Shown piece after piece: positions 1 to 60,237 of a stretch of 60,237 nucleotides of DNA. Origin of the DNA: Gemmatimonadales bacterium (GTDB lineage Bacteria; Gemmatimonadota; Gemmatimonadetes; Gemmatimonadales; GWC2-71-9). Location: the NCBI GenBank assembly GCA_045803245.1, contig JBJMPK010000228.1, positions 1 to 60,237 on the forward strand, given 5' to 3'. Under the pieces are notes generated by a model, which ran no database searches, was not told the origin of the DNA, and was given only the letters and a program-made list of their open reading frames with translations. A program made the position numbers and the translations under genes. Position 1 is the stretch's first letter. Each line of letters opens with the position of its first letter.

Positions 1-237
1 GGTGTTCGATCTGGTCCAGCGGAAGGTGGCCTCGACTGCCTCACGAATGGTGGTTCCCAATGGCTGGTTTCCCGCGGCCGCGAGCGCCGGACCTATAGCT
101 ACCGCGCTGGCCAGGAAATCCTCATATCGGGTATCGTGAAAGTGACGCTCGGGTGAAACGTTCCCCGGCTTTGGGGCGCTGACCTCGAGCAGGCAGGCCA
201 GCTGGCCGGCGGCCGCTACGTCGGATGCAGCGGTCAC
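1..237 (-). CDS. CitG-like (triphosphoribosyl-dephospho-CoA synthase family) protein, N-terminal fragment; gene runs off the left edge
   Basis: Minus-strand frame is open from GTG (237..235) to position 1. Translation: VTAASDVAAAGQLACLLEVSAPKPGNVSPERHFHDTRYEDFLASAVAIGPALAAAG..., resembling the CitG/MdcB N-terminal region (PKPGxV..., D..F..S). GTGA start/stop overlap with the upstream ATP-grasp gene. CitG-like genes are known members of bacterial H4MPT/methanofuran cofactor clusters. Confidence 0.5.
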   Translation of the reverse strand, partial: MTAASDVAAAGQLACLLEVSAPKPGNVSPERHFHDTRYEDFLASAVAIGPALAAAGNQPLGTTIREAVEATFRWTRSNT

Positions 238-1103
238 CGCGCTCGAAGCGCCACATGGTCGAGCAGCCGTCCGCCGATATCAATGCCGGTGGCCTCCTGG
301 AGTCCCCTCCAGCCGGGAATTCCGTTTACCTCCAGCACATAAGTGGTGCCATCACGTGCAGCTAGGAGATCGATCCCGGCATAATCCGCGCCTACCGCCG
401 CCGCGGCGCGCACGGCGAGCGCGGCGTGCTCCTCGCTGAGACACACGGCTCGCGCGGTGCCGCCCCGCGCCAGGTTGGTGCGCCATCCCGTGGCGCGCCG
501 CTCGATGGCACCGACCAACCTGCCACCGATGACGAACGCGCGGACATCCGCCCCGTCGTGATCGACGGTGCGCTGCAGATAAAACACTCCCCGGATCTGC
601 TCCAGCGTGCGAAAAACTCTAAAGGCGATCTCCTCATCGGTGACCCGGACCATTCCCAGCCCCATGGAGCCGAACAGCGGCTTCACGATCACGTCACCCA
701 TGGCGCGGAAGGCAGCGAACGCCTCCTCGACATCGTCGCAAACCACGGTCTCGGGGGTAGGAAGCCCGCACTGCTCCAGGAGCGCGGAGGTCCAGAACTT
801 GTCGACCGTGCGCTCGATAGCCCGGGGCGAGTTGACGACGGGAATGCCCCGGTCTTCCAGGCGGTGCAGAGCATCGACCCGGAAGATGATCTGCTCCAGC
901 GACCCGGACGGAATGATCCGGGCGAGGACCGCATCCATCCCATCCAGATCGCTCCGGCGGCTCCGCAGCGCGGGGGCGGGACCGATGCTGGCGACCAGTC
1001 CCTCGTAGGGGAGCACGGTTGCCTCGTGCCCCCGCTCGAGCGCCGCCCTCTCCAGCTCGCGAGTATGCCAGCCGGCCCGCGCCGCGAGGACGGCGAGCCG
1101 CAT
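234..1103 (-). CDS. RimK-type ATP-grasp ligase, MptN-like (H4MPT:alpha-L-glutamate ligase family)
   Basis: Track ORF 234..1445 trimmed to Met115 (ATG 1103..1101), 1 nt after the TAG stop of the upstream gene (1105). RimK/ATP-grasp signature: VVNSPRAIERTVDKFWTSALLEQCGLPTPET, VIVKPLFGSMGLGMVRV, DVRAFVIGGRLVGAIERRATGWRTNLARGG, LEVNGIPGW. Lies in the H4MPT operon. Confidence 0.8.
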   Translation of the reverse strand: MRLAVLAARAGWHTRELERAALERGHEATVLPYEGLVASIGPAPALRSRRSDLDGMDAVLARIIPSGSLEQIIFRVDALHRLEDRGIPVVNSPRAIERTVDKFWTSALLEQCGLPTPETVVCDDVEEAFAAFRAMGDVIVKPLFGSMGLGMVRVTDEEIAFRVFRTLEQIRGVFYLQRTVDHDGADVRAFVIGGRLVGAIERRATGWRTNLARGGTARAVCLSEEHAALAVRAAAAVGADYAGIDLLAARDGTTYVLEVNGIPGWRGLQEATGIDIGGRLLDHVALRAR

Positions 1104-1104
1104 G

Positions 1105-1890
1105 CTACTTGGTCTCCACCCCGGCCAGAGCGTCGAACCCGCCGGTGGCGAACTTCGGCAGATCGCCAGCGACCTCCTTGAACGCTGGAGTGGCGGTGCC
1201 CTTCTTGAGGGCCTCCAGTGACGGAAAGTAGAGCTCGGCCTGGCGATAGCGTGCCGGCTTGGACCCGTCGAGGTTGGAATCGAACTTGGTGAGCTCCGCT
1301 CGCTCGAATCCAATTTGTCCCTGGCTTGCGACGACCAGGGGGATGTGGGTCTCCGCGTAGTACTTCTCGAAGGCCGCGGTGTCCTTGGGAATCTTGTAAA
1401 TGACGGTAAAGATGGCCGCCGGTGCCTCACCGGAGCCTTTCTCATGCGGATTCGAGGCGGTTGCGATCATGCCCAGCAGGCCGCCGGTTGCGAAGTTCTT
1501 GAGGTCGTCCGCAACCTTCTGGAACCCCGGGGTAGCCACTCCCTTCTTGAGATCGTCCATCGACTTGAAGTAGAGCTCCGCCTGCCGGTAAAACGCCGGC
1601 TTCTTCCCGTCGGCAGTGGAGGAGAACTTCGTCAGGTCCGCACGGACGAAGCCGATCTCACCTTGATTGGCTAGCACCAGGGGGACGTGGGTTGTGCGAT
1701 AGTACTTCTCGAATGCCGCGGTGTCCTTCGGCGGGTTGTAGAGTACCGTTACGATGGCCATCGGCCCGGTGGCTGCCGGGGTGGTCGCGGCCGTGGTGTC
1801 CGCCCCCGGCGTCGCATTCTTATCGCCGCCTTTGCAGGCCGAGGCCAGCGCCAACGCGGAAAGCAGCAACCAGCTCGAGCAGCGTCGCAT
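1105..1890 (-). CDS. Lipoprotein with two tandem EthD-like domains
   Basis: Signal peptide plus lipobox-like MRRCSSWLLLSALALASAC. Two homologous halves follow: VTVLYNPPKDTAAFEKYYRTTHVPLV...DLKNFATGG and FTVIYKIPKDTAAFEKYYAETHIPLV...DLPKFATGG. Both match the EthD-family pattern (F..YY...H.PL ... D..NF). Confidence 0.7.
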   Translation of the reverse strand: MRRCSSWLLLSALALASACKGGDKNATPGADTTAATTPAATGPMAIVTVLYNPPKDTAAFEKYYRTTHVPLVLANQGEIGFVRADLTKFSSTADGKKPAFYRQAELYFKSMDDLKKGVATPGFQKVADDLKNFATGGLLGMIATASNPHEKGSGEAPAAIFTVIYKIPKDTAAFEKYYAETHIPLVVASQGQIGFERAELTKFDSNLDGSKPARYRQAELYFPSLEALKKGTATPAFKEVAGDLPKFATGGFDALAGVETK

Positions 1891-1904
1891 GAAAGCTCCT
1901 GGGA

Positions 1905-2876
1905 TTAAAGAGGGTACAACGAGGCTGCCAGCACCTCAGGGTTCAATCGGCCCGCGTGAAAAGTGCGACCCGACTCGGTGCTGGTGAGCCAGACCTCGCC
2001 GGGACTGAAGAGCAAGGGGTCGATCTTATAGAAATCGCCCCCGTACCGCTGAAAGATCTCGTAAAACGGAATACCGTAGTCGCGGGATGCCGAGGCGGGA
2101 ACCTGTTCCGCTAGCCGTTTCAGCTCCTGATCGCCGGCGTGCACGGTGTACCGCGCCTGTCCTCCGTACAAAATGCAGTCGTTGGTCCGCCCAATCGCGC
2201 GGAGGTCGTCGTTGGCGACAGGGGGTAATGGTGCCGTGCCGATGGCGCTCACTACCCGGCGTACGTCGAAGCCGAGGGTTTCCATCTTGTGCAGCCCGGT
2301 CTCGATAATTCGAGCCGAGATCTGGACGCCGCCGGCGACGCTGGCGGTGGGCGCCACCACGAACGTAAGCGCCGCCGGCTGGAGCCGTGCCTTGTCGGCC
2401 ACCCAGGACGCCACCTCGTCGGTAGGCAGGGTGCGGCCTTCCAGCACCAGTACGCCCTCGTCGGCCTGCTCCTCGTAGCCCAGCTTCTCGAACAGCTCGC
2501 GCTCCACCCTCGCGTGAGCGCGAAGCGGGCCGGAGCCCATCGCGAAGAATTTTCCCACCGATATGGCCCAGCCGGCATACTGCGAGGCCATGCAGGCCAC
2601 GGCAGGCTGGTCGGTCCAGACGATCAGGCCAGGATAGGACTGGTCTCCAATCTCAACCGGCGTGCAGGTTACCTGTCCCAGCCCTCCCATGCAGATCCGG
2701 GCGATCGCAAGCCCGGCTTCGATTCCCCCATCTACCCCAACTCCGGCGTCGATCACCCTCGCGCCCGAGCTGAGCCGGGAAGTTCGAACCCGGAGCGCGT
2801 CGGCCCGGTCCGCCATGCTGTCTGCGATATCACCTGCTGCCTCATTCAGGTTCAGCGACATTACTTGGACGTCCAT
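1905..2876 (-). CDS. mch: Methenyl-tetrahydromethanopterin cyclohydrolase
   Basis: 323-aa ORF with full-length resemblance to Mch (ARICMGGLG, ACMASQYAGW, GSGPLRA, IETGLHKME). An alternative start at Met6 (2861) would give a TAATG overlap with the fhcC stop. Confidence 0.9.
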   Translation of the reverse strand: MDVQVMSLNLNEAAGDIADSMADRADALRVRTSRLSSGARVIDAGVGVDGGIEAGLAIARICMGGLGQVTCTPVEIGDQSYPGLIVWTDQPAVACMASQYAGWAISVGKFFAMGSGPLRAHARVERELFEKLGYEEQADEGVLVLEGRTLPTDEVASWVADKARLQPAALTFVVAPTASVAGGVQISARIIETGLHKMETLGFDVRRVVSAIGTAPLPPVANDDLRAIGRTNDCILYGGQARYTVHAGDQELKRLAEQVPASASRDYGIPFYEIFQRYGGDFYKIDPLLFSPGEVWLTSTESGRTFHAGRLNPEVLAASLYPL

Positions 2877-3625
2877 GCCAGGATCTCTCCTCTGCCCAGC
2901 TCGGCCATGTCGCCGCTATAACGGCGATACCGGCCGGCCAGGTGTTTGCGCTGCACTGGAAGCTGAAATCTGGCCCGCAAACGCATGAGCATGACCAGCA
3001 GGTGTACCGGCTGATAGGTACAAGCGTAGGTGTAGGTGCCCGGGGGCACGATCTTTCCAAGCGCCACCACGGATCCCCGCTTGGACCAGAGTCCGGCATC
3101 TTCGCCGGCGGGACCGAGGAGCACCACGGTCCCTGCGATCATGCCCAGGCCGGCCCGGCGCCCAGCCGAGCCGCCAACCACGAGAAGTCCCCGGCGCATC
3201 GTCGCGCCGGCCTCGTCGCCGGCGGAGCCGTGCACGATGAGCTCGCCGCCGGTCATTCCGCGTTTGAAGCCGAGCGGCGCCGCGCCGGTCCGGTGACCGG
3301 CATCTCCCTCTATCTCCAGGACTCCGCCGGTCATACCCAAGCCGGCTTCGACCCCAACGTTCCCCTCGACCACCACGGTGCCTTGACTCAGGCTCGCGCC
3401 CAGTCGATTGGCCCGACCCAGGTCGCCCAGGAAACGGAGGTTGCCGTCGGGTGAGCCTTCCAGCTGAAAGATGTCGCCGAGTGATACGCGCCCTTGCCGG
3501 TCGAGGTACACCGGCCGGCGCGACAGCTCCGCGGCCGGGAGCCCGGTCCATGGCTCCGCGAAGACCTCCGAGAAATCCGCTCCCTCGTCGAGCGGCGCTT
3601 TCAGCCTGGCTAGAAGGCCGCTCAT
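2861..3625 (-). CDS. fhcC: Formyltransferase/hydrolase complex subunit C (formylmethanofuran dehydrogenase subunit C-like)
   Basis: 254 aa with repeated GxxGxxG beta-helix motifs typical of FwdC/FhcC (GNVGVEAGLGMTGGVLEIEGDAG, GGELIVHGSAGDEAG, LLVVGGSAGRRAGLGMIAGTVV). 4-nt overlap with fhcD. Confidence 0.9.
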   Translation of the reverse strand: MSGLLARLKAPLDEGADFSEVFAEPWTGLPAAELSRRPVYLDRQGRVSLGDIFQLEGSPDGNLRFLGDLGRANRLGASLSQGTVVVEGNVGVEAGLGMTGGVLEIEGDAGHRTGAAPLGFKRGMTGGELIVHGSAGDEAGATMRRGLLVVGGSAGRRAGLGMIAGTVVLLGPAGEDAGLWSKRGSVVALGKIVPPGTYTYACTYQPVHLLVMLMRLRARFQLPVQRKHLAGRYRRYSGDMAELGRGEILAWTSK

Positions 3626-4524
3626 CCCGCCGATTCTTCCATGATCTTTCGCAGGTAGAAGTGGTGCGGTCCCAGTCTCCCGCCATAGTTGCCCGCGCTG
3701 ATCGAAACGATCCCATCCCGACAGGCCGCGTCGATTCCGGTTTTCATGGCGGATGCGATGGCCTGCGCGTCGACGCCGTTGATCACGATCTCGAGCACCG
3801 AATTCACTCCTTCGGGAAGCGCGGTCTGGGTGATCGCCCGGAGGGTGGGGCAGTACGCGTCATTGGTGGACGCGATCATCGATTTGATGCGGCGGGAGCC
3901 CACCTTGCTCCCACTGCGTACCACCCCACCGGGGAACGGGAGAATGACGCCTTGGAGAGAGGCCATCGCATCGGCGGCGGCTTCCGCCGCGGCGAGCGCC
4001 GCGTCGGCGCTTTGCCCCAGGATGAGAAAGTTTCCTCCGCCCACCCCCTTCACCATGCCGAACTTTTCCTGGACCACAAACTCGCCATCCATCACGGGAA
4101 TTCTCCAGAACCGTTCCCCCGAAATGACCTTGCTGGCCTGGAAGCCATCGCCGAAGAACCGCAGGGCCGAGCCCACGCCCACCCGGTCGGGCACCCCGGG
4201 CAAGCCGTCGTAGCAGGCGGTGCTGGGGCAGGTGAGCACCGTCTGCCCGATTCGCTCAATGAGCCGCTTGCCCATGTCGTCCTTGCTGATGGTCATGAGG
4301 AGCACGCTGACACCGGGCCGGCCGTCCGGCGTTTGGTCGGCCGCAAGCTCATGCTCGACGCCAGCCTCGACCTTGCAACCGATGACCGAGGTGGCAAAGC
4401 CGGTCAGCTTCAACGCCGCCGCACGGACCCAGCGCATACTGCGGGCGGTGATCACGATCCGCGCCACTCGCATGGTGAACGCCTCAGCGAAGGTGTCCTC
4501 GATGAGGACTCCGCGAATCTTCAT
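3622..4524 (-). CDS. fhcD: Formylmethanofuran:tetrahydromethanopterin N-formyltransferase
   Basis: 300 aa. The N-terminus IEDTFAEAF..R..ITA and overall length and composition match Ftr/FhcD. Confidence 0.9.
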   Translation of the reverse strand: MKIRGVLIEDTFAEAFTMRVARIVITARSMRWVRAAALKLTGFATSVIGCKVEAGVEHELAADQTPDGRPGVSVLLMTISKDDMGKRLIERIGQTVLTCPSTACYDGLPGVPDRVGVGSALRFFGDGFQASKVISGERFWRIPVMDGEFVVQEKFGMVKGVGGGNFLILGQSADAALAAAEAAADAMASLQGVILPFPGGVVRSGSKVGSRRIKSMIASTNDAYCPTLRAITQTALPEGVNSVLEIVINGVDAQAIASAMKTGIDAACRDGIVSISAGNYGGRLGPHHFYLRKIMEESAG

Positions 4525-4536
4525 GGTTGCTGAATG

Positions 4537-6183
4537 TCAGGGCGACAAGGGAATGGGATCATCGGAAATCCCCTGCACCGGGTAATTCTCAAACGCCACC
4601 GTCGAGTACGCCTCGAAGAACCGCCGCACGTCGGGCAGGAACGATTCGTCGTAGCCCGGACAGAGACGCAGCCTCCGGCCGGTGGGCGCATGGCGCAGCT
4701 GGCCTTCCTCGACCACCAGCGTTCCGGCCTTGATGACATAGCGCGGCGTCGCGAACATGCCGGCGATGTCCGCATTCCTGCTGTACACGGTCACGTCCGC
4801 ATCGGCGCCCGGACCAAGATGTCCCTTTCGGGTGAGACCCAGCAGGCGGGCGGGCCCCGCACGAGTGATGATGGCGATCTCGTTCAAGGTGTATTCGCGA
4901 GCCAGGCCGTCAGCGAGGGCCGACCCGGCCAGAAGCTTGGGGTTGACCTGCTTCAACCTCTCTTCCCGCACGGTGCGATCCATGAGCAGCTGAATCAGGG
5001 CCGGATAGGCGAGAAAAGAGCCGCCGTTCGGATGGTCGGTCGAGAGTACCACGCGCCAGGGGTCAGCGCTGAGGAGAAACAGCTCCAGGCCGATAGCCCA
5101 TTGGAGAGCGGACACGGCGGCCTTGTCCTTATACACCAGCGGTACGATGCCGCAGCCGGTCTCCAGCTCTATATCGATGTTCACCCACCGGCGGCCGCTG
5201 CTCTTGTGGAGCAGGTACTCGACCGGCCCGTCGGCGGTGATGGTCATAGCCGGTCCGAACATCACCTGTCCGACATCCACGCTCAGTTCGGCATGCGCGT
5301 TGACATACTCGATCAGCGGTCTTGCCGCCGAGCTCCAGGGTGGCCCACCGTAGGAATGGAACTGAAGGTGAGTAAGGTGGGCCCGGCGGCCAGCCAGAGC
5401 CTCCATGGTAGCGCGCGTGACAGCCGCGTTCCCGGGCAGGCCCAAGTTGTTGCAATGGATGTGGACCGGATGCGGTAGCTCGAGAGCGTTGGCCGCATCC
5501 GAGAGCGTCTCGAGGATCGCTCGGGGCGTGACGCTCCTGCCCGCGAGAGGTTCGTCGATGCCATTCAGGTTTCGCTGTCCTGACTTCCAGGCTTCGATTC
5601 CGCCGGGATTGACGATCTTGATGGCATACCCGCCGGTCGACCCGAGCAGCCAGGCGGCGTAATCCCGGGCCCGGTCCCGTTCCCCGGCGGCGATCTGGCG
5701 GAGCAGGTATTCGTCGTTGCCCATCAGGACAAAAAACCCACCATCCACGCAAGGGGTATCGTCCAGCTCGCTGTGACTATGCCGGGCCATCAGGGGGGCG
5801 ACAGCGGCGTCGAAGACCGTGGTGTAACCCAGGCCTGCGTAGCGGTATCCGGTGGTGAAGGTCGTGGGTACGGATCCTCCGCTCCCCGATCGTGGGACGG
5901 TCTCGGTGTTCTCCAGGCGGGGTGCCGGCGTGGGATCGGCTGCGCGCTCCTCCGGCACCAGGCGCCGGGCATGGTTGCAGCTGGAGCTGGCCAGGTGCGA
6001 ATGGATATCCACGCCACCGGGCATCACCACCATGCCCTTTGCGTCGATCGACGGCGCGCCTTCGGGCAGGGTCGCCACAATACGCCCGTCCTCGATACAA
6101 ATGTCCCGGATCTCGCCATCGATCCCGTTAGCCGGATCGTGAACGGCGCCACCCGCAATGCGGAGGCGGGCCTTGTCGCTCAT
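4537..6183 (-). CDS. fhcA: Formyltransferase/hydrolase complex subunit A (FwdA-like amidohydrolase)
   Basis: 548 aa. Amidohydrolase metal motif GGVDIHSH near the N-terminus and length typical of FwdA/FhcA. ATGA overlap with the fhcB stop. Confidence 0.9.
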   Translation of the reverse strand: MSDKARLRIAGGAVHDPANGIDGEIRDICIEDGRIVATLPEGAPSIDAKGMVVMPGGVDIHSHLASSSCNHARRLVPEERAADPTPAPRLENTETVPRSGSGGSVPTTFTTGYRYAGLGYTTVFDAAVAPLMARHSHSELDDTPCVDGGFFVLMGNDEYLLRQIAAGERDRARDYAAWLLGSTGGYAIKIVNPGGIEAWKSGQRNLNGIDEPLAGRSVTPRAILETLSDAANALELPHPVHIHCNNLGLPGNAAVTRATMEALAGRRAHLTHLQFHSYGGPPWSSAARPLIEYVNAHAELSVDVGQVMFGPAMTITADGPVEYLLHKSSGRRWVNIDIELETGCGIVPLVYKDKAAVSALQWAIGLELFLLSADPWRVVLSTDHPNGGSFLAYPALIQLLMDRTVREERLKQVNPKLLAGSALADGLAREYTLNEIAIITRAGPARLLGLTRKGHLGPGADADVTVYSRNADIAGMFATPRYVIKAGTLVVEEGQLRHAPTGRRLRLCPGYDESFLPDVRRFFEAYSTVAFENYPVQGISDDPIPLSP

Positions 6184-7448
6184 GCGCGCTTGCGCCGCAG
6201 GGCTGCACCGAGTGCGACGGTGAGCGTCTGCAGCACCTCGAAGGTTCTGCGCGGCGCCTGAATCGGGGGTCGGAGCTGAAGCGGGACCTCGTCCAGGCGG
6301 TATGCCGTTCCACCTTCGTGAATGCCGGCCACGCCGGTATCGATCGCGATTTGTGGCCCCAATCCCGACTGGCTGGCTCGGGGGCCGATGACGATCATGC
6401 TCACTTCGTCGAGGGCGCGAGCTCCGGCCACCTCCAGGTGAGGGGTGCCGACCAGCAGAGCCACCCGGAAACAGCCGCTGCGAAGCCGCTCCAGACCGCG
6501 CTGCCCCGGCACATAGCGCGGGTGTCCCCGGGAGTAGTCCACCGAGAGAGGATATCCGGTCTGCCAGGTAAGGACGGACTCCGCCCCCACGCGGTTCCCA
6601 CCGGCGCGGAGGCTGACGCTGGCGGCACGGGTCGGACCGTTGAGGGCCTCGGCGAGGCCCAGGAGCGCTTCTACCCGAAGGGGATCCCTGGGCTCAGCGG
6701 TTGGTTCGGCATCGTGCACCAGGCCGACGTACCGCGCCGCCGCCAGCCGCTCTGCGATCGCAACCGCTTCCCGTAGCCGGGGGGAGCTCGAGCCGGTTGC
6801 CCGGCCCAGCAGCGAGGCGCGCATCAGCGACAGCACAGCTATCTCCTCCCCGGGCTCCAGAGCAAGCGAGACATCGGCCGCTGGGGGCGCTCGGTCCCGT
6901 CCCACGCTTACCCCGATGATGATCCGGCCAGATCGTCCCTTGGGCAGGTGGGTACCCGGTGGGTCGACATAACGCTCCATGAAGCGAGGATAGCGCTCGG
7001 CTGGATCGACTCCCCAGAACAGGAGAAGGTCCGCCCGGTTTCTGATCTCACCCAAGGTGGCTCCGACCCTCCCGTGTCGCTGCGCCGCCAGCAGGCCGCC
7101 CGCCGCCGTTTCCGAGGTGGCTGTGTCGACCGTGCCTGCCGCGAGATCGGCCAGAGCAACGGCCTGCCGTTGGCTTTGCGAGCTGAGGTCGGGACCGAGA
7201 CAAATGAGAGAACGGCTACCGGCTCGCTCGAGGAACTCAGCCGCGCCGGCGATCGCCCGCTCGAAAGGCGCCGGCTTTCCCTGGATCAGGACCTCCGCCG
7301 GCACCACCCCATCGCCGAACCAGGCGCGTCCCACGGGACAGACGGGCGTCACGTCCGCGATCCGGCCGTCGTCCACACTGACCGTTATGTCGTCGCAACC
7401 GCAGCCACAGCCCAGACAGGTGACGTGCTCCACTCGGGTGGCCCCCAT
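6180..7448 (-). CDS. fhcB: Formyltransferase/hydrolase complex subunit B (FwdB-like, molybdopterin-oxidoreductase fold)
   Basis: 422 aa. N-terminal Cys cluster CLGCGCGCDD as in FwdB/FhcB. Embedded between ATP-grasp and fhcA with overlapping junctions. Confidence 0.85.
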   Translation of the reverse strand: MGATRVEHVTCLGCGCGCDDITVSVDDGRIADVTPVCPVGRAWFGDGVVPAEVLIQGKPAPFERAIAGAAEFLERAGSRSLICLGPDLSSQSQRQAVALADLAAGTVDTATSETAAGGLLAAQRHGRVGATLGEIRNRADLLLFWGVDPAERYPRFMERYVDPPGTHLPKGRSGRIIIGVSVGRDRAPPAADVSLALEPGEEIAVLSLMRASLLGRATGSSSPRLREAVAIAERLAAARYVGLVHDAEPTAEPRDPLRVEALLGLAEALNGPTRAASVSLRAGGNRVGAESVLTWQTGYPLSVDYSRGHPRYVPGQRGLERLRSGCFRVALLVGTPHLEVAGARALDEVSMIVIGPRASQSGLGPQIAIDTGVAGIHEGGTAYRLDEVPLQLRPPIQAPRRTFEVLQTLTVALGAALRRKRA

Positions 7449-8605
7449 CAGGCCGCTCGCCGGCGGACTGGTCGGGCGATGCGGTAGACGGCAGCAGCCA
7501 GTCGAACCAGCCGCTTCATGCAGCCACCGACCCGTCGCTCACTCGCGAAGACGGTACAGATCGGCCGGCCCCGCTCGATGCGCTCTCCCGGATGCGGCAC
7601 GTCGGCGAATGACGGATGGCCGGCCCAGGGGCGGGTCTCACCCACCGTGAGGTCTCGCCGGGCAAAGACGATCGCTTTGCCGTAGATCTCTTCAGCCAGG
7701 GGAACCGGAGCGGGCAATGTTCCCTCACAGGCGCCGGCGTGCACCTCGAATAGTGACAAGCCACGGGCCCGTTCGAGCAGTTCCATCGATGCCGAATAGC
7801 GGGGGTTGATTTCGACCGGGTAGGGCACGCCGCGCCGTGCTATGAAGTCGATGCCGTTCAGTCCCATCAGGCCGAACTCGCGGGCTGCGACCGTTGCCAT
7901 CGCACTCACCCTCCCGAGCAGCTCGAGCTGGCCCGGAAACAACCGGTTGCTTCGTCCAGCCAGCAAGCTCCCGCAGTAGCGGAAGCCATGAGCCCCGAAC
8001 CGGATGTCGCCCACCAACTGGCGGGTGAGACCCAGAACCACCGCACCACGGCCGTTGGCGGCAAACACCACCGAACCGGGGATCCCCTCGATCCGCTCCT
8101 GGAGGTAGCTGCTCCTCGGAAGCAGCGACCCGCGATGCCAGATGGATACTCCATGGCCGCCACCCGAGCGCCGGGACTTGAGAAGCCAATGGGATCGAGA
8201 GCGAGCCGGTGGCGTTGCCCGGGTTTTCGGAGTGGCGAATCCATTGCGCCGCAGCGATCGCATGAGCTCGATCGGGTTGCGCACCCGCACCAGCACCTCC
8301 GGCGGGTTTCCCAGCAGCCGGCGGCCTGACGTCAGCCGTGCCACTTCCTCGGGATAGTTCTCCAGATTCGAAGTGTAGGCGACGAGTCCGGCTGATACGG
8401 GTTCTGCCGAGAGAACCGCCGCGGGGGGATCGAACCGGCTGCCCCCCGACGCAGGCGGCATTATCACGGTAGCCACTGCGCGCAGATCGAGGTCACCGAA
8501 AGCGTCGATGGCTGTGACGCGGTAACCCGCGCGTGCGGCCGAGACCGCGAGCGCCCGGGTGGTTAGCCCGGCAATCAGCAGGTGCGCCCTGGCTCTATCC
8601 GGCAT
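7448..8605 (-). CDS. ATP-grasp domain protein of H4MPT-linked clusters (carboligase-like, cofactor biosynthesis candidate)
   Basis: Track ORF 7448..8809 trimmed to Met69 (ATG 8605..8603). Rossmann-like N-terminus LIAGLTTRALAVSAARAGYRVTAIDAFGD and an ATP-grasp core (WLLKSRRSGGGHGV, YLQERIEGIPGSVVF, GLNGIDFI, VEINPR). 11-nt overlap with the upstream gene. Confidence 0.7.
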   Translation of the reverse strand: MPDRARAHLLIAGLTTRALAVSAARAGYRVTAIDAFGDLDLRAVATVIMPPASGGSRFDPPAAVLSAEPVSAGLVAYTSNLENYPEEVARLTSGRRLLGNPPEVLVRVRNPIELMRSLRRNGFATPKTRATPPARSRSHWLLKSRRSGGGHGVSIWHRGSLLPRSSYLQERIEGIPGSVVFAANGRGAVVLGLTRQLVGDIRFGAHGFRYCGSLLAGRSNRLFPGQLELLGRVSAMATVAAREFGLMGLNGIDFIARRGVPYPVEINPRYSASMELLERARGLSLFEVHAGACEGTLPAPVPLAEEIYGKAIVFARRDLTVGETRPWAGHPSFADVPHPGERIERGRPICTVFASERRVGGCMKRLVRLAAAVYRIARPVRRRAA

Positions 8606-9650
8606 GGGGAATTCCCAGCCGGAGGCGTGCGCTGGCCGGTGATATGAAGACCAGATGATCCAGCACGGTTCCGCTGGCCTGCCGAATCCTGAGCCGGTCC
8701 ACCACTTCGCGGGATGCACCACCGGCCAAGCCATCGGCCAGGAGGGCGGCGCCCTGAGCCCCTTGTTTGGCCACCAGCGCCGCACCCGTGAGAAGCCGTA
8801 CCGGCCCAATGTCGCTCAGACGTGCCGTGAGCGGTTGCCGAACCCTTTCCTCTGCCGCCTGGCGGCCGGACAACAGGATCTCGTCCGCCGATGGGGCGGA
8901 GCATCGCAGCTGCCGGATGGCTTTCTCCGCCCCTTCGACATACGCGTCCAGGCCGATCGAGGCGGCGGCCGGATCTCGTGCGATCAGGGACTCGACCCCG
9001 CCCTGAAAGAGAGCCGCCTTGGAGACCTGCCCTGCCAGGAATGCGACCTCTCCATCGAGAGCTCCCACCGCGCGCCATCCGATGGGTCCGCTGGTTCCGC
9101 CGATCCCGTCGACGACCTGGCCGCGCTCCACGGCCACTGCCGCGGTGAATGCGCCGCCCAGTTCGACGAGAATGAACGACGCCTCCTCGGGCGACCTCCC
9201 CCGCCGGCTGCACTGGTCGTGGATACCCAGGATGACGGCACATAGCTTGTCCGCGCTTCCCATGTCCACCCGGTTGAGCTTTCTATGGGAGGGAACGGTA
9301 TCGAGGTGAATGACGCCAGGTGTGAAGACCACCGGCAGCCCCGAAGCGCCGATCTGGCGGGCAAGACCCCGGAGGCCCCCGATGCCGCCCGGTTCGTCCG
9401 GAGCGGCGAGAAAGGCGAGCCGGAGATCGGCGTCGGTCGCTTCCACGCCCCGCATCAGCGGGAGGCCGTATCCCGAAGGACCGGCGATGAGGTCGGGAGT
9501 CCCACCCGCGCCGAGCAGCTGGATAAAGCTGTCGGGATGCGCCAGCGCCTCCCCGGTGGGGCAGCTCCGATCCAGATACACCCGACCATCGGCCATCCCA
9601 CAGATATCGATGCTGACCGTGCCCGGGTCGATTCCAACGACACGGGGCAT
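8595..9650 (-). CDS. ASKHA-fold (DUF1464/hydantoinase-like) protein, probable H4MPT-linked C1-pathway accessory protein
   Basis: 351 aa. N-terminal phosphate-1 motif VVGIDPGTVSIDICG typical of the sugar-kinase/Hsp70/actin fold. Conserved position next to the ATP-grasp gene and mtd. Confidence 0.6.
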   Translation of the reverse strand: MPRVVGIDPGTVSIDICGMADGRVYLDRSCPTGEALAHPDSFIQLLGAGGTPDLIAGPSGYGLPLMRGVEATDADLRLAFLAAPDEPGGIGGLRGLARQIGASGLPVVFTPGVIHLDTVPSHRKLNRVDMGSADKLCAVILGIHDQCSRRGRSPEEASFILVELGGAFTAAVAVERGQVVDGIGGTSGPIGWRAVGALDGEVAFLAGQVSKAALFQGGVESLIARDPAAASIGLDAYVEGAEKAIRQLRCSAPSADEILLSGRQAAEERVRQPLTARLSDIGPVRLLTGAALVAKQGAQGAALLADGLAGGASREVVDRLRIRQASGTVLDHLVFISPASARLRLGIPHAG

Positions 9651-9653
9651 GGT

Positions 9654-10538
9654 CTAGGACTTCTTTGTGACCAGCTCTCGAGCGATGTCGGCAATTGCCT
9701 CGGCATCGAGGACCAGATCGTTGCGCTGAAACAGGCGCCCCACGCAAGCCTTGTGCAGCTTGGTCTTGAAGTTGCCGACCCCGAATGCGCCAAACACAAC
9801 CACGCCATTCTTCTTGCTGCCGGCATCGTTGACCTCGATCCCTTCGATCCCCAGTGGCGGAACCGCATTGAGGTCAACCGCCACCTTGAGGGTCTTGACC
9901 GCGGTCCATGCGGATTGGGGCACCATCTGCACGCCGGCGGGGCCGGAGTTGAGCAAGACCTCGACGCCTTGCAGTAGCTCAGGCAGCTTCGAAGCATCGT
10001 TGAGGGTGACGGCATCGACGTGCACATTGAACCGGGCGCTGATGAATTGACGCGCCTTTTCCCCCTGCTCCGGTTTGCGCGAGGTGATGGTTACCTTGGC
10101 GCCGGCATTTGCCAGCAGCCCGGCCGCGCGCTGCCCCACCGGTCCGGTTCCAGCCAGGATGAGGACCTTCTTGCCCTTCACGTCTTTCATCGTCTCTTCG
10201 ATCTTAACGACCGCCGCCACCGCGGTCGTGTTGGAGCCATTCGAGTCGAGCATGATCGACACGCAGAAAGGGCCGAACAGCGCATCCTGCGCCATGGCGA
10301 GGAGCTGCTCTCCGGCCGACATGTTGCTCCCGCCAATCCAGACGGCCGTGTTTTTGAGGTCTTTGGGGCCACGGGTGAAGATGCAGCCGTGAATCAGGTC
10401 TCGTACGTCGCCCTCGGTCACACCGCCATAGCTCATGACGACGTCCGCGCCGGCGTCGTAGGCTACTACCTGATCGAAAACGCTCGGCAGCCGCGAGCTG
10501 TCGAGCTGAAGCAGAAGCTTGCGCATTGCAGAAGCCAT
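9654..10538 (-). CDS. mtdB: NAD(P)-dependent methylene-tetrahydromethanopterin dehydrogenase (MtdA/MtdB/MtdC family)
   Basis: 294 aa. Family-typical KLLLQLD..R.PS.FD start and Rossmann motif VLILAGTGPVGQRAAGLLA. The subclass (A/B/C) cannot be assigned by eye. Alternative start at Met5 (10526). Confidence 0.85.
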   Translation of the reverse strand: MASAMRKLLLQLDSSRLPSVFDQVVAYDAGADVVMSYGGVTEGDVRDLIHGCIFTRGPKDLKNTAVWIGGSNMSAGEQLLAMAQDALFGPFCVSIMLDSNGSNTTAVAAVVKIEETMKDVKGKKVLILAGTGPVGQRAAGLLANAGAKVTITSRKPEQGEKARQFISARFNVHVDAVTLNDASKLPELLQGVEVLLNSGPAGVQMVPQSAWTAVKTLKVAVDLNAVPPLGIEGIEVNDAGSKKNGVVVFGAFGVGNFKTKLHKACVGRLFQRNDLVLDAEAIADIARELVTKKS

Positions 10539-10552
10539 TCCCCGGAACGTAA

Positions 10553-10596
10553 TGGATAAAAGACGAGGGGCGCCCCAGTTGCGGGCCGCCCCTCGT
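10553..10596 (-). terminator. Intrinsic terminator between fae and mtd
   Basis: 10-bp GC-rich stem ACGAGGGGCG (10563-10572) / CGCCCCTCGT (10587-10596). On the minus strand it is followed by CTTTTATCC (A-run at 10556-10561 on plus). Located 28 nt after the fae stop. Confidence 0.65.
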
Positions 10597-10623
10597 AGAA
10601 TCTAGGAAAGCGGGACTGTACGA

Positions 10624-11136
10624 TCAGCCTTCGGCGCCGCTCGCGAACGGATGACGCGCGGCCTTGTACTTCTGCAGCACCTCGTCCACCGAGGGCTTGC
10701 CCTGAAGGGCGCGCGCGATCGATTCCTTGGTGGCCTGATAGTTAAAGTCGTAAATCTTCTTGTCGTTCTCGGCCTGCCAGTGGATGAACACGCCCACCAG
10801 AATGCAGAGATCGTTCGCCTTGCTCTTGTCGATGACTCCACTGGCCACGCTGTCCATGACGGCGCGGGCCACCGCCGCCTGAGCCGGACCGAACATCTGG
10901 ACCGCCTGCTTGGCGCCCTTGATGGTGACCTTGTTGAAGAGCACCGTGTCGGGCTTAGCCGGCAGGTTCGGGGTGACGACGGCGAGCAAATGATTGAAGC
11001 CGTCGGTATTGGTTGAGAGCGCGTTCACGAAGGCCGCTCCCATGGGACCACTCTTCGAGCCGATGATCAGATCGATGTGGGCAATCTCATTGCCGTCCCC
11101 AACCAACGATTCACCAATGTAAAATTCCCCGGCCAT
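10624..11136 (-). CDS. fae: Formaldehyde-activating enzyme
   Basis: Track ORF trimmed to Met18 (ATG 11136). GGAGG lies 5 nt upstream on the minus strand. The sequence GESLVGDGNEIAHIDLIIGSKSGP... is the hallmark Fae N-terminus; 170 aa. Confidence 0.9.
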   Translation of the reverse strand: MAGEFYIGESLVGDGNEIAHIDLIIGSKSGPMGAAFVNALSTNTDGFNHLLAVVTPNLPAKPDTVLFNKVTIKGAKQAVQMFGPAQAAVARAVMDSVASGVIDKSKANDLCILVGVFIHWQAENDKKIYDFNYQATKESIARALQGKPSVDEVLQKYKAARHPFASGAEG

Positions 11137-11417
11137 AGCTGCCTCCATATCCGTTTTGTTGAAGAAGGAGAGAATCTGGCGCCACATGGTTAGCTCGACG
11201 TTGGCGAAAGTGAGCTCGGATCAGGAGCAGCGTGAAGACACTCACAACCGGGCCACGCGGTCCTACAAAAGCTGGTAGCTCAACGCACTGAGTGCTTTGC
11301 CGGACGTAGAGAACCCTAGTATGAAACCCGTATGAATCGGTGTCAAGTCGAAGCTGAACCAAGTGCCGCGGTGCGTCTCCCCGGATAGTCGCGAATCCGA
11401 CCTGGGAGGTTGTCTTA

Positions 11418-11450
11418 CCGAATCCCTGACACCGGGGATTCGGCTTTTTC
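11418..11450 (+). terminator. Orphan intrinsic-terminator-like hairpin in the leader of the outer-membrane protein gene
   Basis: CCGAATCCC (11418-11426), 8-nt loop, GGGATTCGG (11435-11443), then CTTTTTC. No plus-strand gene lies upstream; 66 nt precede the ATG at 11516. Confidence 0.5.
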
Positions 11451-11515
11451 ATACCGTGTGCTCCAGGTCACTGCGACGGTTGTCGGACGGGGGGCATTCT
11501 CGCCGTGGAGGTAAT

Positions 11516-14500
11516 ATGCCGTTTCTACGACGCACCGCACTCCTGGCCGCCGCAACGCTGCTCACCGCGCTATCTCCGGCTCACGCCCAGTATTTCGGTC
11601 GCAACAAGGTTCAGTACGAAAAGCTCGACTTTCATGTACTCAAGACCGACCACTTCGATATCTACTTCTATGCCGGCGAGCAAAACGCGGCTGAGCAAGC
11701 TGCACGGATGGCCGAGCGGTGGCGAGCCAGACTGGGAACTGTTTTCCAGCACGAGCTTTCCGGCCGGCAACCGATCATTCTGTATGCCAGCCCGGCGGAA
11801 TTCCAGCAAACCAACGCCATAGGCGGCGATCTCGGCGAAGGCACCGGAGGGGTCACCGAGGCACTGCGCCGGCGGATCGTTCTGCCGGTGGGCGGTACCC
11901 TCAGCGACCTCAATCACGTCGTCGGCCACGAGCTGGTACACGCCTACCAATACGACATAACCGGCGGTGGCCGGCCCACCAACTTGGGCGCCCTCCCCGC
12001 GGCCACCGAGTTGCCATTGTGGTTTATCGAAGGGATGGCGGAGTACCTCTCGTTGGGTCCGGTCAACGCGCCAACGGCGATGTGGATGCGAGGCGCACTC
12101 GAGGACACCACCAAGGATTCGCTTCCCACTTACCGCCAGCTGGACGACCCGCGGTACTTCCCCTATCGCTACGGACATGCGCTGTTGGCGTATATCGCCG
12201 GCCACTGGGGCGATCAGGCAATCGGGCAGTTGCTGCGGCGGGCCGGCCGCCGGAGAGGGGTCGACATAGCCATCAAGGAGGTCCTGTCACTTACACCGGA
12301 CCAGCTGGTAAAACGCTGGCACACCGAGCTACATCAGGCCTACGATCCGATCGCGCCCCAGACCAGGCCGGCGGAGAGCCTAGGCCCTCGGCTGGTTGCT
12401 TCACCGGGCCGCGGCGGCTATAACATTGGACCGTCTCTGAGTCCCGACGGTACCGAGATGATGTTCCTCTCGGATCGCGATCTTTTCTCGATCGATCTCT
12501 TCCTGGCGGATGCCAGGACCGGCAAGGTCAAGAAACAGATCACCAAGACCGCGCTCGATCCTCACCTCCAGAGTCTGGAATTCATCGAGTCTTCCGGGGG
12601 CTGGTCGCCGGACGGCCGCAGGTTCGTCTTTTCCGCGGTCAGCAACGGCCGTCCGCTTCTCGTCTTATACGACGTGAACCGGGGAAAGCGGATACGCGAG
12701 ATCCGATTCCCCAAGCTGGGGGAGATCCTGACACCCAGCTGGTCACCCGACGGCCGCTCGGTCGCATTCTCGGGGATGTCGGGCGGGTTGAGTGACCTTT
12801 ACGTCTACGACCTCGATTCCGGTCACCTGACTCAGCTCACCCAGGATCCATTTGCGGACCTTCAGCCCGCCTGGTCGCCCGACGGCCAAACCATCGCCTT
12901 TGCCACCGACCGCTTCACCACGAATCTGTCTACGCTGCAGGTGGGGCAATACACTTTGGCCCTGATCAACCGGGACGGTGGTGACATCCGTCGAGTAACC
13001 CCCACAGCCAACGCACGGCAGCTCAACCCCCAGTGGACGCCGGACGGAAGAAGCATCTATTTCCTGTCGGATCCCGACGGAATCACCAACATCTACCAGG
13101 TAAACCTCGCTACCGGGCAATCCGGCCGGGTGACCGATCTGTTCACCGGCGTCAGCGGTATCACCGAGACCAGTCCGGCAATCTCGGTGGCCCAACGGTC
13201 GGGCCGGTTGGTTTACAGCGTGTTCCGCGCGAACGGATATCAGCTCTACGCGATCGAGCACCCTGCCCCATCGACGGCAGAGGCGGCAGTGGCATATCGA
13301 GCCTACGGGTCGGGACCCCAGTCGAACGCAACCCTTCCACCAGTGGATCATCCCGATCAGACCCTTCTGGGGCTCTTAAACGATCCGCGGCGGGGACTAC
13401 CGTCTGATACCACGTTTCCGGTTCAACCCTACAAGTCCAAGCTATCGCTGACGTACATCGGCCAGCCTTCCTTGGCCATCGGCAGCAGCTCGTTTGGTAC
13501 CTTTATCGGCGGAGGGACGTCGCTTTACTTCAGCGATCTGCTGGGTAACCACAATCTGGTGACAGGACTTCAGGTCCAGGGTAGCCTGAAGGATGTGAAC
13601 GCACTGGTAGGCTACCAAAATCTGGCGCATCGGTTGAATTGGGGGCTGGTGGCCCAGCAGACGCCCTTCCTGACCGGCGGCTTCGCCGAAGACATCCGCG
13701 ACGTGAACGGCGAGCCGGCGCTGGTAGACCAGCAGCTGCTCCAGCGGCAGACCAATCGTGATGTGTTCGGGCAGCTGGCATATCCATTTAGCCAGGTCCA
13801 GCGGGTTGAGCTTGCTGCGGGCTACAGCAACATCTCGTTCGATAACGAGCTGCAGACCACGGCATTTTCGTTGCTGACGGGCGACCAGCTCACCGACGAC
13901 AAGGTGAACCTCCCGGCTGGCCGCGCGCTCAACCTGGGCGTGGCGAGCGCGGCACTGGTGTACGACAACTCCTTCTTCGGTGCTACCAGTCCCATCCTGG
14001 GACAGCGATACCGGCTCGAAATATCCCCGACGGTGGGCTCGTTGAGCTATATCGGCGGGCTGATCGACTACCGCAAGTACTTCATGCCGGTACGTCCGTT
14101 CACCATCGCCACCCGGCTGATGCACTACGGGCGGTATGGGAAGGATGGAGAAGATCCCCGGCTCCAGCCACTCTTTCTCGGCTTCCCCGGCCTGGTGCGA
14201 GGCTACAGTTTCGGGTCGTTCGATGCTTCCGAGTGCCATGCTTCCGCGCTGGATCCAACCTCATGTCCGGTGTTCGACAGATTGCTCGGAAGCCGGATCG
14301 TGGTGGCCAACGCGGAGCTGAGATTTCCCCTCTTTGGCGTGCTTGGCATCGGCTCGGGATACTACGGCGCCCTCCCCGTCGAGTTTTCCGTTTTCGGCGA
14401 CGGTGGCCTGGCATGGGACTCACAGCACGATCCCTCGGTTTTCGGGTCCGGTACCCGGGACCCGGTGTACAGCGCGGGTGCCGGTCTGCGCCTCAACCTG

Positions 14501-14596
14501 CTGGGGTTCGCCATTGCCGAGGTGGATCTGGTGCACCCCTTTGACCGGCCCGGCAAAGGATGGGTGTGGCAATTCGAGCTGCAGCCGGGATTCTGA
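11516..14596 (+). CDS. Outer-membrane multidomain protein: HExxH (MA-type peptidase-like) module + TolB-like PD40 beta-propeller repeats + C-terminal Omp85/surface-antigen beta-barrel
   Basis: Start at Met52 of the track ORF (GGAGG 5 nt upstream). Signal peptide MPFLRRTALLAAATLLTALSPAHA. HELVH motif. At least 5 PD40 signatures (SPDGTEMMF, WSPDGRRFVF, WSPDGRSVAF, WSPDGQTIAF, WTPDGRSIYF). C-terminal barrel ELRFPLFG...GAGLRLN...FELQPGF ending in Phe. Confidence 0.75.
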   Translation: MPFLRRTALLAAATLLTALSPAHAQYFGRNKVQYEKLDFHVLKTDHFDIYFYAGEQNAAEQAARMAERWRARLGTVFQHELSGRQPIILYASPAEFQQTNAIGGDLGEGTGGVTEALRRRIVLPVGGTLSDLNHVVGHELVHAYQYDITGGGRPTNLGALPAATELPLWFIEGMAEYLSLGPVNAPTAMWMRGALEDTTKDSLPTYRQLDDPRYFPYRYGHALLAYIAGHWGDQAIGQLLRRAGRRRGVDIAIKEVLSLTPDQLVKRWHTELHQAYDPIAPQTRPAESLGPRLVASPGRGGYNIGPSLSPDGTEMMFLSDRDLFSIDLFLADARTGKVKKQITKTALDPHLQSLEFIESSGGWSPDGRRFVFSAVSNGRPLLVLYDVNRGKRIREIRFPKLGEILTPSWSPDGRSVAFSGMSGGLSDLYVYDLDSGHLTQLTQDPFADLQPAWSPDGQTIAFATDRFTTNLSTLQVGQYTLALINRDGGDIRRVTPTANARQLNPQWTPDGRSIYFLSDPDGITNIYQVNLATGQSGRVTDLFTGVSGITETSPAISVAQRSGRLVYSVFRANGYQLYAIEHPAPSTAEAAVAYRAYGSGPQSNATLPPVDHPDQTLLGLLNDPRRGLPSDTTFPVQPYKSKLSLTYIGQPSLAIGSSSFGTFIGGGTSLYFSDLLGNHNLVTGLQVQGSLKDVNALVGYQNLAHRLNWGLVAQQTPFLTGGFAEDIRDVNGEPALVDQQLLQRQTNRDVFGQLAYPFSQVQRVELAAGYSNISFDNELQTTAFSLLTGDQLTDDKVNLPAGRALNLGVASAALVYDNSFFGATSPILGQRYRLEISPTVGSLSYIGGLIDYRKYFMPVRPFTIATRLMHYGRYGKDGEDPRLQPLFLGFPGLVRGYSFGSFDASECHASALDPTSCPVFDRLLGSRIVVANAELRFPLFGVLGIGSGYYGALPVEFSVFGDGGLAWDSQHDPSVFGSGTRDPVYSAGAGLRLNLLGFAIAEVDLVHPFDRPGKGWVWQFELQPGF

Positions 14597-14602
14597 AGAG
14601 AC

Positions 14603-14683
14603 TATTGGCTATTGGCTGTGAGCTATTGGCTGATCGGTGCACGGAGTAGCCCATAGCCCATAGCTAATAGCTCTTAGCTATGC
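14603..14683. repeat. Inverted pair of heptamer arrays (TATTGGC)n / (GCCCATA, GCTAATA...)n
   Basis: Left arm 14603-14637: tattggc tattggc tgtgagc tattggc tgatcgg. Right arm 14649-14683: gcccata gcccata gctaata gctctta gctatgc. The arms are near reverse complements. The pair fills the OMP-helicase intergenic gap. Confidence 0.9.
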
Positions 14684-14689
14684 TTCACC

Positions 14690-17308
14690 ATGCACCCATC
14701 CCGCGACCACCACCTTCCTCCCGATCCCGATGCCTACCGCCACGCTCCCCATCCCAAGGGGCGCATCGTTGTCATCGCCCCGACTCGCGCCGCCTGCGAA
14801 ACGATCGAGCTGGCGCTGGGCACGCACGTGGATACGCTGCTCGAGCGGGAGCATGGGCCGGAGCTCCGGGAGTGGGCCGGCGAGGGGCGCGCGTTCGGCA
14901 TAGTCGCCGGGACCGGGACCGGAAAGACGCTGGGCATTCGCCCCATCGCGGAGGAGATCCTGCGGGAGCCGCTCCGGGTGGGAGTGGTCAACCGGGAGCG
15001 CGAGGCCACACCAGAGACGCCCACTTGGAACGTGGTGATCGTGACGACCGGCATTGCCCGGCGCTGGTTTCAGGACGATCTGATTTCCGGGCGGGACACG
15101 ATCATTGTCGACGAGATCCACCAGACCTCCGCGGAGTTGGAGCTTTGCCTTGCCCTCGGCAAGCGGGCGCGGAGCCGGTTCATCTGGCTCAGCGCGACGG
15201 TGGACCCGTCCTTTTATTCCCAGTATCTCGATAGCTCGAAGGTGCTCGTGACTCAGGCCTTCGACCCCGCCTTGAAGGCCAAGGTTCAGGTGCTTCCCCA
15301 GGTTCCGGAAGAGTTCCTGAACGAGCGTTATGTCCGTCATTTAATGAAGGAGAAGCGGGGCGTCGCAGTGTTCGTTCCTACCCGGGCCGAGGTGGAGAAG
15401 CTTGCCTCCGGCCTGGGGGAACAGTGGCCCCGTCTGACCACCGCCTTTTATCACGGTGGCGAGCCGATCCGCGTCATTCGTCCTTTCCTCGAGGACGAAG
15501 TCGACCGTCCCTTCCTGCTGGCCATGACGGCGGCGGGCCAGTCGGCCCTCAACGTGCGGGGGCTCGACACGGTCATCATCTACGATGCCCGCTACGGCAA
15601 CGTGGTGGATCGGGGCCGGAACGTGCTGCATCGCCTTTACCTTGGTGCCAACGAGATTCTCCAGATGGCCGGCCGGGTGCACGGGCGCGTCGCCAACGGT
15701 GAGGTGGTCATCCTCAGCGACCGCGATCTGGTTTTCGAAGCTCTCCGCCCCGGCCCACCCGAGTTTCAGCTGGCCGGCGACGCGGAGCGGGTGGCGATCA
15801 CCTGCGCCGCGCTCGGTGTCGACGCCCGGGACCTGGATCTGCCGGTGCCCCTCGATCGGATTGCCTATAGCCGTTCGATCGCCACCCTTACGAGCCGGGG
15901 GCTGATCGAGGGCGGAAAGCTGACCGCATATGGAAGAGAGGTCGAGGCGCTCCCGGTCGAGCGGCCCTGGGGTGAGCTGCTGGTTCACGCAGACGAAGAG
16001 TTGATTCCCATGGTAGCCGTCTGCTCCAACATCGAGTCGCTGCATCGTATGACTCGGGAGGAGCGGGACCTTCACGGGGTAATCGTAAACGGCAGCGACC
16101 ATCTGACGGCCTACAACCTGTACGCCGAGGCAGTGAATCAGCACGGTTACCTGGGCCAGGTGTACGGGCTGCCGCGGCATCTGTTCGAGGATGGCTTGGC
16201 TGAATGGGCCGAGCGGCGGGGTGTGCTGGTCAAAGCTATCGAGGACACCGCTCTAGGACTCGCGTCCGTTTACCGGTCGCTCGAGCTCCCCCTTCCCAAG
16301 CAGCTTCCCTACGCTTCAAAGGAGATCCGGCGCCGGTGGGCCGAGCTCATTGCCCGGATAATGCCGTTCGACCTGGTTATCGATGAGCACACCGCCGAAG
16401 GACAGGAAGCGAGAGTGTCCAAGACCTCGGTGGCTGGAAGTTGGGGCGCAGTGGCCGGGAACCTCCGGTACTTTGCCGACCGATTCGGGATCCCGCGAGC
16501 CTCAATAGAGGGCACCACACTTTCCTACGATCTGGTGCGGCAGCATGCCACGCTGGGACCACCCCAGGTAGTGCTGACCGGCCCGCGAAAGCACCAACGC
16601 CTGATGATCGAGCGGCGCCGGACGTACTTCGGCTTCGGTCTCGAAACGGAGCTCGAGCCCATCGACGGCGCGATTCCACCGGAGCTCCAGCCGGCTGCCC
16701 GCGATGTGCTGGCCGACGCCCTCATCGCCGGTGAAACGACCCACCCCGACCAGCAACGGATTCGCCGGACCCTGGCTGAGTTGGACGAGCTGTGGCGCCG
16801 CTCCGGCGGCACGTTGAAGGAGCTGTCCCCGGAGGCGCTTCGGGGCCAGGTTCGCCGGAAATTGAATGGCGGGACCAGCTGGGACGGCTTCCAGCGCACC
16901 CGGATCGTCCTCGACCCCGCTGAGCTGGTCGACCGAAGCACCCGCGAGAAGCTGGAAGCGCTGCCCGGGCGGGTTCACCTTCGTGGTGACGCCGTGCCGC
17001 TCGACTATGAGGTCGAGAATGGCCAGGGAGTGGCGCGAGTACGGCTCAGAGAAGGTCAGGCCAGGCGGCTCCGTCCGGATGAGCTTCCCCAACTGGACCG
17101 CCCGCTGCGCTTTGCCGTGCAACGGGGAAACCATCCGCCGCTGCTGGCCGACACGATTCCCGCTCTGCAAGCGCTGCTCCGCCGTGGACCCAGGGACGCC
17201 GCGGAGCATCACCCGGACCCCCGCAGGGACGGAGGCCGCCAGCGAAAGGGGCACCGCAGGGGGCGCATGCATGGAAGTAGCCGGCCGCGAGGCCGCCCCC
17301 GCCACTGA
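14690..17308 (+). CDS. DEAH-box (HrpA/HrpB-like) ATP-dependent helicase with Arg-rich C-terminal tail
   Basis: Motif I AGTGTGKT, motif II DEIH, motif VI QMAGRVHGR. 872 aa. Tail RRDGGRQRKGHRRGRMHGSSRPRGRPRH. Confidence 0.8.
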   Translation: MHPSRDHHLPPDPDAYRHAPHPKGRIVVIAPTRAACETIELALGTHVDTLLEREHGPELREWAGEGRAFGIVAGTGTGKTLGIRPIAEEILREPLRVGVVNREREATPETPTWNVVIVTTGIARRWFQDDLISGRDTIIVDEIHQTSAELELCLALGKRARSRFIWLSATVDPSFYSQYLDSSKVLVTQAFDPALKAKVQVLPQVPEEFLNERYVRHLMKEKRGVAVFVPTRAEVEKLASGLGEQWPRLTTAFYHGGEPIRVIRPFLEDEVDRPFLLAMTAAGQSALNVRGLDTVIIYDARYGNVVDRGRNVLHRLYLGANEILQMAGRVHGRVANGEVVILSDRDLVFEALRPGPPEFQLAGDAERVAITCAALGVDARDLDLPVPLDRIAYSRSIATLTSRGLIEGGKLTAYGREVEALPVERPWGELLVHADEELIPMVAVCSNIESLHRMTREERDLHGVIVNGSDHLTAYNLYAEAVNQHGYLGQVYGLPRHLFEDGLAEWAERRGVLVKAIEDTALGLASVYRSLELPLPKQLPYASKEIRRRWAELIARIMPFDLVIDEHTAEGQEARVSKTSVAGSWGAVAGNLRYFADRFGIPRASIEGTTLSYDLVRQHATLGPPQVVLTGPRKHQRLMIERRRTYFGFGLETELEPIDGAIPPELQPAARDVLADALIAGETTHPDQQRIRRTLAELDELWRRSGGTLKELSPEALRGQVRRKLNGGTSWDGFQRTRIVLDPAELVDRSTREKLEALPGRVHLRGDAVPLDYEVENGQGVARVRLREGQARRLRPDELPQLDRPLRFAVQRGNHPPLLADTIPALQALLRRGPRDAAEHHPDPRRDGGRQRKGHRRGRMHGSSRPRGRPRH

Positions 17309-17424
17309 CCCCATCCGCATCCGACGATCCATTGTGCACTCTTCCGGCAGGTGCACGTCTTGAATAGAGGACGGCACTCGGCCGTCGTGGAAACCATGGA
17401 GCCAGCCACCGCGTATCTTCAACT

Positions 17425-17880
17425 ATGCCCGACACCTTATCGGTTCATTCCATGCCGGCCGTGTTTTCGCCGTTAGCCAAAGCCCTGCTGGACGGCTTCA
17501 GTGAGGGGGTCGTGGTCTTCGATATCGAAGGCCGGATGCTCTACGCGAACACCCCCGCCCGCGAAGCCCTGATTGGAATGGACCTGTCAGAGGGCGCTCC
17601 GGACCTCCAGCCGCGCCTGGCCGCGCTGGGTGGCCGTCTTCGCCCGCTGAGGGTCGGCGGTCTCGAGCTGGGTGAGGCGATGTTCATTCCCGGTGTCGCG
17701 GGCCCGACCACGTTGGCGGCACGGGAAAAGGAGGCTATCGTCAAGACGCTTGATTCCAACAACTGGAAGCTCGCGGAAACGGCCCGGTCGCTCGGTATCA
17801 GCCGTACTACTCTCTGGCGCCGGCTGAAGGCGTACGGGCTCCATCGCGACGGCCGGAGCAAATGGGCGCAAACTTCCTGA
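17425..17880 (+). CDS. Small PAS-like / Fis-type HTH (HTH_8) transcriptional regulator
   Basis: N-terminus GVVVFDIEGRMLYANTPAREAL (PAS-like). C-terminus EKEAIVKTLDSNNWKLAETARSLGISRTTLWRRLKAYGL (classic Fis/NtrC HTH). Confidence 0.7.
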   Translation: MPDTLSVHSMPAVFSPLAKALLDGFSEGVVVFDIEGRMLYANTPAREALIGMDLSEGAPDLQPRLAALGGRLRPLRVGGLELGEAMFIPGVAGPTTLAAREKEAIVKTLDSNNWKLAETARSLGISRTTLWRRLKAYGLHRDGRSKWAQTS

Positions 17881-18968
17881 TTGCTGTCGCTGCCACCCTA
17901 CTCCTCCAGTCGTCCCAGTCCAATCCCACCACTCAGCCGAAGCAAAACTCCCAGCGTTCCGACACCCTCTGGAGCGACGACTCGGAGCCCGGCTTCGGCT
18001 TTGAGCGCCTCTCCGACCTGGCGCAGTACAACCGGGTACAGGGCTTGTCCCTGGGCGCCGGTTATCATTTGCCGCTATCCCGAACCCAGCAGACCAACCT
18101 GTACGCCACGATCCGTTACGGCTTGAGCGACGAGCGGATCACGGGGCGGCTGAGCGTGCTGTCGGGCGGCAGCCGGAGGCGGCTCATCTTGAGCGGCTAC
18201 GACGATATCGCCGACATCGATCCCTTCTCCGCCGGCCGCAACCTCACCAATAGCTTCAACGCGCTTTTCGTGGCTCACGACAACGGGGACTACTTACTCG
18301 CCCGTGGTGGCTCGGCCAGACTGGAGGCAGCCGCTGGGCCTGGCCTGGAGCTGGTCGTGAGTGGTGGAGTTGAGCGGCAAAGCAGTCTCAGACGGACCGC
18401 GGAGTCCGAGGTGAACGATTTTCTGGGTGGAACTGGCAGCTTTCCTTTAAATCCAGGGGTAACGGAAGGAACCTTCGGGTTGGTATCTGCCGGACTCCGC
18501 AGCGTCCGCCGAGTCCGGTGGCAGGTCACCGTCGACCTGGTGGCCGGTGCCGGCCAGGCAACGCCCCGTCTGTTCGGCGAGATCCGGCGCCACTTAGGTT
18601 GGCTCCAGGGGATAACGCTGAAAGGAAAGGCTGGAATCGGAACCAGCCCGGGCCTGCCCCAGACCCTCTTTCGGCTCGGCGGACTGAATACGGTCCGTGG
18701 GTTCGAGTAGGGGTCCCTCGAGGCTCCAGCGTTCTGGGCAGCACAGGCGGACTTGTCCCTCTTTGGCGGCCGCGTGCGGCCGGTAGTGTTCCTGGATGCC
18801 GGCCAGGCGGCGGCGATCTCCAGTTTGTTTTCCAGTACCGCGTTGGTGGGAGGGGGCCTGGGCTTATCGTTCTTCGGTGGACTGGTCCGGTTCGATTTCA
18901 GCCATCCGATCTCGCCCGACACCGGGGGCAAGGTGCGGTTCGATATCGTCATTCAGGGGGTGCGGTGA
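17862..18968 (+). pseudogene. POTRA-less Omp85/BamA-family beta-barrel gene interrupted by an in-frame TAG (18708-18710)
   Basis: Track ORFs 17862..18710 and 18753..18968 share one frame. The Omp85 C-terminal signature runs across the stop: FRLGGLNTVRGFE*GSLEAPAFW...VVFLDAGQA...GGGLGLSFFGGLVRFDFSHPI. Confidence 0.7.
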
Positions 18969-19522
18969 GAAGGTTCGCGGGTCTATTGTCTCTCGGGTTG
19001 GTTGGGCTTTCGGCCTGCAAGGAGGTCGCGCGGCTCCGCGGGGGTGGCGACGACATCGAGGTCCATTGGACCGGGGCCGATCAGGGCAAAGTCTCGGGCA
19101 CGGCCACGGCGGAGTGGTGTTCCCTATTGCGGCTGCTGGAGGTCCAGGCCCTGGCAGGGGATACGGGAGTGGCCCTGGCCATCTATCCGACTGACACGCT
19201 CGCGGCAGGGAAGTACCCGGTGATGGATCCGGCGAAGGCTGAATCGCTCCCGCCTGCCGCGGGCCTGGCGCTCCGATGGCCCACTCAAACCTCGATTAAA
19301 GGCTTTCAAGGAGAGAGTGGCTCGGTGGTTCTCGAGCGCTCCGGCTCGGGACAGTTATCCGGCAGCGTAGCCGCGGTCGCTCGGTCGATAACCGACAATG
19401 GCCGGCTCCGTGTGACCGGTACCTTCCGAGACCTCACCGTGAGGCCTTCGACCCGGGGCTGCGTCCGAGCGGGTCGGGATACAGCCCGAAATGCTCCGCC
19501 TGCCGACACCCTGATACATTGA
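18965..19522 (+). CDS. Lipoprotein of unknown function
   Basis: GTG at 18965 in a GTGA overlap with the preceding stop. Signal and lipobox RRFAGLLSLGLVGLSAC. The upstream part of track ORF 18518..19522 overlaps the Omp85-like frame and is discounted. Confidence 0.6.
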   Translation: MRRFAGLLSLGLVGLSACKEVARLRGGGDDIEVHWTGADQGKVSGTATAEWCSLLRLLEVQALAGDTGVALAIYPTDTLAAGKYPVMDPAKAESLPPAAGLALRWPTQTSIKGFQGESGSVVLERSGSGQLSGSVAAVARSITDNGRLRVTGTFRDLTVRPSTRGCVRAGRDTARNAPPADTLIH

Positions 19523-19526
19523 CAGC

Positions 19527-20756
19527 ATGGAGCACACCTATTTCCGCAAAGGTTTCGGCCTCAAGAACCAAATCGCCGGCCGGCTCACCGCCGATTATCA
19601 CAGCGCGGTGGTCGAGGCGTTCCGGGGCAATGATTATCGGCTCGTGGCCGGAGGCCTGACTTTCCGCCTGGCGCGCGAGTTCGGCTTCTGTTATGGGGTG
19701 GACCGGGCGGTCGAATACGCGTACGAAACCCGCACCAAGTTTCCTGAGCGGCGGATCTTCCTGGTTGGGGAGATCATCCACAATCCGCATGTGAATGAAA
19801 AGCTCCGCCACATGGGGATCACTCTTCTGGCGCACCACGCCGACAGGGAGTTCGATTTCAGTGTGGTCACGCCCGACGACGTGGTCATCATGCCCGCTTT
19901 TGGCGTGACAATCGGGGATTTTCAGCGGCTTCGGGGCATTGGCTGCATTCTGGTAGACACCACCTGCGGCTCGGTATTGAATGTTTGGAAGCGGGTCGAG
20001 AGCTACGCCAGAGATGGGTTCACCGCCATCATCCATGGGAAACACTATCACGAAGAAACCAAAGCCACCGCCAGCCAGGTCATGAAGTACCCCGGAGGCC
20101 GGTATCTGGTGGTCTTCGACATGGCCGAAGCTCGCAAGATCTGCGACTTCATTGAAGGGGGAAGCGATCTCGCCGGTCTCGAAGCCCGGTTCCGCCAGGC
20201 GGTCTCCCCCGGCTTCGATTTCTCCCGGGATCTGACCCACGTCGGCCTGGCCAATCAGACGACGATGCTGTCGGGCGAGTCGCTGGCCATCGCCGAGGAG
20301 GTACGGAAGAGCATCGTCCGCCGTTACGGCGCCGAAGTGCTCGACCAGCATTTCCGCTCGTTCGATACGATCTGTTCCGCCACTCAGGAGCGGCAGGACG
20401 CGGTGCTGGCGCTGCTGCGCGAGCCGCTCGACCTGATGATCGTCGTCGGGGGGTACAACTCCAGCAACACCTGCCACCTCGCGGCGTTAGTCCAGCAGCA
20501 TGGAGTCTCCGCCTTTCATATCGAAGACGCGGAGGGAATCGACGTCGCCACCGGTACCATCCGCCATCAGCCGATCGGGACCAAGAGCGAAGTGGTGGAG
20601 GAAGCCTGGTTGGGTAACGCGAAGGTCATCGGCATTACCGCCGGTGCTTCCACGCCGAACAACAAGGTGGGCGAGACTATCGCGCGGATCAGCGCGGTGG
20701 CGGGAGTGGAGGCGGAACTGGGCTCGGCATTAGAAGGCGCGAAAGGTGAACAGTGA
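19527..20756 (+). CDS. ispH: 4-hydroxy-3-methylbut-2-enyl diphosphate reductase, long (about 400-aa) form
   Basis: GFCYGVDRAV, VDTTCGSV, ANQTTM and ICSATQERQ motifs, including the three conserved Cys contexts of IspH/LytB. Confidence 0.9.
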   Translation: MEHTYFRKGFGLKNQIAGRLTADYHSAVVEAFRGNDYRLVAGGLTFRLAREFGFCYGVDRAVEYAYETRTKFPERRIFLVGEIIHNPHVNEKLRHMGITLLAHHADREFDFSVVTPDDVVIMPAFGVTIGDFQRLRGIGCILVDTTCGSVLNVWKRVESYARDGFTAIIHGKHYHEETKATASQVMKYPGGRYLVVFDMAEARKICDFIEGGSDLAGLEARFRQAVSPGFDFSRDLTHVGLANQTTMLSGESLAIAEEVRKSIVRRYGAEVLDQHFRSFDTICSATQERQDAVLALLREPLDLMIVVGGYNSSNTCHLAALVQQHGVSAFHIEDAEGIDVATGTIRHQPIGTKSEVVEEAWLGNAKVIGITAGASTPNNKVGETIARISAVAGVEAELGSALEGAKGEQ

Positions 20757-20766
20757 ACGGTAAACA
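20746..20766. repeat. Heptamer array gtgaaca gtgaacg gtaaaca
   Basis: Three 7-nt units. The ispH stop TGA (20754-20756) lies inside the second unit. The array ends 6 nt before the next ATG. Confidence 0.85.
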
Positions 20767-20772
20767 GGTCGC

Positions 20773-21438
20773 ATGCCTTTCGTCGACCTGAGCCATACCA
20801 TCGAGCACGGGATGACCACGTATCCCGGCCTTCCCGGTCCCATCATATGTGATTATCTCAGCCGCGCGGCGTCGCGCGAACATTACGCCGCCGGCGTCGA
20901 GTTCCACATCGGCAAGATCGAGATGGTCGCGAATACCGGCACCTACCTGGATTCCCCGTTCCACCGGTACGCCGACGGCAAGGATCTCTCCCAGCTTGGG
21001 CTGGAATCGTTGGCCGGGCTCGAGGGAGTCGTGGTGCGGCTTTCGCCGGGGCACGGCCGCGCCATCACCAGCCAGGCTTTCACCGGTGCGGACGTCCGGG
21101 GGAAGGCGGTCCTGGTGCATACCGGCTGGGACGCGCACTGGCGAACCGAACGGTACCTGTCAGGCCATCCTTTTCTGACTGGGGACGCGGCGGACTACCT
21201 GCTGACCAGTGGGGCGGTTCTGGTCGGCATCGATTCGCTCAATATCGACGACATTGGCGATCGCAGCCGGCCGGTTCATTCGACCCTGCTCGGCGCCGAG
21301 GTACCCATCGTCGAGCACATGTGCAACCTGGCCGCTCTCCCCGATCGGGATTTTCGATTCTACGCGGTCCCCGCCAAGGTGGCCGGGTTCGGCACCTGGC
21401 CGGTCCGGGCGTTTGGCCATGTCCTTCCGCCAGACTAG
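20773..21438 (+). CDS. Cyclase-family protein (kynurenine formamidase-like fold)
   Basis: 221 aa. DLSH..E.GM..YPG, NTGTYLDSPFH and VGIDSLNID are typical of the putative cyclase family. Confidence 0.7.
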   Translation: MPFVDLSHTIEHGMTTYPGLPGPIICDYLSRAASREHYAAGVEFHIGKIEMVANTGTYLDSPFHRYADGKDLSQLGLESLAGLEGVVVRLSPGHGRAITSQAFTGADVRGKAVLVHTGWDAHWRTERYLSGHPFLTGDAADYLLTSGAVLVGIDSLNIDDIGDRSRPVHSTLLGAEVPIVEHMCNLAALPDRDFRFYAVPAKVAGFGTWPVRAFGHVLPPD

Positions 21439-22381
21439 CGTCTCCGGTTTTCCCGCCATCGCTCTGCGGTCGGCGGAAGTCGAGGTCGTCGCGGTTCCCG
21501 CCCTGGGTATGAAGCTCACCAACCTGCGGCGGCTCGACGGCCGCGAGTGGCTGTGGCGCAGCGATCAGATTCCGCTGGCCCCAGCCCGGGCCGGCGCCTC
21601 CTACGTAGAAACCGCCGACAGCGGTGGCTGGGATGAGTGCTTCCCCACCGTCGCGCCCTGTCCAATCCCCGGCGCACCTCCGGGTACGCCTCCACTCCCC
21701 GACCACGGGGAGCTCTGGAGCGCCGCCTGGAGCAGCTCGGTCCTGGAGGGCGCCGAAGGTACCACGCTCGTCGGCTCGGCAGTCGGAGCGGCGTTCCCCT
21801 ATGAATTTCATCGTCGCGTTACCCTGGACCCCGATCAGCCGCTGGTTCGCTTTCAGTACCTTCTGCGCCACACGGGACTGGAGCCGTTTCCCTGGATATG
21901 GTCGTGCCACCCACTGCTCAACGTGCAGCCGGGAAGCGTACTGTCGGTACCGCATATGACCCACGCTAGAGTCGCTGCCGTGCACGGCCGCACCGATTGG
22001 GATGAGGGCGACGTCATCCGGTGGTCCGATGCGGTCGGCGGGAGCGGTGAAAGGTTCACCTTCCCGGCCTCAGATAACTGGGCGGCCAAGCTCTTCGGCG
22101 ATCTGGGACCCGGCGGGCGCGCGACGCTGACCGACCCACGGCGCGGTGAACGGCTGGAATTCGCCGTCCAGCCCACCGAGGTGCCGCAGCTGGGGATCTG
22201 GATCAATTGTCGCGGATGGGCACCGCCGGGGCGAATCCCGTACTACAATCTCGCCCTGGAGCCGTGCATCGGAGCTCCCGATCGATTGGATCTGGCTCAG
22301 GAAGAGTGGCATACTGCTCAGATCCTTCAACCGGGCGAAGCGCGGCAATGGTCAATGGAGCTACGGCTGCCGGAGCTATGA
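21419..22381 (+). CDS. Aldose-1-epimerase/mutarotase-like superfamily protein
   Basis: Start at Met71 of the track ORF (ATG 21419), a 20-nt overlap with the cyclase gene. GGWDECFP and LPDHGELW motifs resemble the galactose-mutarotase-like fold. Confidence 0.55.
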   Translation: MSFRQTSVSGFPAIALRSAEVEVVAVPALGMKLTNLRRLDGREWLWRSDQIPLAPARAGASYVETADSGGWDECFPTVAPCPIPGAPPGTPPLPDHGELWSAAWSSSVLEGAEGTTLVGSAVGAAFPYEFHRRVTLDPDQPLVRFQYLLRHTGLEPFPWIWSCHPLLNVQPGSVLSVPHMTHARVAAVHGRTDWDEGDVIRWSDAVGGSGERFTFPASDNWAAKLFGDLGPGGRATLTDPRRGERLEFAVQPTEVPQLGIWINCRGWAPPGRIPYYNLALEPCIGAPDRLDLAQEEWHTAQILQPGEARQWSMELRLPEL

Positions 22382-23320
22382 TTCCGAAGATTCGAGCATC
22401 TCCGCTACCGCGGCAATCGTGAGCGGAGCGCTTCCCTCCGCCCGGTTGTTAACCAGGAGATAGGCGGGAATCTTCATCTGTACCGCTTTCTGCACCAGGC
22501 GCGCGAGGTCCCTCCTCAGCTTCGGGTTGGGCTCGCGGATGCGATCGTAGGGAGCGAAGGCGTCAACCGCCTCGTCGTAGGTTCGGCCGGGGCGGAGCAG
22601 GGCCCGCGCCAGAATGAAGGGGCCGGATACTGCGCCGGGAAGATCGAGTTGATGCCCGATCGGTGGCATGCGGGTCCAGGAGTTAAACACGTGAGCGACG
22701 CCGTGCTCCCGCAATACGGCGAAATACATCGGGGTGAGGAACTCTTCGTTCCTGATCTCGACCGCGAACTGGGCATCCCGAGGCAAGGCGCCGAAAAATT
22801 CATCCAACCGGCCCGCAAAGCTCTCGGGTCCAATCCCACTCGACTTGGCGATGGTCTGGAACTCGAACACGAAAGGGCCGGTGTTGCTGACGAAGTGACG
22901 CCGATAGGGCTCGTAGATCTCCTCCACAAACAGCTCGGGATTGAGGAAGTCGGGGTTGAGCTTGCCCGCCTTGTCTGCGTCTTGCGCCTTAGTGAACGTG
23001 TGAATCGTCAGCTGGCCCCAGACCTTACTGACGCAGGGAAACCCCGGAGGCAGGTGCTCGGCGTAGCTTCGAAGGACGGCTTCGGTGGGTGGGCCATAGT
23101 AGCTCGAATCGATTCCCACCGTGCCGAAGAGCGGGAAGGACGCGTATTCCTCCAGCATCCTTGCGGCAGCGCCCTTCGGCCCATAATCGCGGCGGTACAC
23201 CAGTCCCCGCCAGCCGGGATAGTTCCAAGTCGAGGTGCCGAAGCGCACCAGCGGTGGGATACGGCTTCGTAAGCGCTCGAGCTCTCCGGAGCCGACTGAA
23301 TCCGAGCCAACTTCAGTCAC
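22376..23320 (-). CDS. DUF72 (UPF0759) family protein
   Basis: FGTSTWNYPGWRGLVY and IDSSYYGPP are DUF72 hallmarks. The start is proposed at GTG 23320 because the longer ORF would overlap the upstream gene; this start is uncertain. Confidence 0.7.
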   Translation of the reverse strand: MTEVGSDSVGSGELERLRSRIPPLVRFGTSTWNYPGWRGLVYRRDYGPKGAAARMLEEYASFPLFGTVGIDSSYYGPPTEAVLRSYAEHLPPGFPCVSKVWGQLTIHTFTKAQDADKAGKLNPDFLNPELFVEEIYEPYRRHFVSNTGPFVFEFQTIAKSSGIGPESFAGRLDEFFGALPRDAQFAVEIRNEEFLTPMYFAVLREHGVAHVFNSWTRMPPIGHQLDLPGAVSGPFILARALLRPGRTYDEAVDAFAPYDRIREPNPKLRRDLARLVQKAVQMKIPAYLLVNNRAEGSAPLTIAAVAEMLESSES

Positions 23321-23327
23321 GTCAGGC

Positions 23328-24503
23328 TCAGGGACTGGGAACGATCTTGGACACCCGGCCTGAGCTCTCGAGCAGGTACAACTCGCCGGCCGCATCCTCA
23401 CCGAAACTGGTGAGCGAGGTGGGTGTGCCAAGCTCCGGCCAGTTAGTCATGTCGGTGGCCGCGCTGCCGTCATAACGGAAGCTGTGAACCCAGCGCTGGC
23501 AGTAGTCCCCATAGAAGTACGTCCCCTGAAGATCCGGCAGTGTGCTACCCCGGTAGACGTATCCCCCGATCACCGAGCAGCCCTCGCCATGACCATATTG
23601 AAACGTCGGCGAGGTCAGACCGGTCTGATCGCACTGGCCGCCGCCCAGGCACTGGTTTCCTTCCATGACACTCCATCCATAGTTCACACCCCTTCCTCCG
23701 CCACTGGAAGCGGTAGCGACATCGATCTCTTCCAGATTGTCCTGGCCCACATCGGCAATGTAGAGATCCCCGCTCGCTCGATCGAAGCTGAACCGCCAGG
23801 GATTTCGAAGGCCATAGCTCCAGAGCTCCGGCCGCACCGCGGGTTGCTGGCCGACGAAGGGGTTGTCGGAGGGCACTGTGTATGCGGTTCCCGGTGAAAC
23901 GTCCAGACGCAGAATGGAGCCTAGCAGGTCGGATCGATCCTGGCCTCGTCCTTGGGGATCATTCGCGGACCCACCGTCCCCAAGGCCCAGGTACAAGAAG
24001 CCGTCGGGTCCAAAGCCGATCTGACCGCCATTGTGATTGGGGAAGGGTTGATCGGCGGTGAGGATTACCTGCTCGCTCGTCCCGTCCGCCACATCCGGAT
24101 CGCTCGAGACCTGAAACACCGAGAGGCGAGTATTGCCGGAAAGGTCGGTGTAGTGGACGAGAAAGCGACCGGAGGTGGCGTAATCGGGATAAAAAGCCAA
24201 CCCCAGGAGCCCCTGTTCGCTGCCTCCAGACACTTGCCCACTGAGGTCGAGAAAGGCGGTTGGAAGAAGCGTTCCATTCTTGACGATGCGGATGCCCCCG
24301 GTCTTTTCTACAATGAAGAGCCGGCCGAGGTCGCCTGGGGGAGCGGTGAGGTAGAGCGGAAAGCTCAATCCATTGGCAATCTCAGCCAGATGGATCCCGG
24401 TTCCCGAGGGTATAGTGGAGTGGGCCTCCGATCCGCAGGAACCGGCCCCCCCGGCAACGATGGGCGGGAGCACTATCCAGGCGAGCAGGTGGGGGAACCG
24501 CAT
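23328..24503 (-). CDS. PQQ-dependent soluble sugar (glucose/sorbosone) dehydrogenase, beta-propeller
   Basis: 391 aa with a signal peptide. Motifs EQGLLGLAF, HNGGQIGFGPDGFLYLGLGDGG, GLRNPWRFSFD, DVGQDNLEEI and NYGW are typical of the sGDH family. Confidence 0.8.
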   Translation of the reverse strand: MRFPHLLAWIVLPPIVAGGAGSCGSEAHSTIPSGTGIHLAEIANGLSFPLYLTAPPGDLGRLFIVEKTGGIRIVKNGTLLPTAFLDLSGQVSGGSEQGLLGLAFYPDYATSGRFLVHYTDLSGNTRLSVFQVSSDPDVADGTSEQVILTADQPFPNHNGGQIGFGPDGFLYLGLGDGGSANDPQGRGQDRSDLLGSILRLDVSPGTAYTVPSDNPFVGQQPAVRPELWSYGLRNPWRFSFDRASGDLYIADVGQDNLEEIDVATASSGGGRGVNYGWSVMEGNQCLGGGQCDQTGLTSPTFQYGHGEGCSVIGGYVYRGSTLPDLQGTYFYGDYCQRWVHSFRYDGSAATDMTNWPELGTPTSLTSFGEDAAGELYLLESSGRVSKIVPSP

Positions 24504-24532
24504 GGCTAATCCTTTCGGCCAGATCGAGTCTA

Positions 24533-25018
24533 ATGATAGCTAGCCCTTGGATCCGGACCGTGGCGCTGATACCTCTGCTCGGCTGCACCCCACTGGGATT
24601 CTGGGTGTATGGCGACCCGGTGGTGAGCGTTTCCCGGGTTACGCTACGACTCGAGCGCCTGAGATACCGGGGGGAATCGCCTGTCGTGGTGGCCCTCGCG
24701 GTGGAGAATCCCAACGATTACGCGCTATCCAGCGAGCGAGTCGAGCTTTCCCTCCGGCTCGACGGCGTGCCCATCGGGAAACTCAGGCGGGACAGTACGG
24801 TGCCGGTCGAGATGGCAGCGGTCTCAACCCTGGCGTTGGCCGTGCCGTTGGAGAAGCAGGCCACTCCCGAGCATCTGGCGGCGCTGGGCTCGGGCACCCA
24901 CAGCTTCGCGGTGCGGGGACGCGCTACCTTCCGGACTCCATTTGGGATGCGAAAGGTGCGTTTTGAACAAGAAGGCGCGATGAAATTCGGCGGGCGAATC
25001 ACCGATTCAGTGCCGTAG
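24533..25018 (+). CDS. LEA type-2 (NDR1/HIN1-like) domain lipoprotein
   Basis: Signal and lipobox ALIPLLGC. Beta-sandwich LEA_2-like pattern (VALAVENPNDYALSSERVELSLRLDGVPIG). 12-nt convergent overlap with the dnaE2 3' end. Confidence 0.55.
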   Translation: MIASPWIRTVALIPLLGCTPLGFWVYGDPVVSVSRVTLRLERLRYRGESPVVVALAVENPNDYALSSERVELSLRLDGVPIGKLRRDSTVPVEMAAVSTLALAVPLEKQATPEHLAALGSGTHSFAVRGRATFRTPFGMRKVRFEQEGAMKFGGRITDSVP

Positions 25019-28000
25019 TCTGGCCTGGACTCGTTCCAGGCGATCCAGCCGGGTAATAGTAAGGGTCACCACTCCAAACTCCTGCTCCACCTTTCCTCGA
25101 AAGATGAACGGTCCCTGGTCGAACAAGACGTGGCCGCGTTCCCGATAGATCCGGGGGAAGAGTACCGCCTCGATCAGTCCGTGACCATCATCGAAGGTGG
25201 CAAACTCCATCGGCTCCTCGTTCTGCGTGTGTACCGGCTTGGCGGTCGTGAGCATGCCGGCCGCCAGGATATGCCGGCCCACGTGACGGTGCAGATCGGT
25301 GCTTCGGCACAGACGAAGCCGCCGGATATGATCGGCGTGGAGCTGCATCGGATGCGCATCGGTCATGAACCCCAGCGCTTGGTACTCTTCCCTGCGGCGG
25401 CGCTCGGGGGAGTACTCCTTGAGAGTTGGAACCGCAGCAGGTAGTTGACTGAACCAATCGTCCAATGGAGCTTCGGCCCCTTCGCTGCACTCAGGGTGAC
25501 AATCAACAGACTCGTCTCTAAACCGCCCCGCCGCCCCGCCGCCCCGCTGCCCCGCTGAATCCACCATCCACAGCATCATCGGCCGGGTCCACCCCTGCGC
25601 GATCGAATCGAGGGCGCCGACCTTGATCAGAAGACGCAGATCTGATGGAGCGATGCCGGTGCGCGCCCGGAAGTCGAAGATGCTTTGGTACGGATGCGAA
25701 GGTGCACGGTCGGTCCAGCCGTCCGCCCGTCCGCCCGTCCGCCCGTCCACCCGCGCAGCGAACACCCGCTCCACCGCGTCCGCCGACAGCCCCTTCACGA
25801 ACTGCAATCCAATCCGGATCTCTTTCCCCTGACCGGTGCAACGGAACTCACTGGCGTTGACATCAGGCGGGAGGATGGTGAGGCCCATCCGCATGGCTTC
25901 CGCTATATACGCGAACGGCTGATAAAACCCACCACCGTTCGACAGCACCGCCGCCATGAACTCCGCCGGATGATTGGCCCGGAGAGCGCAGGCATGCTGC
26001 GCGATCTGGATATAGGAGCACGAGTGTCCTTTGCAGAAGCTGTACCCCGCAAACGACATGATCATCTCCCAGACCTGCTTGGCCGCATCCGGAGCGCGGC
26101 CCAGACGCGCTGCCCCGGCGAAGAATTCCTCCGCATACGCGGCGAGGTGCTTAGTCGGGCGCTTCTTGGAAAGCGCCTTGCGGAGCCCATCGCCTGTGGC
26201 AGGCGACATTCCGGCAAACGTGGCACAGACGTTCACCACGTCCTCCTGGTACACCATGATCCCGAACGATTCGAGGAGGGTGTCCCGCAGCGATGGATCG
26301 AGCGGCTGGTACGGCTGTTTGTTGCGCAGTCGCTCGAGGTAGATGTGTATGTACTTGTTCGACGCCGGACGGATCATGCTGGTATTGAGGACCAGCAGCT
26401 CGAAGGTATCCGCCTGGCTTCTGGCGCAGAGGAGGCGGGAGGCCGGAGATTCGGTGTAAAAAACCCCCATGGTTTGGCCGGTGCGGAACAGAGCCTTGGC
26501 TCCCTCGTCCTCGCCCGCCTCCGCTGAGGTGTAGTCAATGCGATGACTTGTGTTCCCATGCACCGCCGCGATGGCGTCGCGAATCACTGCCAGCGACCGA
26601 TTTCCCAGGAGATCGATCTTCACCAGCCCGGCATCCTCGGTGCCGTCTTTCTCGAACTGAATGACCGGCACCTGGAGATCGGGATCGTCGCTCAGCTGCT
26701 TGGCCGCGGGCTCCACCGGTACGTAATCGGTGAGCGGCGTCGGCGTGATCACCACCCCCCCGGCATGGACCGACAAGTGACGCGGGATGCCAACCAGACT
26801 CTCGGCAGACCGGGCATACTCCTGCCAGGCGGCCGGCAGGCTGAGTCCCCGAAAGTTGGGATGACTCGCCACTAAATCCGGTAGCCGCGCGCCGGTCTCA
26901 TAGAAAAAGGGGATACGCCGCGTCACCTCCCGAATCTCGCCGGCCGGGCGGCCATGCACCTTGGCCACCTCCCGGAGAGCTCCGCGGGGCTGAAAGGTGT
27001 TGTGGTTGGCCACCATGGCAGCATGCAACCGGGGATACCGGCGAAACACGTACGCCAGCACCTTATCCCGCTCGTCCCAGGGAAAATCCAGATCGATATC
27101 GGGCGGGTCACGCCGCTCGAGATTGAGAAAACGCTCGAAGACGAGCTTGGATCCGATCGGGTCCACGTGCGTGATGCCGAGACAGTAGCTTACGACCGAA
27201 TTGGCGACCGAGCCTCGCCCGCAGTGAGTGGGGCCGTTCCGGACAATGTCACGAACCACCAGGAAGTAGTCGGCAAAACCCTTCTGAGCGATGACCCCGA
27301 GCTCCAGGTCGAGCCGCTGCTGCAGCTCCCGGGTGATGACGGGATAGCGCCATCGAGCGCCATCGAGGGTCAAGCCGCGGAGCTGATCGAAGGCACCCGC
27401 GGTGTCGGCCATACGAGGCGGCACGATACGGTTTCCGACCGGAATCTGATAGCGGCATCGCTCCGCGATCTGGGCCGCGGCGAGAATGGCCTCGGGACAA
27501 TCGGGGAAGTGGCGCGCCAGGTCGGGGGTGGAGCAGAGCCAGGCACCGGTGGGCCAGACTGCTTCGGACGGTAGCGCCGATAGCGTGGTGTTCAACGCAA
27601 TGGCGCGAAGCAGGCGGTGTCGGCTCCACTGCTCCGCCTGCGCCGCCACGACGCCGTTGGTGGCGACAACCGGCAGCCGGAGCCGGCGTGCCGCGGCGAG
27701 CACCGCGTGTCGCTCGCGTCCGGGCCGGAGCTCCGCGTAGAGATTCTCCGGGCCACTCAGGCGGAGAACCTGCTCCAGGAAACCCGGGTTGCGCGAGAGA
27801 AGGATGAGGCCATCGCGGTCGTGCGCGAGGAGGGAGGGCAGGCGGACGGGCGTCCGCCAGTGAATTGCGGTGATCGCTCGACACAAGGCCGCCCACCCGC
27901 ATTCATTGGACGCTAATGCCACCACTTCCTGGTCATCTACGACGAGATGGGCCCCCAGTATGGGCCGTACACCAACAGCGGCACAGGCGCGCTGAAACTC

Positions 28001-28138
28001 CACCGCGCCATAGACGCCGTTGGTGTCGGTGCAGGCGAGGGCAGGGAACCCCTGGCTGGCCGCTGCCTCAGCCAGAGCCTCGGGACTCGAGACGCCGATG
28101 CCGAAGGAGAAGTGGGAGTGGACGTGAAGGTGGATCAT
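25007..28138 (-). CDS. dnaE2: Error-prone DNA polymerase III alpha homologue (DnaE2/ImuC)
   Basis: PHP-domain start MIHLHVHSHFSF (Met11 of the track ORF). Pol III alpha core (GRGSVANSVVSYCLGIT, DIDLDF). About 1040 aa, no tau/beta-binding C-terminal extension, OB-fold C-terminus. Confidence 0.85.
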   Translation of the reverse strand: MIHLHVHSHFSFGIGVSSPEALAEAAASQGFPALACTDTNGVYGAVEFQRACAAVGVRPILGAHLVVDDQEVVALASNECGWAALCRAITAIHWRTPVRLPSLLAHDRDGLILLSRNPGFLEQVLRLSGPENLYAELRPGRERHAVLAAARRLRLPVVATNGVVAAQAEQWSRHRLLRAIALNTTLSALPSEAVWPTGAWLCSTPDLARHFPDCPEAILAAAQIAERCRYQIPVGNRIVPPRMADTAGAFDQLRGLTLDGARWRYPVITRELQQRLDLELGVIAQKGFADYFLVVRDIVRNGPTHCGRGSVANSVVSYCLGITHVDPIGSKLVFERFLNLERRDPPDIDLDFPWDERDKVLAYVFRRYPRLHAAMVANHNTFQPRGALREVAKVHGRPAGEIREVTRRIPFFYETGARLPDLVASHPNFRGLSLPAAWQEYARSAESLVGIPRHLSVHAGGVVITPTPLTDYVPVEPAAKQLSDDPDLQVPVIQFEKDGTEDAGLVKIDLLGNRSLAVIRDAIAAVHGNTSHRIDYTSAEAGEDEGAKALFRTGQTMGVFYTESPASRLLCARSQADTFELLVLNTSMIRPASNKYIHIYLERLRNKQPYQPLDPSLRDTLLESFGIMVYQEDVVNVCATFAGMSPATGDGLRKALSKKRPTKHLAAYAEEFFAGAARLGRAPDAAKQVWEMIMSFAGYSFCKGHSCSYIQIAQHACALRANHPAEFMAAVLSNGGGFYQPFAYIAEAMRMGLTILPPDVNASEFRCTGQGKEIRIGLQFVKGLSADAVERVFAARVDGRTGGRADGWTDRAPSHPYQSIFDFRARTGIAPSDLRLLIKVGALDSIAQGWTRPMMLWMVDSAGQRGGGAAGRFRDESVDCHPECSEGAEAPLDDWFSQLPAAVPTLKEYSPERRRREEYQALGFMTDAHPMQLHADHIRRLRLCRSTDLHRHVGRHILAAGMLTTAKPVHTQNEEPMEFATFDDGHGLIEAVLFPRIYRERGHVLFDQGPFIFRGKVEQEFGVVTLTITRLDRLERVQARLRH
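25523..25554. repeat. Octamer array ccgccccg x3 + ctgccccg inside dnaE2
   Basis: Four 8-nt units read directly. They encode SAGQRGGGAAGRF in the dnaE2 frame. Confidence 0.9.
25719..25750. repeat. Octamer array ccgtccgc x3 + ccgtccac inside dnaE2
   Basis: Four 8-nt units read directly. They encode DGRTGGRADGWTDR in the dnaE2 frame. Confidence 0.9.
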
Positions 28139-28148
28139 ACCCAACAGC

Positions 28149-28193
28149 GTGAGCGGGAAAAGACACAACGTGAGCGGTGAGCGGCCCGCTCAC
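28149..28193. repeat. Composite GTGAGCG element with terminal hairpin
   Basis: gtgagcg (28149-55), 14-nt spacer, gtgagcg gtgagcg (28170-83), gcc, cgctcac (28187-93). The last two units form a 7-bp hairpin. Lies between the hydrolase stop and the dnaE2 start. Confidence 0.85.
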
Positions 28194-28199
28194 GCTGTG

Positions 28200-28997
28200 T
28201 CACTTCCCGCTCAGGCTGTCCAGAAACTCATCGAGTATTCGGTTGAATTCATCCGGCTTGTCCAGCTGGATCCAGTGGCCCGTTCCGGCCACCACGCGGT
28301 GGGGGAATCCGTTTCCCAGACGATGGAGGCTGAACGCCTGATCGTTATATGGTGTGACCACCGATAGCTTGGGCCCTTGGTACCGGGCCAGCGAGGAATC
28401 GGGGTCGAACTGCATCACACTCCGGAGGACCGGCAGAACTGTTTCCCGGGGGGTGGCCCGGAGATCTGCGAGGAGCCGGCTTCGGACCGTGCTGTCGGGT
28501 CCGGCTATTTCAGTCCAATACTTCTGGCTCCCGCGGTCGTAGTCCAACTCGAACCCTTCCAGAAACGACTGGATATCGGACGGGGGAATCGCCTTGCTGT
28601 CTCCAATGGGATCCACCAGCAGAAGCCCAGCCACACGGCCCGGATGGTTGCCGGCATACACCAGCGCGGCGCCCCCACCCATACTGTGGCCTACCAGGAC
28701 GAACTGCTGAAGGCCGAGAGAGTTGGCCACCGCGCTGACATCACTGGCCATGGCATCGATTGAATAGTCTCCGTTTCTGGCCGGCTCAGACCGGCCGTGT
28801 CCCCGGAAATCGAAGGCGATGGCGCGGCGCTGTGGCCGCAAGCGCTCCAGCTGCGCCTTCCACTGCCTTGTGTTGCCCGCCACAGAATGCACCAACACGA
28901 CCGGCAAATCTCCCCCTAGCTCGGCAGGGGGACCGCCGTCGTCGACGACCAGGGTTCCTGCCGGACCTACGACCCGAATACCCCGCTCACCGCTCAC
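28200..28997 (-). CDS. Alpha/beta-fold hydrolase
   Basis: 265 aa. HSVAGN oxyanion region, nucleophile elbow GHSMGG, C-terminal His context GTGHW. The proposed GTG start lies within a repeat unit. Confidence 0.8.
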   Translation of the reverse strand: MSGERGIRVVGPAGTLVVDDGGPPAELGGDLPVVLVHSVAGNTRQWKAQLERLRPQRRAIAFDFRGHGRSEPARNGDYSIDAMASDVSAVANSLGLQQFVLVGHSMGGGAALVYAGNHPGRVAGLLLVDPIGDSKAIPPSDIQSFLEGFELDYDRGSQKYWTEIAGPDSTVRSRLLADLRATPRETVLPVLRSVMQFDPDSSLARYQGPKLSVVTPYNDQAFSLHRLGNGFPHRVVAGTGHWIQLDKPDEFNRILDEFLDSLSGK

Positions 28998-29018
28998 GCT
29001 TTTCTCTCCCGCTTACGC
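28984..29018. repeat. Heptamer array cgctcac cgctcac + degenerate units
   Basis: Covers the tag stop (TGA, 28987-89 on minus) and the hydrolase GTG start (28995-97). Confidence 0.85.
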
Positions 29019-29553
29019 TTTGGTACGACCAGGCAGGCCGCTGCTTCAGGATCGACGGATACACGGGACAGCGCTTCACATGGGCCCCAGGCAGATACCC
29101 GATGCTCATGAGAAACTCGCCTACAATCTCGCCGCCGGTAAAGCGAAACGTTTGCTTGAAGAGCTTGACCCACTCTTCCTTCGAGCGAGGATGATGCGCG
29201 GCCAGCCACGCGGCGAAGGAGCGGTGCGTTTTCCGAAGCTCGAGAATGCGCTGGGCATTGGCGATAGCGGCGTCGACCTTGAGCCGGTTGCGAATGATCC
29301 CCGCATCGGCCAACAGCCGCTTGCGGTCGGCAGCGCCATAGCAGGCTACGATGTCGGGATCGAATCCATCGTAGGCCCGCCGGAACGCCTCCCGCTTCTT
29401 GAGAATGGTGAGCCAGGAGAGACCGGCCTGATTGATTTCCAGCACCAACCGCTCGAACAGCGCCGAGTCATCCTCGAGCGGGAAGCCGTACTCGTGATCG
29501 TGGTAGGGTCCGTGCCACTCATGACCTGGTGCGGCATCGCAGTAGGTGGTCAT
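28987..29553 (-). CDS. tag: DNA-3-methyladenine glycosylase I
   Basis: HDHEYGFP, LFE.L.LE..QAGLSW..IL.KR..FR and FRFTGGEIVGEFLMSIG match the Tag family. The tail SVSGREKRER is repeat-encoded. Confidence 0.9.
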   Translation of the reverse strand: MTTYCDAAPGHEWHGPYHDHEYGFPLEDDSALFERLVLEINQAGLSWLTILKKREAFRRAYDGFDPDIVACYGAADRKRLLADAGIIRNRLKVDAAIANAQRILELRKTHRSFAAWLAAHHPRSKEEWVKLFKQTFRFTGGEIVGEFLMSIGYLPGAHVKRCPVYPSILKQRPAWSYQSVSGREKRER

Positions 29554-29555
29554 AG

Positions 29556-29658
29556 TATTGGCTATTCGCTAAGGGCTGTTGGCAAAGCTATATGTAGCAG
29601 ATATCTCATTGTTCGCGCTGTAGCCAATAGCCAATAGCCAATAGCCAATAGCCAACAT
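29556..29658. repeat. Inverted pair of heptamer arrays (TATTGGC-like x4) ... (CCAATAG x4 + ccaacat)
   Basis: Left arm 29556-29583: tattggc tattcgc taagggc tgttggc. Right arm 29624-29658: four perfect ccaatag units running into the qor ATG (29657). Fills the divergent tag/qor intergenic region. Confidence 0.9.
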
Positions 29659-30634
29659 GCGTGCTGTGATCTACGAGGGAGCAGGAGGCCCCGAAGTCAT
29701 CACCATCGGCGAAGTGCCCAAGCCCGAAGTGGGCAAGGAGCACATCAGGGTAAAGGTTCACGCCGCGGGATTGAACCGGGCCGACTTGATTCAGCGGCGG
29801 GGCCACTACGCGGCGCCGCACGGCTGGCCGGCGAACATCCCGGGCCTCGAATACGCCGGCGAAGTCGAAGCGGTCCGTCCCGGCGTGACTCGCTGGAAGG
29901 TGGGCGACCGGGTGATGGGACTCGTTGGCGGAGGTGCCCAGGCGGAATTTGTCGTCGTGCACCAGGATGAGGTGTTTCCCATTCCGGCGGGATTGACGTA
30001 TCAGGAAGCTGCGGCGATTCCCGAGGCATTTCTCACTGCCTATGATGCCCTGGTAACTCGGGGCCGGCTCCAGTCGGGTGAGCGAGTGGTGATCCACGCC
30101 GCCGGAAGCGGGGTGGGGACCGCCGCCTCGCAGGTGGCCAAGCAGCTCGGCGCCACGGTGCTCGGAACATCCCGCAGCGGCGACAAGCTGGCCCGGGCTC
30201 TGGTCTATGGCCTCGACGTCGGGATCGACGTTAGCCGGACGCCTTTTCGCGACGCAGTCGGCGAGCCCGTCGATGTGATTCTCGACGTACTCGGCGGACC
30301 CGCCTTTGCCGACAACCTGGCGGTGCTCGCGCAGCGGGGGCGGCTGGTCCTGCTGGGTTTCCTGGCCGGCAGCCGGACCGAAGCTGACCTGGGACCGCTT
30401 CTCGGGAAGAGACTCGAGGTCATCGGCACCGTCATGAGGACTCGTGGTCATGAGGAACGAGTTGCACTGGTCCGCGAGTTCAGTCAGCGAATGCTGCCGC
30501 TGTTCGAGCCCCGCGAGGGAGGGGCAACTCTCCGTCCAGTCCTGGAGCGAAGCTATCCGATGACTCAACTGGCGGAGGCGCATCGGGTTCTCGAGGATAA
30601 CGCCAGCTTCGGAAAGATCGTCGTCGTCTGGTGA
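29657..30634 (+). CDS. qor: NAD(P)H:quinone oxidoreductase (zeta-crystallin/MDR family)
   Basis: 325 aa. MDR pattern: N-terminal GroES-like part, Rossmann motif VVIHAAGSGVGTAA, C-terminal FGKIVV. Confidence 0.8.
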   Translation: MRAVIYEGAGGPEVITIGEVPKPEVGKEHIRVKVHAAGLNRADLIQRRGHYAAPHGWPANIPGLEYAGEVEAVRPGVTRWKVGDRVMGLVGGGAQAEFVVVHQDEVFPIPAGLTYQEAAAIPEAFLTAYDALVTRGRLQSGERVVIHAAGSGVGTAASQVAKQLGATVLGTSRSGDKLARALVYGLDVGIDVSRTPFRDAVGEPVDVILDVLGGPAFADNLAVLAQRGRLVLLGFLAGSRTEADLGPLLGKRLEVIGTVMRTRGHEERVALVREFSQRMLPLFEPREGGATLRPVLERSYPMTQLAEAHRVLEDNASFGKIVVVW

Positions 30635-31911
30635 GGGGGGAGCGGTGAGCGGTGAGCGGTGAGCGGGCCACCCCGCAGCGCTCCAGCGCCGTATCGATCA
30701 CGAATACGGTCGAGGGCGTGCTGAAGGGCGGACGGTCGGACGGTCGGACGGTCGGAGGAGGTCACGGCAAGGTCTCCCATTGCCTGTCCGCCGGTACGCC
30801 CGTCCGTCCGTCCGCCCCACAGCTCCAGCTGCGTCTCCCCTTCCATCAGTCGGTCCAATGTGAGCGACACCGACCGGACCGCCAGGCGCTTGGTATTGGC
30901 GAGCGCAAAAGCACGTCGCGCGGCGTCCCATAGCTCGGTATCCAGCACCGCGGCATTGAGCGGCAGGGCTCGAGCTGTGGCGGTATAGTCGGCATACGTC
31001 GCCTCCAGCCGGAGCTGTCCCGCGACCAGGCCACGCGCACGCACCCGACGTCCGAGACGCTCGCTCAGGGCACGAAGTAGCGGATGCAGGATGCCGAGGT
31101 CGTTGGTGTCGGTAGCCAGAGTGTGGACCACATAAAATTCCCTCTGGCGCTCGGGTGGCAGCACTGGCCGCGGGTCGATGCCCCGGGCCCGGGCCCGAAG
31201 TATCCGGCCACTGCGGCCGAAGACAGCACATAACGCGTCTTCGTGAATGGCGGCGATTTCTCCGATGAGATCGAGCTGATAATCCTCCAGTCTCTCGCGC
31301 ATGCGTGGATCCAGCTCCGGGAGCACCTCGATTGGATGAGGAGCCAGAAAGCTCCGTTCGTTGCCGAGGGGGACGCACAGTAATTCGGAACCGGCTTGCC
31401 CCCACCCGCTACGCGGGTACCCGGCCCGTCCGACTATCCACCGGTCTGCCCGAATCGCCGCCTGACTCACAAGCTTGTTGGCCGCGACCCCAACCGACAG
31501 AGGCAACCCCAGCCGCTCGCTTGCCTCCCGCCGGATCCGTGCGGCGACGTCTTCGGGAGGACCGAAGAGGCGGCCGGTTCCGGTGAGGTCGAGGAAAGCG
31601 TGACCGTAGCCCCGCGGCTCGATGGCCGGCGCGTAAGCCCGTAAGATCTCGTGCAGCGCACGAGAAGCCCGAGCATAGAGCCTTGGGTTGGGTGGCAGGA
31701 CAATGAGATCGGGACAGAGCCGCTGGGCCTTGCGGACGGCCATTCCCCGCTGGAGGCCGGCCGATCGCGCCTCTGCCGAGAGCGCGAGGATCGTGGCGCG
31801 ATCGGCGCCCGGCGGTGCCACAGCCAGAGGACGCGTTCTCAGCTCGGGCGCGACCATGCCTTCCAGGGTGGTGCAGAAGGCGGGAGGGTCCACGAAGAGA
31901 ACGGAGCGCAT
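30565..31911 (-). CDS. imuB: ImuB: Y-family polymerase homologue lacking catalytic carboxylates
   Basis: DinB-like fold (RPLAV, LCPDL, LPLSVGVAANKLVSQAA). The catalytic sites are replaced: VDMD becomes VDPP and SLDEAYLD becomes GYGHAFLD. The 3' end is uncertain; the last ~35 codons read through a repeat array and antisense qor. Confidence 0.75.
   Translation of the reverse strand: MRSVLFVDPPAFCTTLEGMVAPELRTRPLAVAPPGADRATILALSAEARSAGLQRGMAVRKAQRLCPDLIVLPPNPRLYARASRALHEILRAYAPAIEPRGYGHAFLDLTGTGRLFGPPEDVAARIRREASERLGLPLSVGVAANKLVSQAAIRADRWIVGRAGYPRSGWGQAGSELLCVPLGNERSFLAPHPIEVLPELDPRMRERLEDYQLDLIGEIAAIHEDALCAVFGRSGRILRARARGIDPRPVLPPERQREFYVVHTLATDTNDLGILHPLLRALSERLGRRVRARGLVAGQLRLEATYADYTATARALPLNAAVLDTELWDAARRAFALANTKRLAVRSVSLTLDRLMEGETQLELWGGRTDGRTGGQAMGDLAVTSSDRPTVRPSALQHALDRIRDRYGAGALRGGPLTAHRSPLPPHQTTTIFPKLALSSRTRCASAS
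30631..30665. repeat. Heptamer array gtgaggg gggagcg gtgagcg x3
   Basis: The qor stop TGA (30632-34) lies in the first unit. The opposite strand is stop-free and is read through by the imuB ORF. Confidence 0.9.
30731..30815. repeat. Inverted pair of octamer arrays (gacggtcg x3) ... (ctgtccgc cggtacgc ccgtccgt ccgtccgc) inside imuB
   Basis: Left arm 30731-30754, right arm 30784-30815. Translated in the imuB frame as GGRTDGRTGGQAMGDLAVTSSDRPTVRPS. Confidence 0.9.
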
Positions 31912-31926
31912 GAGATACCAAAAAAC

Positions 31927-32015
31927 GTGAACAGTAAACGGTGAACGGTGAACAGGATTGATGTCAGGGATTTTCGTGGAATCCCCCTGTTAACTGTTCA
32001 CCGTTCACGGTTCAC
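31927..32015. repeat. 89-bp imperfect palindrome of GTGAACR heptamers with inner hairpin
   Basis: Left arm 31927-31954: gtgaaca gtaaacg gtgaacg gtgaaca. Right arm 31988-32015: tgttaac tgttcac cgttcac ggttcac. Inner stem GGGATT (31967-72) / AATCCC (31980-85). Lies between the VOC stop and the imuB start. Confidence 0.9.
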
Positions 32016-32349
32016 TCTTATCTGACCACACGGCCAGCTCGTTGCCGCTAGGATCGGTAAAGTGGAACCGCCGGCCACCGGGAAAGCTGAAGATGGGCTT
32101 TACAATGGTGCCCCCGGCCTGGCTGACCTGTTGCTCCATGGCCTCGAGATCAGCCGCATAGATGATCACCAGCGGGCCGCCGGGTCGAACCTTTTCTTGC
32201 GTCTGGAAGCCGCCGCTCAGCCGGCCATCGGCGAAGCTGGCATAGTCGGGCCCGTAGTCCTCGAAGGTCCAGCCGAATGCGCTGCCGTAAAACTGCTTTG
32301 CCTCCGGCACGTTCTGGACGGAAAACTCGATGTAATCGATGCGGTTCAT
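32005..32349 (-). CDS. VOC/glyoxalase-bleomycin-resistance family protein
   Basis: 114 aa. IDYIEF.V.N...A..FY..AFGW.F and FHF.DPSGNELAVW are typical of the single-domain VOC fold. 4-nt overlap with the radical SAM gene. Confidence 0.75.
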   Translation of the reverse strand: MNRIDYIEFSVQNVPEAKQFYGSAFGWTFEDYGPDYASFADGRLSGGFQTQEKVRPGGPLVIIYAADLEAMEQQVSQAGGTIVKPIFSFPGGRRFHFTDPSGNELAVWSDKSEP

Positions 32350-33734
32350 AACAGTATTGCCTGCTCGTTTGCGGGGTCAGGACTGGGGTTGGACTGCGCG
32401 GCAGCTTCCATCCGCCGCCGGCGTCTATAATTCGCTTCATCGCCCCCAAAGCCAAATGCGGTTCGCAGGGCGTTGAGCCGGCGAGTAAGGGCCTCCTGAT
32501 AATCCTGACTGGCCAAATCACTTCGGGCGTAATGTCGCCGATACCGCTCGGCCAATTGTGGAAACTCTTTCTCGAGGACGGGAAGAAAGCGATGTCGCGC
32601 CGCGGGACCGAGCCGGAGCGCCGACCCGATGACATAGCGTGCACCCGCCTCCTTCGCCGCCTCGATCAGCCGGGCTAATCCAGCCCAGTCATCGGTGATC
32701 CCGGGAAGGATCGGGGCTACTATGAGCCCCGCATGGACGCCCCCTTCAATGAGCCGTCGCAGCGCCCGCAGCCTAGCCGACGGCACGGGGGATCGGAGCT
32801 CCAGCCGGCGGGCGAGCCCCGGATCGGCCGTGGCGAGCGAAATGTTCACACTCATTTCGTTCCGTTCCGAAATCCCCCGTAGGAGATCCAGATCTCGGGT
32901 GACGAGGGGAGACTTGGTGATAATCTCGATCGATAGTCCGTGATAGGAACGCAAGACCTCGAGAATTCGACGGGTGAGCTGGAACTTCCGCTCCGCCGGC
33001 TGATAGGGATCGGTGGCGGTGCCGATGACCAATGAGTGACCGGCTACCCGCGCAGGATTGAGCGTGCGCGCAAGCACCTCGGCGACCCCCGATTTGACCA
33101 GGATCTCCTTTTCGAAGGCCTCCCAAGGCGGCAGGCGGCCGACCGACTGTCCGCCCGTCCGCCTGCCCGCCCGCTCCATCACCCACCGATGCGTGTCCCG
33201 GGCGTAACAGTAGGTGCAGCCGAACTCACAGCCGACATACGGGTTGATCGACCAGAAACCCATGCCGGTAGAAGCCGGCGTGTTGAGGACGGAGCGCACC
33301 GGCAACCCGATGAAGCTGGTGCCTCGGGAACGTTGGTCCAGAACCGGCAGCGGGGCAGCGGGGCTGCGGGGTAGTATCAGCGTTTCTGGGAAGAGATCGG
33401 CCGGTAGGTCGATTTGCTTCCCTGCTGCCCCGCTGTCCCGCTGCCCCGCTTTCACCCGCACAGCCCCCACCCACACTGAGTGCAGCTGATACATCCCGAA
33501 GAGCGGACGAGCAGGCCTGCGCATTCGGGACATTTGCCCAGTGGCTTGGTAGCGTTGCTGCCCTGCAAGGTCGGCTGGGTGGGAAGTGGAGTGGGGTAGG
33601 TCTGATATGGCGACACGGGAGTCCCCCGATCTTCTTCGGTCTTTATTCGGTACGCTATCCGAATATAGGCCGAAGCTCAGGGGGACGTCAAGATGCCCAA
33701 ATAGAGGATGGGCCTTCCAGGCCATTGACCCCAC
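32346..33734 (-). CDS. Radical SAM protein, SplB-like (COG1533, 'DNA repair photolyase' type); start uncertain
   Basis: SINPYVGCEFGCTYCYAR carries the CxxxCxxC radical SAM cluster motif in the context typical of this family. The N-terminal ~100 codons of the track ORF may not be translated. Confidence 0.75.
   Translation of the reverse strand: MGSMAWKAHPLFGHLDVPLSFGLYSDSVPNKDRRRSGDSRVAISDLPHSTSHPADLAGQQRYQATGQMSRMRRPARPLFGMYQLHSVWVGAVRVKAGQRDSGAAGKQIDLPADLFPETLILPRSPAAPLPVLDQRSRGTSFIGLPVRSVLNTPASTGMGFWSINPYVGCEFGCTYCYARDTHRWVMERAGRRTGGQSVGRLPPWEAFEKEILVKSGVAEVLARTLNPARVAGHSLVIGTATDPYQPAERKFQLTRRILEVLRSYHGLSIEIITKSPLVTRDLDLLRGISERNEMSVNISLATADPGLARRLELRSPVPSARLRALRRLIEGGVHAGLIVAPILPGITDDWAGLARLIEAAKEAGARYVIGSALRLGPAARHRFLPVLEKEFPQLAERYRRHYARSDLASQDYQEALTRRLNALRTAFGFGGDEANYRRRRRMEAAAQSNPSPDPANEQAILL
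33147..33170. repeat. Octamer array ctgtccgc ccgtccgc ctgcccgc inside the radical SAM gene
   Basis: Read directly. Encodes AGRRTGGQSVGR, located just after the CxxxCxxC motif. Confidence 0.85.
33417..33456. repeat. Octamer array cttccctg ctgccccg ctgtcccg ctgccccg ctttcacc
   Basis: Read directly. Lies in the 5' region of the radical SAM ORF (KAGQRDSGAAGKQ). Confidence 0.85.
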
Positions 33735-33820
33735 TTATCTCTTACCGAAATTGTATTACCGACTGGCGTTCTTCGGGCCAGCTTCCCGTCACCATCATTT
33801 TTACGTTCGTAGATTCTGCC

Positions 33821-34450
33821 ATGGCAGCACGAGCTTCTCCATCCTCGTATTCCCCGGCCTGGGGAACAGCCACCGGGTCGACCATCCTGATCGCCGATGA
33901 TGATGCGGTCATTCGCAGCCTTTGTTGCCGAACCCTGCAACAAGATGGCGCGACGGTATTGGAGGCGGAGGATGGTGAAGCAGCGCTCAGGCTGATAGAA
34001 GACCACGATGATATCGACCTGGTCATTACGGACCTGACCATGCCCCGATTGGGCGGGCATGAAGTGGCCGAAGTCCTCTCGGTGTTCCGGCCCGGTCTCC
34101 CGGTTCTGGCCATGTCGGGCACGGCCCACAAAATGGAGCCGGACCGCCGCCTGCCGGTTCTGGCCAAACCGTTCTCCGCTGCAGCGCTGATAGCGGTAAC
34201 CCGGGAAATGCGTCTTCGGGCGCGTGAGGTGCGGATCTGGGCCGACGAAAAACGGGCCCAGGCTCGAGAGCTCTACCAGATTGCCGCTGCCATGCAGAAA
34301 ACCAACCCAGGCCCGCCGGAAAAAATCGATCTGGTGGCAGTCGGGCGGGAGCTGATGAAACGAGGACATCCGAATCTGACCCGCGCAGCCGCCCGTCCTC
34401 CTCTACGTTCGCGAGCGCCGTCTCCCACGATTTCGGGCCCTGGTAGTTAA
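33821..34450 (+). CDS. CheY-like response regulator (receiver domain + unstructured C-terminal region)
   Basis: Start at Met33 of the track ORF. ILIADDD, DLVITDLTMPRLGG and LAKPF are receiver hallmarks. Confidence 0.75.
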   Translation: MAARASPSSYSPAWGTATGSTILIADDDAVIRSLCCRTLQQDGATVLEAEDGEAALRLIEDHDDIDLVITDLTMPRLGGHEVAEVLSVFRPGLPVLAMSGTAHKMEPDRRLPVLAKPFSAAALIAVTREMRLRAREVRIWADEKRAQARELYQIAAAMQKTNPGPPEKIDLVAVGRELMKRGHPNLTRAAARPPLRSRAPSPTISGPGS

Positions 34451-34535
34451 GCCCTCCCGCACTGCCTGGCTCACCACGCCCATCTAGCATCGCTTCCGTT
34501 GAGCACTCGCGCGGTCGGCAAGGCTAAGATTCCGG

Positions 34536-35768
34536 GTGTCCATGAATCGCCGTGTCGCCATTATCGGAGCCGGCGCCGCCGGCTCGATGGCAGCAATCTT
34601 TGCGGCTTCGGCGGGCGCCGAGACGCTGCTACTCGAGAGCACCAGGGATGGCGGGCGCAAGATCCTCATCAGCGGCGGCGGCCGCTGCAATATTCTCCCA
34701 GCCCGGGTGGACGAACGGCGCTTCGTCACTGATTCCTCGCCGAACACCCTCCGCAAGATTCTCCGTTCGTGGCCACTGGCCGAGCAGGTCGACTTCTTCG
34801 CCCGGGACCTGGACCTGCCATTGGTCGAGGAAGAAGAAACGGCCAAGCTCTTCCCGGTATCGAACCGCGCCCGCGACGTACGCGACGGACTCCTGGCGCT
34901 GGCGGCCCGCCGGGGCACCCGCTTCATGCCCAAGACAACGGTTGTCGGTATCGCTCCCACATCGAACGGCTGGAGAGTGGAGAGCGATGGCGCGCCGCCG
35001 CTCTCGGTGGACGCTGTGGTCGTGGCGAGTGGTGGCCTCTCGGTGCCGGCCACCGGCAGCGATGGGCGGGGGCTCGCGATGCTCGCCCAACTGGGCCATA
35101 CCGTCCATCCGACCTATCCGGCGCTCACTCCCGTCGTAGCGGAGCCGTCGCCTTTTGCCGCCCTCGCCGGCATCTCCCTCCCGGTAACGGTCACAGCACG
35201 GGAGGACGGCAGGAGCGCAACCTCCACCGGCGGATTCCTCTTTACCCACCGAGGATACAGCGGGCCCGCGGTGCTGGATGTCTCCCACGTCCTGGTGCGC
35301 TCACGGATGGAAGGAGAATCGGGAGCCCGCCTTCTCGTACGGTGGACCGGGCTCGACGCGAGGGCTTGGGAGGCCGCCCTCAAGCCTGAGGGCACTGGAT
35401 CCGTAATGGGCGTGCTCCGGCGTGAGCTACCCGATCGGCTGGCCGGAGAGATAGCCGGCATGGCCGGTGTCCCGCTCTCCCGTACTCTGGCGCAACTGCG
35501 TCGGGACGAGCGGGTCAGGTTGATCGAGGCACTAGTCCGTGGTGAGCTTCGCTGGACCTCTGACGAGGGCTATAAGAAGGCGGAGGTGACAGGGGGCGGT
35601 GTAAGTCTGGCCGAGATCGATACCGGGACCATGGAGAGCCGACGCCATCGCGGCCTCTTTCTCTGTGGGGAGGTGCTGGATGCCTTCGGTCCGATCGGGG
35701 GGTACAATTTTCTCTGGGCCTGGGCTACCGGCCGCGCGGCGGGCAGTGCCGCTGCGCGCCGTCCCTGA
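34536..35768 (+). CDS. HI0933/BaiN-like NAD(P)/FAD-dependent oxidoreductase
   Basis: VAIIGAGAAG dinucleotide fold, GGGRCN motif, TGGGVSL, and GEVLDAFGPIGGYNF C-terminal signature of the family. Confidence 0.8.
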   Translation: MSMNRRVAIIGAGAAGSMAAIFAASAGAETLLLESTRDGGRKILISGGGRCNILPARVDERRFVTDSSPNTLRKILRSWPLAEQVDFFARDLDLPLVEEEETAKLFPVSNRARDVRDGLLALAARRGTRFMPKTTVVGIAPTSNGWRVESDGAPPLSVDAVVVASGGLSVPATGSDGRGLAMLAQLGHTVHPTYPALTPVVAEPSPFAALAGISLPVTVTAREDGRSATSTGGFLFTHRGYSGPAVLDVSHVLVRSRMEGESGARLLVRWTGLDARAWEAALKPEGTGSVMGVLRRELPDRLAGEIAGMAGVPLSRTLAQLRRDERVRLIEALVRGELRWTSDEGYKKAEVTGGGVSLAEIDTGTMESRRHRGLFLCGEVLDAFGPIGGYNFLWAWATGRAAGSAAARRP

Positions 35769-35791
35769 GTGCCGCTAGACTTGGATGTATC

Positions 35792-36325
35792 GTGAACTTC
35801 ACCTTGAGCGATAGCCTACCTGTCCTGCGGCGCAGTCCCGCCGTCCTCCGCGCCTGGCTGTGGGACCTTCCCCCCTCGTGGACGGAATCGAACGAAGGGG
35901 CGGAGAGTTGGAGTCCCTACGATGTGGTGGGACACCTCATCCACGGGGAGCGCACTGACTGGATTACCCGAACGGAGCTCCTGCTGTCATATGGACCATC
36001 CCGGGCGTTCGTTCCGTTCGACCGGTTTGCCCAATTCAAGGACTCGCGAGGCAAGTCGCTCCGGGAGCTGCTCGAGACGTTTGCCGAGCTGAGAGCGGCA
36101 AACCTGGCCCGGCTCGAGTCGTTCCAGCTCAGCCCTCAGGATCTCGACCGCCCAGGTCTGCACCCGGAACTGGGTCCGGTTACCCTGAGCCAGCTCCTGG
36201 CCACCTGGGTGGCACACGACCTCAACCATCTTGGCCAGATTGCCCGAGTCATGGCCAAGCAATACACCGAAGCTGTCGGCCCCTGGCGGCCCTACCTGCC
36301 CCTCCTGGAAGACCGGCAGCGGTAA
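35792..36325 (+). CDS. DinB-superfamily (DinB_2-like) four-helix-bundle protein
   Basis: 177 aa. His triad context (VVGHLIHGE, WVAHDLNHLGQI) is typical of the DinB/YfiT-like family. Confidence 0.65.
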   Translation: MNFTLSDSLPVLRRSPAVLRAWLWDLPPSWTESNEGAESWSPYDVVGHLIHGERTDWITRTELLLSYGPSRAFVPFDRFAQFKDSRGKSLRELLETFAELRAANLARLESFQLSPQDLDRPGLHPELGPVTLSQLLATWVAHDLNHLGQIARVMAKQYTEAVGPWRPYLPLLEDRQR

Positions 36326-36355
36326 CAACTCTGAGACCTGACCTCCGCCACAGGA

Positions 36356-36805
36356 TCAGGTCGCCTTCCGACGCAGGTTTCGAGCTTCCTCGTGGGGGAC
36401 GATGAAATCTTCCTCTGTCGGCGGCCGCACCAATAAATCGAAGGCCAGAAAGATGGTTTTGGAGTAGGGGAAAAAGACCACCGGTACTACGATCATCAGG
36501 ACGATGGTGGTGATCTGAAACAGCTCCCAGGGCGGCGAAGGCCAGGTCAACAGCAAAAACGCCACGAACCAGATGCTGAATACCGTCTCCATGGCCATGA
36601 GGTTGAAGAAGTAAGCCCCCAGCCAATAGCCCTGCTCCCCGCGTTCAAACCCCAGACCGCAGACCGGACAGTTCGGTACCAGATGGGACCAGGTGACGAA
36701 CACCGGGCCCCCGCCACAATGCGGGCAGCGCAGCCGTAGAGCGCGCCCGAACAGGGAGAGTACGCGTCGGGTAAGGGAGGGGTGGGGTGGAATAGCGCCG
36801 GCCAT
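36356..36805 (-). CDS. DUF983 family membrane protein with zinc-ribbon-like CxxC pairs
   Basis: CPHCGGG...CPVCG followed by two hydrophobic helices. Confidence 0.6.
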   Translation of the reverse strand: MAGAIPPHPSLTRRVLSLFGRALRLRCPHCGGGPVFVTWSHLVPNCPVCGLGFERGEQGYWLGAYFFNLMAMETVFSIWFVAFLLLTWPSPPWELFQITTIVLMIVVPVVFFPYSKTIFLAFDLLVRPPTEEDFIVPHEEARNLRRKAT

Positions 36806-36865
36806 CGGCTCTCGAGCGAGAGTGTCGGGTCTAAAGTACAGCGCCGGGCCGGCGGTGACGAGGCT

Positions 36866-37726
36866 TCAGGTCACCTTACCCGCAGGAAGGTGGGTGTCGA
36901 CCCAGCGCTCCAGGTCTCGCAGCACCTCCTCATGATTCAGGTCGGCGAACAAGCCGTGGTACCCGCCGAGATATTCCCGGTACTCCCGGTCAGCCTGACG
37001 CACCTTGGCAAAGAAGCTGCGGCTTCCTTGGGGTGGAACCATGCGGTCGTCGGAGCCGTGGAGCAGGAGCAGGGGTACCGCGAGCTGTCCGGCCATCTCC
37101 TGGACCCGCCGGATCGCGGCCGTGACCTCGGTCGAAAGGCGAGCGGTACCCCGCCGGTGAAAGAGTGGGTCTGCCAGTACCGCTTCCACCACGGCCGGGT
37201 CTCGCGCCAGTCCATTCAGATCCATCCCCACATTCAGCGAAAAACGGGGGAACACGACGGACATGATTCGGCCCATGGTCATGAGGAACGAGGGCACGCC
37301 GACCTCCCCCAGAGGGGCTGCCGCAGCGATCACGCCGGCGATTCCCACTGGGTAGTGCAGGGCGTAATCGAGCACAACCAGGCCACCGAGACTGTTGCCC
37401 AGCAGGAACAGCGGCAGATCCGGCTGCCACTCTCTCACTGAATCGACGAACGCACGGAGATCTCCGCGATACTCGTCCCAATGTCGCACGTAGGCACGTT
37501 GGCCCGGTGAACGGCCGTTACCCCGCATGTCGAATCCGTAAAGCACGATTCCTCTGGCGGGCAAGTGATCTGCGAGATGGGGATAGAGGCCACTGTGGTC
37601 GCCGAGGCCGTGCAGGTTGACCACCACGGCGCGGCGGTTATCAGTGGGTGGGATCCAGGCCTGGTAATAGAGCCGAAGGCCGCCCGCCCCGGAAAATGTG
37701 CCTTCTCGATGCTCCTGCGAGCCCAT
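36866..37726 (-). CDS. Alpha/beta hydrolase (lysophospholipase/monoacylglycerol-lipase-like)
   Basis: HGLGDHSG, nucleophile elbow GNSLGG, C-terminal GGYHGLF. Confidence 0.8.
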   Translation of the reverse strand: MGSQEHREGTFSGAGGLRLYYQAWIPPTDNRRAVVVNLHGLGDHSGLYPHLADHLPARGIVLYGFDMRGNGRSPGQRAYVRHWDEYRGDLRAFVDSVREWQPDLPLFLLGNSLGGLVVLDYALHYPVGIAGVIAAAAPLGEVGVPSFLMTMGRIMSVVFPRFSLNVGMDLNGLARDPAVVEAVLADPLFHRRGTARLSTEVTAAIRRVQEMAGQLAVPLLLLHGSDDRMVPPQGSRSFFAKVRQADREYREYLGGYHGLFADLNHEEVLRDLERWVDTHLPAGKVT

Positions 37727-37776
37727 CTATCCCTCGTTCTCCCTGGGGAGCTCGTCGCGCGGAATTTGAGCTGGGA

Positions 37777-38295
37777 TCAACCGACGACTGTGGGTGTGGC
37801 CTCTATCAGCCACCGCTCGGGGTCGAGTCGGACTTCCTGGGGCGAGCGGGTCACGATACCTGATCCGACGGTCCTCTGGGGCTGATCCGGCTGGGATGTG
37901 AACTCGAGAAGGTAGAGTGTCGGCCCGGCGTTCCGGGCATGCTCGGCCACGAAGCCGGCCAGCGCCTCAGGCCAACCGGACGAGGGTACCGGCCGGGGTA
38001 ATGGCCCTCGCCGATGGCGCTCCAGCGCCTGGATGATCTCGGTGCGGGAGAGCTTCGATCGACCATACCGGGCTCGCAAGTCCCGCTCGTCCTGGATTGG
38101 GTCGGCGTGACGAAGCCGGAACAGGTCGCAGGAACAGGCCCCAACCAGCAGCTGCGCCACGGTGCGGGCGCTGGGGTGGAGCCGGTGGAGGGCAGCCCGA
38201 TGGCTGGGAGCGAGGTCGGCGGTAAGCCCTGGCGGCAGCATCGACCGAACCTCGCTCAGGGTGAGCGGGCTGGCCAGGTATAGGAAGTAGCACAT
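37777..38295 (-). CDS. Hypothetical protein (no domain recognised)
   Basis: The ORF has coding-like composition. The start is set at Met23 (ATG 38295) because the longer start (38361) lies in the centre of a repeat palindrome. Confidence 0.4.
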   Translation of the reverse strand: MCYFLYLASPLTLSEVRSMLPPGLTADLAPSHRAALHRLHPSARTVAQLLVGACSCDLFRLRHADPIQDERDLRARYGRSKLSRTEIIQALERHRRGPLPRPVPSSGWPEALAGFVAEHARNAGPTLYLLEFTSQPDQPQRTVGSGIVTRSPQEVRLDPERWLIEATPTVVG

Positions 38296-38340
38296 CGGAA
38301 AGGGCGGCTGATACTTTCGTCCGAGAAGGTCGAAAGCCGA

Positions 38341-38389
38341 GGGTCTAGAGTCTAGTTGCATGACCCTAGACCCTTGACCCTAGACCCTC
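38341..38389. repeat. Inverted pair of heptamer arrays (gggtcta gagtcta) / (gacccta gaccctt gacccta gaccctc)
   Basis: Read directly; the units contain CTAG. Lies between the GroES-like stop (38392) and the next gene. Confidence 0.9.
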
Positions 38390-38391
38390 AC

Positions 38392-38760
38392 TCAAATCGG
38401 CAGATCATCCCGCACCAGCACCAGAATCGCCGCTTGGGGCACCACCAGATATTTCTTGTCCTCAAAGGTGATCTCCACCGCGGCCTTGCGAAAAAAAATC
38501 GCGTGATCGCCGACCCGCGCCTGCATGCCGCGGCTGCGGTGTTCTCGGGTGTCCAACTTCCACGGCTCGTCGTCGAGGCTGCTGAGGTCCGCGACCGGGG
38601 TTCCCGGTCCGGTGGCTACGATCAACCCGGTCTGGACCTGCTGGGAATCGATCGCGGTGGCCGGCAGATAGAGACCCACCCGGGTTCGCTCGTCTCCATC
38701 CTCCGGAGTGATCAGAACCCTGTCGCCCACGACCAGCAGCTGCTTCTTGGGGAACTCCAT
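38392..38760 (-). CDS. GroES/Cpn10-like protein with internal insertion
   Basis: LLVVGDRVLI...E.T..GLYLP and GLIVATGPG are Cpn10-like. 122 aa, longer than typical GroES. TAATG coupling to the greA stop. Confidence 0.6.
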   Translation of the reverse strand: MEFPKKQLLVVGDRVLITPEDGDERTRVGLYLPATAIDSQQVQTGLIVATGPGTPVADLSSLDDEPWKLDTREHRSRGMQARVGDHAIFFRKAAVEITFEDKKYLVVPQAAILVLVRDDLPI

Positions 38761-39260
38761 TATGCCTTTCCGTTTCCCGACTTCTCGATGGCCTCCGTCT
38801 GGTGCACGGTGACTAGATCAACGATGCGAAGATGCCTGGCTCCGTGGGGAAGCCGAAGGCTCACCTCTTCTCCCACCTTTTTACCACCCAATGCCCGGCC
38901 CAGTGGGGAGGCCAGGGAAATGTGGCCGGCATCGATATCCATCATCTCGGCGAGCACCACCATGTAGACGTCGGTTTCCTTGGTCTCCAGATCCAACACC
39001 GTCACCCGCGATCCCAAACCGACTTTATCGGTCGGCGCCTCGGTATTGGCGAGCTGACCCAGTTGATTCAGCCGCTGATGCAGCTGCCCCAAACGCGCCT
39101 GCACGAACTGCTGCCGTTCGAGGGCAGCCTTGTACTCTGAGTTCTCGCGCAAGTCGCCCAGTTCGACGGCCTGGGCGATGGCCTGAGGGAGGAGAATGTT
39201 CAACTCATGGCTGAGCTGATCGATCTCGCGGCCCAGCTTCTCTCGCATTTCACGAATCAT
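38760..39260 (-). CDS. greA: Transcription elongation factor GreA
   Basis: Start at Met26 of the track ORF (ATG 39260). DLRENSEYKAALERQ, SPLGRALLGKKVGE-type motif (ASPLGRALGGKKVGEEV). 166 aa. Confidence 0.85.
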   Translation of the reverse strand: MIREMREKLGREIDQLSHELNILLPQAIAQAVELGDLRENSEYKAALERQQFVQARLGQLHQRLNQLGQLANTEAPTDKVGLGSRVTVLDLETKETDVYMVVLAEMMDIDAGHISLASPLGRALGGKKVGEEVSLRLPHGARHLRIVDLVTVHQTEAIEKSGNGKA

Positions 39261-39511
39261 CGGTGAGACCAGACATAAAAAAGGATCGGCCCGGAGACTG
39301 TCATCTCCCGGCATAGGAGGAGAATCACTGGCCAAAAAGATACACCGCCGCCGGAAGAGGCGGAATGGTGGTTCGTGCTAAGACAATGGTTTCGAACGCC
39401 TTAGTATCTTGACCGACAATGCGTACCAGACTCGGGCTGGCCATCGGGTTGGGCCTGTTCGCCGCCGCGAAGCATTGACGAGATCGAGTAGAGCATGCGG
39501 CACGAACTTCC

Positions 39512-39540
39512 TTGACACCTTGGAAGCCAAAGGGTAAAGT
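39512..39540 (+). promoter_or_regulatory. Sigma-70-like promoter candidate for the cytochrome oxidase operon
   Basis: TTGACA (39512-17), 17-nt spacer, TAAAGT (39535-40), 62 nt upstream of the ctaC ATG. Prediction by eye only. Confidence 0.4.
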
Positions 39541-39601
39541 GCGGCTTGCTCAGGCTTTCCGTGTGGCTCGCCCGGGATTCTATCGACAGGATGAACGCGT
39601 A

Positions 39602-40720
39602 ATGGCCCTCAGGACCGCTGCCCAGCGCCCTCTCCGCTTGGTCACCGCGCTCTGCCTACTCTCACTCGTGCTGGCCGGCTGCAGTCCGGAGCACTATCCC
39701 CAGACTACGCTGCTCCCCCGGGGCGACTTCGCCCGGATCGCCGACAATCTTCTGGATACCACGGTCAAGTGGGCCTTGCTCGTGTTCGTGCTGGTCGAAG
39801 GGGTCCTGATCTATGCCATCTTCCGATTCCGGGGTAAGCCGGGAGATCCCGAGCCGCATCAGATCCACGGCAATACTACGGTCGAGATCATCTGGACCAT
39901 CATTCCGGCGTTGATTCTCGCAGCCATCGCGGTTCCCACCGTGAAGGCCATCTTCGAGACGAACTCGTCTCCCAAGCAAGGGGCCCTGGTGATCGAGGTG
40001 GTGGGACACCAGTGGTGGTGGGAGTTCCGGTACCCCGAATACAACCTGACGACCGCCAATGAGATGCATGTGCCTGTCGGCCGGACGGTGGCCCTCCGAA
40101 TGGGGAGCAACGACGTCATTCACAGCTTCTGGGTGCCCCAGTTTGCGGCCAAGCGCGATGTGTTTGCCAATCGCGAGTCCCGGATGTGGTTCAAGGCCGA
40201 GGTGGACGGAGAGTACCCCGGCCAGTGTGCCGAGTTCTGCGGGATCCAACACGGGCGCATGGGATACCGGATCCGGGCCCAGATGCCCGAGGAGTTCCGG
40301 GCTTGGGTAGCTCACATGCAGACGTTGAAGGCCAAGCCGGCGTCAACGGCCCAAGCCGACAGCGGGGTTCGCACCGCAAGCCAGGGCGCCACGATTCAGC
40401 AGCCCTCGTCATCGCCAGCGGCTGCCGCCGGGCAGGGAGCGCTCTACGCTTCGGGTGAGAAGCTGTTCACCGCCAAGGGTTGCGTGGCGTGCCACACGCT
40501 ATACGCCGTCAATGCACCCAAGGGCATGGTCGGCCCCAATCTCGCAAACGTGGGCGCCCGGTCTTATATAGCGGCCGGTACTCTCAAAAACACTGACGAG
40601 AATCTGGCGCACTGGATCCGCGATCCCCAGGGCATCAAAAAGGGTGTGCTGATGCCCAACTTGGGGGTGAATGAGACCGATGCAAAGGCTCTCGTCGCCT
40701 TTCTCCGGGCCCATAAATAG
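39602..40720 (+). CDS. ctaC: Cytochrome c oxidase subunit II with C-terminal cytochrome c domain (caa3 type)
   Basis: Start at Met31 of the track ORF. Lipoprotein-like signal LVLAGC. CuA site HSFWVP...CAEFCGIQHGRM. Haem c motif CVACH. Confidence 0.85.
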   Translation: MALRTAAQRPLRLVTALCLLSLVLAGCSPEHYPQTTLLPRGDFARIADNLLDTTVKWALLVFVLVEGVLIYAIFRFRGKPGDPEPHQIHGNTTVEIIWTIIPALILAAIAVPTVKAIFETNSSPKQGALVIEVVGHQWWWEFRYPEYNLTTANEMHVPVGRTVALRMGSNDVIHSFWVPQFAAKRDVFANRESRMWFKAEVDGEYPGQCAEFCGIQHGRMGYRIRAQMPEEFRAWVAHMQTLKAKPASTAQADSGVRTASQGATIQQPSSSPAAAAGQGALYASGEKLFTAKGCVACHTLYAVNAPKGMVGPNLANVGARSYIAAGTLKNTDENLAHWIRDPQGIKKGVLMPNLGVNETDAKALVAFLRAHK

Positions 40721-40777
40721 AATCGTGGGTCCGACGGGAAAATCGGGCCTGCAATTACAACACCGACAAGGGTTCGT

Positions 40778-42625
40778 ATGGCAACCAGGGTTCTAGATCA
40801 GCATCAGGTGGACGCGGCAGCCGGCCACGGCGAAAAGACCGGGCTGTGGAGCTGGCTGACGACGGTCGACCACAAACGCATCGGAATCCTGTATGGCACC
40901 ACCGCCTTCATCTTTTTCCTGATGGGAGGGGTGGAAGCGTTATTGCTCCGGATTCAGCTGGGCACACCGAACAACACCTTTCTGTCGCCCGAAACGTACA
41001 ATCAGCTGTTCACCATGCACGGCACCACCATGATCTTTCTCGCGATCATGCCGCTGTCCGCGATGTTCTTCAACTATATGATCCCGCTCCTGATCGGCGC
41101 GCGGGATGTAGCCTTTCCCCGACTGAACGCGTTCAGCTACTGGCTGTTCCTGGCGGGCGGTCTGTTCCTGAACGCGAGCTGGCTGGTTGGCAAGGCGCCG
41201 GACCAGGGATGGTTCGGGTATGCCAACCTGACCTCAAGACAGTTCTCCCCCGGCCCCAACGTGGACTTCTGGATGCTCGGCCTCCAGATCCTCGGCATCG
41301 CCTCGCTGGCCGCGGCGGTGAATTTCTTCGTGACCATCATCAACCTGCGCGCGCCGGGCATGAAGCTGATGCGGATGCCGATGTTCGTCTGGATGAGCTT
41401 CATCACCCAGGTGCTGCTGCTGCTCGCGTTCCCGGTCATCACAGTCGCCCTGATACTCCTCATGTTCGACCGGTTCTTTGGAACCCACTTCTTCGTGCCC
41501 GCCGGCGGCGGAGATCCGATCCTGTGGCAGCACTTCTTCTGGATCTTCGGGCATCCCGAGGTGTACATCCTGATTCTGCCGGCCTTCGGCATCATCTCCG
41601 AGGTCCTGCCGGTGTTCTCCCGCAAGCCGCTGTTCGGGTATGCGGCCATGGTCTTCTCCGGCGTCTTCATCGCCTTTCTGGGGTTTGGGGTCTGGAGCCA
41701 CCACATGTTCTCCACCGCCATGGGGCCGATCGCCGACACCTTCTTCGCCCTCACCACCATGCTGATCGCGGTTCCCACCGGGGTGAAGATTTTCAACTGG
41801 ATCGGCACGATGTGGGGCGGCTCGCTGCAGTTCCGTACCCCGATGTACTTCGCGGTCGGGTTCATCGCGATGTTCATCATCGGTGGGCTGTCAGGCGTGA
41901 TGCACTCCTCCCCGCCGGCCGACCTGCAGCAGACCGACACCTATTTCGTGGTGGCGCACTTCCACTACGTGCTGTTCGGCGGGAGCATATTCGGCCTCAC
42001 GGCCGGAGCCTACTACTGGTGGCCCAAGATGTTCGGCCGGATGCTGGATGAGAGGTTGGGCAAGCTGCACTTCTGGCTGATGCTGATTGGCTTCAACCTG
42101 ACGTTCTTCCCCATGCACTTTCTGGGACTGAACGGAATGCCCCGGCGGGTGTACACCTACCCTGAGGGTCTGGGATTCGAAACGTTGAACCAGCTGGAGA
42201 CTGCCGGCTCCTTCCTCCTGGCGGCGGGCTTTCTGGTGTTCCTGATCAACATCTTCCAGAGCTGGCGCAAGCCCGCGAACGCTCCTGCCGACCCCTGGAA
42301 CGGTGCCACGTTGGAATGGGCTATTCCCTCGCCTCCCCAGGAGTTCAACTTCCCGGACACGCCAGTGGTTCACGGGCGCGATGCCCATTGGGAAACCAAG
42401 CGCGGCCGTACCACACCGCTTCCCGAGCCGGTCCGGGTGAGTGGAGCGGGAATCCACCTCCCCAACCCGTCGTACTGGCCCCTGGTCACCGCGCTGGGAG
42501 TCACCGCCGTGTTCATTGCTCTGATGGTCTTGGGACACACCGGCACCCACGTGTGGGCAGTCGTTGCCGCGGTGGCGCTCATGTTTTTCGGGGTATACCG
42601 CTGGGCCTTCGAGCCGGCCGGGTGA
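40778..42625 (+). CDS. ctaD: Cytochrome c oxidase subunit I
   Basis: 615 aa. WLTTVDHKRIG, FFWIFGHPEVYILILP, VWSHHMF and HFHYVL are hallmark haem-copper oxidase motifs. Confidence 0.95.
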   Translation: MATRVLDQHQVDAAAGHGEKTGLWSWLTTVDHKRIGILYGTTAFIFFLMGGVEALLLRIQLGTPNNTFLSPETYNQLFTMHGTTMIFLAIMPLSAMFFNYMIPLLIGARDVAFPRLNAFSYWLFLAGGLFLNASWLVGKAPDQGWFGYANLTSRQFSPGPNVDFWMLGLQILGIASLAAAVNFFVTIINLRAPGMKLMRMPMFVWMSFITQVLLLLAFPVITVALILLMFDRFFGTHFFVPAGGGDPILWQHFFWIFGHPEVYILILPAFGIISEVLPVFSRKPLFGYAAMVFSGVFIAFLGFGVWSHHMFSTAMGPIADTFFALTTMLIAVPTGVKIFNWIGTMWGGSLQFRTPMYFAVGFIAMFIIGGLSGVMHSSPPADLQQTDTYFVVAHFHYVLFGGSIFGLTAGAYYWWPKMFGRMLDERLGKLHFWLMLIGFNLTFFPMHFLGLNGMPRRVYTYPEGLGFETLNQLETAGSFLLAAGFLVFLINIFQSWRKPANAPADPWNGATLEWAIPSPPQEFNFPDTPVVHGRDAHWETKRGRTTPLPEPVRVSGAGIHLPNPSYWPLVTALGVTAVFIALMVLGHTGTHVWAVVAAVALMFFGVYRWAFEPAG

Positions 42626-42662
42626 CAACTACTCACCGTTCACGCTCTTTACCGGAGTACCT

Positions 42663-43301
42663 GTGACCGCAGTAGCCCACGACGTGCCGCACGGACTCGA
42701 GCACGCAACCTCGACCGGGTTGGACAGCCGAAAGGTGGCCATTTGGACCTTCATCGGGTCCGAGTGCATGTTTTTCGCCACGCTGATCTCGAATTACCTG
42801 GTCCAGAAGGGGCGGAGTCTGGTCGGCCCGTTTCCCCACGAGCCGTGGACCTCGCCCAGCGGCGAGCATTTCAAACCCATCCTCGAGATCCCGCTGGTAA
42901 CGCTGGGCACGGCGTTGCTTCTGTTCAGCTCGCTGTTTGTGGTGCTGGCCTTGAGTGGCGCGCAACGGGGGAGCCGCAAGGCCCTGGTGGGCTGGCTCGG
43001 AGCCACCATCGCATGCGGCGTTTTCTTCGTCGGTATGCAGGTGTACGAGTTCACCCATTTCGTGCATGAAGGGCTGAAGCTCTCGACCAACCTGTTCGGC
43101 GCCAGCTTTTATACCCTGACCGGGTTTCACGGCACCCACGTCACCATAGGCGTGATCTGGCTGGTAACACTCTGGATTCTTGCGATCCGGGGGAAGATTC
43201 CTCCGTCCAAGTCGCTCAATCTCGAGATGGCAGCGCTGTACTGGCACTTCGTCGACGTGGTCTGGATCATCATCTTTCCGGTCGTCTACCTCATCAAGTG
43301 A
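42663..43301 (+). CDS. ctaE: Cytochrome c oxidase subunit III
   Basis: GTG at 42663 (codon 34 of the track ORF, after the ctaD stop). FYTLTGFHGTHVTIG and YWHFVDVVWI motifs. Confidence 0.85.
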   Translation: MTAVAHDVPHGLEHATSTGLDSRKVAIWTFIGSECMFFATLISNYLVQKGRSLVGPFPHEPWTSPSGEHFKPILEIPLVTLGTALLLFSSLFVVLALSGAQRGSRKALVGWLGATIACGVFFVGMQVYEFTHFVHEGLKLSTNLFGASFYTLTGFHGTHVTIGVIWLVTLWILAIRGKIPPSKSLNLEMAALYWHFVDVVWIIIFPVVYLIK

Positions 43302-43311
43302 GCCTGCCGTC

Positions 43312-43674
43312 ATGGACGCCCACGTGAGCACCGCCGCTCATTCCGAGCACTCCCATCCCAGTGCCGCCATGTATGCCAAGGTGGGCCTGGTGCTGTTCGT
43401 GCTCACCGCGCTCGAGGTCGGGTTGTACGAGATCACCTACGGAGACCACGCTGGACCGTTTTCGCAGAACATTATGCCGTTCTTCGTGCCGATGTTGTTG
43501 CTCCTGTCGGCCGCAAAGTTCGCGCTCGTAGCCATGTTCTACATGCACCTGAAGCAGGACAGCAAGCTGTTCACCGGGGTGTTCGTCTTCCCTCTCACCA
43601 TCGCCGCCGTCATCATCCTGGGCCTGATCGTTCTGATGTCCTATCACATGGCGTTCGCCCGGTCGGGGGGATGA
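43312..43674 (+). CDS. ctaF: Cytochrome c oxidase subunit IV (prokaryotic caa3-type small subunit)
   Basis: Start at Met45 of the track ORF. 120 aa with three hydrophobic helices. KFALVAMFYMHLK matches the family motif. Confidence 0.7.
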   Translation: MDAHVSTAAHSEHSHPSAAMYAKVGLVLFVLTALEVGLYEITYGDHAGPFSQNIMPFFVPMLLLLSAAKFALVAMFYMHLKQDSKLFTGVFVFPLTIAAVIILGLIVLMSYHMAFARSGG

Positions 43675-43683
43675 GGCGCTGCG

Positions 43684-43704
43684 CCAATAGCCAATAGCCA
43701 CCCA
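43684..43704. repeat. Heptamer array ccaatag ccaatag ccaccca
   Basis: Read directly. Ends 2 nt before the ctaG ATG (43707). Confidence 0.8.
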
Positions 43705-43706
43705 CC

Positions 43707-44504
43707 ATGGACGACCGCCCCCGACCTACCGTGCCGTACGAAGCGAGCTGGTCGCTTCATCCCAGCGTTCTCATAGGCACCGGGCTTCTCGGTGCCTTGT
43801 ACTTTTACGGCATTGGACCGATGCGCCGGCGGCTGGGCCTGGGCCCGCCTGCTTCACCGTGGCAGGTCGCCTCCTTCTGCGCCGCGCTGCTGGTGCTGCT
43901 GCTGTCGCTCAACGGGCCAGTGCACGATCTGAGCGATTACTACCTCTTTTCGATCCACATGGTCCAGCACCTGGTGCTGACGCTCGTCTTTCCGCCCCTT
44001 CTGCTGGCCGGCATTCCATCGTGGCTGCTGCGCCCGCTCGTGCTCCGGCCGGGGGTGTTGTCGGTGGCGCGGCTCGTAACCCGCCCGTGGGTGGCTGCCC
44101 TTCTGTTCAGTGTATCGATTGCGGTTTGGCACCTCGGGCCGTTTTACGATCTCATGATGCGGAGCCACGAGGTTCACATCGGTACCCATCTGATGTTCAT
44201 GGTCACGGCAACCATCATGTGGTGGCCGGTCATGAGTCCCATGCCGGAGCTACCCCGGCTCTCCCCCGGGATTGGAATACTCTACCTCTTCCTGGTGGGG
44301 ATTCCGATGCAGCTGGTAGGCGCCTTCGTCACCTTCGCCGACGACGTGCTCTATCCCTGGTACGTGGCAGCGCCGCGCACCTGGGGTCTCACGCCGCTCG
44401 ACGATCAGCGGCTCGGCGGGCTATTGATGTGGATTCCGGGGAACCTGTGGCTGTTCGGGGCCATCGCCATTCTGTTCTTCCAATGGGCCAAGCAGGATGG
44501 CTAG
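43707..44504 (+). CDS. ctaG: Cytochrome c oxidase assembly factor CtaG (Bacillus/caa3 type membrane protein)
   Basis: 265 aa, polytopic. HMVQHLVL and MWWPVMSP motifs are typical of the family. Last gene of the cox cluster. Confidence 0.7.
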   Translation: MDDRPRPTVPYEASWSLHPSVLIGTGLLGALYFYGIGPMRRRLGLGPPASPWQVASFCAALLVLLLSLNGPVHDLSDYYLFSIHMVQHLVLTLVFPPLLLAGIPSWLLRPLVLRPGVLSVARLVTRPWVAALLFSVSIAVWHLGPFYDLMMRSHEVHIGTHLMFMVTATIMWWPVMSPMPELPRLSPGIGILYLFLVGIPMQLVGAFVTFADDVLYPWYVAAPRTWGLTPLDDQRLGGLLMWIPGNLWLFGAIAILFFQWAKQDG

Positions 44505-44525
44505 CGGACTATTTGCCGCTACAGT

Positions 44526-44897
44526 TCATTGGCTCCTCCTGACCGACAGTAACAAGCAAAGCCAGCCCGTCAGAAAGGCCACACCGCCAAGGGGAGTTAT
44601 GGCGCCCAGCCACCGCACGCCGGTCAACCCGAGGGCGTAGAGACTTCCGGAAAAGAGTACCGTCCCCGAAACGAATAACCATCCAGCCCATACGGTAAGC
44701 GTTCCTGGCCACCGGGCTGAAGCCCAGGCGACAGCCAGAAGAGCCAGCGCGTGATACATCTGGTATCGCGCCGCAGTTTCAAAGATGGCGAGCGACGCCG
44801 GAGCCAGCCGGGCCCGGAGTGCGTGGGCTCCGAATGCTCCGGCGCCGACGGCGATGAAGGCGGAAGATGCGCCGAGAGAGAAGAAGAGCCGGTCCAT
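44526..44897 (-). CDS. DUF423 family membrane protein
   Basis: 123 aa. GAFGAH, YQMYHALALL and FSGSLY are DUF423 hallmarks. Confidence 0.75.
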   Translation of the reverse strand: MDRLFFSLGASSAFIAVGAGAFGAHALRARLAPASLAIFETAARYQMYHALALLAVAWASARWPGTLTVWAGWLFVSGTVLFSGSLYALGLTGVRWLGAITPLGGVAFLTGWLCLLLSVRRSQ

Positions 44898-45599
44898 CTA
44901 GGGGTGGGGCGAGAGTCGCTGAGCCGCGAGCTCTTGGGGTCTCGCGCGCCGGTCGGCCCATCCGGCCAGCACCGCCAGCACCAGGATCAATAGAATATCG
45001 CTCGCGGCCACAACCGTCATGCTGGGTGGCAACGGACCATAGGTGGCGGCGAAGTAGGTGCCGAGCAGCACCAGCACCACCACGGCGAGTCGTGCGATGC
45101 GAACCGGGTGGCGGTGCGACTTCAGCGTTGTGTACAGCGCCAGCCCGATGCCGAATACTAAAAGCTCGGCGACCACCGTTGCCGTGGGGTTGTTCCACAG
45201 CCCGAGCCCGATTTTGGGTGAGTCGTTGCCCAGGATCGGCAGGTCACGGACATGAACCAGTACGTCGAGCGGGTAGTGTGAGAACACTGCCACCGCCACG
45301 ATGGCGGAAGCCTGCCAGTGCCGAGTCGTGTCCCGCGTGGGCCAGGAGTAGTAGGCCGCCGCGGCTACGACGCTCCACGCGAACACGCCGATCAGACTAT
45401 GGGAGATGGGATAGTCGATGAACTCGAATGGTGTGACCGCTGTGGCGCCCGGAACGATCCTCGCGTGCTCCCACCCGAGCAGCACAAAAATTCCCCACAA
45501 CAGATCGGCCAGCTGAGCCGCAACGAACAGGGTACCGAGCGACAGCTTAGGCTCGGCGCGCTTCAAGGCGAAGGCAATACCGTAGTGGCCTAGGAACAT
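44898..45599 (-). CDS. Integral membrane protein, possibly YdjM/DUF457-like metal-dependent hydrolase
   Basis: 233 aa, about 7 hydrophobic segments, conserved His residues (MFLGHYG, PISHSL, FSHYPLD). The family assignment is tentative. Confidence 0.5.
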   Translation of the reverse strand: MFLGHYGIAFALKRAEPKLSLGTLFVAAQLADLLWGIFVLLGWEHARIVPGATAVTPFEFIDYPISHSLIGVFAWSVVAAAAYYSWPTRDTTRHWQASAIVAVAVFSHYPLDVLVHVRDLPILGNDSPKIGLGLWNNPTATVVAELLVFGIGLALYTTLKSHRHPVRIARLAVVVLVLLGTYFAATYGPLPPSMTVVAASDILLILVLAVLAGWADRRARPQELAAQRLSPHP

Positions 45600-45603
45600 G
45601 GCA

Positions 45604-45643
45604 GGGAAGCGGGGAAGCGGGGAAGCGGGGAAGCGGGAAGTAG
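45604..45643. repeat. Octamer array gggaagcg x4 + ggaagtag
   Basis: Four perfect 8-nt units immediately upstream of the start codon at 45599 (minus-strand gene). Confidence 0.95.
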
Positions 45644-45748
45644 ACGATCGGCCCTCTTCACGAGACCTCCATTCGGCTGTTGGACTCCAGCAACTCGGGG
45701 GAGAACATACGCCAATGTGCGGCCTGCGCCAATGAACGTCGCTGCTCT

Positions 45749-46594
45749 CTACTTCCCCGCCTCCCCGCTTCCCCGCTTACCCACTACCCCGCCTCCCAGC
45801 CAGGCCCCGCCATCCACCACCATGATCGCACCGGTAATCCACTCTCCGGCTGGGCTGGCCAGGTAAGTCACCATCTGGCCGATGTCCTCGGGCCGTCCCC
45901 AGCGGCCCAGCGGGATCGAGTCGGCGGCGTACCTCTCCATTCCGAACAGATCCGGCCCCGCGCTGCCGGAAGGGGTAAAGGCTTTCTTCACACCCTCGGT
46001 GGGGATCGGACCGGGCGCCACGGCGTTGACTGTGATGCGATCTGGAGCCCACTCGAGCGCCAGGGTTCGCGTGAGCGCATCCACGCCGGCCTTGGCAGCA
46101 GTGGCGTGCGCCATCAGCGGCCAGCCGCGGTAGTGCAGCGTCATCGAGATCGAGACGATGCGGCCGGCGCCTTGCGCCTTCATGACGGGATAGACCGCCT
46201 GGCTGCAATAAAAGGTGCCGTATAGGTCGGTTTCGATTACCGCTTTCCATCCGTTGGAAGAGAGCGTGGCAGTGGGTGCATAGAAGTTTCCGGCGGCGTT
46301 GTTGACCAGGATGTCCAGCCGGCCGTGCTCTTGTGCCACCCGGTCCACCATGCGTGACACCGATTCCGGCTCTCGTACGTTGACTTCAATGGCGCTCACC
46401 TTGGCTCCGCTCGCGCGCAGCTGCTCCGCCGCCGGGGCGAGATGCTCCGGCTTGCGGCTTGCGATGGCCACCGACGCTCCCGCCCGCGCCAGTGACGACG
46501 CGATGCCCAGGCCTATGCCAGTCCCCCCACCCGTGATCAGGGCTACCTGGCCCGCCAGCACATCCGGCCGGAAGACGCTGGCCGGTTGGCTCAC
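45749..46594 (-). CDS. Short-chain dehydrogenase/reductase (2,4-dienoyl-CoA/enoyl-CoA reductase-like)
   Basis: ITGGGTGIG cofactor motif and an SDR core. 4-nt overlap with the upstream crotonase gene. Confidence 0.8.
   Translation of the reverse strand: MSQPASVFRPDVLAGQVALITGGGTGIGLGIASSLARAGASVAIASRKPEHLAPAAEQLRASGAKVSAIEVNVREPESVSRMVDRVAQEHGRLDILVNNAAGNFYAPTATLSSNGWKAVIETDLYGTFYCSQAVYPVMKAQGAGRIVSISMTLHYRGWPLMAHATAAKAGVDALTRTLALEWAPDRITVNAVAPGPIPTEGVKKAFTPSGSAGPDLFGMERYAADSIPLGRWGRPEDIGQMVTYLASPAGEWITGAIMVVDGGAWLGGGVVGKRGSGEAGK
45752..45797. repeat. Octamer array cttccccg cctccccg cttccccg cttaccca ctaccccg (reverse complement of the 45604 array)
   Basis: Read directly. Overlaps the last 15 codons of the SDR gene (GGVVGKRGSGEAGK*). 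Confidence 0.9.
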
Positions 46595-47379
46595 GTACCC
46601 TCACTTCGGGCGGACGCACGCATGGTGAATGCCTCCAGCCGCAGGAGGAATTCAGGACCCTGCAAGGCCTGAAGCTGGGCGGCACCCTCGCTCGACAGGG
46701 CCTGTTCCAGCGCCCCAACCTCGGGGGCACGCAAGAGCCGCTTGATGGCCCGGATGCTGGATTCAGCGGAGGACATCAGCTCACCCACTATACGCAGCAC
46801 TCCTTCCTCCAGTACCGAATCGTCGATCACCTCTTCCACCAGTCCGATCGAATGCGCCGTCGCGGCGTCGAGCGTCTGGTTGGTCAGGAGCACGCGCAGG
46901 GCCCGGCCGACGCCGACCAGCCGGGGCAGGGTAAAGGTCGAGCCGCCGTCGGGCACCAGTCCCATTCTGGCGAACGCGGAGGTGAAACTCGCGCTGGATC
47001 CGGCGAGCCGCATGTCGCACGCCAGTGCAAGGTCGAGCCCGAATCCCGCGGCGGTGCCCTGGACCACGGCGATAACCGGGATGGCGCAGCGCACGATGGC
47101 GATCACTGCCGATTGAAAGTCGCTCAGACCGTGCTGCAGATCGGCGATATCGGGTGCCGTTTGGAGCGAGGTAAGCCAATGCAGGTCCAGGCCGGCGCAG
47201 AAATGCCCACCTGCGCCGGAGAGTAGGATGACTCGGGCTTCACCGGCCTCCTCGACCTGGTCGATCTCCTGCGCCAGCTCCCGGGCCAGCGCCGGGCTTA
47301 GCGCGTTCCGCCGAGTGGGCCGGCTCAGCGTCAGCCGGTGGATGGGACCGGTCCCCTGCGACAGCAACTCGTCAGACAT
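46591..47379 (-). CDS. Enoyl-CoA hydratase/isomerase (crotonase) family protein
   Basis: RPTRRNAL, FCAGLDL and AVVQGTAAGFGLDLALACD are crotonase-fold motifs. Confidence 0.85.
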   Translation of the reverse strand: MSDELLSQGTGPIHRLTLSRPTRRNALSPALARELAQEIDQVEEAGEARVILLSGAGGHFCAGLDLHWLTSLQTAPDIADLQHGLSDFQSAVIAIVRCAIPVIAVVQGTAAGFGLDLALACDMRLAGSSASFTSAFARMGLVPDGGSTFTLPRLVGVGRALRVLLTNQTLDAATAHSIGLVEEVIDDSVLEEGVLRIVGELMSSAESSIRAIKRLLRAPEVGALEQALSSEGAAQLQALQGPEFLLRLEAFTMRASARSEGT

Positions 47380-47393
47380 ATGGCTCTCGCTCG

Positions 47394-47945
47394 ATGTGTG
47401 CCGCTGACTCGCTTCTTCCCGGCGGGCCGATTCAGAATAGTATTATACGAAGAAGCTGGAGTTCACACCCGCGGGTCCCCCTGCCCGATCATATCAGCCT
47501 CGGCTTGAGCGCGGCCCAATTGGCACGCACCGATCCTACGGCACCAGACCAGGCAGCCGCCGCCCGCCAGCGGCGCGCCCTGGTTGTCGACGACGAGCCG
47601 ACCATTCGCTCGGCGCTGGTGCGGTATCTGAGAAAGCGGGGTTGGCACGCCGATGAGGCGGAGGACGGCAGGGCGGCGCTGCGAACGCTGGGGCGATCTT
47701 CTCCCGGGGATTATGGAGTGGTGATCTCCGACATCAGGATGCCACACTACTCCGGAGTGGAGCTCCACGACTGGCTGGCCGAACACCGTCCCGATCTCTT
47801 TGCCGGCCTGATCATCACCACTGCCGATCTGTCGGCGCCGAATCTGACTGACTTCGTGGCCCGGACTCCGAGGCCGCTCATCGAGAAGCCGTTCGAGCTG
47901 GCGGTATTGGCTCAGCTCATGGAAGCGGTCACCCGGGGACGGTAA
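47394..47945 (+). CDS. Stand-alone CheY-like response regulator; start uncertain
   Basis: ALVVDDEP, VVISDIRMPHYSG and IEKPF are receiver hallmarks. A ~60-aa N-terminal extension of doubtful reality. Confidence 0.7.
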   Translation: MCAADSLLPGGPIQNSIIRRSWSSHPRVPLPDHISLGLSAAQLARTDPTAPDQAAAARQRRALVVDDEPTIRSALVRYLRKRGWHADEAEDGRAALRTLGRSSPGDYGVVISDIRMPHYSGVELHDWLAEHRPDLFAGLIITTADLSAPNLTDFVARTPRPLIEKPFELAVLAQLMEAVTRGR

Positions 47946-47950
47946 GCTCC

Positions 47951-48853
47951 TCAGCTGCCTTCCCCGTCGACGACAGCCATTCCCATAGCGTGATAGCCGT
48001 TGTCCACGTATACCACGCTGCCGGTGATGGCGCGGGCCAGTGGGCTGCAGAGGAAGGCTGCGGTGCTGCCGACGTCGGTGGCGTCCATTGGCCGGGGCAG
48101 CGGCGAATTGCTTGCGGTGTACTTGATCATGGTATCGATGAAGCCGATGGCGCTTGCTGCGCGGGAGGCCCAGGGACCGGCGGAGATGGCGTTGACCCGA
48201 ACGCCCCAGCGGCGTCCCGCCTCGAACGCCAGAGTCCGAGTATCGGCCTCCAGCGCCGCCTTGGCCGAGGACATGCCTCCGCCGTATCCGGGGATTACCC
48301 GCTGACCCGCCATATAGGTCAAGGACAGAAACGCTCCTCCCGGCCGCATCAGGGGCGAGAGGTGACGCACCAGCGAGATGTTGCTGTACGCGCTGACGCT
48401 GATGGCGGAGAGATATCCCTGCCGGGAGGTGTCGACCAGCGGCGACTTGACCTCGGGCGCATTGGCCAGGCTGTGCACCACGATGTCGAGCGATTCCGGA
48501 CCGAAGTCGGCGCGGATCCGCTCGGTCATGCCCTGGATGCTGAAGTCGCCCACGTCCTTGTAGCGCTTGTTCTCCCGCACCTCGGCCGGCGTGTCGGCCA
48601 GGGTGTCGAACGCCGCGTCCAGCGGATAGATCCGCTCGAACTGCAGCCTGCCGCCATCGGCGAGCTGCATCGACTCATCCATTTTGCCGCGCTCGAGCAG
48701 CTTGGTGAAGATTCCGAGCGCGGGCGGCCAGCTCCCAAGGCATATGGATGCGCCGGCTTCGGCGAGCGCCTTGGCAATGGCGAATCCGAATCCTCCGTCG
48801 TCGGAAACGCCGGCCACCAGGGCACGTTTTCCGCTGAGGTCGATTGCAAGCAT
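47951..48853 (-). CDS. fabI: Enoyl-[acyl-carrier-protein] reductase (NADH), long FabI form
   Basis: GKRALVAGV.DD.GFG.AIAK, catalytic context YGGGMSSAKAALE, VNAISAGP. Confidence 0.85.
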   Translation of the reverse strand: MLAIDLSGKRALVAGVSDDGGFGFAIAKALAEAGASICLGSWPPALGIFTKLLERGKMDESMQLADGGRLQFERIYPLDAAFDTLADTPAEVRENKRYKDVGDFSIQGMTERIRADFGPESLDIVVHSLANAPEVKSPLVDTSRQGYLSAISVSAYSNISLVRHLSPLMRPGGAFLSLTYMAGQRVIPGYGGGMSSAKAALEADTRTLAFEAGRRWGVRVNAISAGPWASRAASAIGFIDTMIKYTASNSPLPRPMDATDVGSTAAFLCSPLARAITGSVVYVDNGYHAMGMAVVDGEGS

Positions 48854-48864
48854 GCGGTAAGCTA

Positions 48865-51408
48865 CTACTCCTCTCGCAGCACCTCCAGCGGAGCACGCCG
48901 CACGACATCCCGGCTGTTGGCCAGCCCCACGAGTACGGTGAGCGCCACCAAGGTCGCGCCGAGGGCTGCCACCCAGAGTACCGGCACCGAATAGCTGCTT
49001 CCGAACAGAAAGCGGGCCACTGCCCAGCCGGCGACTGCCGCCAGCACGCCGGCGACCGAGGCGGACAGCACTCCCAGCGCGAGATACTCCGCGAGGACCA
49101 CGCGGTAGACCTGGCTCCGGGTAGCTCCCAATGCCCGGAGCACAGCCCCTTCACGGATCCTTTGAAATCGGCTGGTAGCCAGGGCACCGATGAGTACGAG
49201 AGCGCCTACGATCAAGCTGAAAAGAGCCATGAAGCGGATGGCCAGCGCCACCCGATCGACCATGCGTTCGAGCGCTTCCTGGAGCAGTGAGAGGTCGAGA
49301 GTGGAGACGTTGGGAAATCGTTCGGCCAAACGGCGCTGAAAGCGTCCCCGGTCGGCGGCGCCCGCAATGCGGCTGAGAGTCACGTAGGTGTGCGGCGCGC
49401 CTTCCAGCGTTCCCGGTGAGAACACCACGAAAAAGTTCGGCTCGAACCGAGCCCATTCCACGTCGCGCAGGCTCGCCACCCGCGAGGCCACCGAGACCCC
49501 CTGCACGTCCCAGACGATTTGGTCGCCTACCTTCACTCCAAGCTCCCGGGCCACATCCTGCTCCACCGAGATCTGGCCGGGCCTTTCGTTTTTCTTGGTC
49601 CACCAACTCCCTTGGACCACTCGTTCCGAGGCGACCATCGTATCCCGATAGGTCGACCGGTACTCACGCCGGAAGGCCCAGGCGTTGGACCGTTCCGGTC
49701 CAGTGTCAGGGGAGCTATCAGCGAGGAGGGCGGCCACCGGATGTCCGTTGATCGAGCCGATCCGCATTGGGACGATCGGCGTGCGGTTAACACTGGGCAG
49801 GCCGGCGGCGTTGAGCTCGTGCTCGACTGCGGCGAGCTGGTCCGGCTGAATATCAAACAGCACCAGATTGGGGCGGGCCGGCCCGCCCGTGAGCCTCAGC
49901 TGACGGAGCAGGTTGTACTGGACCAGGTAGAGGGTCCCCAGCAGAAACGCTCCCAAGCCGATCGCGAGCACCAGAGTGACGGTCTGATTGGCGGGCCGGT
50001 ACAAATTGGAGAGCCCCTGCCGCCAGACGTAGGGCCAGCGTTGGGGCAGCCATCGACGCACCATTCTTACCAGGGCCCATGATGTTGCCCAGAGCACCAG
50101 CAAGGCAACGGCAATCGCGCCGGCGAAGATCGCACCCTGGCGCCAGCTCCCCACCTGAAGGCGGGCGAGCGCCACCGTGGTCCCGGCCAACGTAAGAGCG
50201 CCCAGCCACCACCAGCGGTCGCGCGGAGAGCGCTCCGGCTCGAAGGGGCGGCGCAGCGCCGAAAGCGGTGAGATCCGACGCACCGAGATGATCGGCAGAG
50301 CAGCAAAGGCCACTCCCGCCCAGAAGCCGGTTCCGATTCCCAACGCGACGGCATTCCAGGAGACTGCCGGAACGACATCGAGTGAAAGGAATCCGGCGAA
50401 CATCCCGGGTAACAGCTGCTGGAGGCCCACGCCTAAGGCCGCTCCCGCGATGCTGCCGACCAGAGCCATGGCGCCGGCTTCCAGCAGGTAAACCGCGAAG
50501 ACAGTCGCCGCCGTTGCTCCCAGACATCGCAGCACCGCGATGCTTTCCCTCCTCTGGCGGATGAACGCGGTAGCTGCACTGCCGAGCCCGATGCCGCCCA
50601 GCAACAAGGCAATCAACGCCACCAGTCCCAGATAGCCGGTGAGGCGGGTGAGAACATCGTTCAGACTTCGCTGATCGTCCGCCACGGTCCGGATTTGAAC
50701 CCGCTCCGGTGCGAAAACCCGCCGGTATCGGTCGGCCAACATCTGGGACGAGACCCCGGCCGGCAACTTCACGAACGCCTCGTACTGGACCCGTGCCCCT
50801 AAGCCGAGCAGCCCGGTTTGGCGAAGATATCGGGCCGGGATGTACACCCGGGGGCCGAACGCGAAACGGAGTCCGACGTCGCTGGGTGCGCTCTGAATCG
50901 TGCCGGTAATGAGGAACCGGGCATCCCCCAGCACGACGGTGTCGCCGATGTGCGCGCTCAGGGCGGTTAGAAGCGCGGGGTCGACCACCACGTGAGGGCC
51001 TGATTGCAGTTCAGCCCAGGCGGGACCTGGCTTCGTCGTGATCGAGCCGTAGAAGGGGAAACCGCCGAGCACGGCGGCAACCTGCACCAACCGGGTGCCG
51101 GCCGTGCGGGGCACGTAGGCCATGGCGGAGAAACTGGTCACTCGGGCTGCTGGCGACGCGCGGGACAACGTGTCGAGGACGGCCTCGACCTTGGCCGCGA
51201 ACGGCTGCCGGCCGGAGAACGAAAGGTCGGCGCCCAGCAGGACTCGCGCCTGCCGCCTGACCGAGTCCTCCAGGTTATCGGTGAAGGAGTTGATTGCCAC
51301 CAGCGCCGCCACCCCGACGGCAACCGTGCCTATCAACAGAAGCAGCCGGCGCGGCGTCGCCCGGAGCTCCCGGGCCGCCATCCGAAATGGAAAAGCCGCC
51401 CCGGTCAC
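48865..51408 (-). CDS. ABC transporter permease, duplicated FtsX-like domains (YbbP-like)
   Basis: 847 aa with two 4-TM FtsX-type modules separated by large periplasmic loops. 4-nt overlap with the ATPase gene. Confidence 0.8.
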   Translation of the reverse strand: MTGAAFPFRMAARELRATPRRLLLLIGTVAVGVAALVAINSFTDNLEDSVRRQARVLLGADLSFSGRQPFAAKVEAVLDTLSRASPAARVTSFSAMAYVPRTAGTRLVQVAAVLGGFPFYGSITTKPGPAWAELQSGPHVVVDPALLTALSAHIGDTVVLGDARFLITGTIQSAPSDVGLRFAFGPRVYIPARYLRQTGLLGLGARVQYEAFVKLPAGVSSQMLADRYRRVFAPERVQIRTVADDQRSLNDVLTRLTGYLGLVALIALLLGGIGLGSAATAFIRQRRESIAVLRCLGATAATVFAVYLLEAGAMALVGSIAGAALGVGLQQLLPGMFAGFLSLDVVPAVSWNAVALGIGTGFWAGVAFAALPIISVRRISPLSALRRPFEPERSPRDRWWWLGALTLAGTTVALARLQVGSWRQGAIFAGAIAVALLVLWATSWALVRMVRRWLPQRWPYVWRQGLSNLYRPANQTVTLVLAIGLGAFLLGTLYLVQYNLLRQLRLTGGPARPNLVLFDIQPDQLAAVEHELNAAGLPSVNRTPIVPMRIGSINGHPVAALLADSSPDTGPERSNAWAFRREYRSTYRDTMVASERVVQGSWWTKKNERPGQISVEQDVARELGVKVGDQIVWDVQGVSVASRVASLRDVEWARFEPNFFVVFSPGTLEGAPHTYVTLSRIAGAADRGRFQRRLAERFPNVSTLDLSLLQEALERMVDRVALAIRFMALFSLIVGALVLIGALATSRFQRIREGAVLRALGATRSQVYRVVLAEYLALGVLSASVAGVLAAVAGWAVARFLFGSSYSVPVLWVAALGATLVALTVLVGLANSRDVVRRAPLEVLREE

Positions 51409-52088
51409 GCGGCGGTGTCGGCCACGATTCTCCCGTCGGCCAGGCGGATGGTTCGACGGGCGCGGCGGGCCAGATCGGGATCGTGGGTGACCAGTACGAG
51501 GGTAGTACCCAGATCGGAGTTCAGCTCCACCATGAGGTCGATGATGGTAGACCCGGTGGCCGCGTCGAGGTTACCGGTGGGCTCGTCGGCAAAGAGAACT
51601 TTGGGCCGGCTGCTGAAGCCCCGTGCGAGCGCCACCCGCTGCTGCTCGCCGCCCGACAACTGCGCCGGATAGTGATGTCTCCGTCCCTCCAGACCCACCC
51701 GGGCAAGCAGCTCCCGAGCCCTGGTCGACGCATTGGCAGCGCCCCGGAGCTCGAGCGGCACTTGCACGTTTTCCTGGGCCGTGAGGGTAGGAATCAATTG
51801 GAACGCCTGAAATACGAAGCCTATTTTCGCCCCCCGGAGCCGGGCCCGTTCATCCTCGTTTAAAGCGCCGAGCTCCTGCCCGTCGAGTCGGACCGTGCCC
51901 GTCGTAGGCTGGTCCAGCCCAGCGAGAAGACCGAGGAGCGTGGTCTTTCCGCTTCCCGACGGTCCCAGGATCGCCAGAAATCCGCCTGGCTCAAGACTGA
52001 AGGTGATATCCTTCAGCACCGTGAGATCCCGGCCTCCCGAGCGGTAGGTCCGGCTGAGCGATTGGCTATGCAGCATGGCGTCAGGCAT
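51405..52088 (-). CDS. ABC transporter ATP-binding protein (YbbA/LolD-like)
   Basis: Walker A GPSGSGKTT, signature LSGGEQQRVALAR, Walker B VLFADEPTGNLD. Confidence 0.9.
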   Translation of the reverse strand: MPDAMLHSQSLSRTYRSGGRDLTVLKDITFSLEPGGFLAILGPSGSGKTTLLGLLAGLDQPTTGTVRLDGQELGALNEDERARLRGAKIGFVFQAFQLIPTLTAQENVQVPLELRGAANASTRARELLARVGLEGRRHHYPAQLSGGEQQRVALARGFSSRPKVLFADEPTGNLDAATGSTIIDLMVELNSDLGTTLVLVTHDPDLARRARRTIRLADGRIVADTAA

Positions 52089-52093
52089 TTGGA

Positions 52094-52765
52094 ATGATAG
52101 TCAAATCTGTTATCGTCTTCGGACTGGTCGCTGCACTCTCCAGTTGCGAGCAGCCGCGAAAGGAACTTGCGGCGGGGACCGAGCCTTCGGCTGAGAAGTC
52201 CGGCCTGCCCACGGTTCTCTTTCTGGGCACCAGTCTCACCGCCGGATTGGGTATCGACCCCGACCAGGCCTATCCCGCGCTGATCCAGCAAAAGATCGAT
52301 TCTGCGGCTCTCAGGTATCGGGTCGTCAACGCAGGCGTCAGCGGAGAGACCTCGGCGGGAGCGCTCCGGCGGACCGATTGGCTCTTCCGGCAGCCGGTAT
52401 CGGTTCTCGTGGTTGAAACCGGTGCCAACGACGGCCTGCGAGGCTTACCGGCCGACACTCTCCGCGCCAACATTCAGGGCATCTTCGACCGGGCCAAACG
52501 GCTTCAACCCCGGCCCAAGCTCGTGCTGCTGGGCATGCGAGTGCCGCCGAATTACGGCAAGGCCTACAGCCAGCGGTTCCAAGCGGTGTACCAGGAGCTG
52601 GCTCGGGCAAACGCTGCCGCTCTGGTACCGTTTCTGCTCGAAGGTGTGGGCGGGATTCCCTCCCTGAATCAACCGGACGGCATTCATCCTACGGCGGCGG
52701 GACAGCGAAAGTTGGCCGAGACGGTATGGCGGGTGCTGGAGCCGGTCCTACGAGAAAAACCGTGA
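52094..52765 (+). CDS. SGNH/GDSL hydrolase (TesA/arylesterase-like), secreted or lipoprotein
   Basis: Block I LFLGTSLTAG (Ser nucleophile), block III ETGANDGLRG, block V DGIHP. Divergent from the ABC pair, as in the tesA-ybbA-ybbP arrangement known from E. coli. Confidence 0.8.
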   Translation: MIVKSVIVFGLVAALSSCEQPRKELAAGTEPSAEKSGLPTVLFLGTSLTAGLGIDPDQAYPALIQQKIDSAALRYRVVNAGVSGETSAGALRRTDWLFRQPVSVLVVETGANDGLRGLPADTLRANIQGIFDRAKRLQPRPKLVLLGMRVPPNYGKAYSQRFQAVYQELARANAAALVPFLLEGVGGIPSLNQPDGIHPTAAGQRKLAETVWRVLEPVLREKP

Positions 52766-52797
52766 GCGGGAACTGCAAACAGCGTGAGCGGTAAGCG
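52762..52797. repeat. Composite GTGAGCG element (gtgagcg, 15-nt spacer, gtgagcg gtaagcg)
   Basis: Near-copy of the 28149-28183 element. The tesA-like stop TGA (52763-65) lies inside the first unit. Confidence 0.85.
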
Positions 52798-52810
52798 GAA
52801 TAAACCGATG

Positions 52811-54019
52811 TCACCCTGACCGAGCGCAGAGGATCTCCTCCAACGCCTCGACCGCGGCATCGACCTCCTCCTTGGTATTGTAGTAATGCGGCGAGATCCG
52901 AAGCGCCGAGCTGGTTTTCTTCTCGTCCATGTCGATGACGGCGTCTTCCCGGTGAGGCGAGCTGGTATTGATGCCGCGGGCGCGGAGAGCGAGCTTGATC
53001 TCGTCGGTGTCCCTGTTCCTGACCGAAACCGTTACGATGGCGCAGAGCTCGGGGCCGCGGTCGAGAAGCCGAACTCCCGGCACGGCAGCCAGCCGTTGCC
53101 GGGCGTAGGTTGCCAGCTCGCGGGCTCGATCCCGCGCCACATCGAGCCCCACCTCGAGTGCGTAGCGCGCCGCTGCGCCGAGGCCGAGCACCAGGGCGTA
53201 AGGAGACTCCCAGGTCTCGAACCGCCGCGCATCCGGAGTCAGCTCAAACCGGTCGGGTTCGGTCCAGTTGGCACCGTGCATGTCGACCAGCAGCGGATAG
53301 GCGCCGGCGGATAGGGTATCATCGGACACGTACAAGAAGCCCACCCCCCGGGGTCCCCGCAGGAACTTGCGGGAGGTCGCCGCCAGGTAGTCGCAATGCA
53401 GACGCTGCACGTCGATCGGTATCTGACCGACGGCCTGGCACGCATCCACCAGATACCGGATTCCGGCATCACGGCAGATGCGGCCGACGAGCTCGACCGG
53501 CTGCACCAGCCCGGAGTTGGTCGGCACCCAGGTGAGCGCCACCAGGGCCGGCCTCCGGCGACTCACGATCTGCTTCACCGCGTCAGGGTCGACGCCCCCC
53601 TCCGAGGCATCCGGGGCTCGAATGATCTCTATCCCCCGGCGACGCGCGAGCGACAGGTACATGATCTGGTTAGAGGCGTAATCCGAGCGGCTGGTCAGCA
53701 GGACGTCGCCCGGCCGGAAGTCGATCGTCTGGATCGCCTGAGCAAAGGCTACGGTGGAATTCTGCATCAGGGCGATGTTCCGTGACTGCGTCTGGAGCAG
53801 GCCCGCCACCGCGGCATACGCCGCCTGGATCTCACCTTCCCGAGCGTCGGCGGCTTCGTAGCCACCCAGCTGTTCCTCCAGATCGAGGTGCTGGTTGATG
53901 GCTTCCCGAACCGGACGGGGTGCCAGTGCGGCGCCGGCGTTGTTGAGGTGCACCAGGCGATCGACACCCGGGGTGTCCGAGCGCCAGCGCGCAATTTCCG
54001 GAGTGATGGAAAGCGTCAT
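52811..54019 (-). CDS. Class V (PLP-dependent) aminotransferase / cysteine-desulfurase-like enzyme
   Basis: 402 aa. Fold-type I pattern with DACQAVGQIPIDV and SRKFLRGPRGVGFLY (PLP-Lys context). Confidence 0.75.
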   Translation of the reverse strand: MTLSITPEIARWRSDTPGVDRLVHLNNAGAALAPRPVREAINQHLDLEEQLGGYEAADAREGEIQAAYAAVAGLLQTQSRNIALMQNSTVAFAQAIQTIDFRPGDVLLTSRSDYASNQIMYLSLARRRGIEIIRAPDASEGGVDPDAVKQIVSRRRPALVALTWVPTNSGLVQPVELVGRICRDAGIRYLVDACQAVGQIPIDVQRLHCDYLAATSRKFLRGPRGVGFLYVSDDTLSAGAYPLLVDMHGANWTEPDRFELTPDARRFETWESPYALVLGLGAAARYALEVGLDVARDRARELATYARQRLAAVPGVRLLDRGPELCAIVTVSVRNRDTDEIKLALRARGINTSSPHREDAVIDMDEKKTSSALRISPHYYNTKEEVDAAVEALEEILCARSG

Positions 54020-54651
54020 GGTGCGATCCAGGCGCCGATCTCCTCGATCCCGCGGTGCCAGTGATGCCTGAAACGCTGCTCCGCCTCCGCGCGATCGCTT
54101 CGTCTCAGCGCTTCGATGATACGGGCATGGTGCTGGGTCGAAAGGGTTACCCGGCCGGCATCACGGAGATAGGCTCGCATGTACCGGCTTGGCACCTGCC
54201 AGAGGGTAGAGATCATAGCCAGCAACCGCGCATTGGGGCAGCCTTCCAGGAGAGTCCGGTGCCACTCCTCGTCCAGGCGGACCGAACGATCGATGTCGCC
54301 CCTGGTAGCCGCGAGCTCGCGATCGATCACGCTCAGCCGGGCCAAACGGTCGGACGGAATATCGCCGGAAAGCTCCAGGGCAAGACATTCGAGCGTCGAG
54401 AGGATGGCGCCGGTCTCTCGCATCTCTCCCGGATCCAACGCCCTGACCCTGAAACCCCGGCCCATATCGGCCTCGAGAACCCCCTCGCGCGACAAGCGCA
54501 GCAACGCCTCGCGTACCGGCGTCCGGCTGACCCCAAGTTGAGCCGCCACTTCGGTGTCTCGAACCCGGTTGCCGGCGGGGATCTCTCCCCGGTATATCTG
54601 GCCCAGGAGGTCCGAGTAGACTTGATCGCGCAGCGGGGTTCGGGTGATCAT
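54016..54651 (-). CDS. GntR-family transcriptional regulator with FCD domain
   Basis: Winged HTH (E.A.QLGVSRTPVREAL.RL..EG) plus a C-terminal FCD-like helical domain. Start at Met14 (54651) is preferred; the long start is 54690. Confidence 0.8.
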   Translation of the reverse strand: MITRTPLRDQVYSDLLGQIYRGEIPAGNRVRDTEVAAQLGVSRTPVREALLRLSREGVLEADMGRGFRVRALDPGEMRETGAILSTLECLALELSGDIPSDRLARLSVIDRELAATRGDIDRSVRLDEEWHRTLLEGCPNARLLAMISTLWQVPSRYMRAYLRDAGRVTLSTQHHARIIEALRRSDRAEAEQRFRHHWHRGIEEIGAWIAP

Positions 54652-54733
54652 TGGCGCCCTTGGTGGTAGTGAATGGTATTTTGTATACAATATTCCACGA
54701 CGCGCGTCAACCCATTACTCCCTTGGAGGATCC

Positions 54734-55636
54734 GTGGCTAAGTGGCTGGTAACAGTGGCATTGGCGATCGGGTCCGCGGCATCCTCCCTGGCAGCCCAAT
54801 CCGAACCCGCGCTCAAGGAATACTTCGAAGGAAAGACCGTTTCTCCCAAGCTGGCGATGCCAGGTACCGAGGATGGGGTGGATATCTATCCCGGAACCCC
54901 GCGGCCACTGGACTACCCCAAATACGCCGGCCGGCTGAAAGCCAATGGCACGGCCATCCGCGCAGGCGAGCCGGTGGTAGTCACCAAGATCAAAGTCAAA
55001 TCCAAGCTGGTCGAATTCCAGCTCGGTGGAGGTGGATATGGCACCTTCGGTGACGAGACCTCCAGCAACGTCAGTACGGCAGAGGCGCCGAAGACAAAAC
55101 GGGAGCAAAACCTGGAGGTGGATCTCAAGCGCGAGACCGATCCGGCTCGGAAGCGCGCGATGAAGGAGGAGCTGGACGACCTTAAGTCCGGACGGGAGCG
55201 CGAGAATGCGCGGAACCGGGCGAGCGTAGCCGAGGCCGAGGAGCACAGAAAGGAGAACGTGCGCCAGCGCCGGTTGGAGGGCGGCTCGCGGTTCAACATC
55301 CGGTACCCCGCTGGTGTACCGGCTGGAGGTCTGACCCCCGAGGGCATCATGACCGCGTTGGCCCAGTACGTAGAGTTCGGGGACATCCGGACCGCCGGGG
55401 GTGCTACGGAGCCGTCCACTCCGCTTCAGGCGGCCTCACCCGCCAGGAGTGGACTGCCACGCAAAGGAATGCTACTCCAGGATGTCGATGCCTCATTGGG
55501 CGCCCCTTCGGCGGCTAGCGAGCGGAAGGAAGGAACCCTGCGGGTCCAGACCCGCGAGTACACCACGCCGGATGGGCGAGTGACAGCCGAGTTCGTAGAA
55601 GGGGTCTTGATCCGCTATCGCATCACCTCGGAGTAG
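54734..55636 (+). CDS. Secreted hypothetical protein with central highly charged (K/E/R) segment
   Basis: GTG at 54734, preceded by GGAGGA. Signal peptide KWLVTVALAIGSAASSLAAQ. No domain recognised. Confidence 0.5.
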   Translation: MAKWLVTVALAIGSAASSLAAQSEPALKEYFEGKTVSPKLAMPGTEDGVDIYPGTPRPLDYPKYAGRLKANGTAIRAGEPVVVTKIKVKSKLVEFQLGGGGYGTFGDETSSNVSTAEAPKTKREQNLEVDLKRETDPARKRAMKEELDDLKSGRERENARNRASVAEAEEHRKENVRQRRLEGGSRFNIRYPAGVPAGGLTPEGIMTALAQYVEFGDIRTAGGATEPSTPLQAASPARSGLPRKGMLLQDVDASLGAPSAASERKEGTLRVQTREYTTPDGRVTAEFVEGVLIRYRITSE

Positions 55637-55637
55637 C

Positions 55638-56066
55638 TTATTCGAGTTTCGCATCCAGATCGAACTGGACGTTACCCTGCAGTGCCCCCGACACGGGGCA
55701 ACCCTTCTTGGCATCCTCCGCGGCCTTGGCGAACCCGCCCTGGTCCATCCCCGGGACCTTACCCCTCACCTCGAGTCGCATTCGGGTAATCTTGAAGCCG
55801 TCGCCGGCCTTCTCGATGGTGCATGAAGCCTTGGTCGCGATGCGGGTAGCCGGCGTACCACTCTTTTCCAACCCAGCGGACAACGCCATGCTGAGACAGG
55901 CGGCGTGGGCCGCCGCCAGGAGCTCCTCGGGATTGGTGCCCGTCGCGCCCTCGAAGCGGGTACGGAACGAGTAATCTCCCTCGAATGCACCGGAGCCGGC
56001 CTTGAAGTGACCCCGGCCGGCCCGGAGGCCGCCCTCCCACACTGCATTTGCGCTGCTGGTCGGCAT
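55638..56066 (-). CDS. osmC: OsmC-family peroxiredoxin
   Basis: 142 aa. TNPEELLAAAHAACLSMAL and KGCPVS carry the two conserved Cys contexts of OsmC. Confidence 0.85.
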   Translation of the reverse strand: MPTSSANAVWEGGLRAGRGHFKAGSGAFEGDYSFRTRFEGATGTNPEELLAAAHAACLSMALSAGLEKSGTPATRIATKASCTIEKAGDGFKITRMRLEVRGKVPGMDQGGFAKAAEDAKKGCPVSGALQGNVQFDLDAKLE

Positions 56067-56092
56067 GATTCTCTCCTGGATGTTTTGAATTC

Positions 56093-56581
56093 TCAGACGC
56101 TCCGAGCGGCGACCGGTACCGGGACCTGATTCAGGCCCAGCCAGTACCTACCAATAGCCTGTATGGCTGCCCGGAACTCCTCGTGTCGGACTGGTTTCTG
56201 AACGCAGCTATTGGCGCCGAGCTGGTAGCATTGAGCCAGCTCGCGGGGATCGTTGGATGAGGTAAGGACAACGACTGGCGCCATGCTGGTGCGGGCGTTG
56301 GCCCGCAGGGCACCGAGAACCTCTAAGCCGTCCACCTTGGGGAGCTTGAGGTTCAACAGCACCAGCCGGGGCACCGGCGCCCCGGAACGATGTCGAAAGG
56401 CGCCCCGGCCAAGAAGAAAGTCCAGCGCCTCCTCACCATCACGAACCACTTCTATCCGGCCGTCGGGATACAGCTCATGAAGCGGCTTGACTGTGAGCTC
56501 TACATCCAGCGCACTATCCTCGACCAGGAGGATGTCGGTAGGCAGCGCGACAGCGGGTAAGCGGGTAAGTTCGGCGCTCAC
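56093..56581 (-). CDS. Stand-alone CheY-like response regulator
   Basis: ILLVEDS, LVLLNLKLPKVDG and VQKP are receiver hallmarks. GTG start in a GTGA overlap with the kinase stop. Confidence 0.8.
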   Translation of the reverse strand: MSAELTRLPAVALPTDILLVEDSALDVELTVKPLHELYPDGRIEVVRDGEEALDFLLGRGAFRHRSGAPVPRLVLLNLKLPKVDGLEVLGALRANARTSMAPVVVLTSSNDPRELAQCYQLGANSCVQKPVRHEEFRAAIQAIGRYWLGLNQVPVPVAARSV

Positions 56582-56642
56582 GACGATGATGCGCCGTTAC
56601 TACCCACCTGCTTCCCCGCTTCCCCGCCGACCCGCTTACCTG
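56553..56642. repeat. Inverted octamer arrays (gcgggtaa x2) ... (cttccccg x2, ccgacccg, cttacctg) spanning the kinase/regulator junction
   Basis: Left arm 56553-56568, within the regulator 5' codons. Right arm 56611-56642, within the kinase 3' codons (AAAGKRVGGEAGKQVG). Confidence 0.85.
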
Positions 56643-59355
56643 CCGCCGCGCCCAGCGTCAGGTAAAACGTTGCCCCGGCATCCGGCTCCGATTCGGCCCA
56701 CACCCGGCCCCCGTGCTTCTGCGCGATCCGCTGAACCATCGCCAGGCCGGCGCCGTTGCCTTCGAACTCATCAGTCCGGTGCAGCCGCTGGAATACCCCA
56801 AACAGCTTTCCCGCATATGCCATCTTGAATCCGACGCCGTTGTCCTGAATGGCCAGCCCCACCTGTCCGTCGGCCTCGACTGAGCGGATCCGAATGGTCG
56901 CGTGCGGCCGTGGGCGGGTGAACTTGACTGCGTTCGCGAGGAGATTGCTGACCGCGATCTTCGTCAGCGCCGGGTCGCACTCGATGGTCGGAAGCTCCTC
57001 GATCTGCCAGTCGATCGAGCGGCCGTCGTCGGGAGACCGGAAGCCCTCTATCACATCCTCTACCAGTGTGGTCAGTCTGACTTCCCGGCGGAGCAAGTCC
57101 TGCCGGCCGATGCGTGACAATCCGATGAGGTCCTCGACCAGGCTCGCCATATGGTCGGCTGCCTGGTGGATCCGGGTGGCGTAATGGAGGCCTGCCGGGT
57201 CGAGCCGTTGGCTGGATTCATCGAGGAGCTGCCGGGAAAATCCGATCAGTTGCCGCAAGGGAGCACGCAAATCGTGCGACACCGAGTAGAGCAGGGTCTC
57301 CAGCTCGGCGGTGATGGCCCGGAACGCCGCTCCCCGATCGGCCAGGCGGCGTTCGAGATCAGCCCGTTGGCGGGAGAGCTCCTCCCGGAGCCGCGCCTGC
57401 TGAATGGCCACCGCAATAGGCGTTGCGATCTCCTGGGCAATGTCTCCATGCTCGGCGTTAAACTCCGACGGACGCGACCCTGCCAGCCGTATCTCTCCAA
57501 TGGCTTCGCCCTCCACCAGCAGAGGAACCGTAAGCACCGAGCGCAGCCCTTCCGCCAGCAGCAGCCGGAACATAGGTGCAGGGTCCTTCACGGCGCCGAG
57601 GTCTTCGATGTAACGGATGGTGCTATGGCGGAGCACCTCGACCGGAGCGATGTCGGTGAGCGGCATCGAGCTCGCCGGCAGGTGCGATCCACCCGCGTAC
57701 CCGGCAATCACCTGAGCCTGGCCGGAATCAAAGTCGAACAGCGTGACCGTACAGCGCTCGCAGGGGACCATCCGCCGCATTCTGGCCAATGCTGCTCGTC
57801 CGATTTCGGCAGGGGATCGGGCGGCCAGAATCGCTTGATCCATGTCGTGGAGCATGGTCAGGCGCTCGGCCGATCGGCGAAGCTGATCTTCCGCCTGTTT
57901 CCGTTCGGTGATGTCGGTGACCATCCCAACGGTGCCCACCAGCGCTCCATCCTTGCCAACGATAGCGCTCGACGAGACCAGCCCCCAGAGCTGGGTCCCA
58001 TCTCGCCGCCGGAAGCGCAGGTCCTGGCTCTGGTTCGAGCGCAAGCCCCGGCGAGTCCAGGTCCGCTGAGCGCCGGCGCGGGAATCGGCCTCCATGAAGT
58101 CGTAGACCGGCCGGCCCAGCAGGTCGCCATTGGTATAGCCCAGCAGGTCGGCCAAACGCTGGTTCACGTAGGTCATGACTCCCCGGTCATCGGCTACCCA
58201 GATCCCTTCCTGGGCCACATCGACCAGCTGTTTGAATCGTTGTTCGCTTTCCTGCAGTGCGCGGGTACGCTCCTCCAGCCGGGTCTGGCGTCCCTCGTAA
58301 GCCGCGGCGTGCCCCAGCGCGGCACCCATGAGGCCGCCCAGCAGACGTAGGGCCTTAGCATCCCGTTCCGAAAAGGCGTGGGGCTGGGGGGACACGACCT
58401 TGAGGACACCAAGCGTGCGGTGCTCGTCACGCAGCGGCACGACCAGGAGCGAACGGATTCCGAGCTCACGGTAATGAGGATGGTTCACCCGCGGGTCGTT
58501 GAAGGTGTCATCCGAACGCTGAAGCTCGCCGGTTTGGATTGAAATGCCGGACAGACTGGTGCTCAGCTTAAGCCGGGGAGCCTCGGTGCCGACGTGCACG
58601 ACGGGTACCAGGTCTTCACCCTCGACGACCTCGATGACCGCGCCGCTGGCTCCGGTCAGCGCGCTGCTGCGCTCGGTGATGACTCTCATGACGGTATCGG
58701 AATCGAGACCGGCCGCGGTGACCGCCTGCTCGACCTCGAGCACGGCCTGAAACAGCTCGGTATCGAGCCGCATCGCCTCTTCCGCGAGCTTGCGCTCGGT
58801 AATGTCGAACTCCGTGCCCATGTACCCGATCTGCCGGCCGGTCTCGTCCCGCATCGGCTCCCAGGAGCTGGAGCACCAGCGGGTCTGGCCGAACCGGGTA
58901 ACCACCCGGTACTCCTGGTCCCGGAGCGCGCCACCCTCTGCCAGACGGTCCCACTCGCCCAGGATCGCCGGCCGGTCTTCGGGATGGATGTAGGAGAGGA
59001 ACTCCTGGTCTCGCAGCTCCTCGTCGGGATACCCGGTGAGCCGCTCGAACGCCGGATTGATGAACTTGAGCCGCCGGTCCATGTCGTAGGCGATGACCGC
59101 CTCGCGCATGGTAGCCGTGACCGTCTGCAGCTGGCTGCGAACTTCTCCCCGTGAGCGCTCTGCCCGGCGGCGCCCGCGGTGTTCCCGCCAGAGAAGCGCC
59201 ACCAGGACGACGACCAGTCCGGCGCCGCCGGGTACCAGCAGATTATCGGGTATCTGGGTGAGTGGAACCACGAATCCTGCACGGGTTGTAGTCAGGAGTC
59301 GGGACTCGAGGCGTATGCTCCTGACCTCAGGCTCCCGACTACCCCGAAGATACAT
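56578..59355 (-). CDS. Sensor histidine kinase: TM anchor, PAS-GAF-PAS-GAF, HisKA, HATPase_c
   Basis: Start is set at Met54 (ATG 59355) so that the gene does not overlap the divergent transporter. H-box SHDLRAPL, N/G boxes (NLLANAVKF, DNGVGF, GNGAGLA). Two PAS (FERLTGY, LADLLGY) and two GAF-like segments. Confidence 0.8.
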   Translation of the reverse strand: MYLRGSREPEVRSIRLESRLLTTTRAGFVVPLTQIPDNLLVPGGAGLVVVLVALLWREHRGRRRAERSRGEVRSQLQTVTATMREAVIAYDMDRRLKFINPAFERLTGYPDEELRDQEFLSYIHPEDRPAILGEWDRLAEGGALRDQEYRVVTRFGQTRWCSSSWEPMRDETGRQIGYMGTEFDITERKLAEEAMRLDTELFQAVLEVEQAVTAAGLDSDTVMRVITERSSALTGASGAVIEVVEGEDLVPVVHVGTEAPRLKLSTSLSGISIQTGELQRSDDTFNDPRVNHPHYRELGIRSLLVVPLRDEHRTLGVLKVVSPQPHAFSERDAKALRLLGGLMGAALGHAAAYEGRQTRLEERTRALQESEQRFKQLVDVAQEGIWVADDRGVMTYVNQRLADLLGYTNGDLLGRPVYDFMEADSRAGAQRTWTRRGLRSNQSQDLRFRRRDGTQLWGLVSSSAIVGKDGALVGTVGMVTDITERKQAEDQLRRSAERLTMLHDMDQAILAARSPAEIGRAALARMRRMVPCERCTVTLFDFDSGQAQVIAGYAGGSHLPASSMPLTDIAPVEVLRHSTIRYIEDLGAVKDPAPMFRLLLAEGLRSVLTVPLLVEGEAIGEIRLAGSRPSEFNAEHGDIAQEIATPIAVAIQQARLREELSRQRADLERRLADRGAAFRAITAELETLLYSVSHDLRAPLRQLIGFSRQLLDESSQRLDPAGLHYATRIHQAADHMASLVEDLIGLSRIGRQDLLRREVRLTTLVEDVIEGFRSPDDGRSIDWQIEELPTIECDPALTKIAVSNLLANAVKFTRPRPHATIRIRSVEADGQVGLAIQDNGVGFKMAYAGKLFGVFQRLHRTDEFEGNGAGLAMVQRIAQKHGGRVWAESEPDAGATFYLTLGAAAGKRVGGEAGKQVGSNGASSS

Positions 59356-59422
59356 CTCTAGAGTCCTCGGGGCGAGGAGCGTCCCGCTGGCGGCTCCTTC
59401 CGGTACGGCATACTCTTCCCCG

Positions 59423-60237
59423 ATGGCCTTCCTCGACACCAAACAGGACCGCGCAGCCTTCCTGATCTTCGTGTTGGGGTTGGGTTTGGTGTGGGCGCTT
59501 TGGCCTTTCAGCACCGGGCTGGTCGGTGCCCCCGTCCTCTATGTGGTTTTCGCGCCGGTCCACCGCTGGCTGGCCCGGCGGATAAGCTCCCGGATTGCCG
59601 CCGGACTGGTCGTCCTCCTGGGAATCATCCTGGTTCTGGGCCCGGGCGCCGCCTTCGTTGGCGTGATTGCCGGGGAAGCCCAGGACATGGCGACCGGCGT
59701 GATTCGTAGCCCCCTTGTCGCCCGGCTCCGGGAGCTTCGTATCGGGCCCTACGACGTGGGCGCCCAGATCGAAGCGTTTGGATCCCGGATGCTCGCCTGG
59801 ATCGGGGCCAGTGCCCTGGGGCTGATCGGCACCGCCACCCGGCTCGGGATTCAGCTGACCATCTCGTTCTTTGGGCTCTTCTATCTCCTTCTGGCACCAG
59901 AGAGTACCTGGAAGAGTGTGCGGCCGTTCATCCCTTTCTCGGTCAAGAACGCGGAACGGCTGCGGGAGCGGTTCCGCGACGTTACCATCTCGACGCTTAT
60001 CGGGACCGGACTGACCGCGGCGGTGCAGGGGGTCCTTGTCGGGCTGGCCTTCTGGATGGCCGGCATCCCCAATGCCCTGTTCTGGGGTGTGGTGACGGTC
60101 ATCCTGGCCATCCTTCCGGTGGTTGGAAGCGGACTGGTCTGGGGGCCGGGAGCCCTGGCGTTGGCGATCGAAGGACGCTACGGCATGGCCATCGCCCTGA
60201 CGCTATGGGGCCTCGTTGTGGTAGGAAACGTCGATAA
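59423..60237 (+). CDS. AI-2E (PerM/UPF0118) family transporter, N-terminal part; runs off the right edge
   Basis: Not in the ORF track because it is open-ended. ATG at 59423, and the frame stays open to 60237. Translation MAFLDTKQDRAAFLIFVLGLGLVWALWPF...FFGLFYLLL...ALFWGVVTVILAILPVVGSGLVWGP matches the AI-2E family. Confidence 0.7.
   Translation, partial: MAFLDTKQDRAAFLIFVLGLGLVWALWPFSTGLVGAPVLYVVFAPVHRWLARRISSRIAAGLVVLLGIILVLGPGAAFVGVIAGEAQDMATGVIRSPLVARLRELRIGPYDVGAQIEAFGSRMLAWIGASALGLIGTATRLGIQLTISFFGLFYLLLAPESTWKSVRPFIPFSVKNAERLRERFRDVTISTLIGTGLTAAVQGVLVGLAFWMAGIPNALFWGVVTVILAILPVVGSGLVWGPGALALAIEGRYGMAIALTLWGLVVVGNVD

Follow-up and report, generated by a model that had tools for sequence, protein, structure and literature searches.

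In-frame inverted octamer arrays in the variable tether of an ImuB-like polymerase gene of Gemmatimonadales

The window, i.e. the whole stretch of 60,237 nucleotides of Gemmatimonadales DNA that was analysed, contains a conserved gene order of rSAM, glyoxalase, polY, reversed oxidoreductase, hydrolase and dnaE2 genes. The genes and repeats considered here are:

25007–28168, minus strand: DnaE2-like polymerase of 1053 aa (Pfam, NCBIfam), in conserved synteny with the Y-family polymerase gene and 2.4 kb from it
25523–25555 and 25713–25753: in-frame octamer arrays of the DnaE2-like gene
30565–31911, minus strand: ImuB-like Y-family DNA polymerase of 448 aa, predicted to be catalytically dead (Pfam, alignment to DinB structures)
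30630–30666: heptamer array (GGTGAGC)5.3, starting at the stop codon (TGA) of the oxidoreductase gene that converges on the polymerase gene
30664–30729, minus strand: RecA-NT-like motif ALQHALDRIRDRYGAGALRGGP, residues 395–416 of the polymerase, with a residue pattern that fits the published motif
30817–30831, minus strand: putative beta-clamp-binding motif QLELW, residues 361–365, matching the M. smegmatis ImuB pattern
31366–31461, minus strand: second hypervariable site of the polymerase, residues 151–182, an insertion relative to DinB structures
31927–32015: intergenic heptamer pair (GTGAACN)4 / (GTTCACN)3, immediately 5' of the polymerase gene (TRF)
32346–33734, minus strand: upstream radical SAM gene of the Rv2578c family (Pfam, NCBIfam)
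33139–33173: in-frame array of the radical SAM gene
33346–33450: array-pair hairpin in the N-terminal region of the radical SAM gene (−85.9 kcal/mol, z −9.5)

The 448-aa ORF matches the Pfam families IMS (E 4e-38) and IMS_C (E 8e-12), and these domains together with a match to solved DinB structures indicate the Y-family fold (palm, fingers and thumb plus little finger). Its scores against the NCBIfam Pol IV models are all under the cut-off. In alignment with the DinB structures, VDMDAF is replaced by VDPPAF and SIDEAYLD by GYGHAFLD (i.e. DMD to DPP and SIDE to GYGH), and all of 120 orthologues share residues P9, P10, G103 and H104. Judging from these aligned residues, the polymerase ORF (30565–31911, minus strand) has lost its catalytic carboxylates. 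Residues Q361, L362 and W365 of the putative clamp motif are also invariant among the 120 orthologues. In M. smegmatis ImuB, the clamp motif is 352-QLPLW-356 and RecA-NT starts at residue 360, with three residues in between (PMC11791113). For the RecA-NT-like motif (the RecA-NT motif is described in PMC6511836), Q397, A399, D401 and I403 are invariant in the orthologue alignment; the Pfam DUF4113 match to the motif fragment is weak and below cut-off (E 0.018, profile positions 2–20), and an hhalign comparison of the orthologue profile with residues 9–31 of E. coli RecA gives E 4e-4 but a probability of 35%.

The ImuB-C domain (about 100 aa) is absent: 32 residues follow the RecA-NT-like motif, with no Pfam match there, and no imuA, imuA' or RecA/ImuA-like gene lies within the gene cluster. 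The earlier note on this DNA had called the gene imuB. Our results suggest that it is indeed an ImuB-like dead Y-family polymerase, but not a canonical imuB, because the protein lacks ImuB-C and the cluster lacks imuA. The protein shares with canonical ImuB the dead Y-family polymerase, a QLxLW motif followed by a putative RecA-NT-like motif and linkage to a DnaE2-type polymerase; unlike canonical ImuB, it has no ImuB-C, no imuA/imuA' in its cluster and a clamp-to-RecA-NT spacing of 6–128 aa rather than 3. The arrangement that it most resembles is the one described for Streptomyces DinB2, 'inactive PolY + DnaE2 without ImuB-C'. An exact-product look-up returned no record for the window's 448-aa ORF. 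The last ∼32 residues of the ORF are encoded by the heptamer array at 30630–30666, which reads PLTAHRSPLPP on the minus strand and is conserved among close orthologues, and by the antisense strand of the convergent oxidoreductase gene (70 nt into that gene). Since the ORF tail runs through this array and the convergent gene, the functional C-terminus may lie nearer to the repeat block described below than the ORF length suggests.

The repeat block fills the tether that joins QLELW and the RecA-NT-like motif, and has the following parts:

30731–30815 region: whole block, residues 366–394 of the 448-aa ORF 30565–31911 (minus strand), translated as GGRTDGRTGGQAMGDLAVTSSDRPTVRPS (exact, in frame)
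30784–30817, minus strand: G-rich arm, 5' in the sense strand, with octamers GGACGGAC / GGACGGGC / GTACCGGC / GGACAGGC, coding for GGRTDGRTGGQ
30757–30783, minus strand: spacer or hairpin loop region, coding for AMGDLAVTS
30729–30756, minus strand: C-rich arm, 3' in the sense strand (TRF period 8, 3.5 copies, 100% match), with sense unit GACCGTCC, coding for SDRPTVRPS

By direct reading, 30731–30754 is exactly (GACGGTCG)3, and this 24-mer faces four degenerate complementary octamers across 30784–30815, i.e. CTGTCCGC CGGTACGC CCGTCCGT CCGTCCGC; TRF reports the right array at 30782–30817 with period 16, 2.2 copies and 80% match. The in-frame inverted array pair reported previously at 30731–30754 and 30784–30815 is thus confirmed to the nucleotide, and a translation check reproduces its peptide. 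With up to three mismatches allowed, the 24-mer occurs three times in the window and never in 100 dinucleotide shuffles of it. Two of the occurrences are overlapping registers of the block's own array (30723–30746 and 30731–30754), and the third is a related array within the dnaE2-like gene (25724–25747).

An inverted-repeat search finds arms of 37 nt at 30720–30756 and 30787–30823 that are 81% complementary, with 30 nt between them. The sense RNA of 30720–30823 (minus strand) folds at −66.6 kcal/mol, compared with −44.9 ± 4.1 kcal/mol for 200 dinucleotide shuffles (z = −5.3), none of which reaches this stability. The mRNA stems of 7 bp that had been proposed are therefore right as to pairing but not as to size, the arms forming one long interrupted hairpin. 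Nothing indicates that this structure has a role in mRNA: the RNAs of the two strands, sense and antisense, fold with equal stability (12 vs 24 loci, p = 0.11), which is what a palindrome at the DNA level would give. A promoter and terminator scan of 29500–32500 found no promoter and no intrinsic terminator (GC-rich hairpin plus U-tract); the sequence after the block hairpin is CCCUUCAGC, which has no U-tract. Rfam contains no family for the block even at a permissive threshold, and the sub-threshold matches to miRNA precursors were rejected as noise that any long hairpin gives.

The tether is the main length-variable segment of the protein. It spans 6–128 aa (18–384 nt) in about 140 Gemmatimonadales orthologues or loci, and 3 aa in mycobacterial ImuB. 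In 120 close orthologues its length is 8–49 aa and its column conservation is 0.20, compared with 0.89–0.94 in the domains. The orthologue alignment that the earlier note proposed as a check for an insertion therefore places the segment where the protein varies most, and against the 3-aa spacing of mycobacterial ImuB the block is an insertion. Conserved residues at this position in homologues that lack nucleotide repeats, which would have spoken against the earlier reading, were not found, since orthologues with similar peptides also bear nucleotide arrays. We predict from its variability and composition that the block is disordered; an AlphaFold2 model built with the 120-orthologue alignment gives low pLDDT for residues 358–396, which is weak evidence because the whole model is poor (mean pLDDT 50, pTM 0.26).

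Arrays with units of 7–9 nt are present in 88 of the 141 in-frame linkers (about 60%), with both arms in 35, the G arm only in 37 and the C arm only in 16; the other 53 orthologous linkers have no array. At least eight unit types occur at the tether (i.e. AAGCGGGG, AGCGGGGC, ACAGGCGG, ACGGGCGG, AACGGCGG, CGGGCGGT, the 9-mer AAGGGCGGT and the 7-mer AGTTCCG), each with 0–1 mismatch per unit to its partner arm. Of 64 linkers, 31 fold with z < −2; among 64 control segments taken from the polymerase gene, 5 do so. Across tether alleles, the unit turns over, the arms stay complementary and the frame into the RecA-NT motif is preserved.

Comparison of close relatives illustrates this turnover. In the closest relative (89% aa identity), the flanks are nearly identical, the left-arm unit is different and the right arm is missing; in the next relative (L081, 86% identical), the arms are alike and the spacer is 33 nt longer. 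Such arm loss, unit replacement and spacer resizing between close relatives support the earlier suggestion of a slippage or deletion hotspot. A search for near-identical strains in metagenomes returned best matches of at most 79% identity. Arrays occupy the tether site, with unit turnover, across species of 56–89% identity, and the spacer motif CAGCACACC is common to alleles with different arms (GGGGAAGC vs GGGGCAGC), which suggests that both arms changed together in place. The occupied site at this range of identity and the partly shared spacers point to descent in place, and the block does not appear to be a recent arrival.

The reading frame was followed between species in loci from a metagenome scan. 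An automated scan finds the clamp-to-RecA-NT frame kept in 139 of 163 loci, and three further loci with motif variants are in frame on inspection, giving about 142 of 148 evaluable loci, among them about 75 short-read contigs. The two motifs lie in different frames in four loci (L032, L045, L062 and L069), and the C-terminal region is frame-disrupted in two more (L020 and L076). All of these are nanopore-derived genomes, and L032, examined in detail, has a shift of ∼1 nt and not of a whole unit. No frame-shifting copy-number variants were found among the short-read assemblies.

In-frame palindromic repeats are present in several unrelated genes of the window, with two sites each in the polymerase, DnaE2-like and radical SAM genes. 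The second site of the polymerase (residues 151–182) is 18–48 aa long in the orthologue alignment, with column conservation of 0.25; orthologues have G-rich octamer-array peptides there (e.g. ADRRTGGRADGRTGGQ), and the site is degenerate in the window. Both sites of the DnaE2-like gene are hypervariable and array-derived in 18 orthologues, and both sites of the radical SAM gene are hypervariable and missing from distant relatives. The occurrence of arrays in these variable loops indicates that the phenomenon is not gene-specific. Outside the genes, the intergenic pair at 31927–32015 folds at −46 kcal/mol (z −7.8).

We then compared arrays called with TRF across Gemmatimonadales. Tandem arrays of period 7 (n = 220) and 8 (n = 397) far outnumber those of period 6 (n = 31) and 9 (n = 79), and the top five unit families account for 81–84% of arrays and recur at many unrelated sites in many species. 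The G-rich arm is 5' in 219 array pairs and 3' in 2 (1.16 Mb). Assigned by a long-ORF test and orthologue alignments, heptamer arrays of the clade are mostly outside long ORFs (102 vs 12 inside) and mainly carry stop codons. Octamer arrays lie inside ORFs in 154 cases and outside in 45, which is the background rate (75%), and period-8 arrays are the commonest class within ORFs of these genomes. The earlier description of the block as an intergenic-type element is thus misleading, the clade's intergenic arrays being mainly stop-carrying heptamers. Array density is lineage-specific: the close clade has 4.5–12.7 arrays per 10 kb, many other lineages about 0–1. Of the 13 period-8 arrays found in 333 kb from 27 array-poor loci, 8 lie inside the ∼480-nt linker zone, i.e. 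in 3.9% of the sequence, which indicates that the tether site is unusually persistent. The block belongs to a fast-evolving class of hairpin repeats that lie inside many genes of several Gemmatimonadales lineages. This class is apparently undescribed: nothing relevant was found in the literature on short-array palindromes of Gemmatimonadota, and only repeats of 80 bp or more are treated in PMC11237797.

Taken together, we consider that the block is probably a DNA palindrome that mutation drives and that the protein tolerates as a disordered linker, and not a device of this gene; the earlier interpretation of an element tolerated inside a gene is partly supported. The block would be an in-frame 'array palindrome', in which two arrays of 8-nt units face each other, the G-rich arm first and the C-rich arm second. 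Such arrays would be made and remodelled at the DNA level, likely through slippage when an arm is replicated, through copying or correction of one arm from the other within the hairpin, and through recombination. Selection would act as a filter only, for absence of stops, a net length of 3n and a disordered location. The product would be a low-complexity spacer, rich in Gly/Arg/Asp/Thr and then in Pro/Ser/Arg, that may alter how far apart the clamp and RecA can be docked, without itself being required. Given a DNA-level origin and selection as a mere filter, the hairpin would be a by-product of DNA making. In quasipalindrome template switching, one arm is copied from the other intramolecularly, and in model bacteria this is known to yield point mutations or changes in short patches; similar arm copying would keep the arms of the block complementary without selection and may account for their concerted change. 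We know of no case in which this process generates palindromes built of arrays. Growth of the palindromes from the centre outwards was also tested: stem mismatch density is similar in the inner and outer halves (0.94 vs 0.86, p = 0.59), and without a gradient, repeated re-healing at the hairpin tip is unsupported. A Chi-site reading, based on AGCGG and GAAGCGG in some units, was set aside, since several unit families have no such cores.

The persistence of the tether site fits extreme tolerance, and also selection for structure or a site-specific generator. We regard it as unlikely that selection keeps the hairpin as a nucleic-acid structure for this gene, with arms that co-vary through a need to pair; it could then serve, for instance, to stabilise the mRNA, as a processing site, to make translation pause between the docking motifs or as a DNA cruciform signal. 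Such selection would be in keeping with complementary arms kept through at least eight unit types, with linker folds far stabler than controls, with arms that changed in concert around a retained CAGCACACC spacer, and with octamer arrays that persist at the tether in lineages nearly without others (8 of 13 arrays in 3.9% of sequence). However, 53 of 141 orthologues have no array and another 53 are one-armed, the closest relative lacks the right arm, sense RNA gains no stability over antisense, and there is neither a U-tract terminator nor an Rfam family. Array inserts in loops of unrelated proteins also make a gene-specific role unlikely there.

Still less probable is a recent mobile palindromic element (MITE- or RPE-like), transposed into the gene from an intergenic site. 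Recurrence of unit families at many unrelated sites and in many species, the related array in the window's dnaE2-like gene, patchy array density among lineages, and contig ends and chimeras at arrays, as expected of dispersed repeats, would all agree with transposition, but no full-length consensus with defined ends is found: only the 7–9-nt unit is common, and lengths and spacers vary. The site is moreover occupied at 56–89% identity with parts of the spacer shared, as for descent in place, the intergenic arrays are mostly of another class (stop-containing heptamers), and no transposase or RAYT-like gene was noticed in passing in the loci. A phase-variation (contingency) switch, in which gain or loss of 8-nt units would reversibly remove the RecA-NT motif and turn the scaffold on and off, is very improbable. 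In its favour, the unit within the gene (8 nt, in 3.5 perfect copies) is not divisible by three, copy number changes over evolutionary time, and four loci have the motifs in different frames with two more disrupted C-terminally. Against it, the out-of-frame cases are all nanopore-derived with a shift of ∼1 nt rather than a whole unit in L032, about 142 evaluable loci are in frame, and three to four copies of an 8-mer slip poorly compared with known contingency tracts.

Within the preferred reading of a mutationally driven palindrome, neither the G-first polarity (219 vs 2) nor the small unit repertoire is predicted by plain slippage, which implies a specific generating process. It is possible, and we suggest it tentatively, that array palindromes are traces left in Gemmatimonadales by an undescribed DNA process that is specific to lineage and to sequence, as the G-rich strands running 5' to 3' toward the centre on both strands, the few unit families and the on/off density would suggest. 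The pairs resemble two 3' ends that might each have been extended with short G-rich repeats and then joined; alternatively, they could arise from fold-back synthesis set off by a G-rich nascent array. Such a break-healing or template-switching activity would write palindromic, translatable low-complexity DNA into protein loops, and the ImuB-like tether would be its most persistent, possibly founding, site.

Several known repeat systems share some of these features. Rickettsia palindromic elements (RPEs) and other intragenic MITEs have been reviewed (PMC10969869). Like RPEs, the arrays are hairpin repeats that lie in frame in many unrelated genes, are translated where the fold tolerates them and are retained at orthologous sites between species. 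RPEs are elements of about 150 bp whose consensus and encoded peptide are both conserved; by contrast, the arrays here share only a 7–9-nt unit, each arm is a tandem array with strict G-arm-first polarity, spacer and length differ by site, and the unit turns over at a fixed site. Borg tandem repeats are reportedly lineage-specific, fast-evolving and near-perfect, and are said to add low-complexity, probably disordered, segments inside ORFs, where their units are reportedly direct repeats in multiples of three. The block likewise consists of near-perfect in-ORF tandem repeats and adds low-complexity sequence where the protein is variable, but it has inverted pairs and an 8-nt unit that is not a multiple of three, so that the peptide repeats every 8 residues (24 nt). 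Cyanobacterial STRRs are short tandem heptamer arrays of few unit families in intergenic DNA; they resemble the window's heptamer arrays beside the polymerase gene, and the block differs in its period of 8 and coding position. To our knowledge, neither inverted pairing nor G-first polarity has been described for STRRs.

In this gene, the block determines how far apart the putative clamp-docking and RecA-docking motifs lie in the scaffold of a DnaE2-type error-prone polymerase system. This distance varies more than 20-fold among related soil bacteria, which thus offer a ready-made range of tether lengths for studying the effect on mutasome assembly. The repeat class itself is marked by inverted pairs of short-unit arrays, an almost invariant G-first polarity, a small unit vocabulary and patchy occurrence among lineages, and it divides cleanly into heptamers with stops, found at gene boundaries, and octamers without stops, found inside genes. 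If a dedicated mechanism is at work, it would be a new way for bacterial genomes to generate palindromes together with disordered protein segments. In metagenome-assembled genomes of Gemmatimonadales, the arrays also cause breaks in the assembly and errors in gene calling. Contigs often end, or turn chimeric, at arrays.

The best-supported reading of the repeat block inside the ImuB-like Y-family polymerase gene is a DNA-level, mutationally driven palindrome that is tolerated as a disordered tether, i.e. the segment between a clamp motif (QLELW) and a RecA-NT-like motif. Direct sequence reading and TRF confirm two facing octamer arrays exactly as the earlier note described them: 30731–30754 reads (GACGGTCG)3 and 30784–30815 reads CTGTCCGC-CGGTACGC-CCGTCCGT-CCGTCCGC, with TRF reporting a period-8 array at 30729–30756 (3.5 copies, 100% match) and a degenerate one at 30782–30817. 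Together the arrays make an inverted repeat with 37-nt arms that are 81% complementary and spaced by 30 nt; in the window allele, a perfectly homogenised right arm faces a degenerate left arm. The 24-mer of the block, allowing ≤3 mismatches, has no occurrence across 100 dinucleotide shuffles of the window. The sense RNA of 30720–30823(-) folds at −66.6 kcal/mol (z = −5.3), a value equalled by 0/200 shuffles. The block is also translated in frame, as had been proposed, giving GGRTDGRTGGQAMGDLAVTSSDRPTVRPS (residues 366–394 of the 448-aa ORF 30565–31911(-)).

This ORF contains Pfam IMS and IMS_C domains and scores under every cut-off of the NCBIfam Pol IV models. Alignment to solved DinB structures reveals loss of the catalytic carboxylates (VDMDAF to VDPPAF and SIDEAYLD to GYGHAFLD), and the substitutions are invariant among 120 orthologues. 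QLELW directly follows the little finger, with Q, L and W invariant; it matches the ImuB clamp motif (352-QLPLW-356, PMC11791113) and is putatively clamp-binding. The segment downstream of the block, ALQHALDRIRDRYGAGALRGG, matches Pfam DUF4113 weakly (E 0.018), while its orthologue profile aligns with RecA residues 9–31 (E 4e-4); judged from sequence, it is putatively the RecA-NT-like motif that Timinskas and Venclovas described (PMC6511836). The ORF has no ImuB-C domain, and only 32 residues lie beyond this motif; their coding sequence is a (GGTGAGC)n array plus the antisense of a convergent oxidoreductase gene (overlap 70 nt); the tail is probably 'conserved' among orthologues owing to the opposite-strand gene. 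At 30565–30666, the ORF meets no stop after the motif and runs through the (GCTCACC)n array, and the oxidoreductase stop TGA (30632–30634) is supplied by the first unit of this heptamer array.

The polymerase lies in a gene cluster with a conserved order: radical SAM (Rv2578c family), glyoxalase, polymerase, reversed oxidoreductase, alpha/beta hydrolase and DnaE2-like polymerase.

25007–33734: conserved gene cluster, shared with the orthologous loci L082 (the closest relative) and L083; the convergent oxidoreductase is of the quinone type

No imuA was found within the cluster. Because ImuB-C is missing and the cluster has no imuA, the polymerase is ImuB-like rather than canonical ImuB; the imuB label of the earlier note thus holds for a dead ImuB-like PolY with QLELW, but not in the canonical sense. 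The nearest published arrangement is 'inactive PolY plus DnaE2 without ImuB-C', and the cluster could represent a mutasome or repair module of variant type, lacking imuA and ImuB-C.

We then compared the tether among orthologues. In 120 close Gemmatimonadales orthologues (72–89% identity), it ranges from 8 to 49 aa, with a column conservation of 0.20 versus 0.89–0.94 in the domains. The orthologue alignment suggested earlier as a check for an insertion therefore reveals a hypervariable tether, but the arrays are kept at the site across species, which is not the picture of a recent insertion. At the DNA level, 163 orthologous loci were inspected (80 genomes, 80 metagenome contigs and 3 look-ups). 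Array content varies among the in-frame tethers (n = 141): 53 are array-free, 35 are occupied in both arms, and the others have an array in one arm only, G-rich in 37 and C-rich in 16. Folds with z < −2 occur in 31/64 tethers versus 5/64 equal-length control segments of the same gene (mean z −2.4 versus −0.2).

Unit sequence varies by species and the partner arm tracks it: each tether unit type (i.e. AAGCGGGG, AGCGGGGC, ACAGGCGG, ACGGGCGG, AACGGCGG, CGGGCGGT, the 9-mer AAGGGCGGT and the 7-mer AGTTCCG) has 0–1 mismatch per unit against the reverse complement of the other arm. The spacer start CAGCACACC is common to alleles with GGGGAAGC arms and with GGGGCAGC arms, so the two arms changed together while their site stayed the same. 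In L082 (89% aa identity), the flanks are essentially identical to those of the window, while the left arm is (GGGGAAGC)3, the right arm is lost and the RecA-NT segment has diverged; these differences indicate a recombination tract bounded by arrays (window 30664–30816). The next relative, L081 (86%), has the window's arms and a spacer 33 nt longer. Assemblies frequently break or turn chimeric at the tether arrays: six contigs end within the tether (L018, L042, L052, L061, L063 and L072) and two (L127 and L131) continue into unrelated sequence beyond the right arm, consistent with units dispersed through each genome.

Array inserts are not specific to the polymerase gene. The polymerase itself has a second hypervariable insert (residues 151–182, window 31366–31461) of 18–48 aa across orthologues, an insertion relative to DinB structures; in relatives, this site is often filled by peptides from G-rich octamer arrays, for which a C-rich partner is usually missing. 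Other genes of the window contain the following arrays.

25713–25753 and 25523–25555, minus strand: in-frame G-rich octamer arrays of the DnaE2-like gene, encoding VDGRTGGRADGWTDRAP and SAGQRGGGAAGRF, respectively
33139–33173, minus strand: in-frame array within the part that encodes the radical SAM domain
33346–33450, minus strand: array pair of the radical SAM ORF, in its N-terminal part or 5' leader (−85.9 kcal/mol, z −9.5)
45604–45797: octamer pair straddling a stop, whose G-rich arm in gene sense (45751–45797) encodes the C-terminus of a short-chain dehydrogenase (...GKRGSGEAGK*)
56552–56645: octamer pair straddling a stop, whose G-rich arm in gene sense (56610–56645) encodes the C-terminus of a histidine kinase (...AAAGKRVGGEAGKQVG...*)

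In the DnaE2-like protein, array-derived peptides occupy hypervariable sites after about residues 806 (25713–25753) and 872 (25523–25555); 18 orthologues likewise show hypervariable, array-derived sequence at both, and some of these orthologues hold full G-arm/C-arm pairs. Both radical SAM sites are hypervariable in orthologues, and the inserts are missing from distant relatives. In the stop-straddling pairs, the partner arm is positioned past the stop codon, and these may be inter-cistronic hairpins.

A TRF census of 1.16 Mb reveals 220 arrays of period 7 and 397 of period 8, versus 31 of period 6 and 79 of period 9; the top-five unit families account for 84% of period-7 and 81% of period-8 arrays versus 39% of period-9. 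In the first 0.92 Mb (window plus 83 loci, tether excluded), heptamer arrays lie mostly outside long ORFs (102 versus 12 inside), while octamer arrays fall inside ORFs about as often as the background rate of 75% predicts (154 inside versus 45 outside). Heptamer units include TGA or TAG, which, once the unit is repeated in an array, gives a stop in each of the three frames, and in the window heptamer arrays sit exactly at gene boundaries (14602–14680, 20746–20767, 29621–29655, 30630–30666, 31927–32015, 38361–38388 and 43683–43700). Octamer units contain no stop on either strand and are thus coding-compatible. The block was earlier called an 'intergenic-type' element; it belongs instead to this octamer class, heptamers being the typical intergenic class. 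Array density in L001–L083 (arrays per 10 kb) is 4.5–12.7 among close-clade loci and ~0–1 in many lineages at 60–68% identity; a small number of distant lineages are once more array-rich (e.g. L069 and L076, one of which is labelled delta proteobacterium).

Across the window and loci L001–L163, inverted pairs of 7–9-nt arrays have a strong polarity, with the G-rich arm 5' in 219, 3' in 2 and 13 ties, versus 66 and 44 for inverted repeats of this DNA that are not built from arrays. The polarity reads the same on both strands because the configuration is self-complementary.

14602/14650, 30729/30799, 31927/31988, 33346/33422, 38340/38361 and 45604/45758: window pairs that obey the polarity

Neither configuration is distinguished by its stem thermodynamics, which makes the polarity a pointer to the way pairs arise. 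A dedicated, undescribed end-extension or fold-back mechanism behind the block is possible, if doubtful; a test for centre-out palindrome growth was negative.

For the tolerated palindrome, slippage inside arms would remodel the arrays, hairpin-templated copying between arms would keep complementarity and recombination would reshape them, with selection acting only as a filter of stops, frame and location. The tether is hypervariable, arrays persist, arms change in concert and frame is strictly kept; an arm is lost between close relatives and like elements occur in other proteins. Contrary to a purely passive view, the tether site is exceptional: in array-poor loci (n = 27), 8/13 octamer arrays lie within the tether zone, i.e. 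3.9% of the sequence. This may reflect extreme tolerance, selection on structure or site preference of the generator. A selected structure is unlikely, given that arrays are missing from 38% of orthologues, one arm is missing from the closest relative, no terminator or Rfam match was found and similar elements occur elsewhere. Fold stability also has no sense bias (sense 12 versus antisense 24 loci, p = 0.11). Still less probable is a recent mobile insertion, since the sites share no full-length element and the arrays have evidently descended in place. The clamp and RecA-NT motifs share a frame in 139/163 loci (gap 18–384 nt, median 90), and three further loci are in frame with motif variants. 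They differ in frame in four loci and the C-terminal frame is disrupted in two more, all six from nanopore-derived genomes. A phase-variation switch is very improbable, as no whole-unit frameshift was seen in the loci examined; L032, the only frame-shifted locus examined in detail, has a shift of ~1 nt.

We found no description of the array-pair class in the searchable literature. Borg tandem repeats reportedly create disordered regions, as the block putatively does, but the block's unit is not a multiple of three. Rickettsia palindromic elements are hairpin repeats that lie in frame in many genes and are translated there, at positions that tolerate them (PMC10969869); the block resembles them in this respect but has no full-length consensus. 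Lacking these defining features, the block is further set apart from both systems by arms that are built from arrays, by units that turn over while the site stays fixed and by its G-first polarity.
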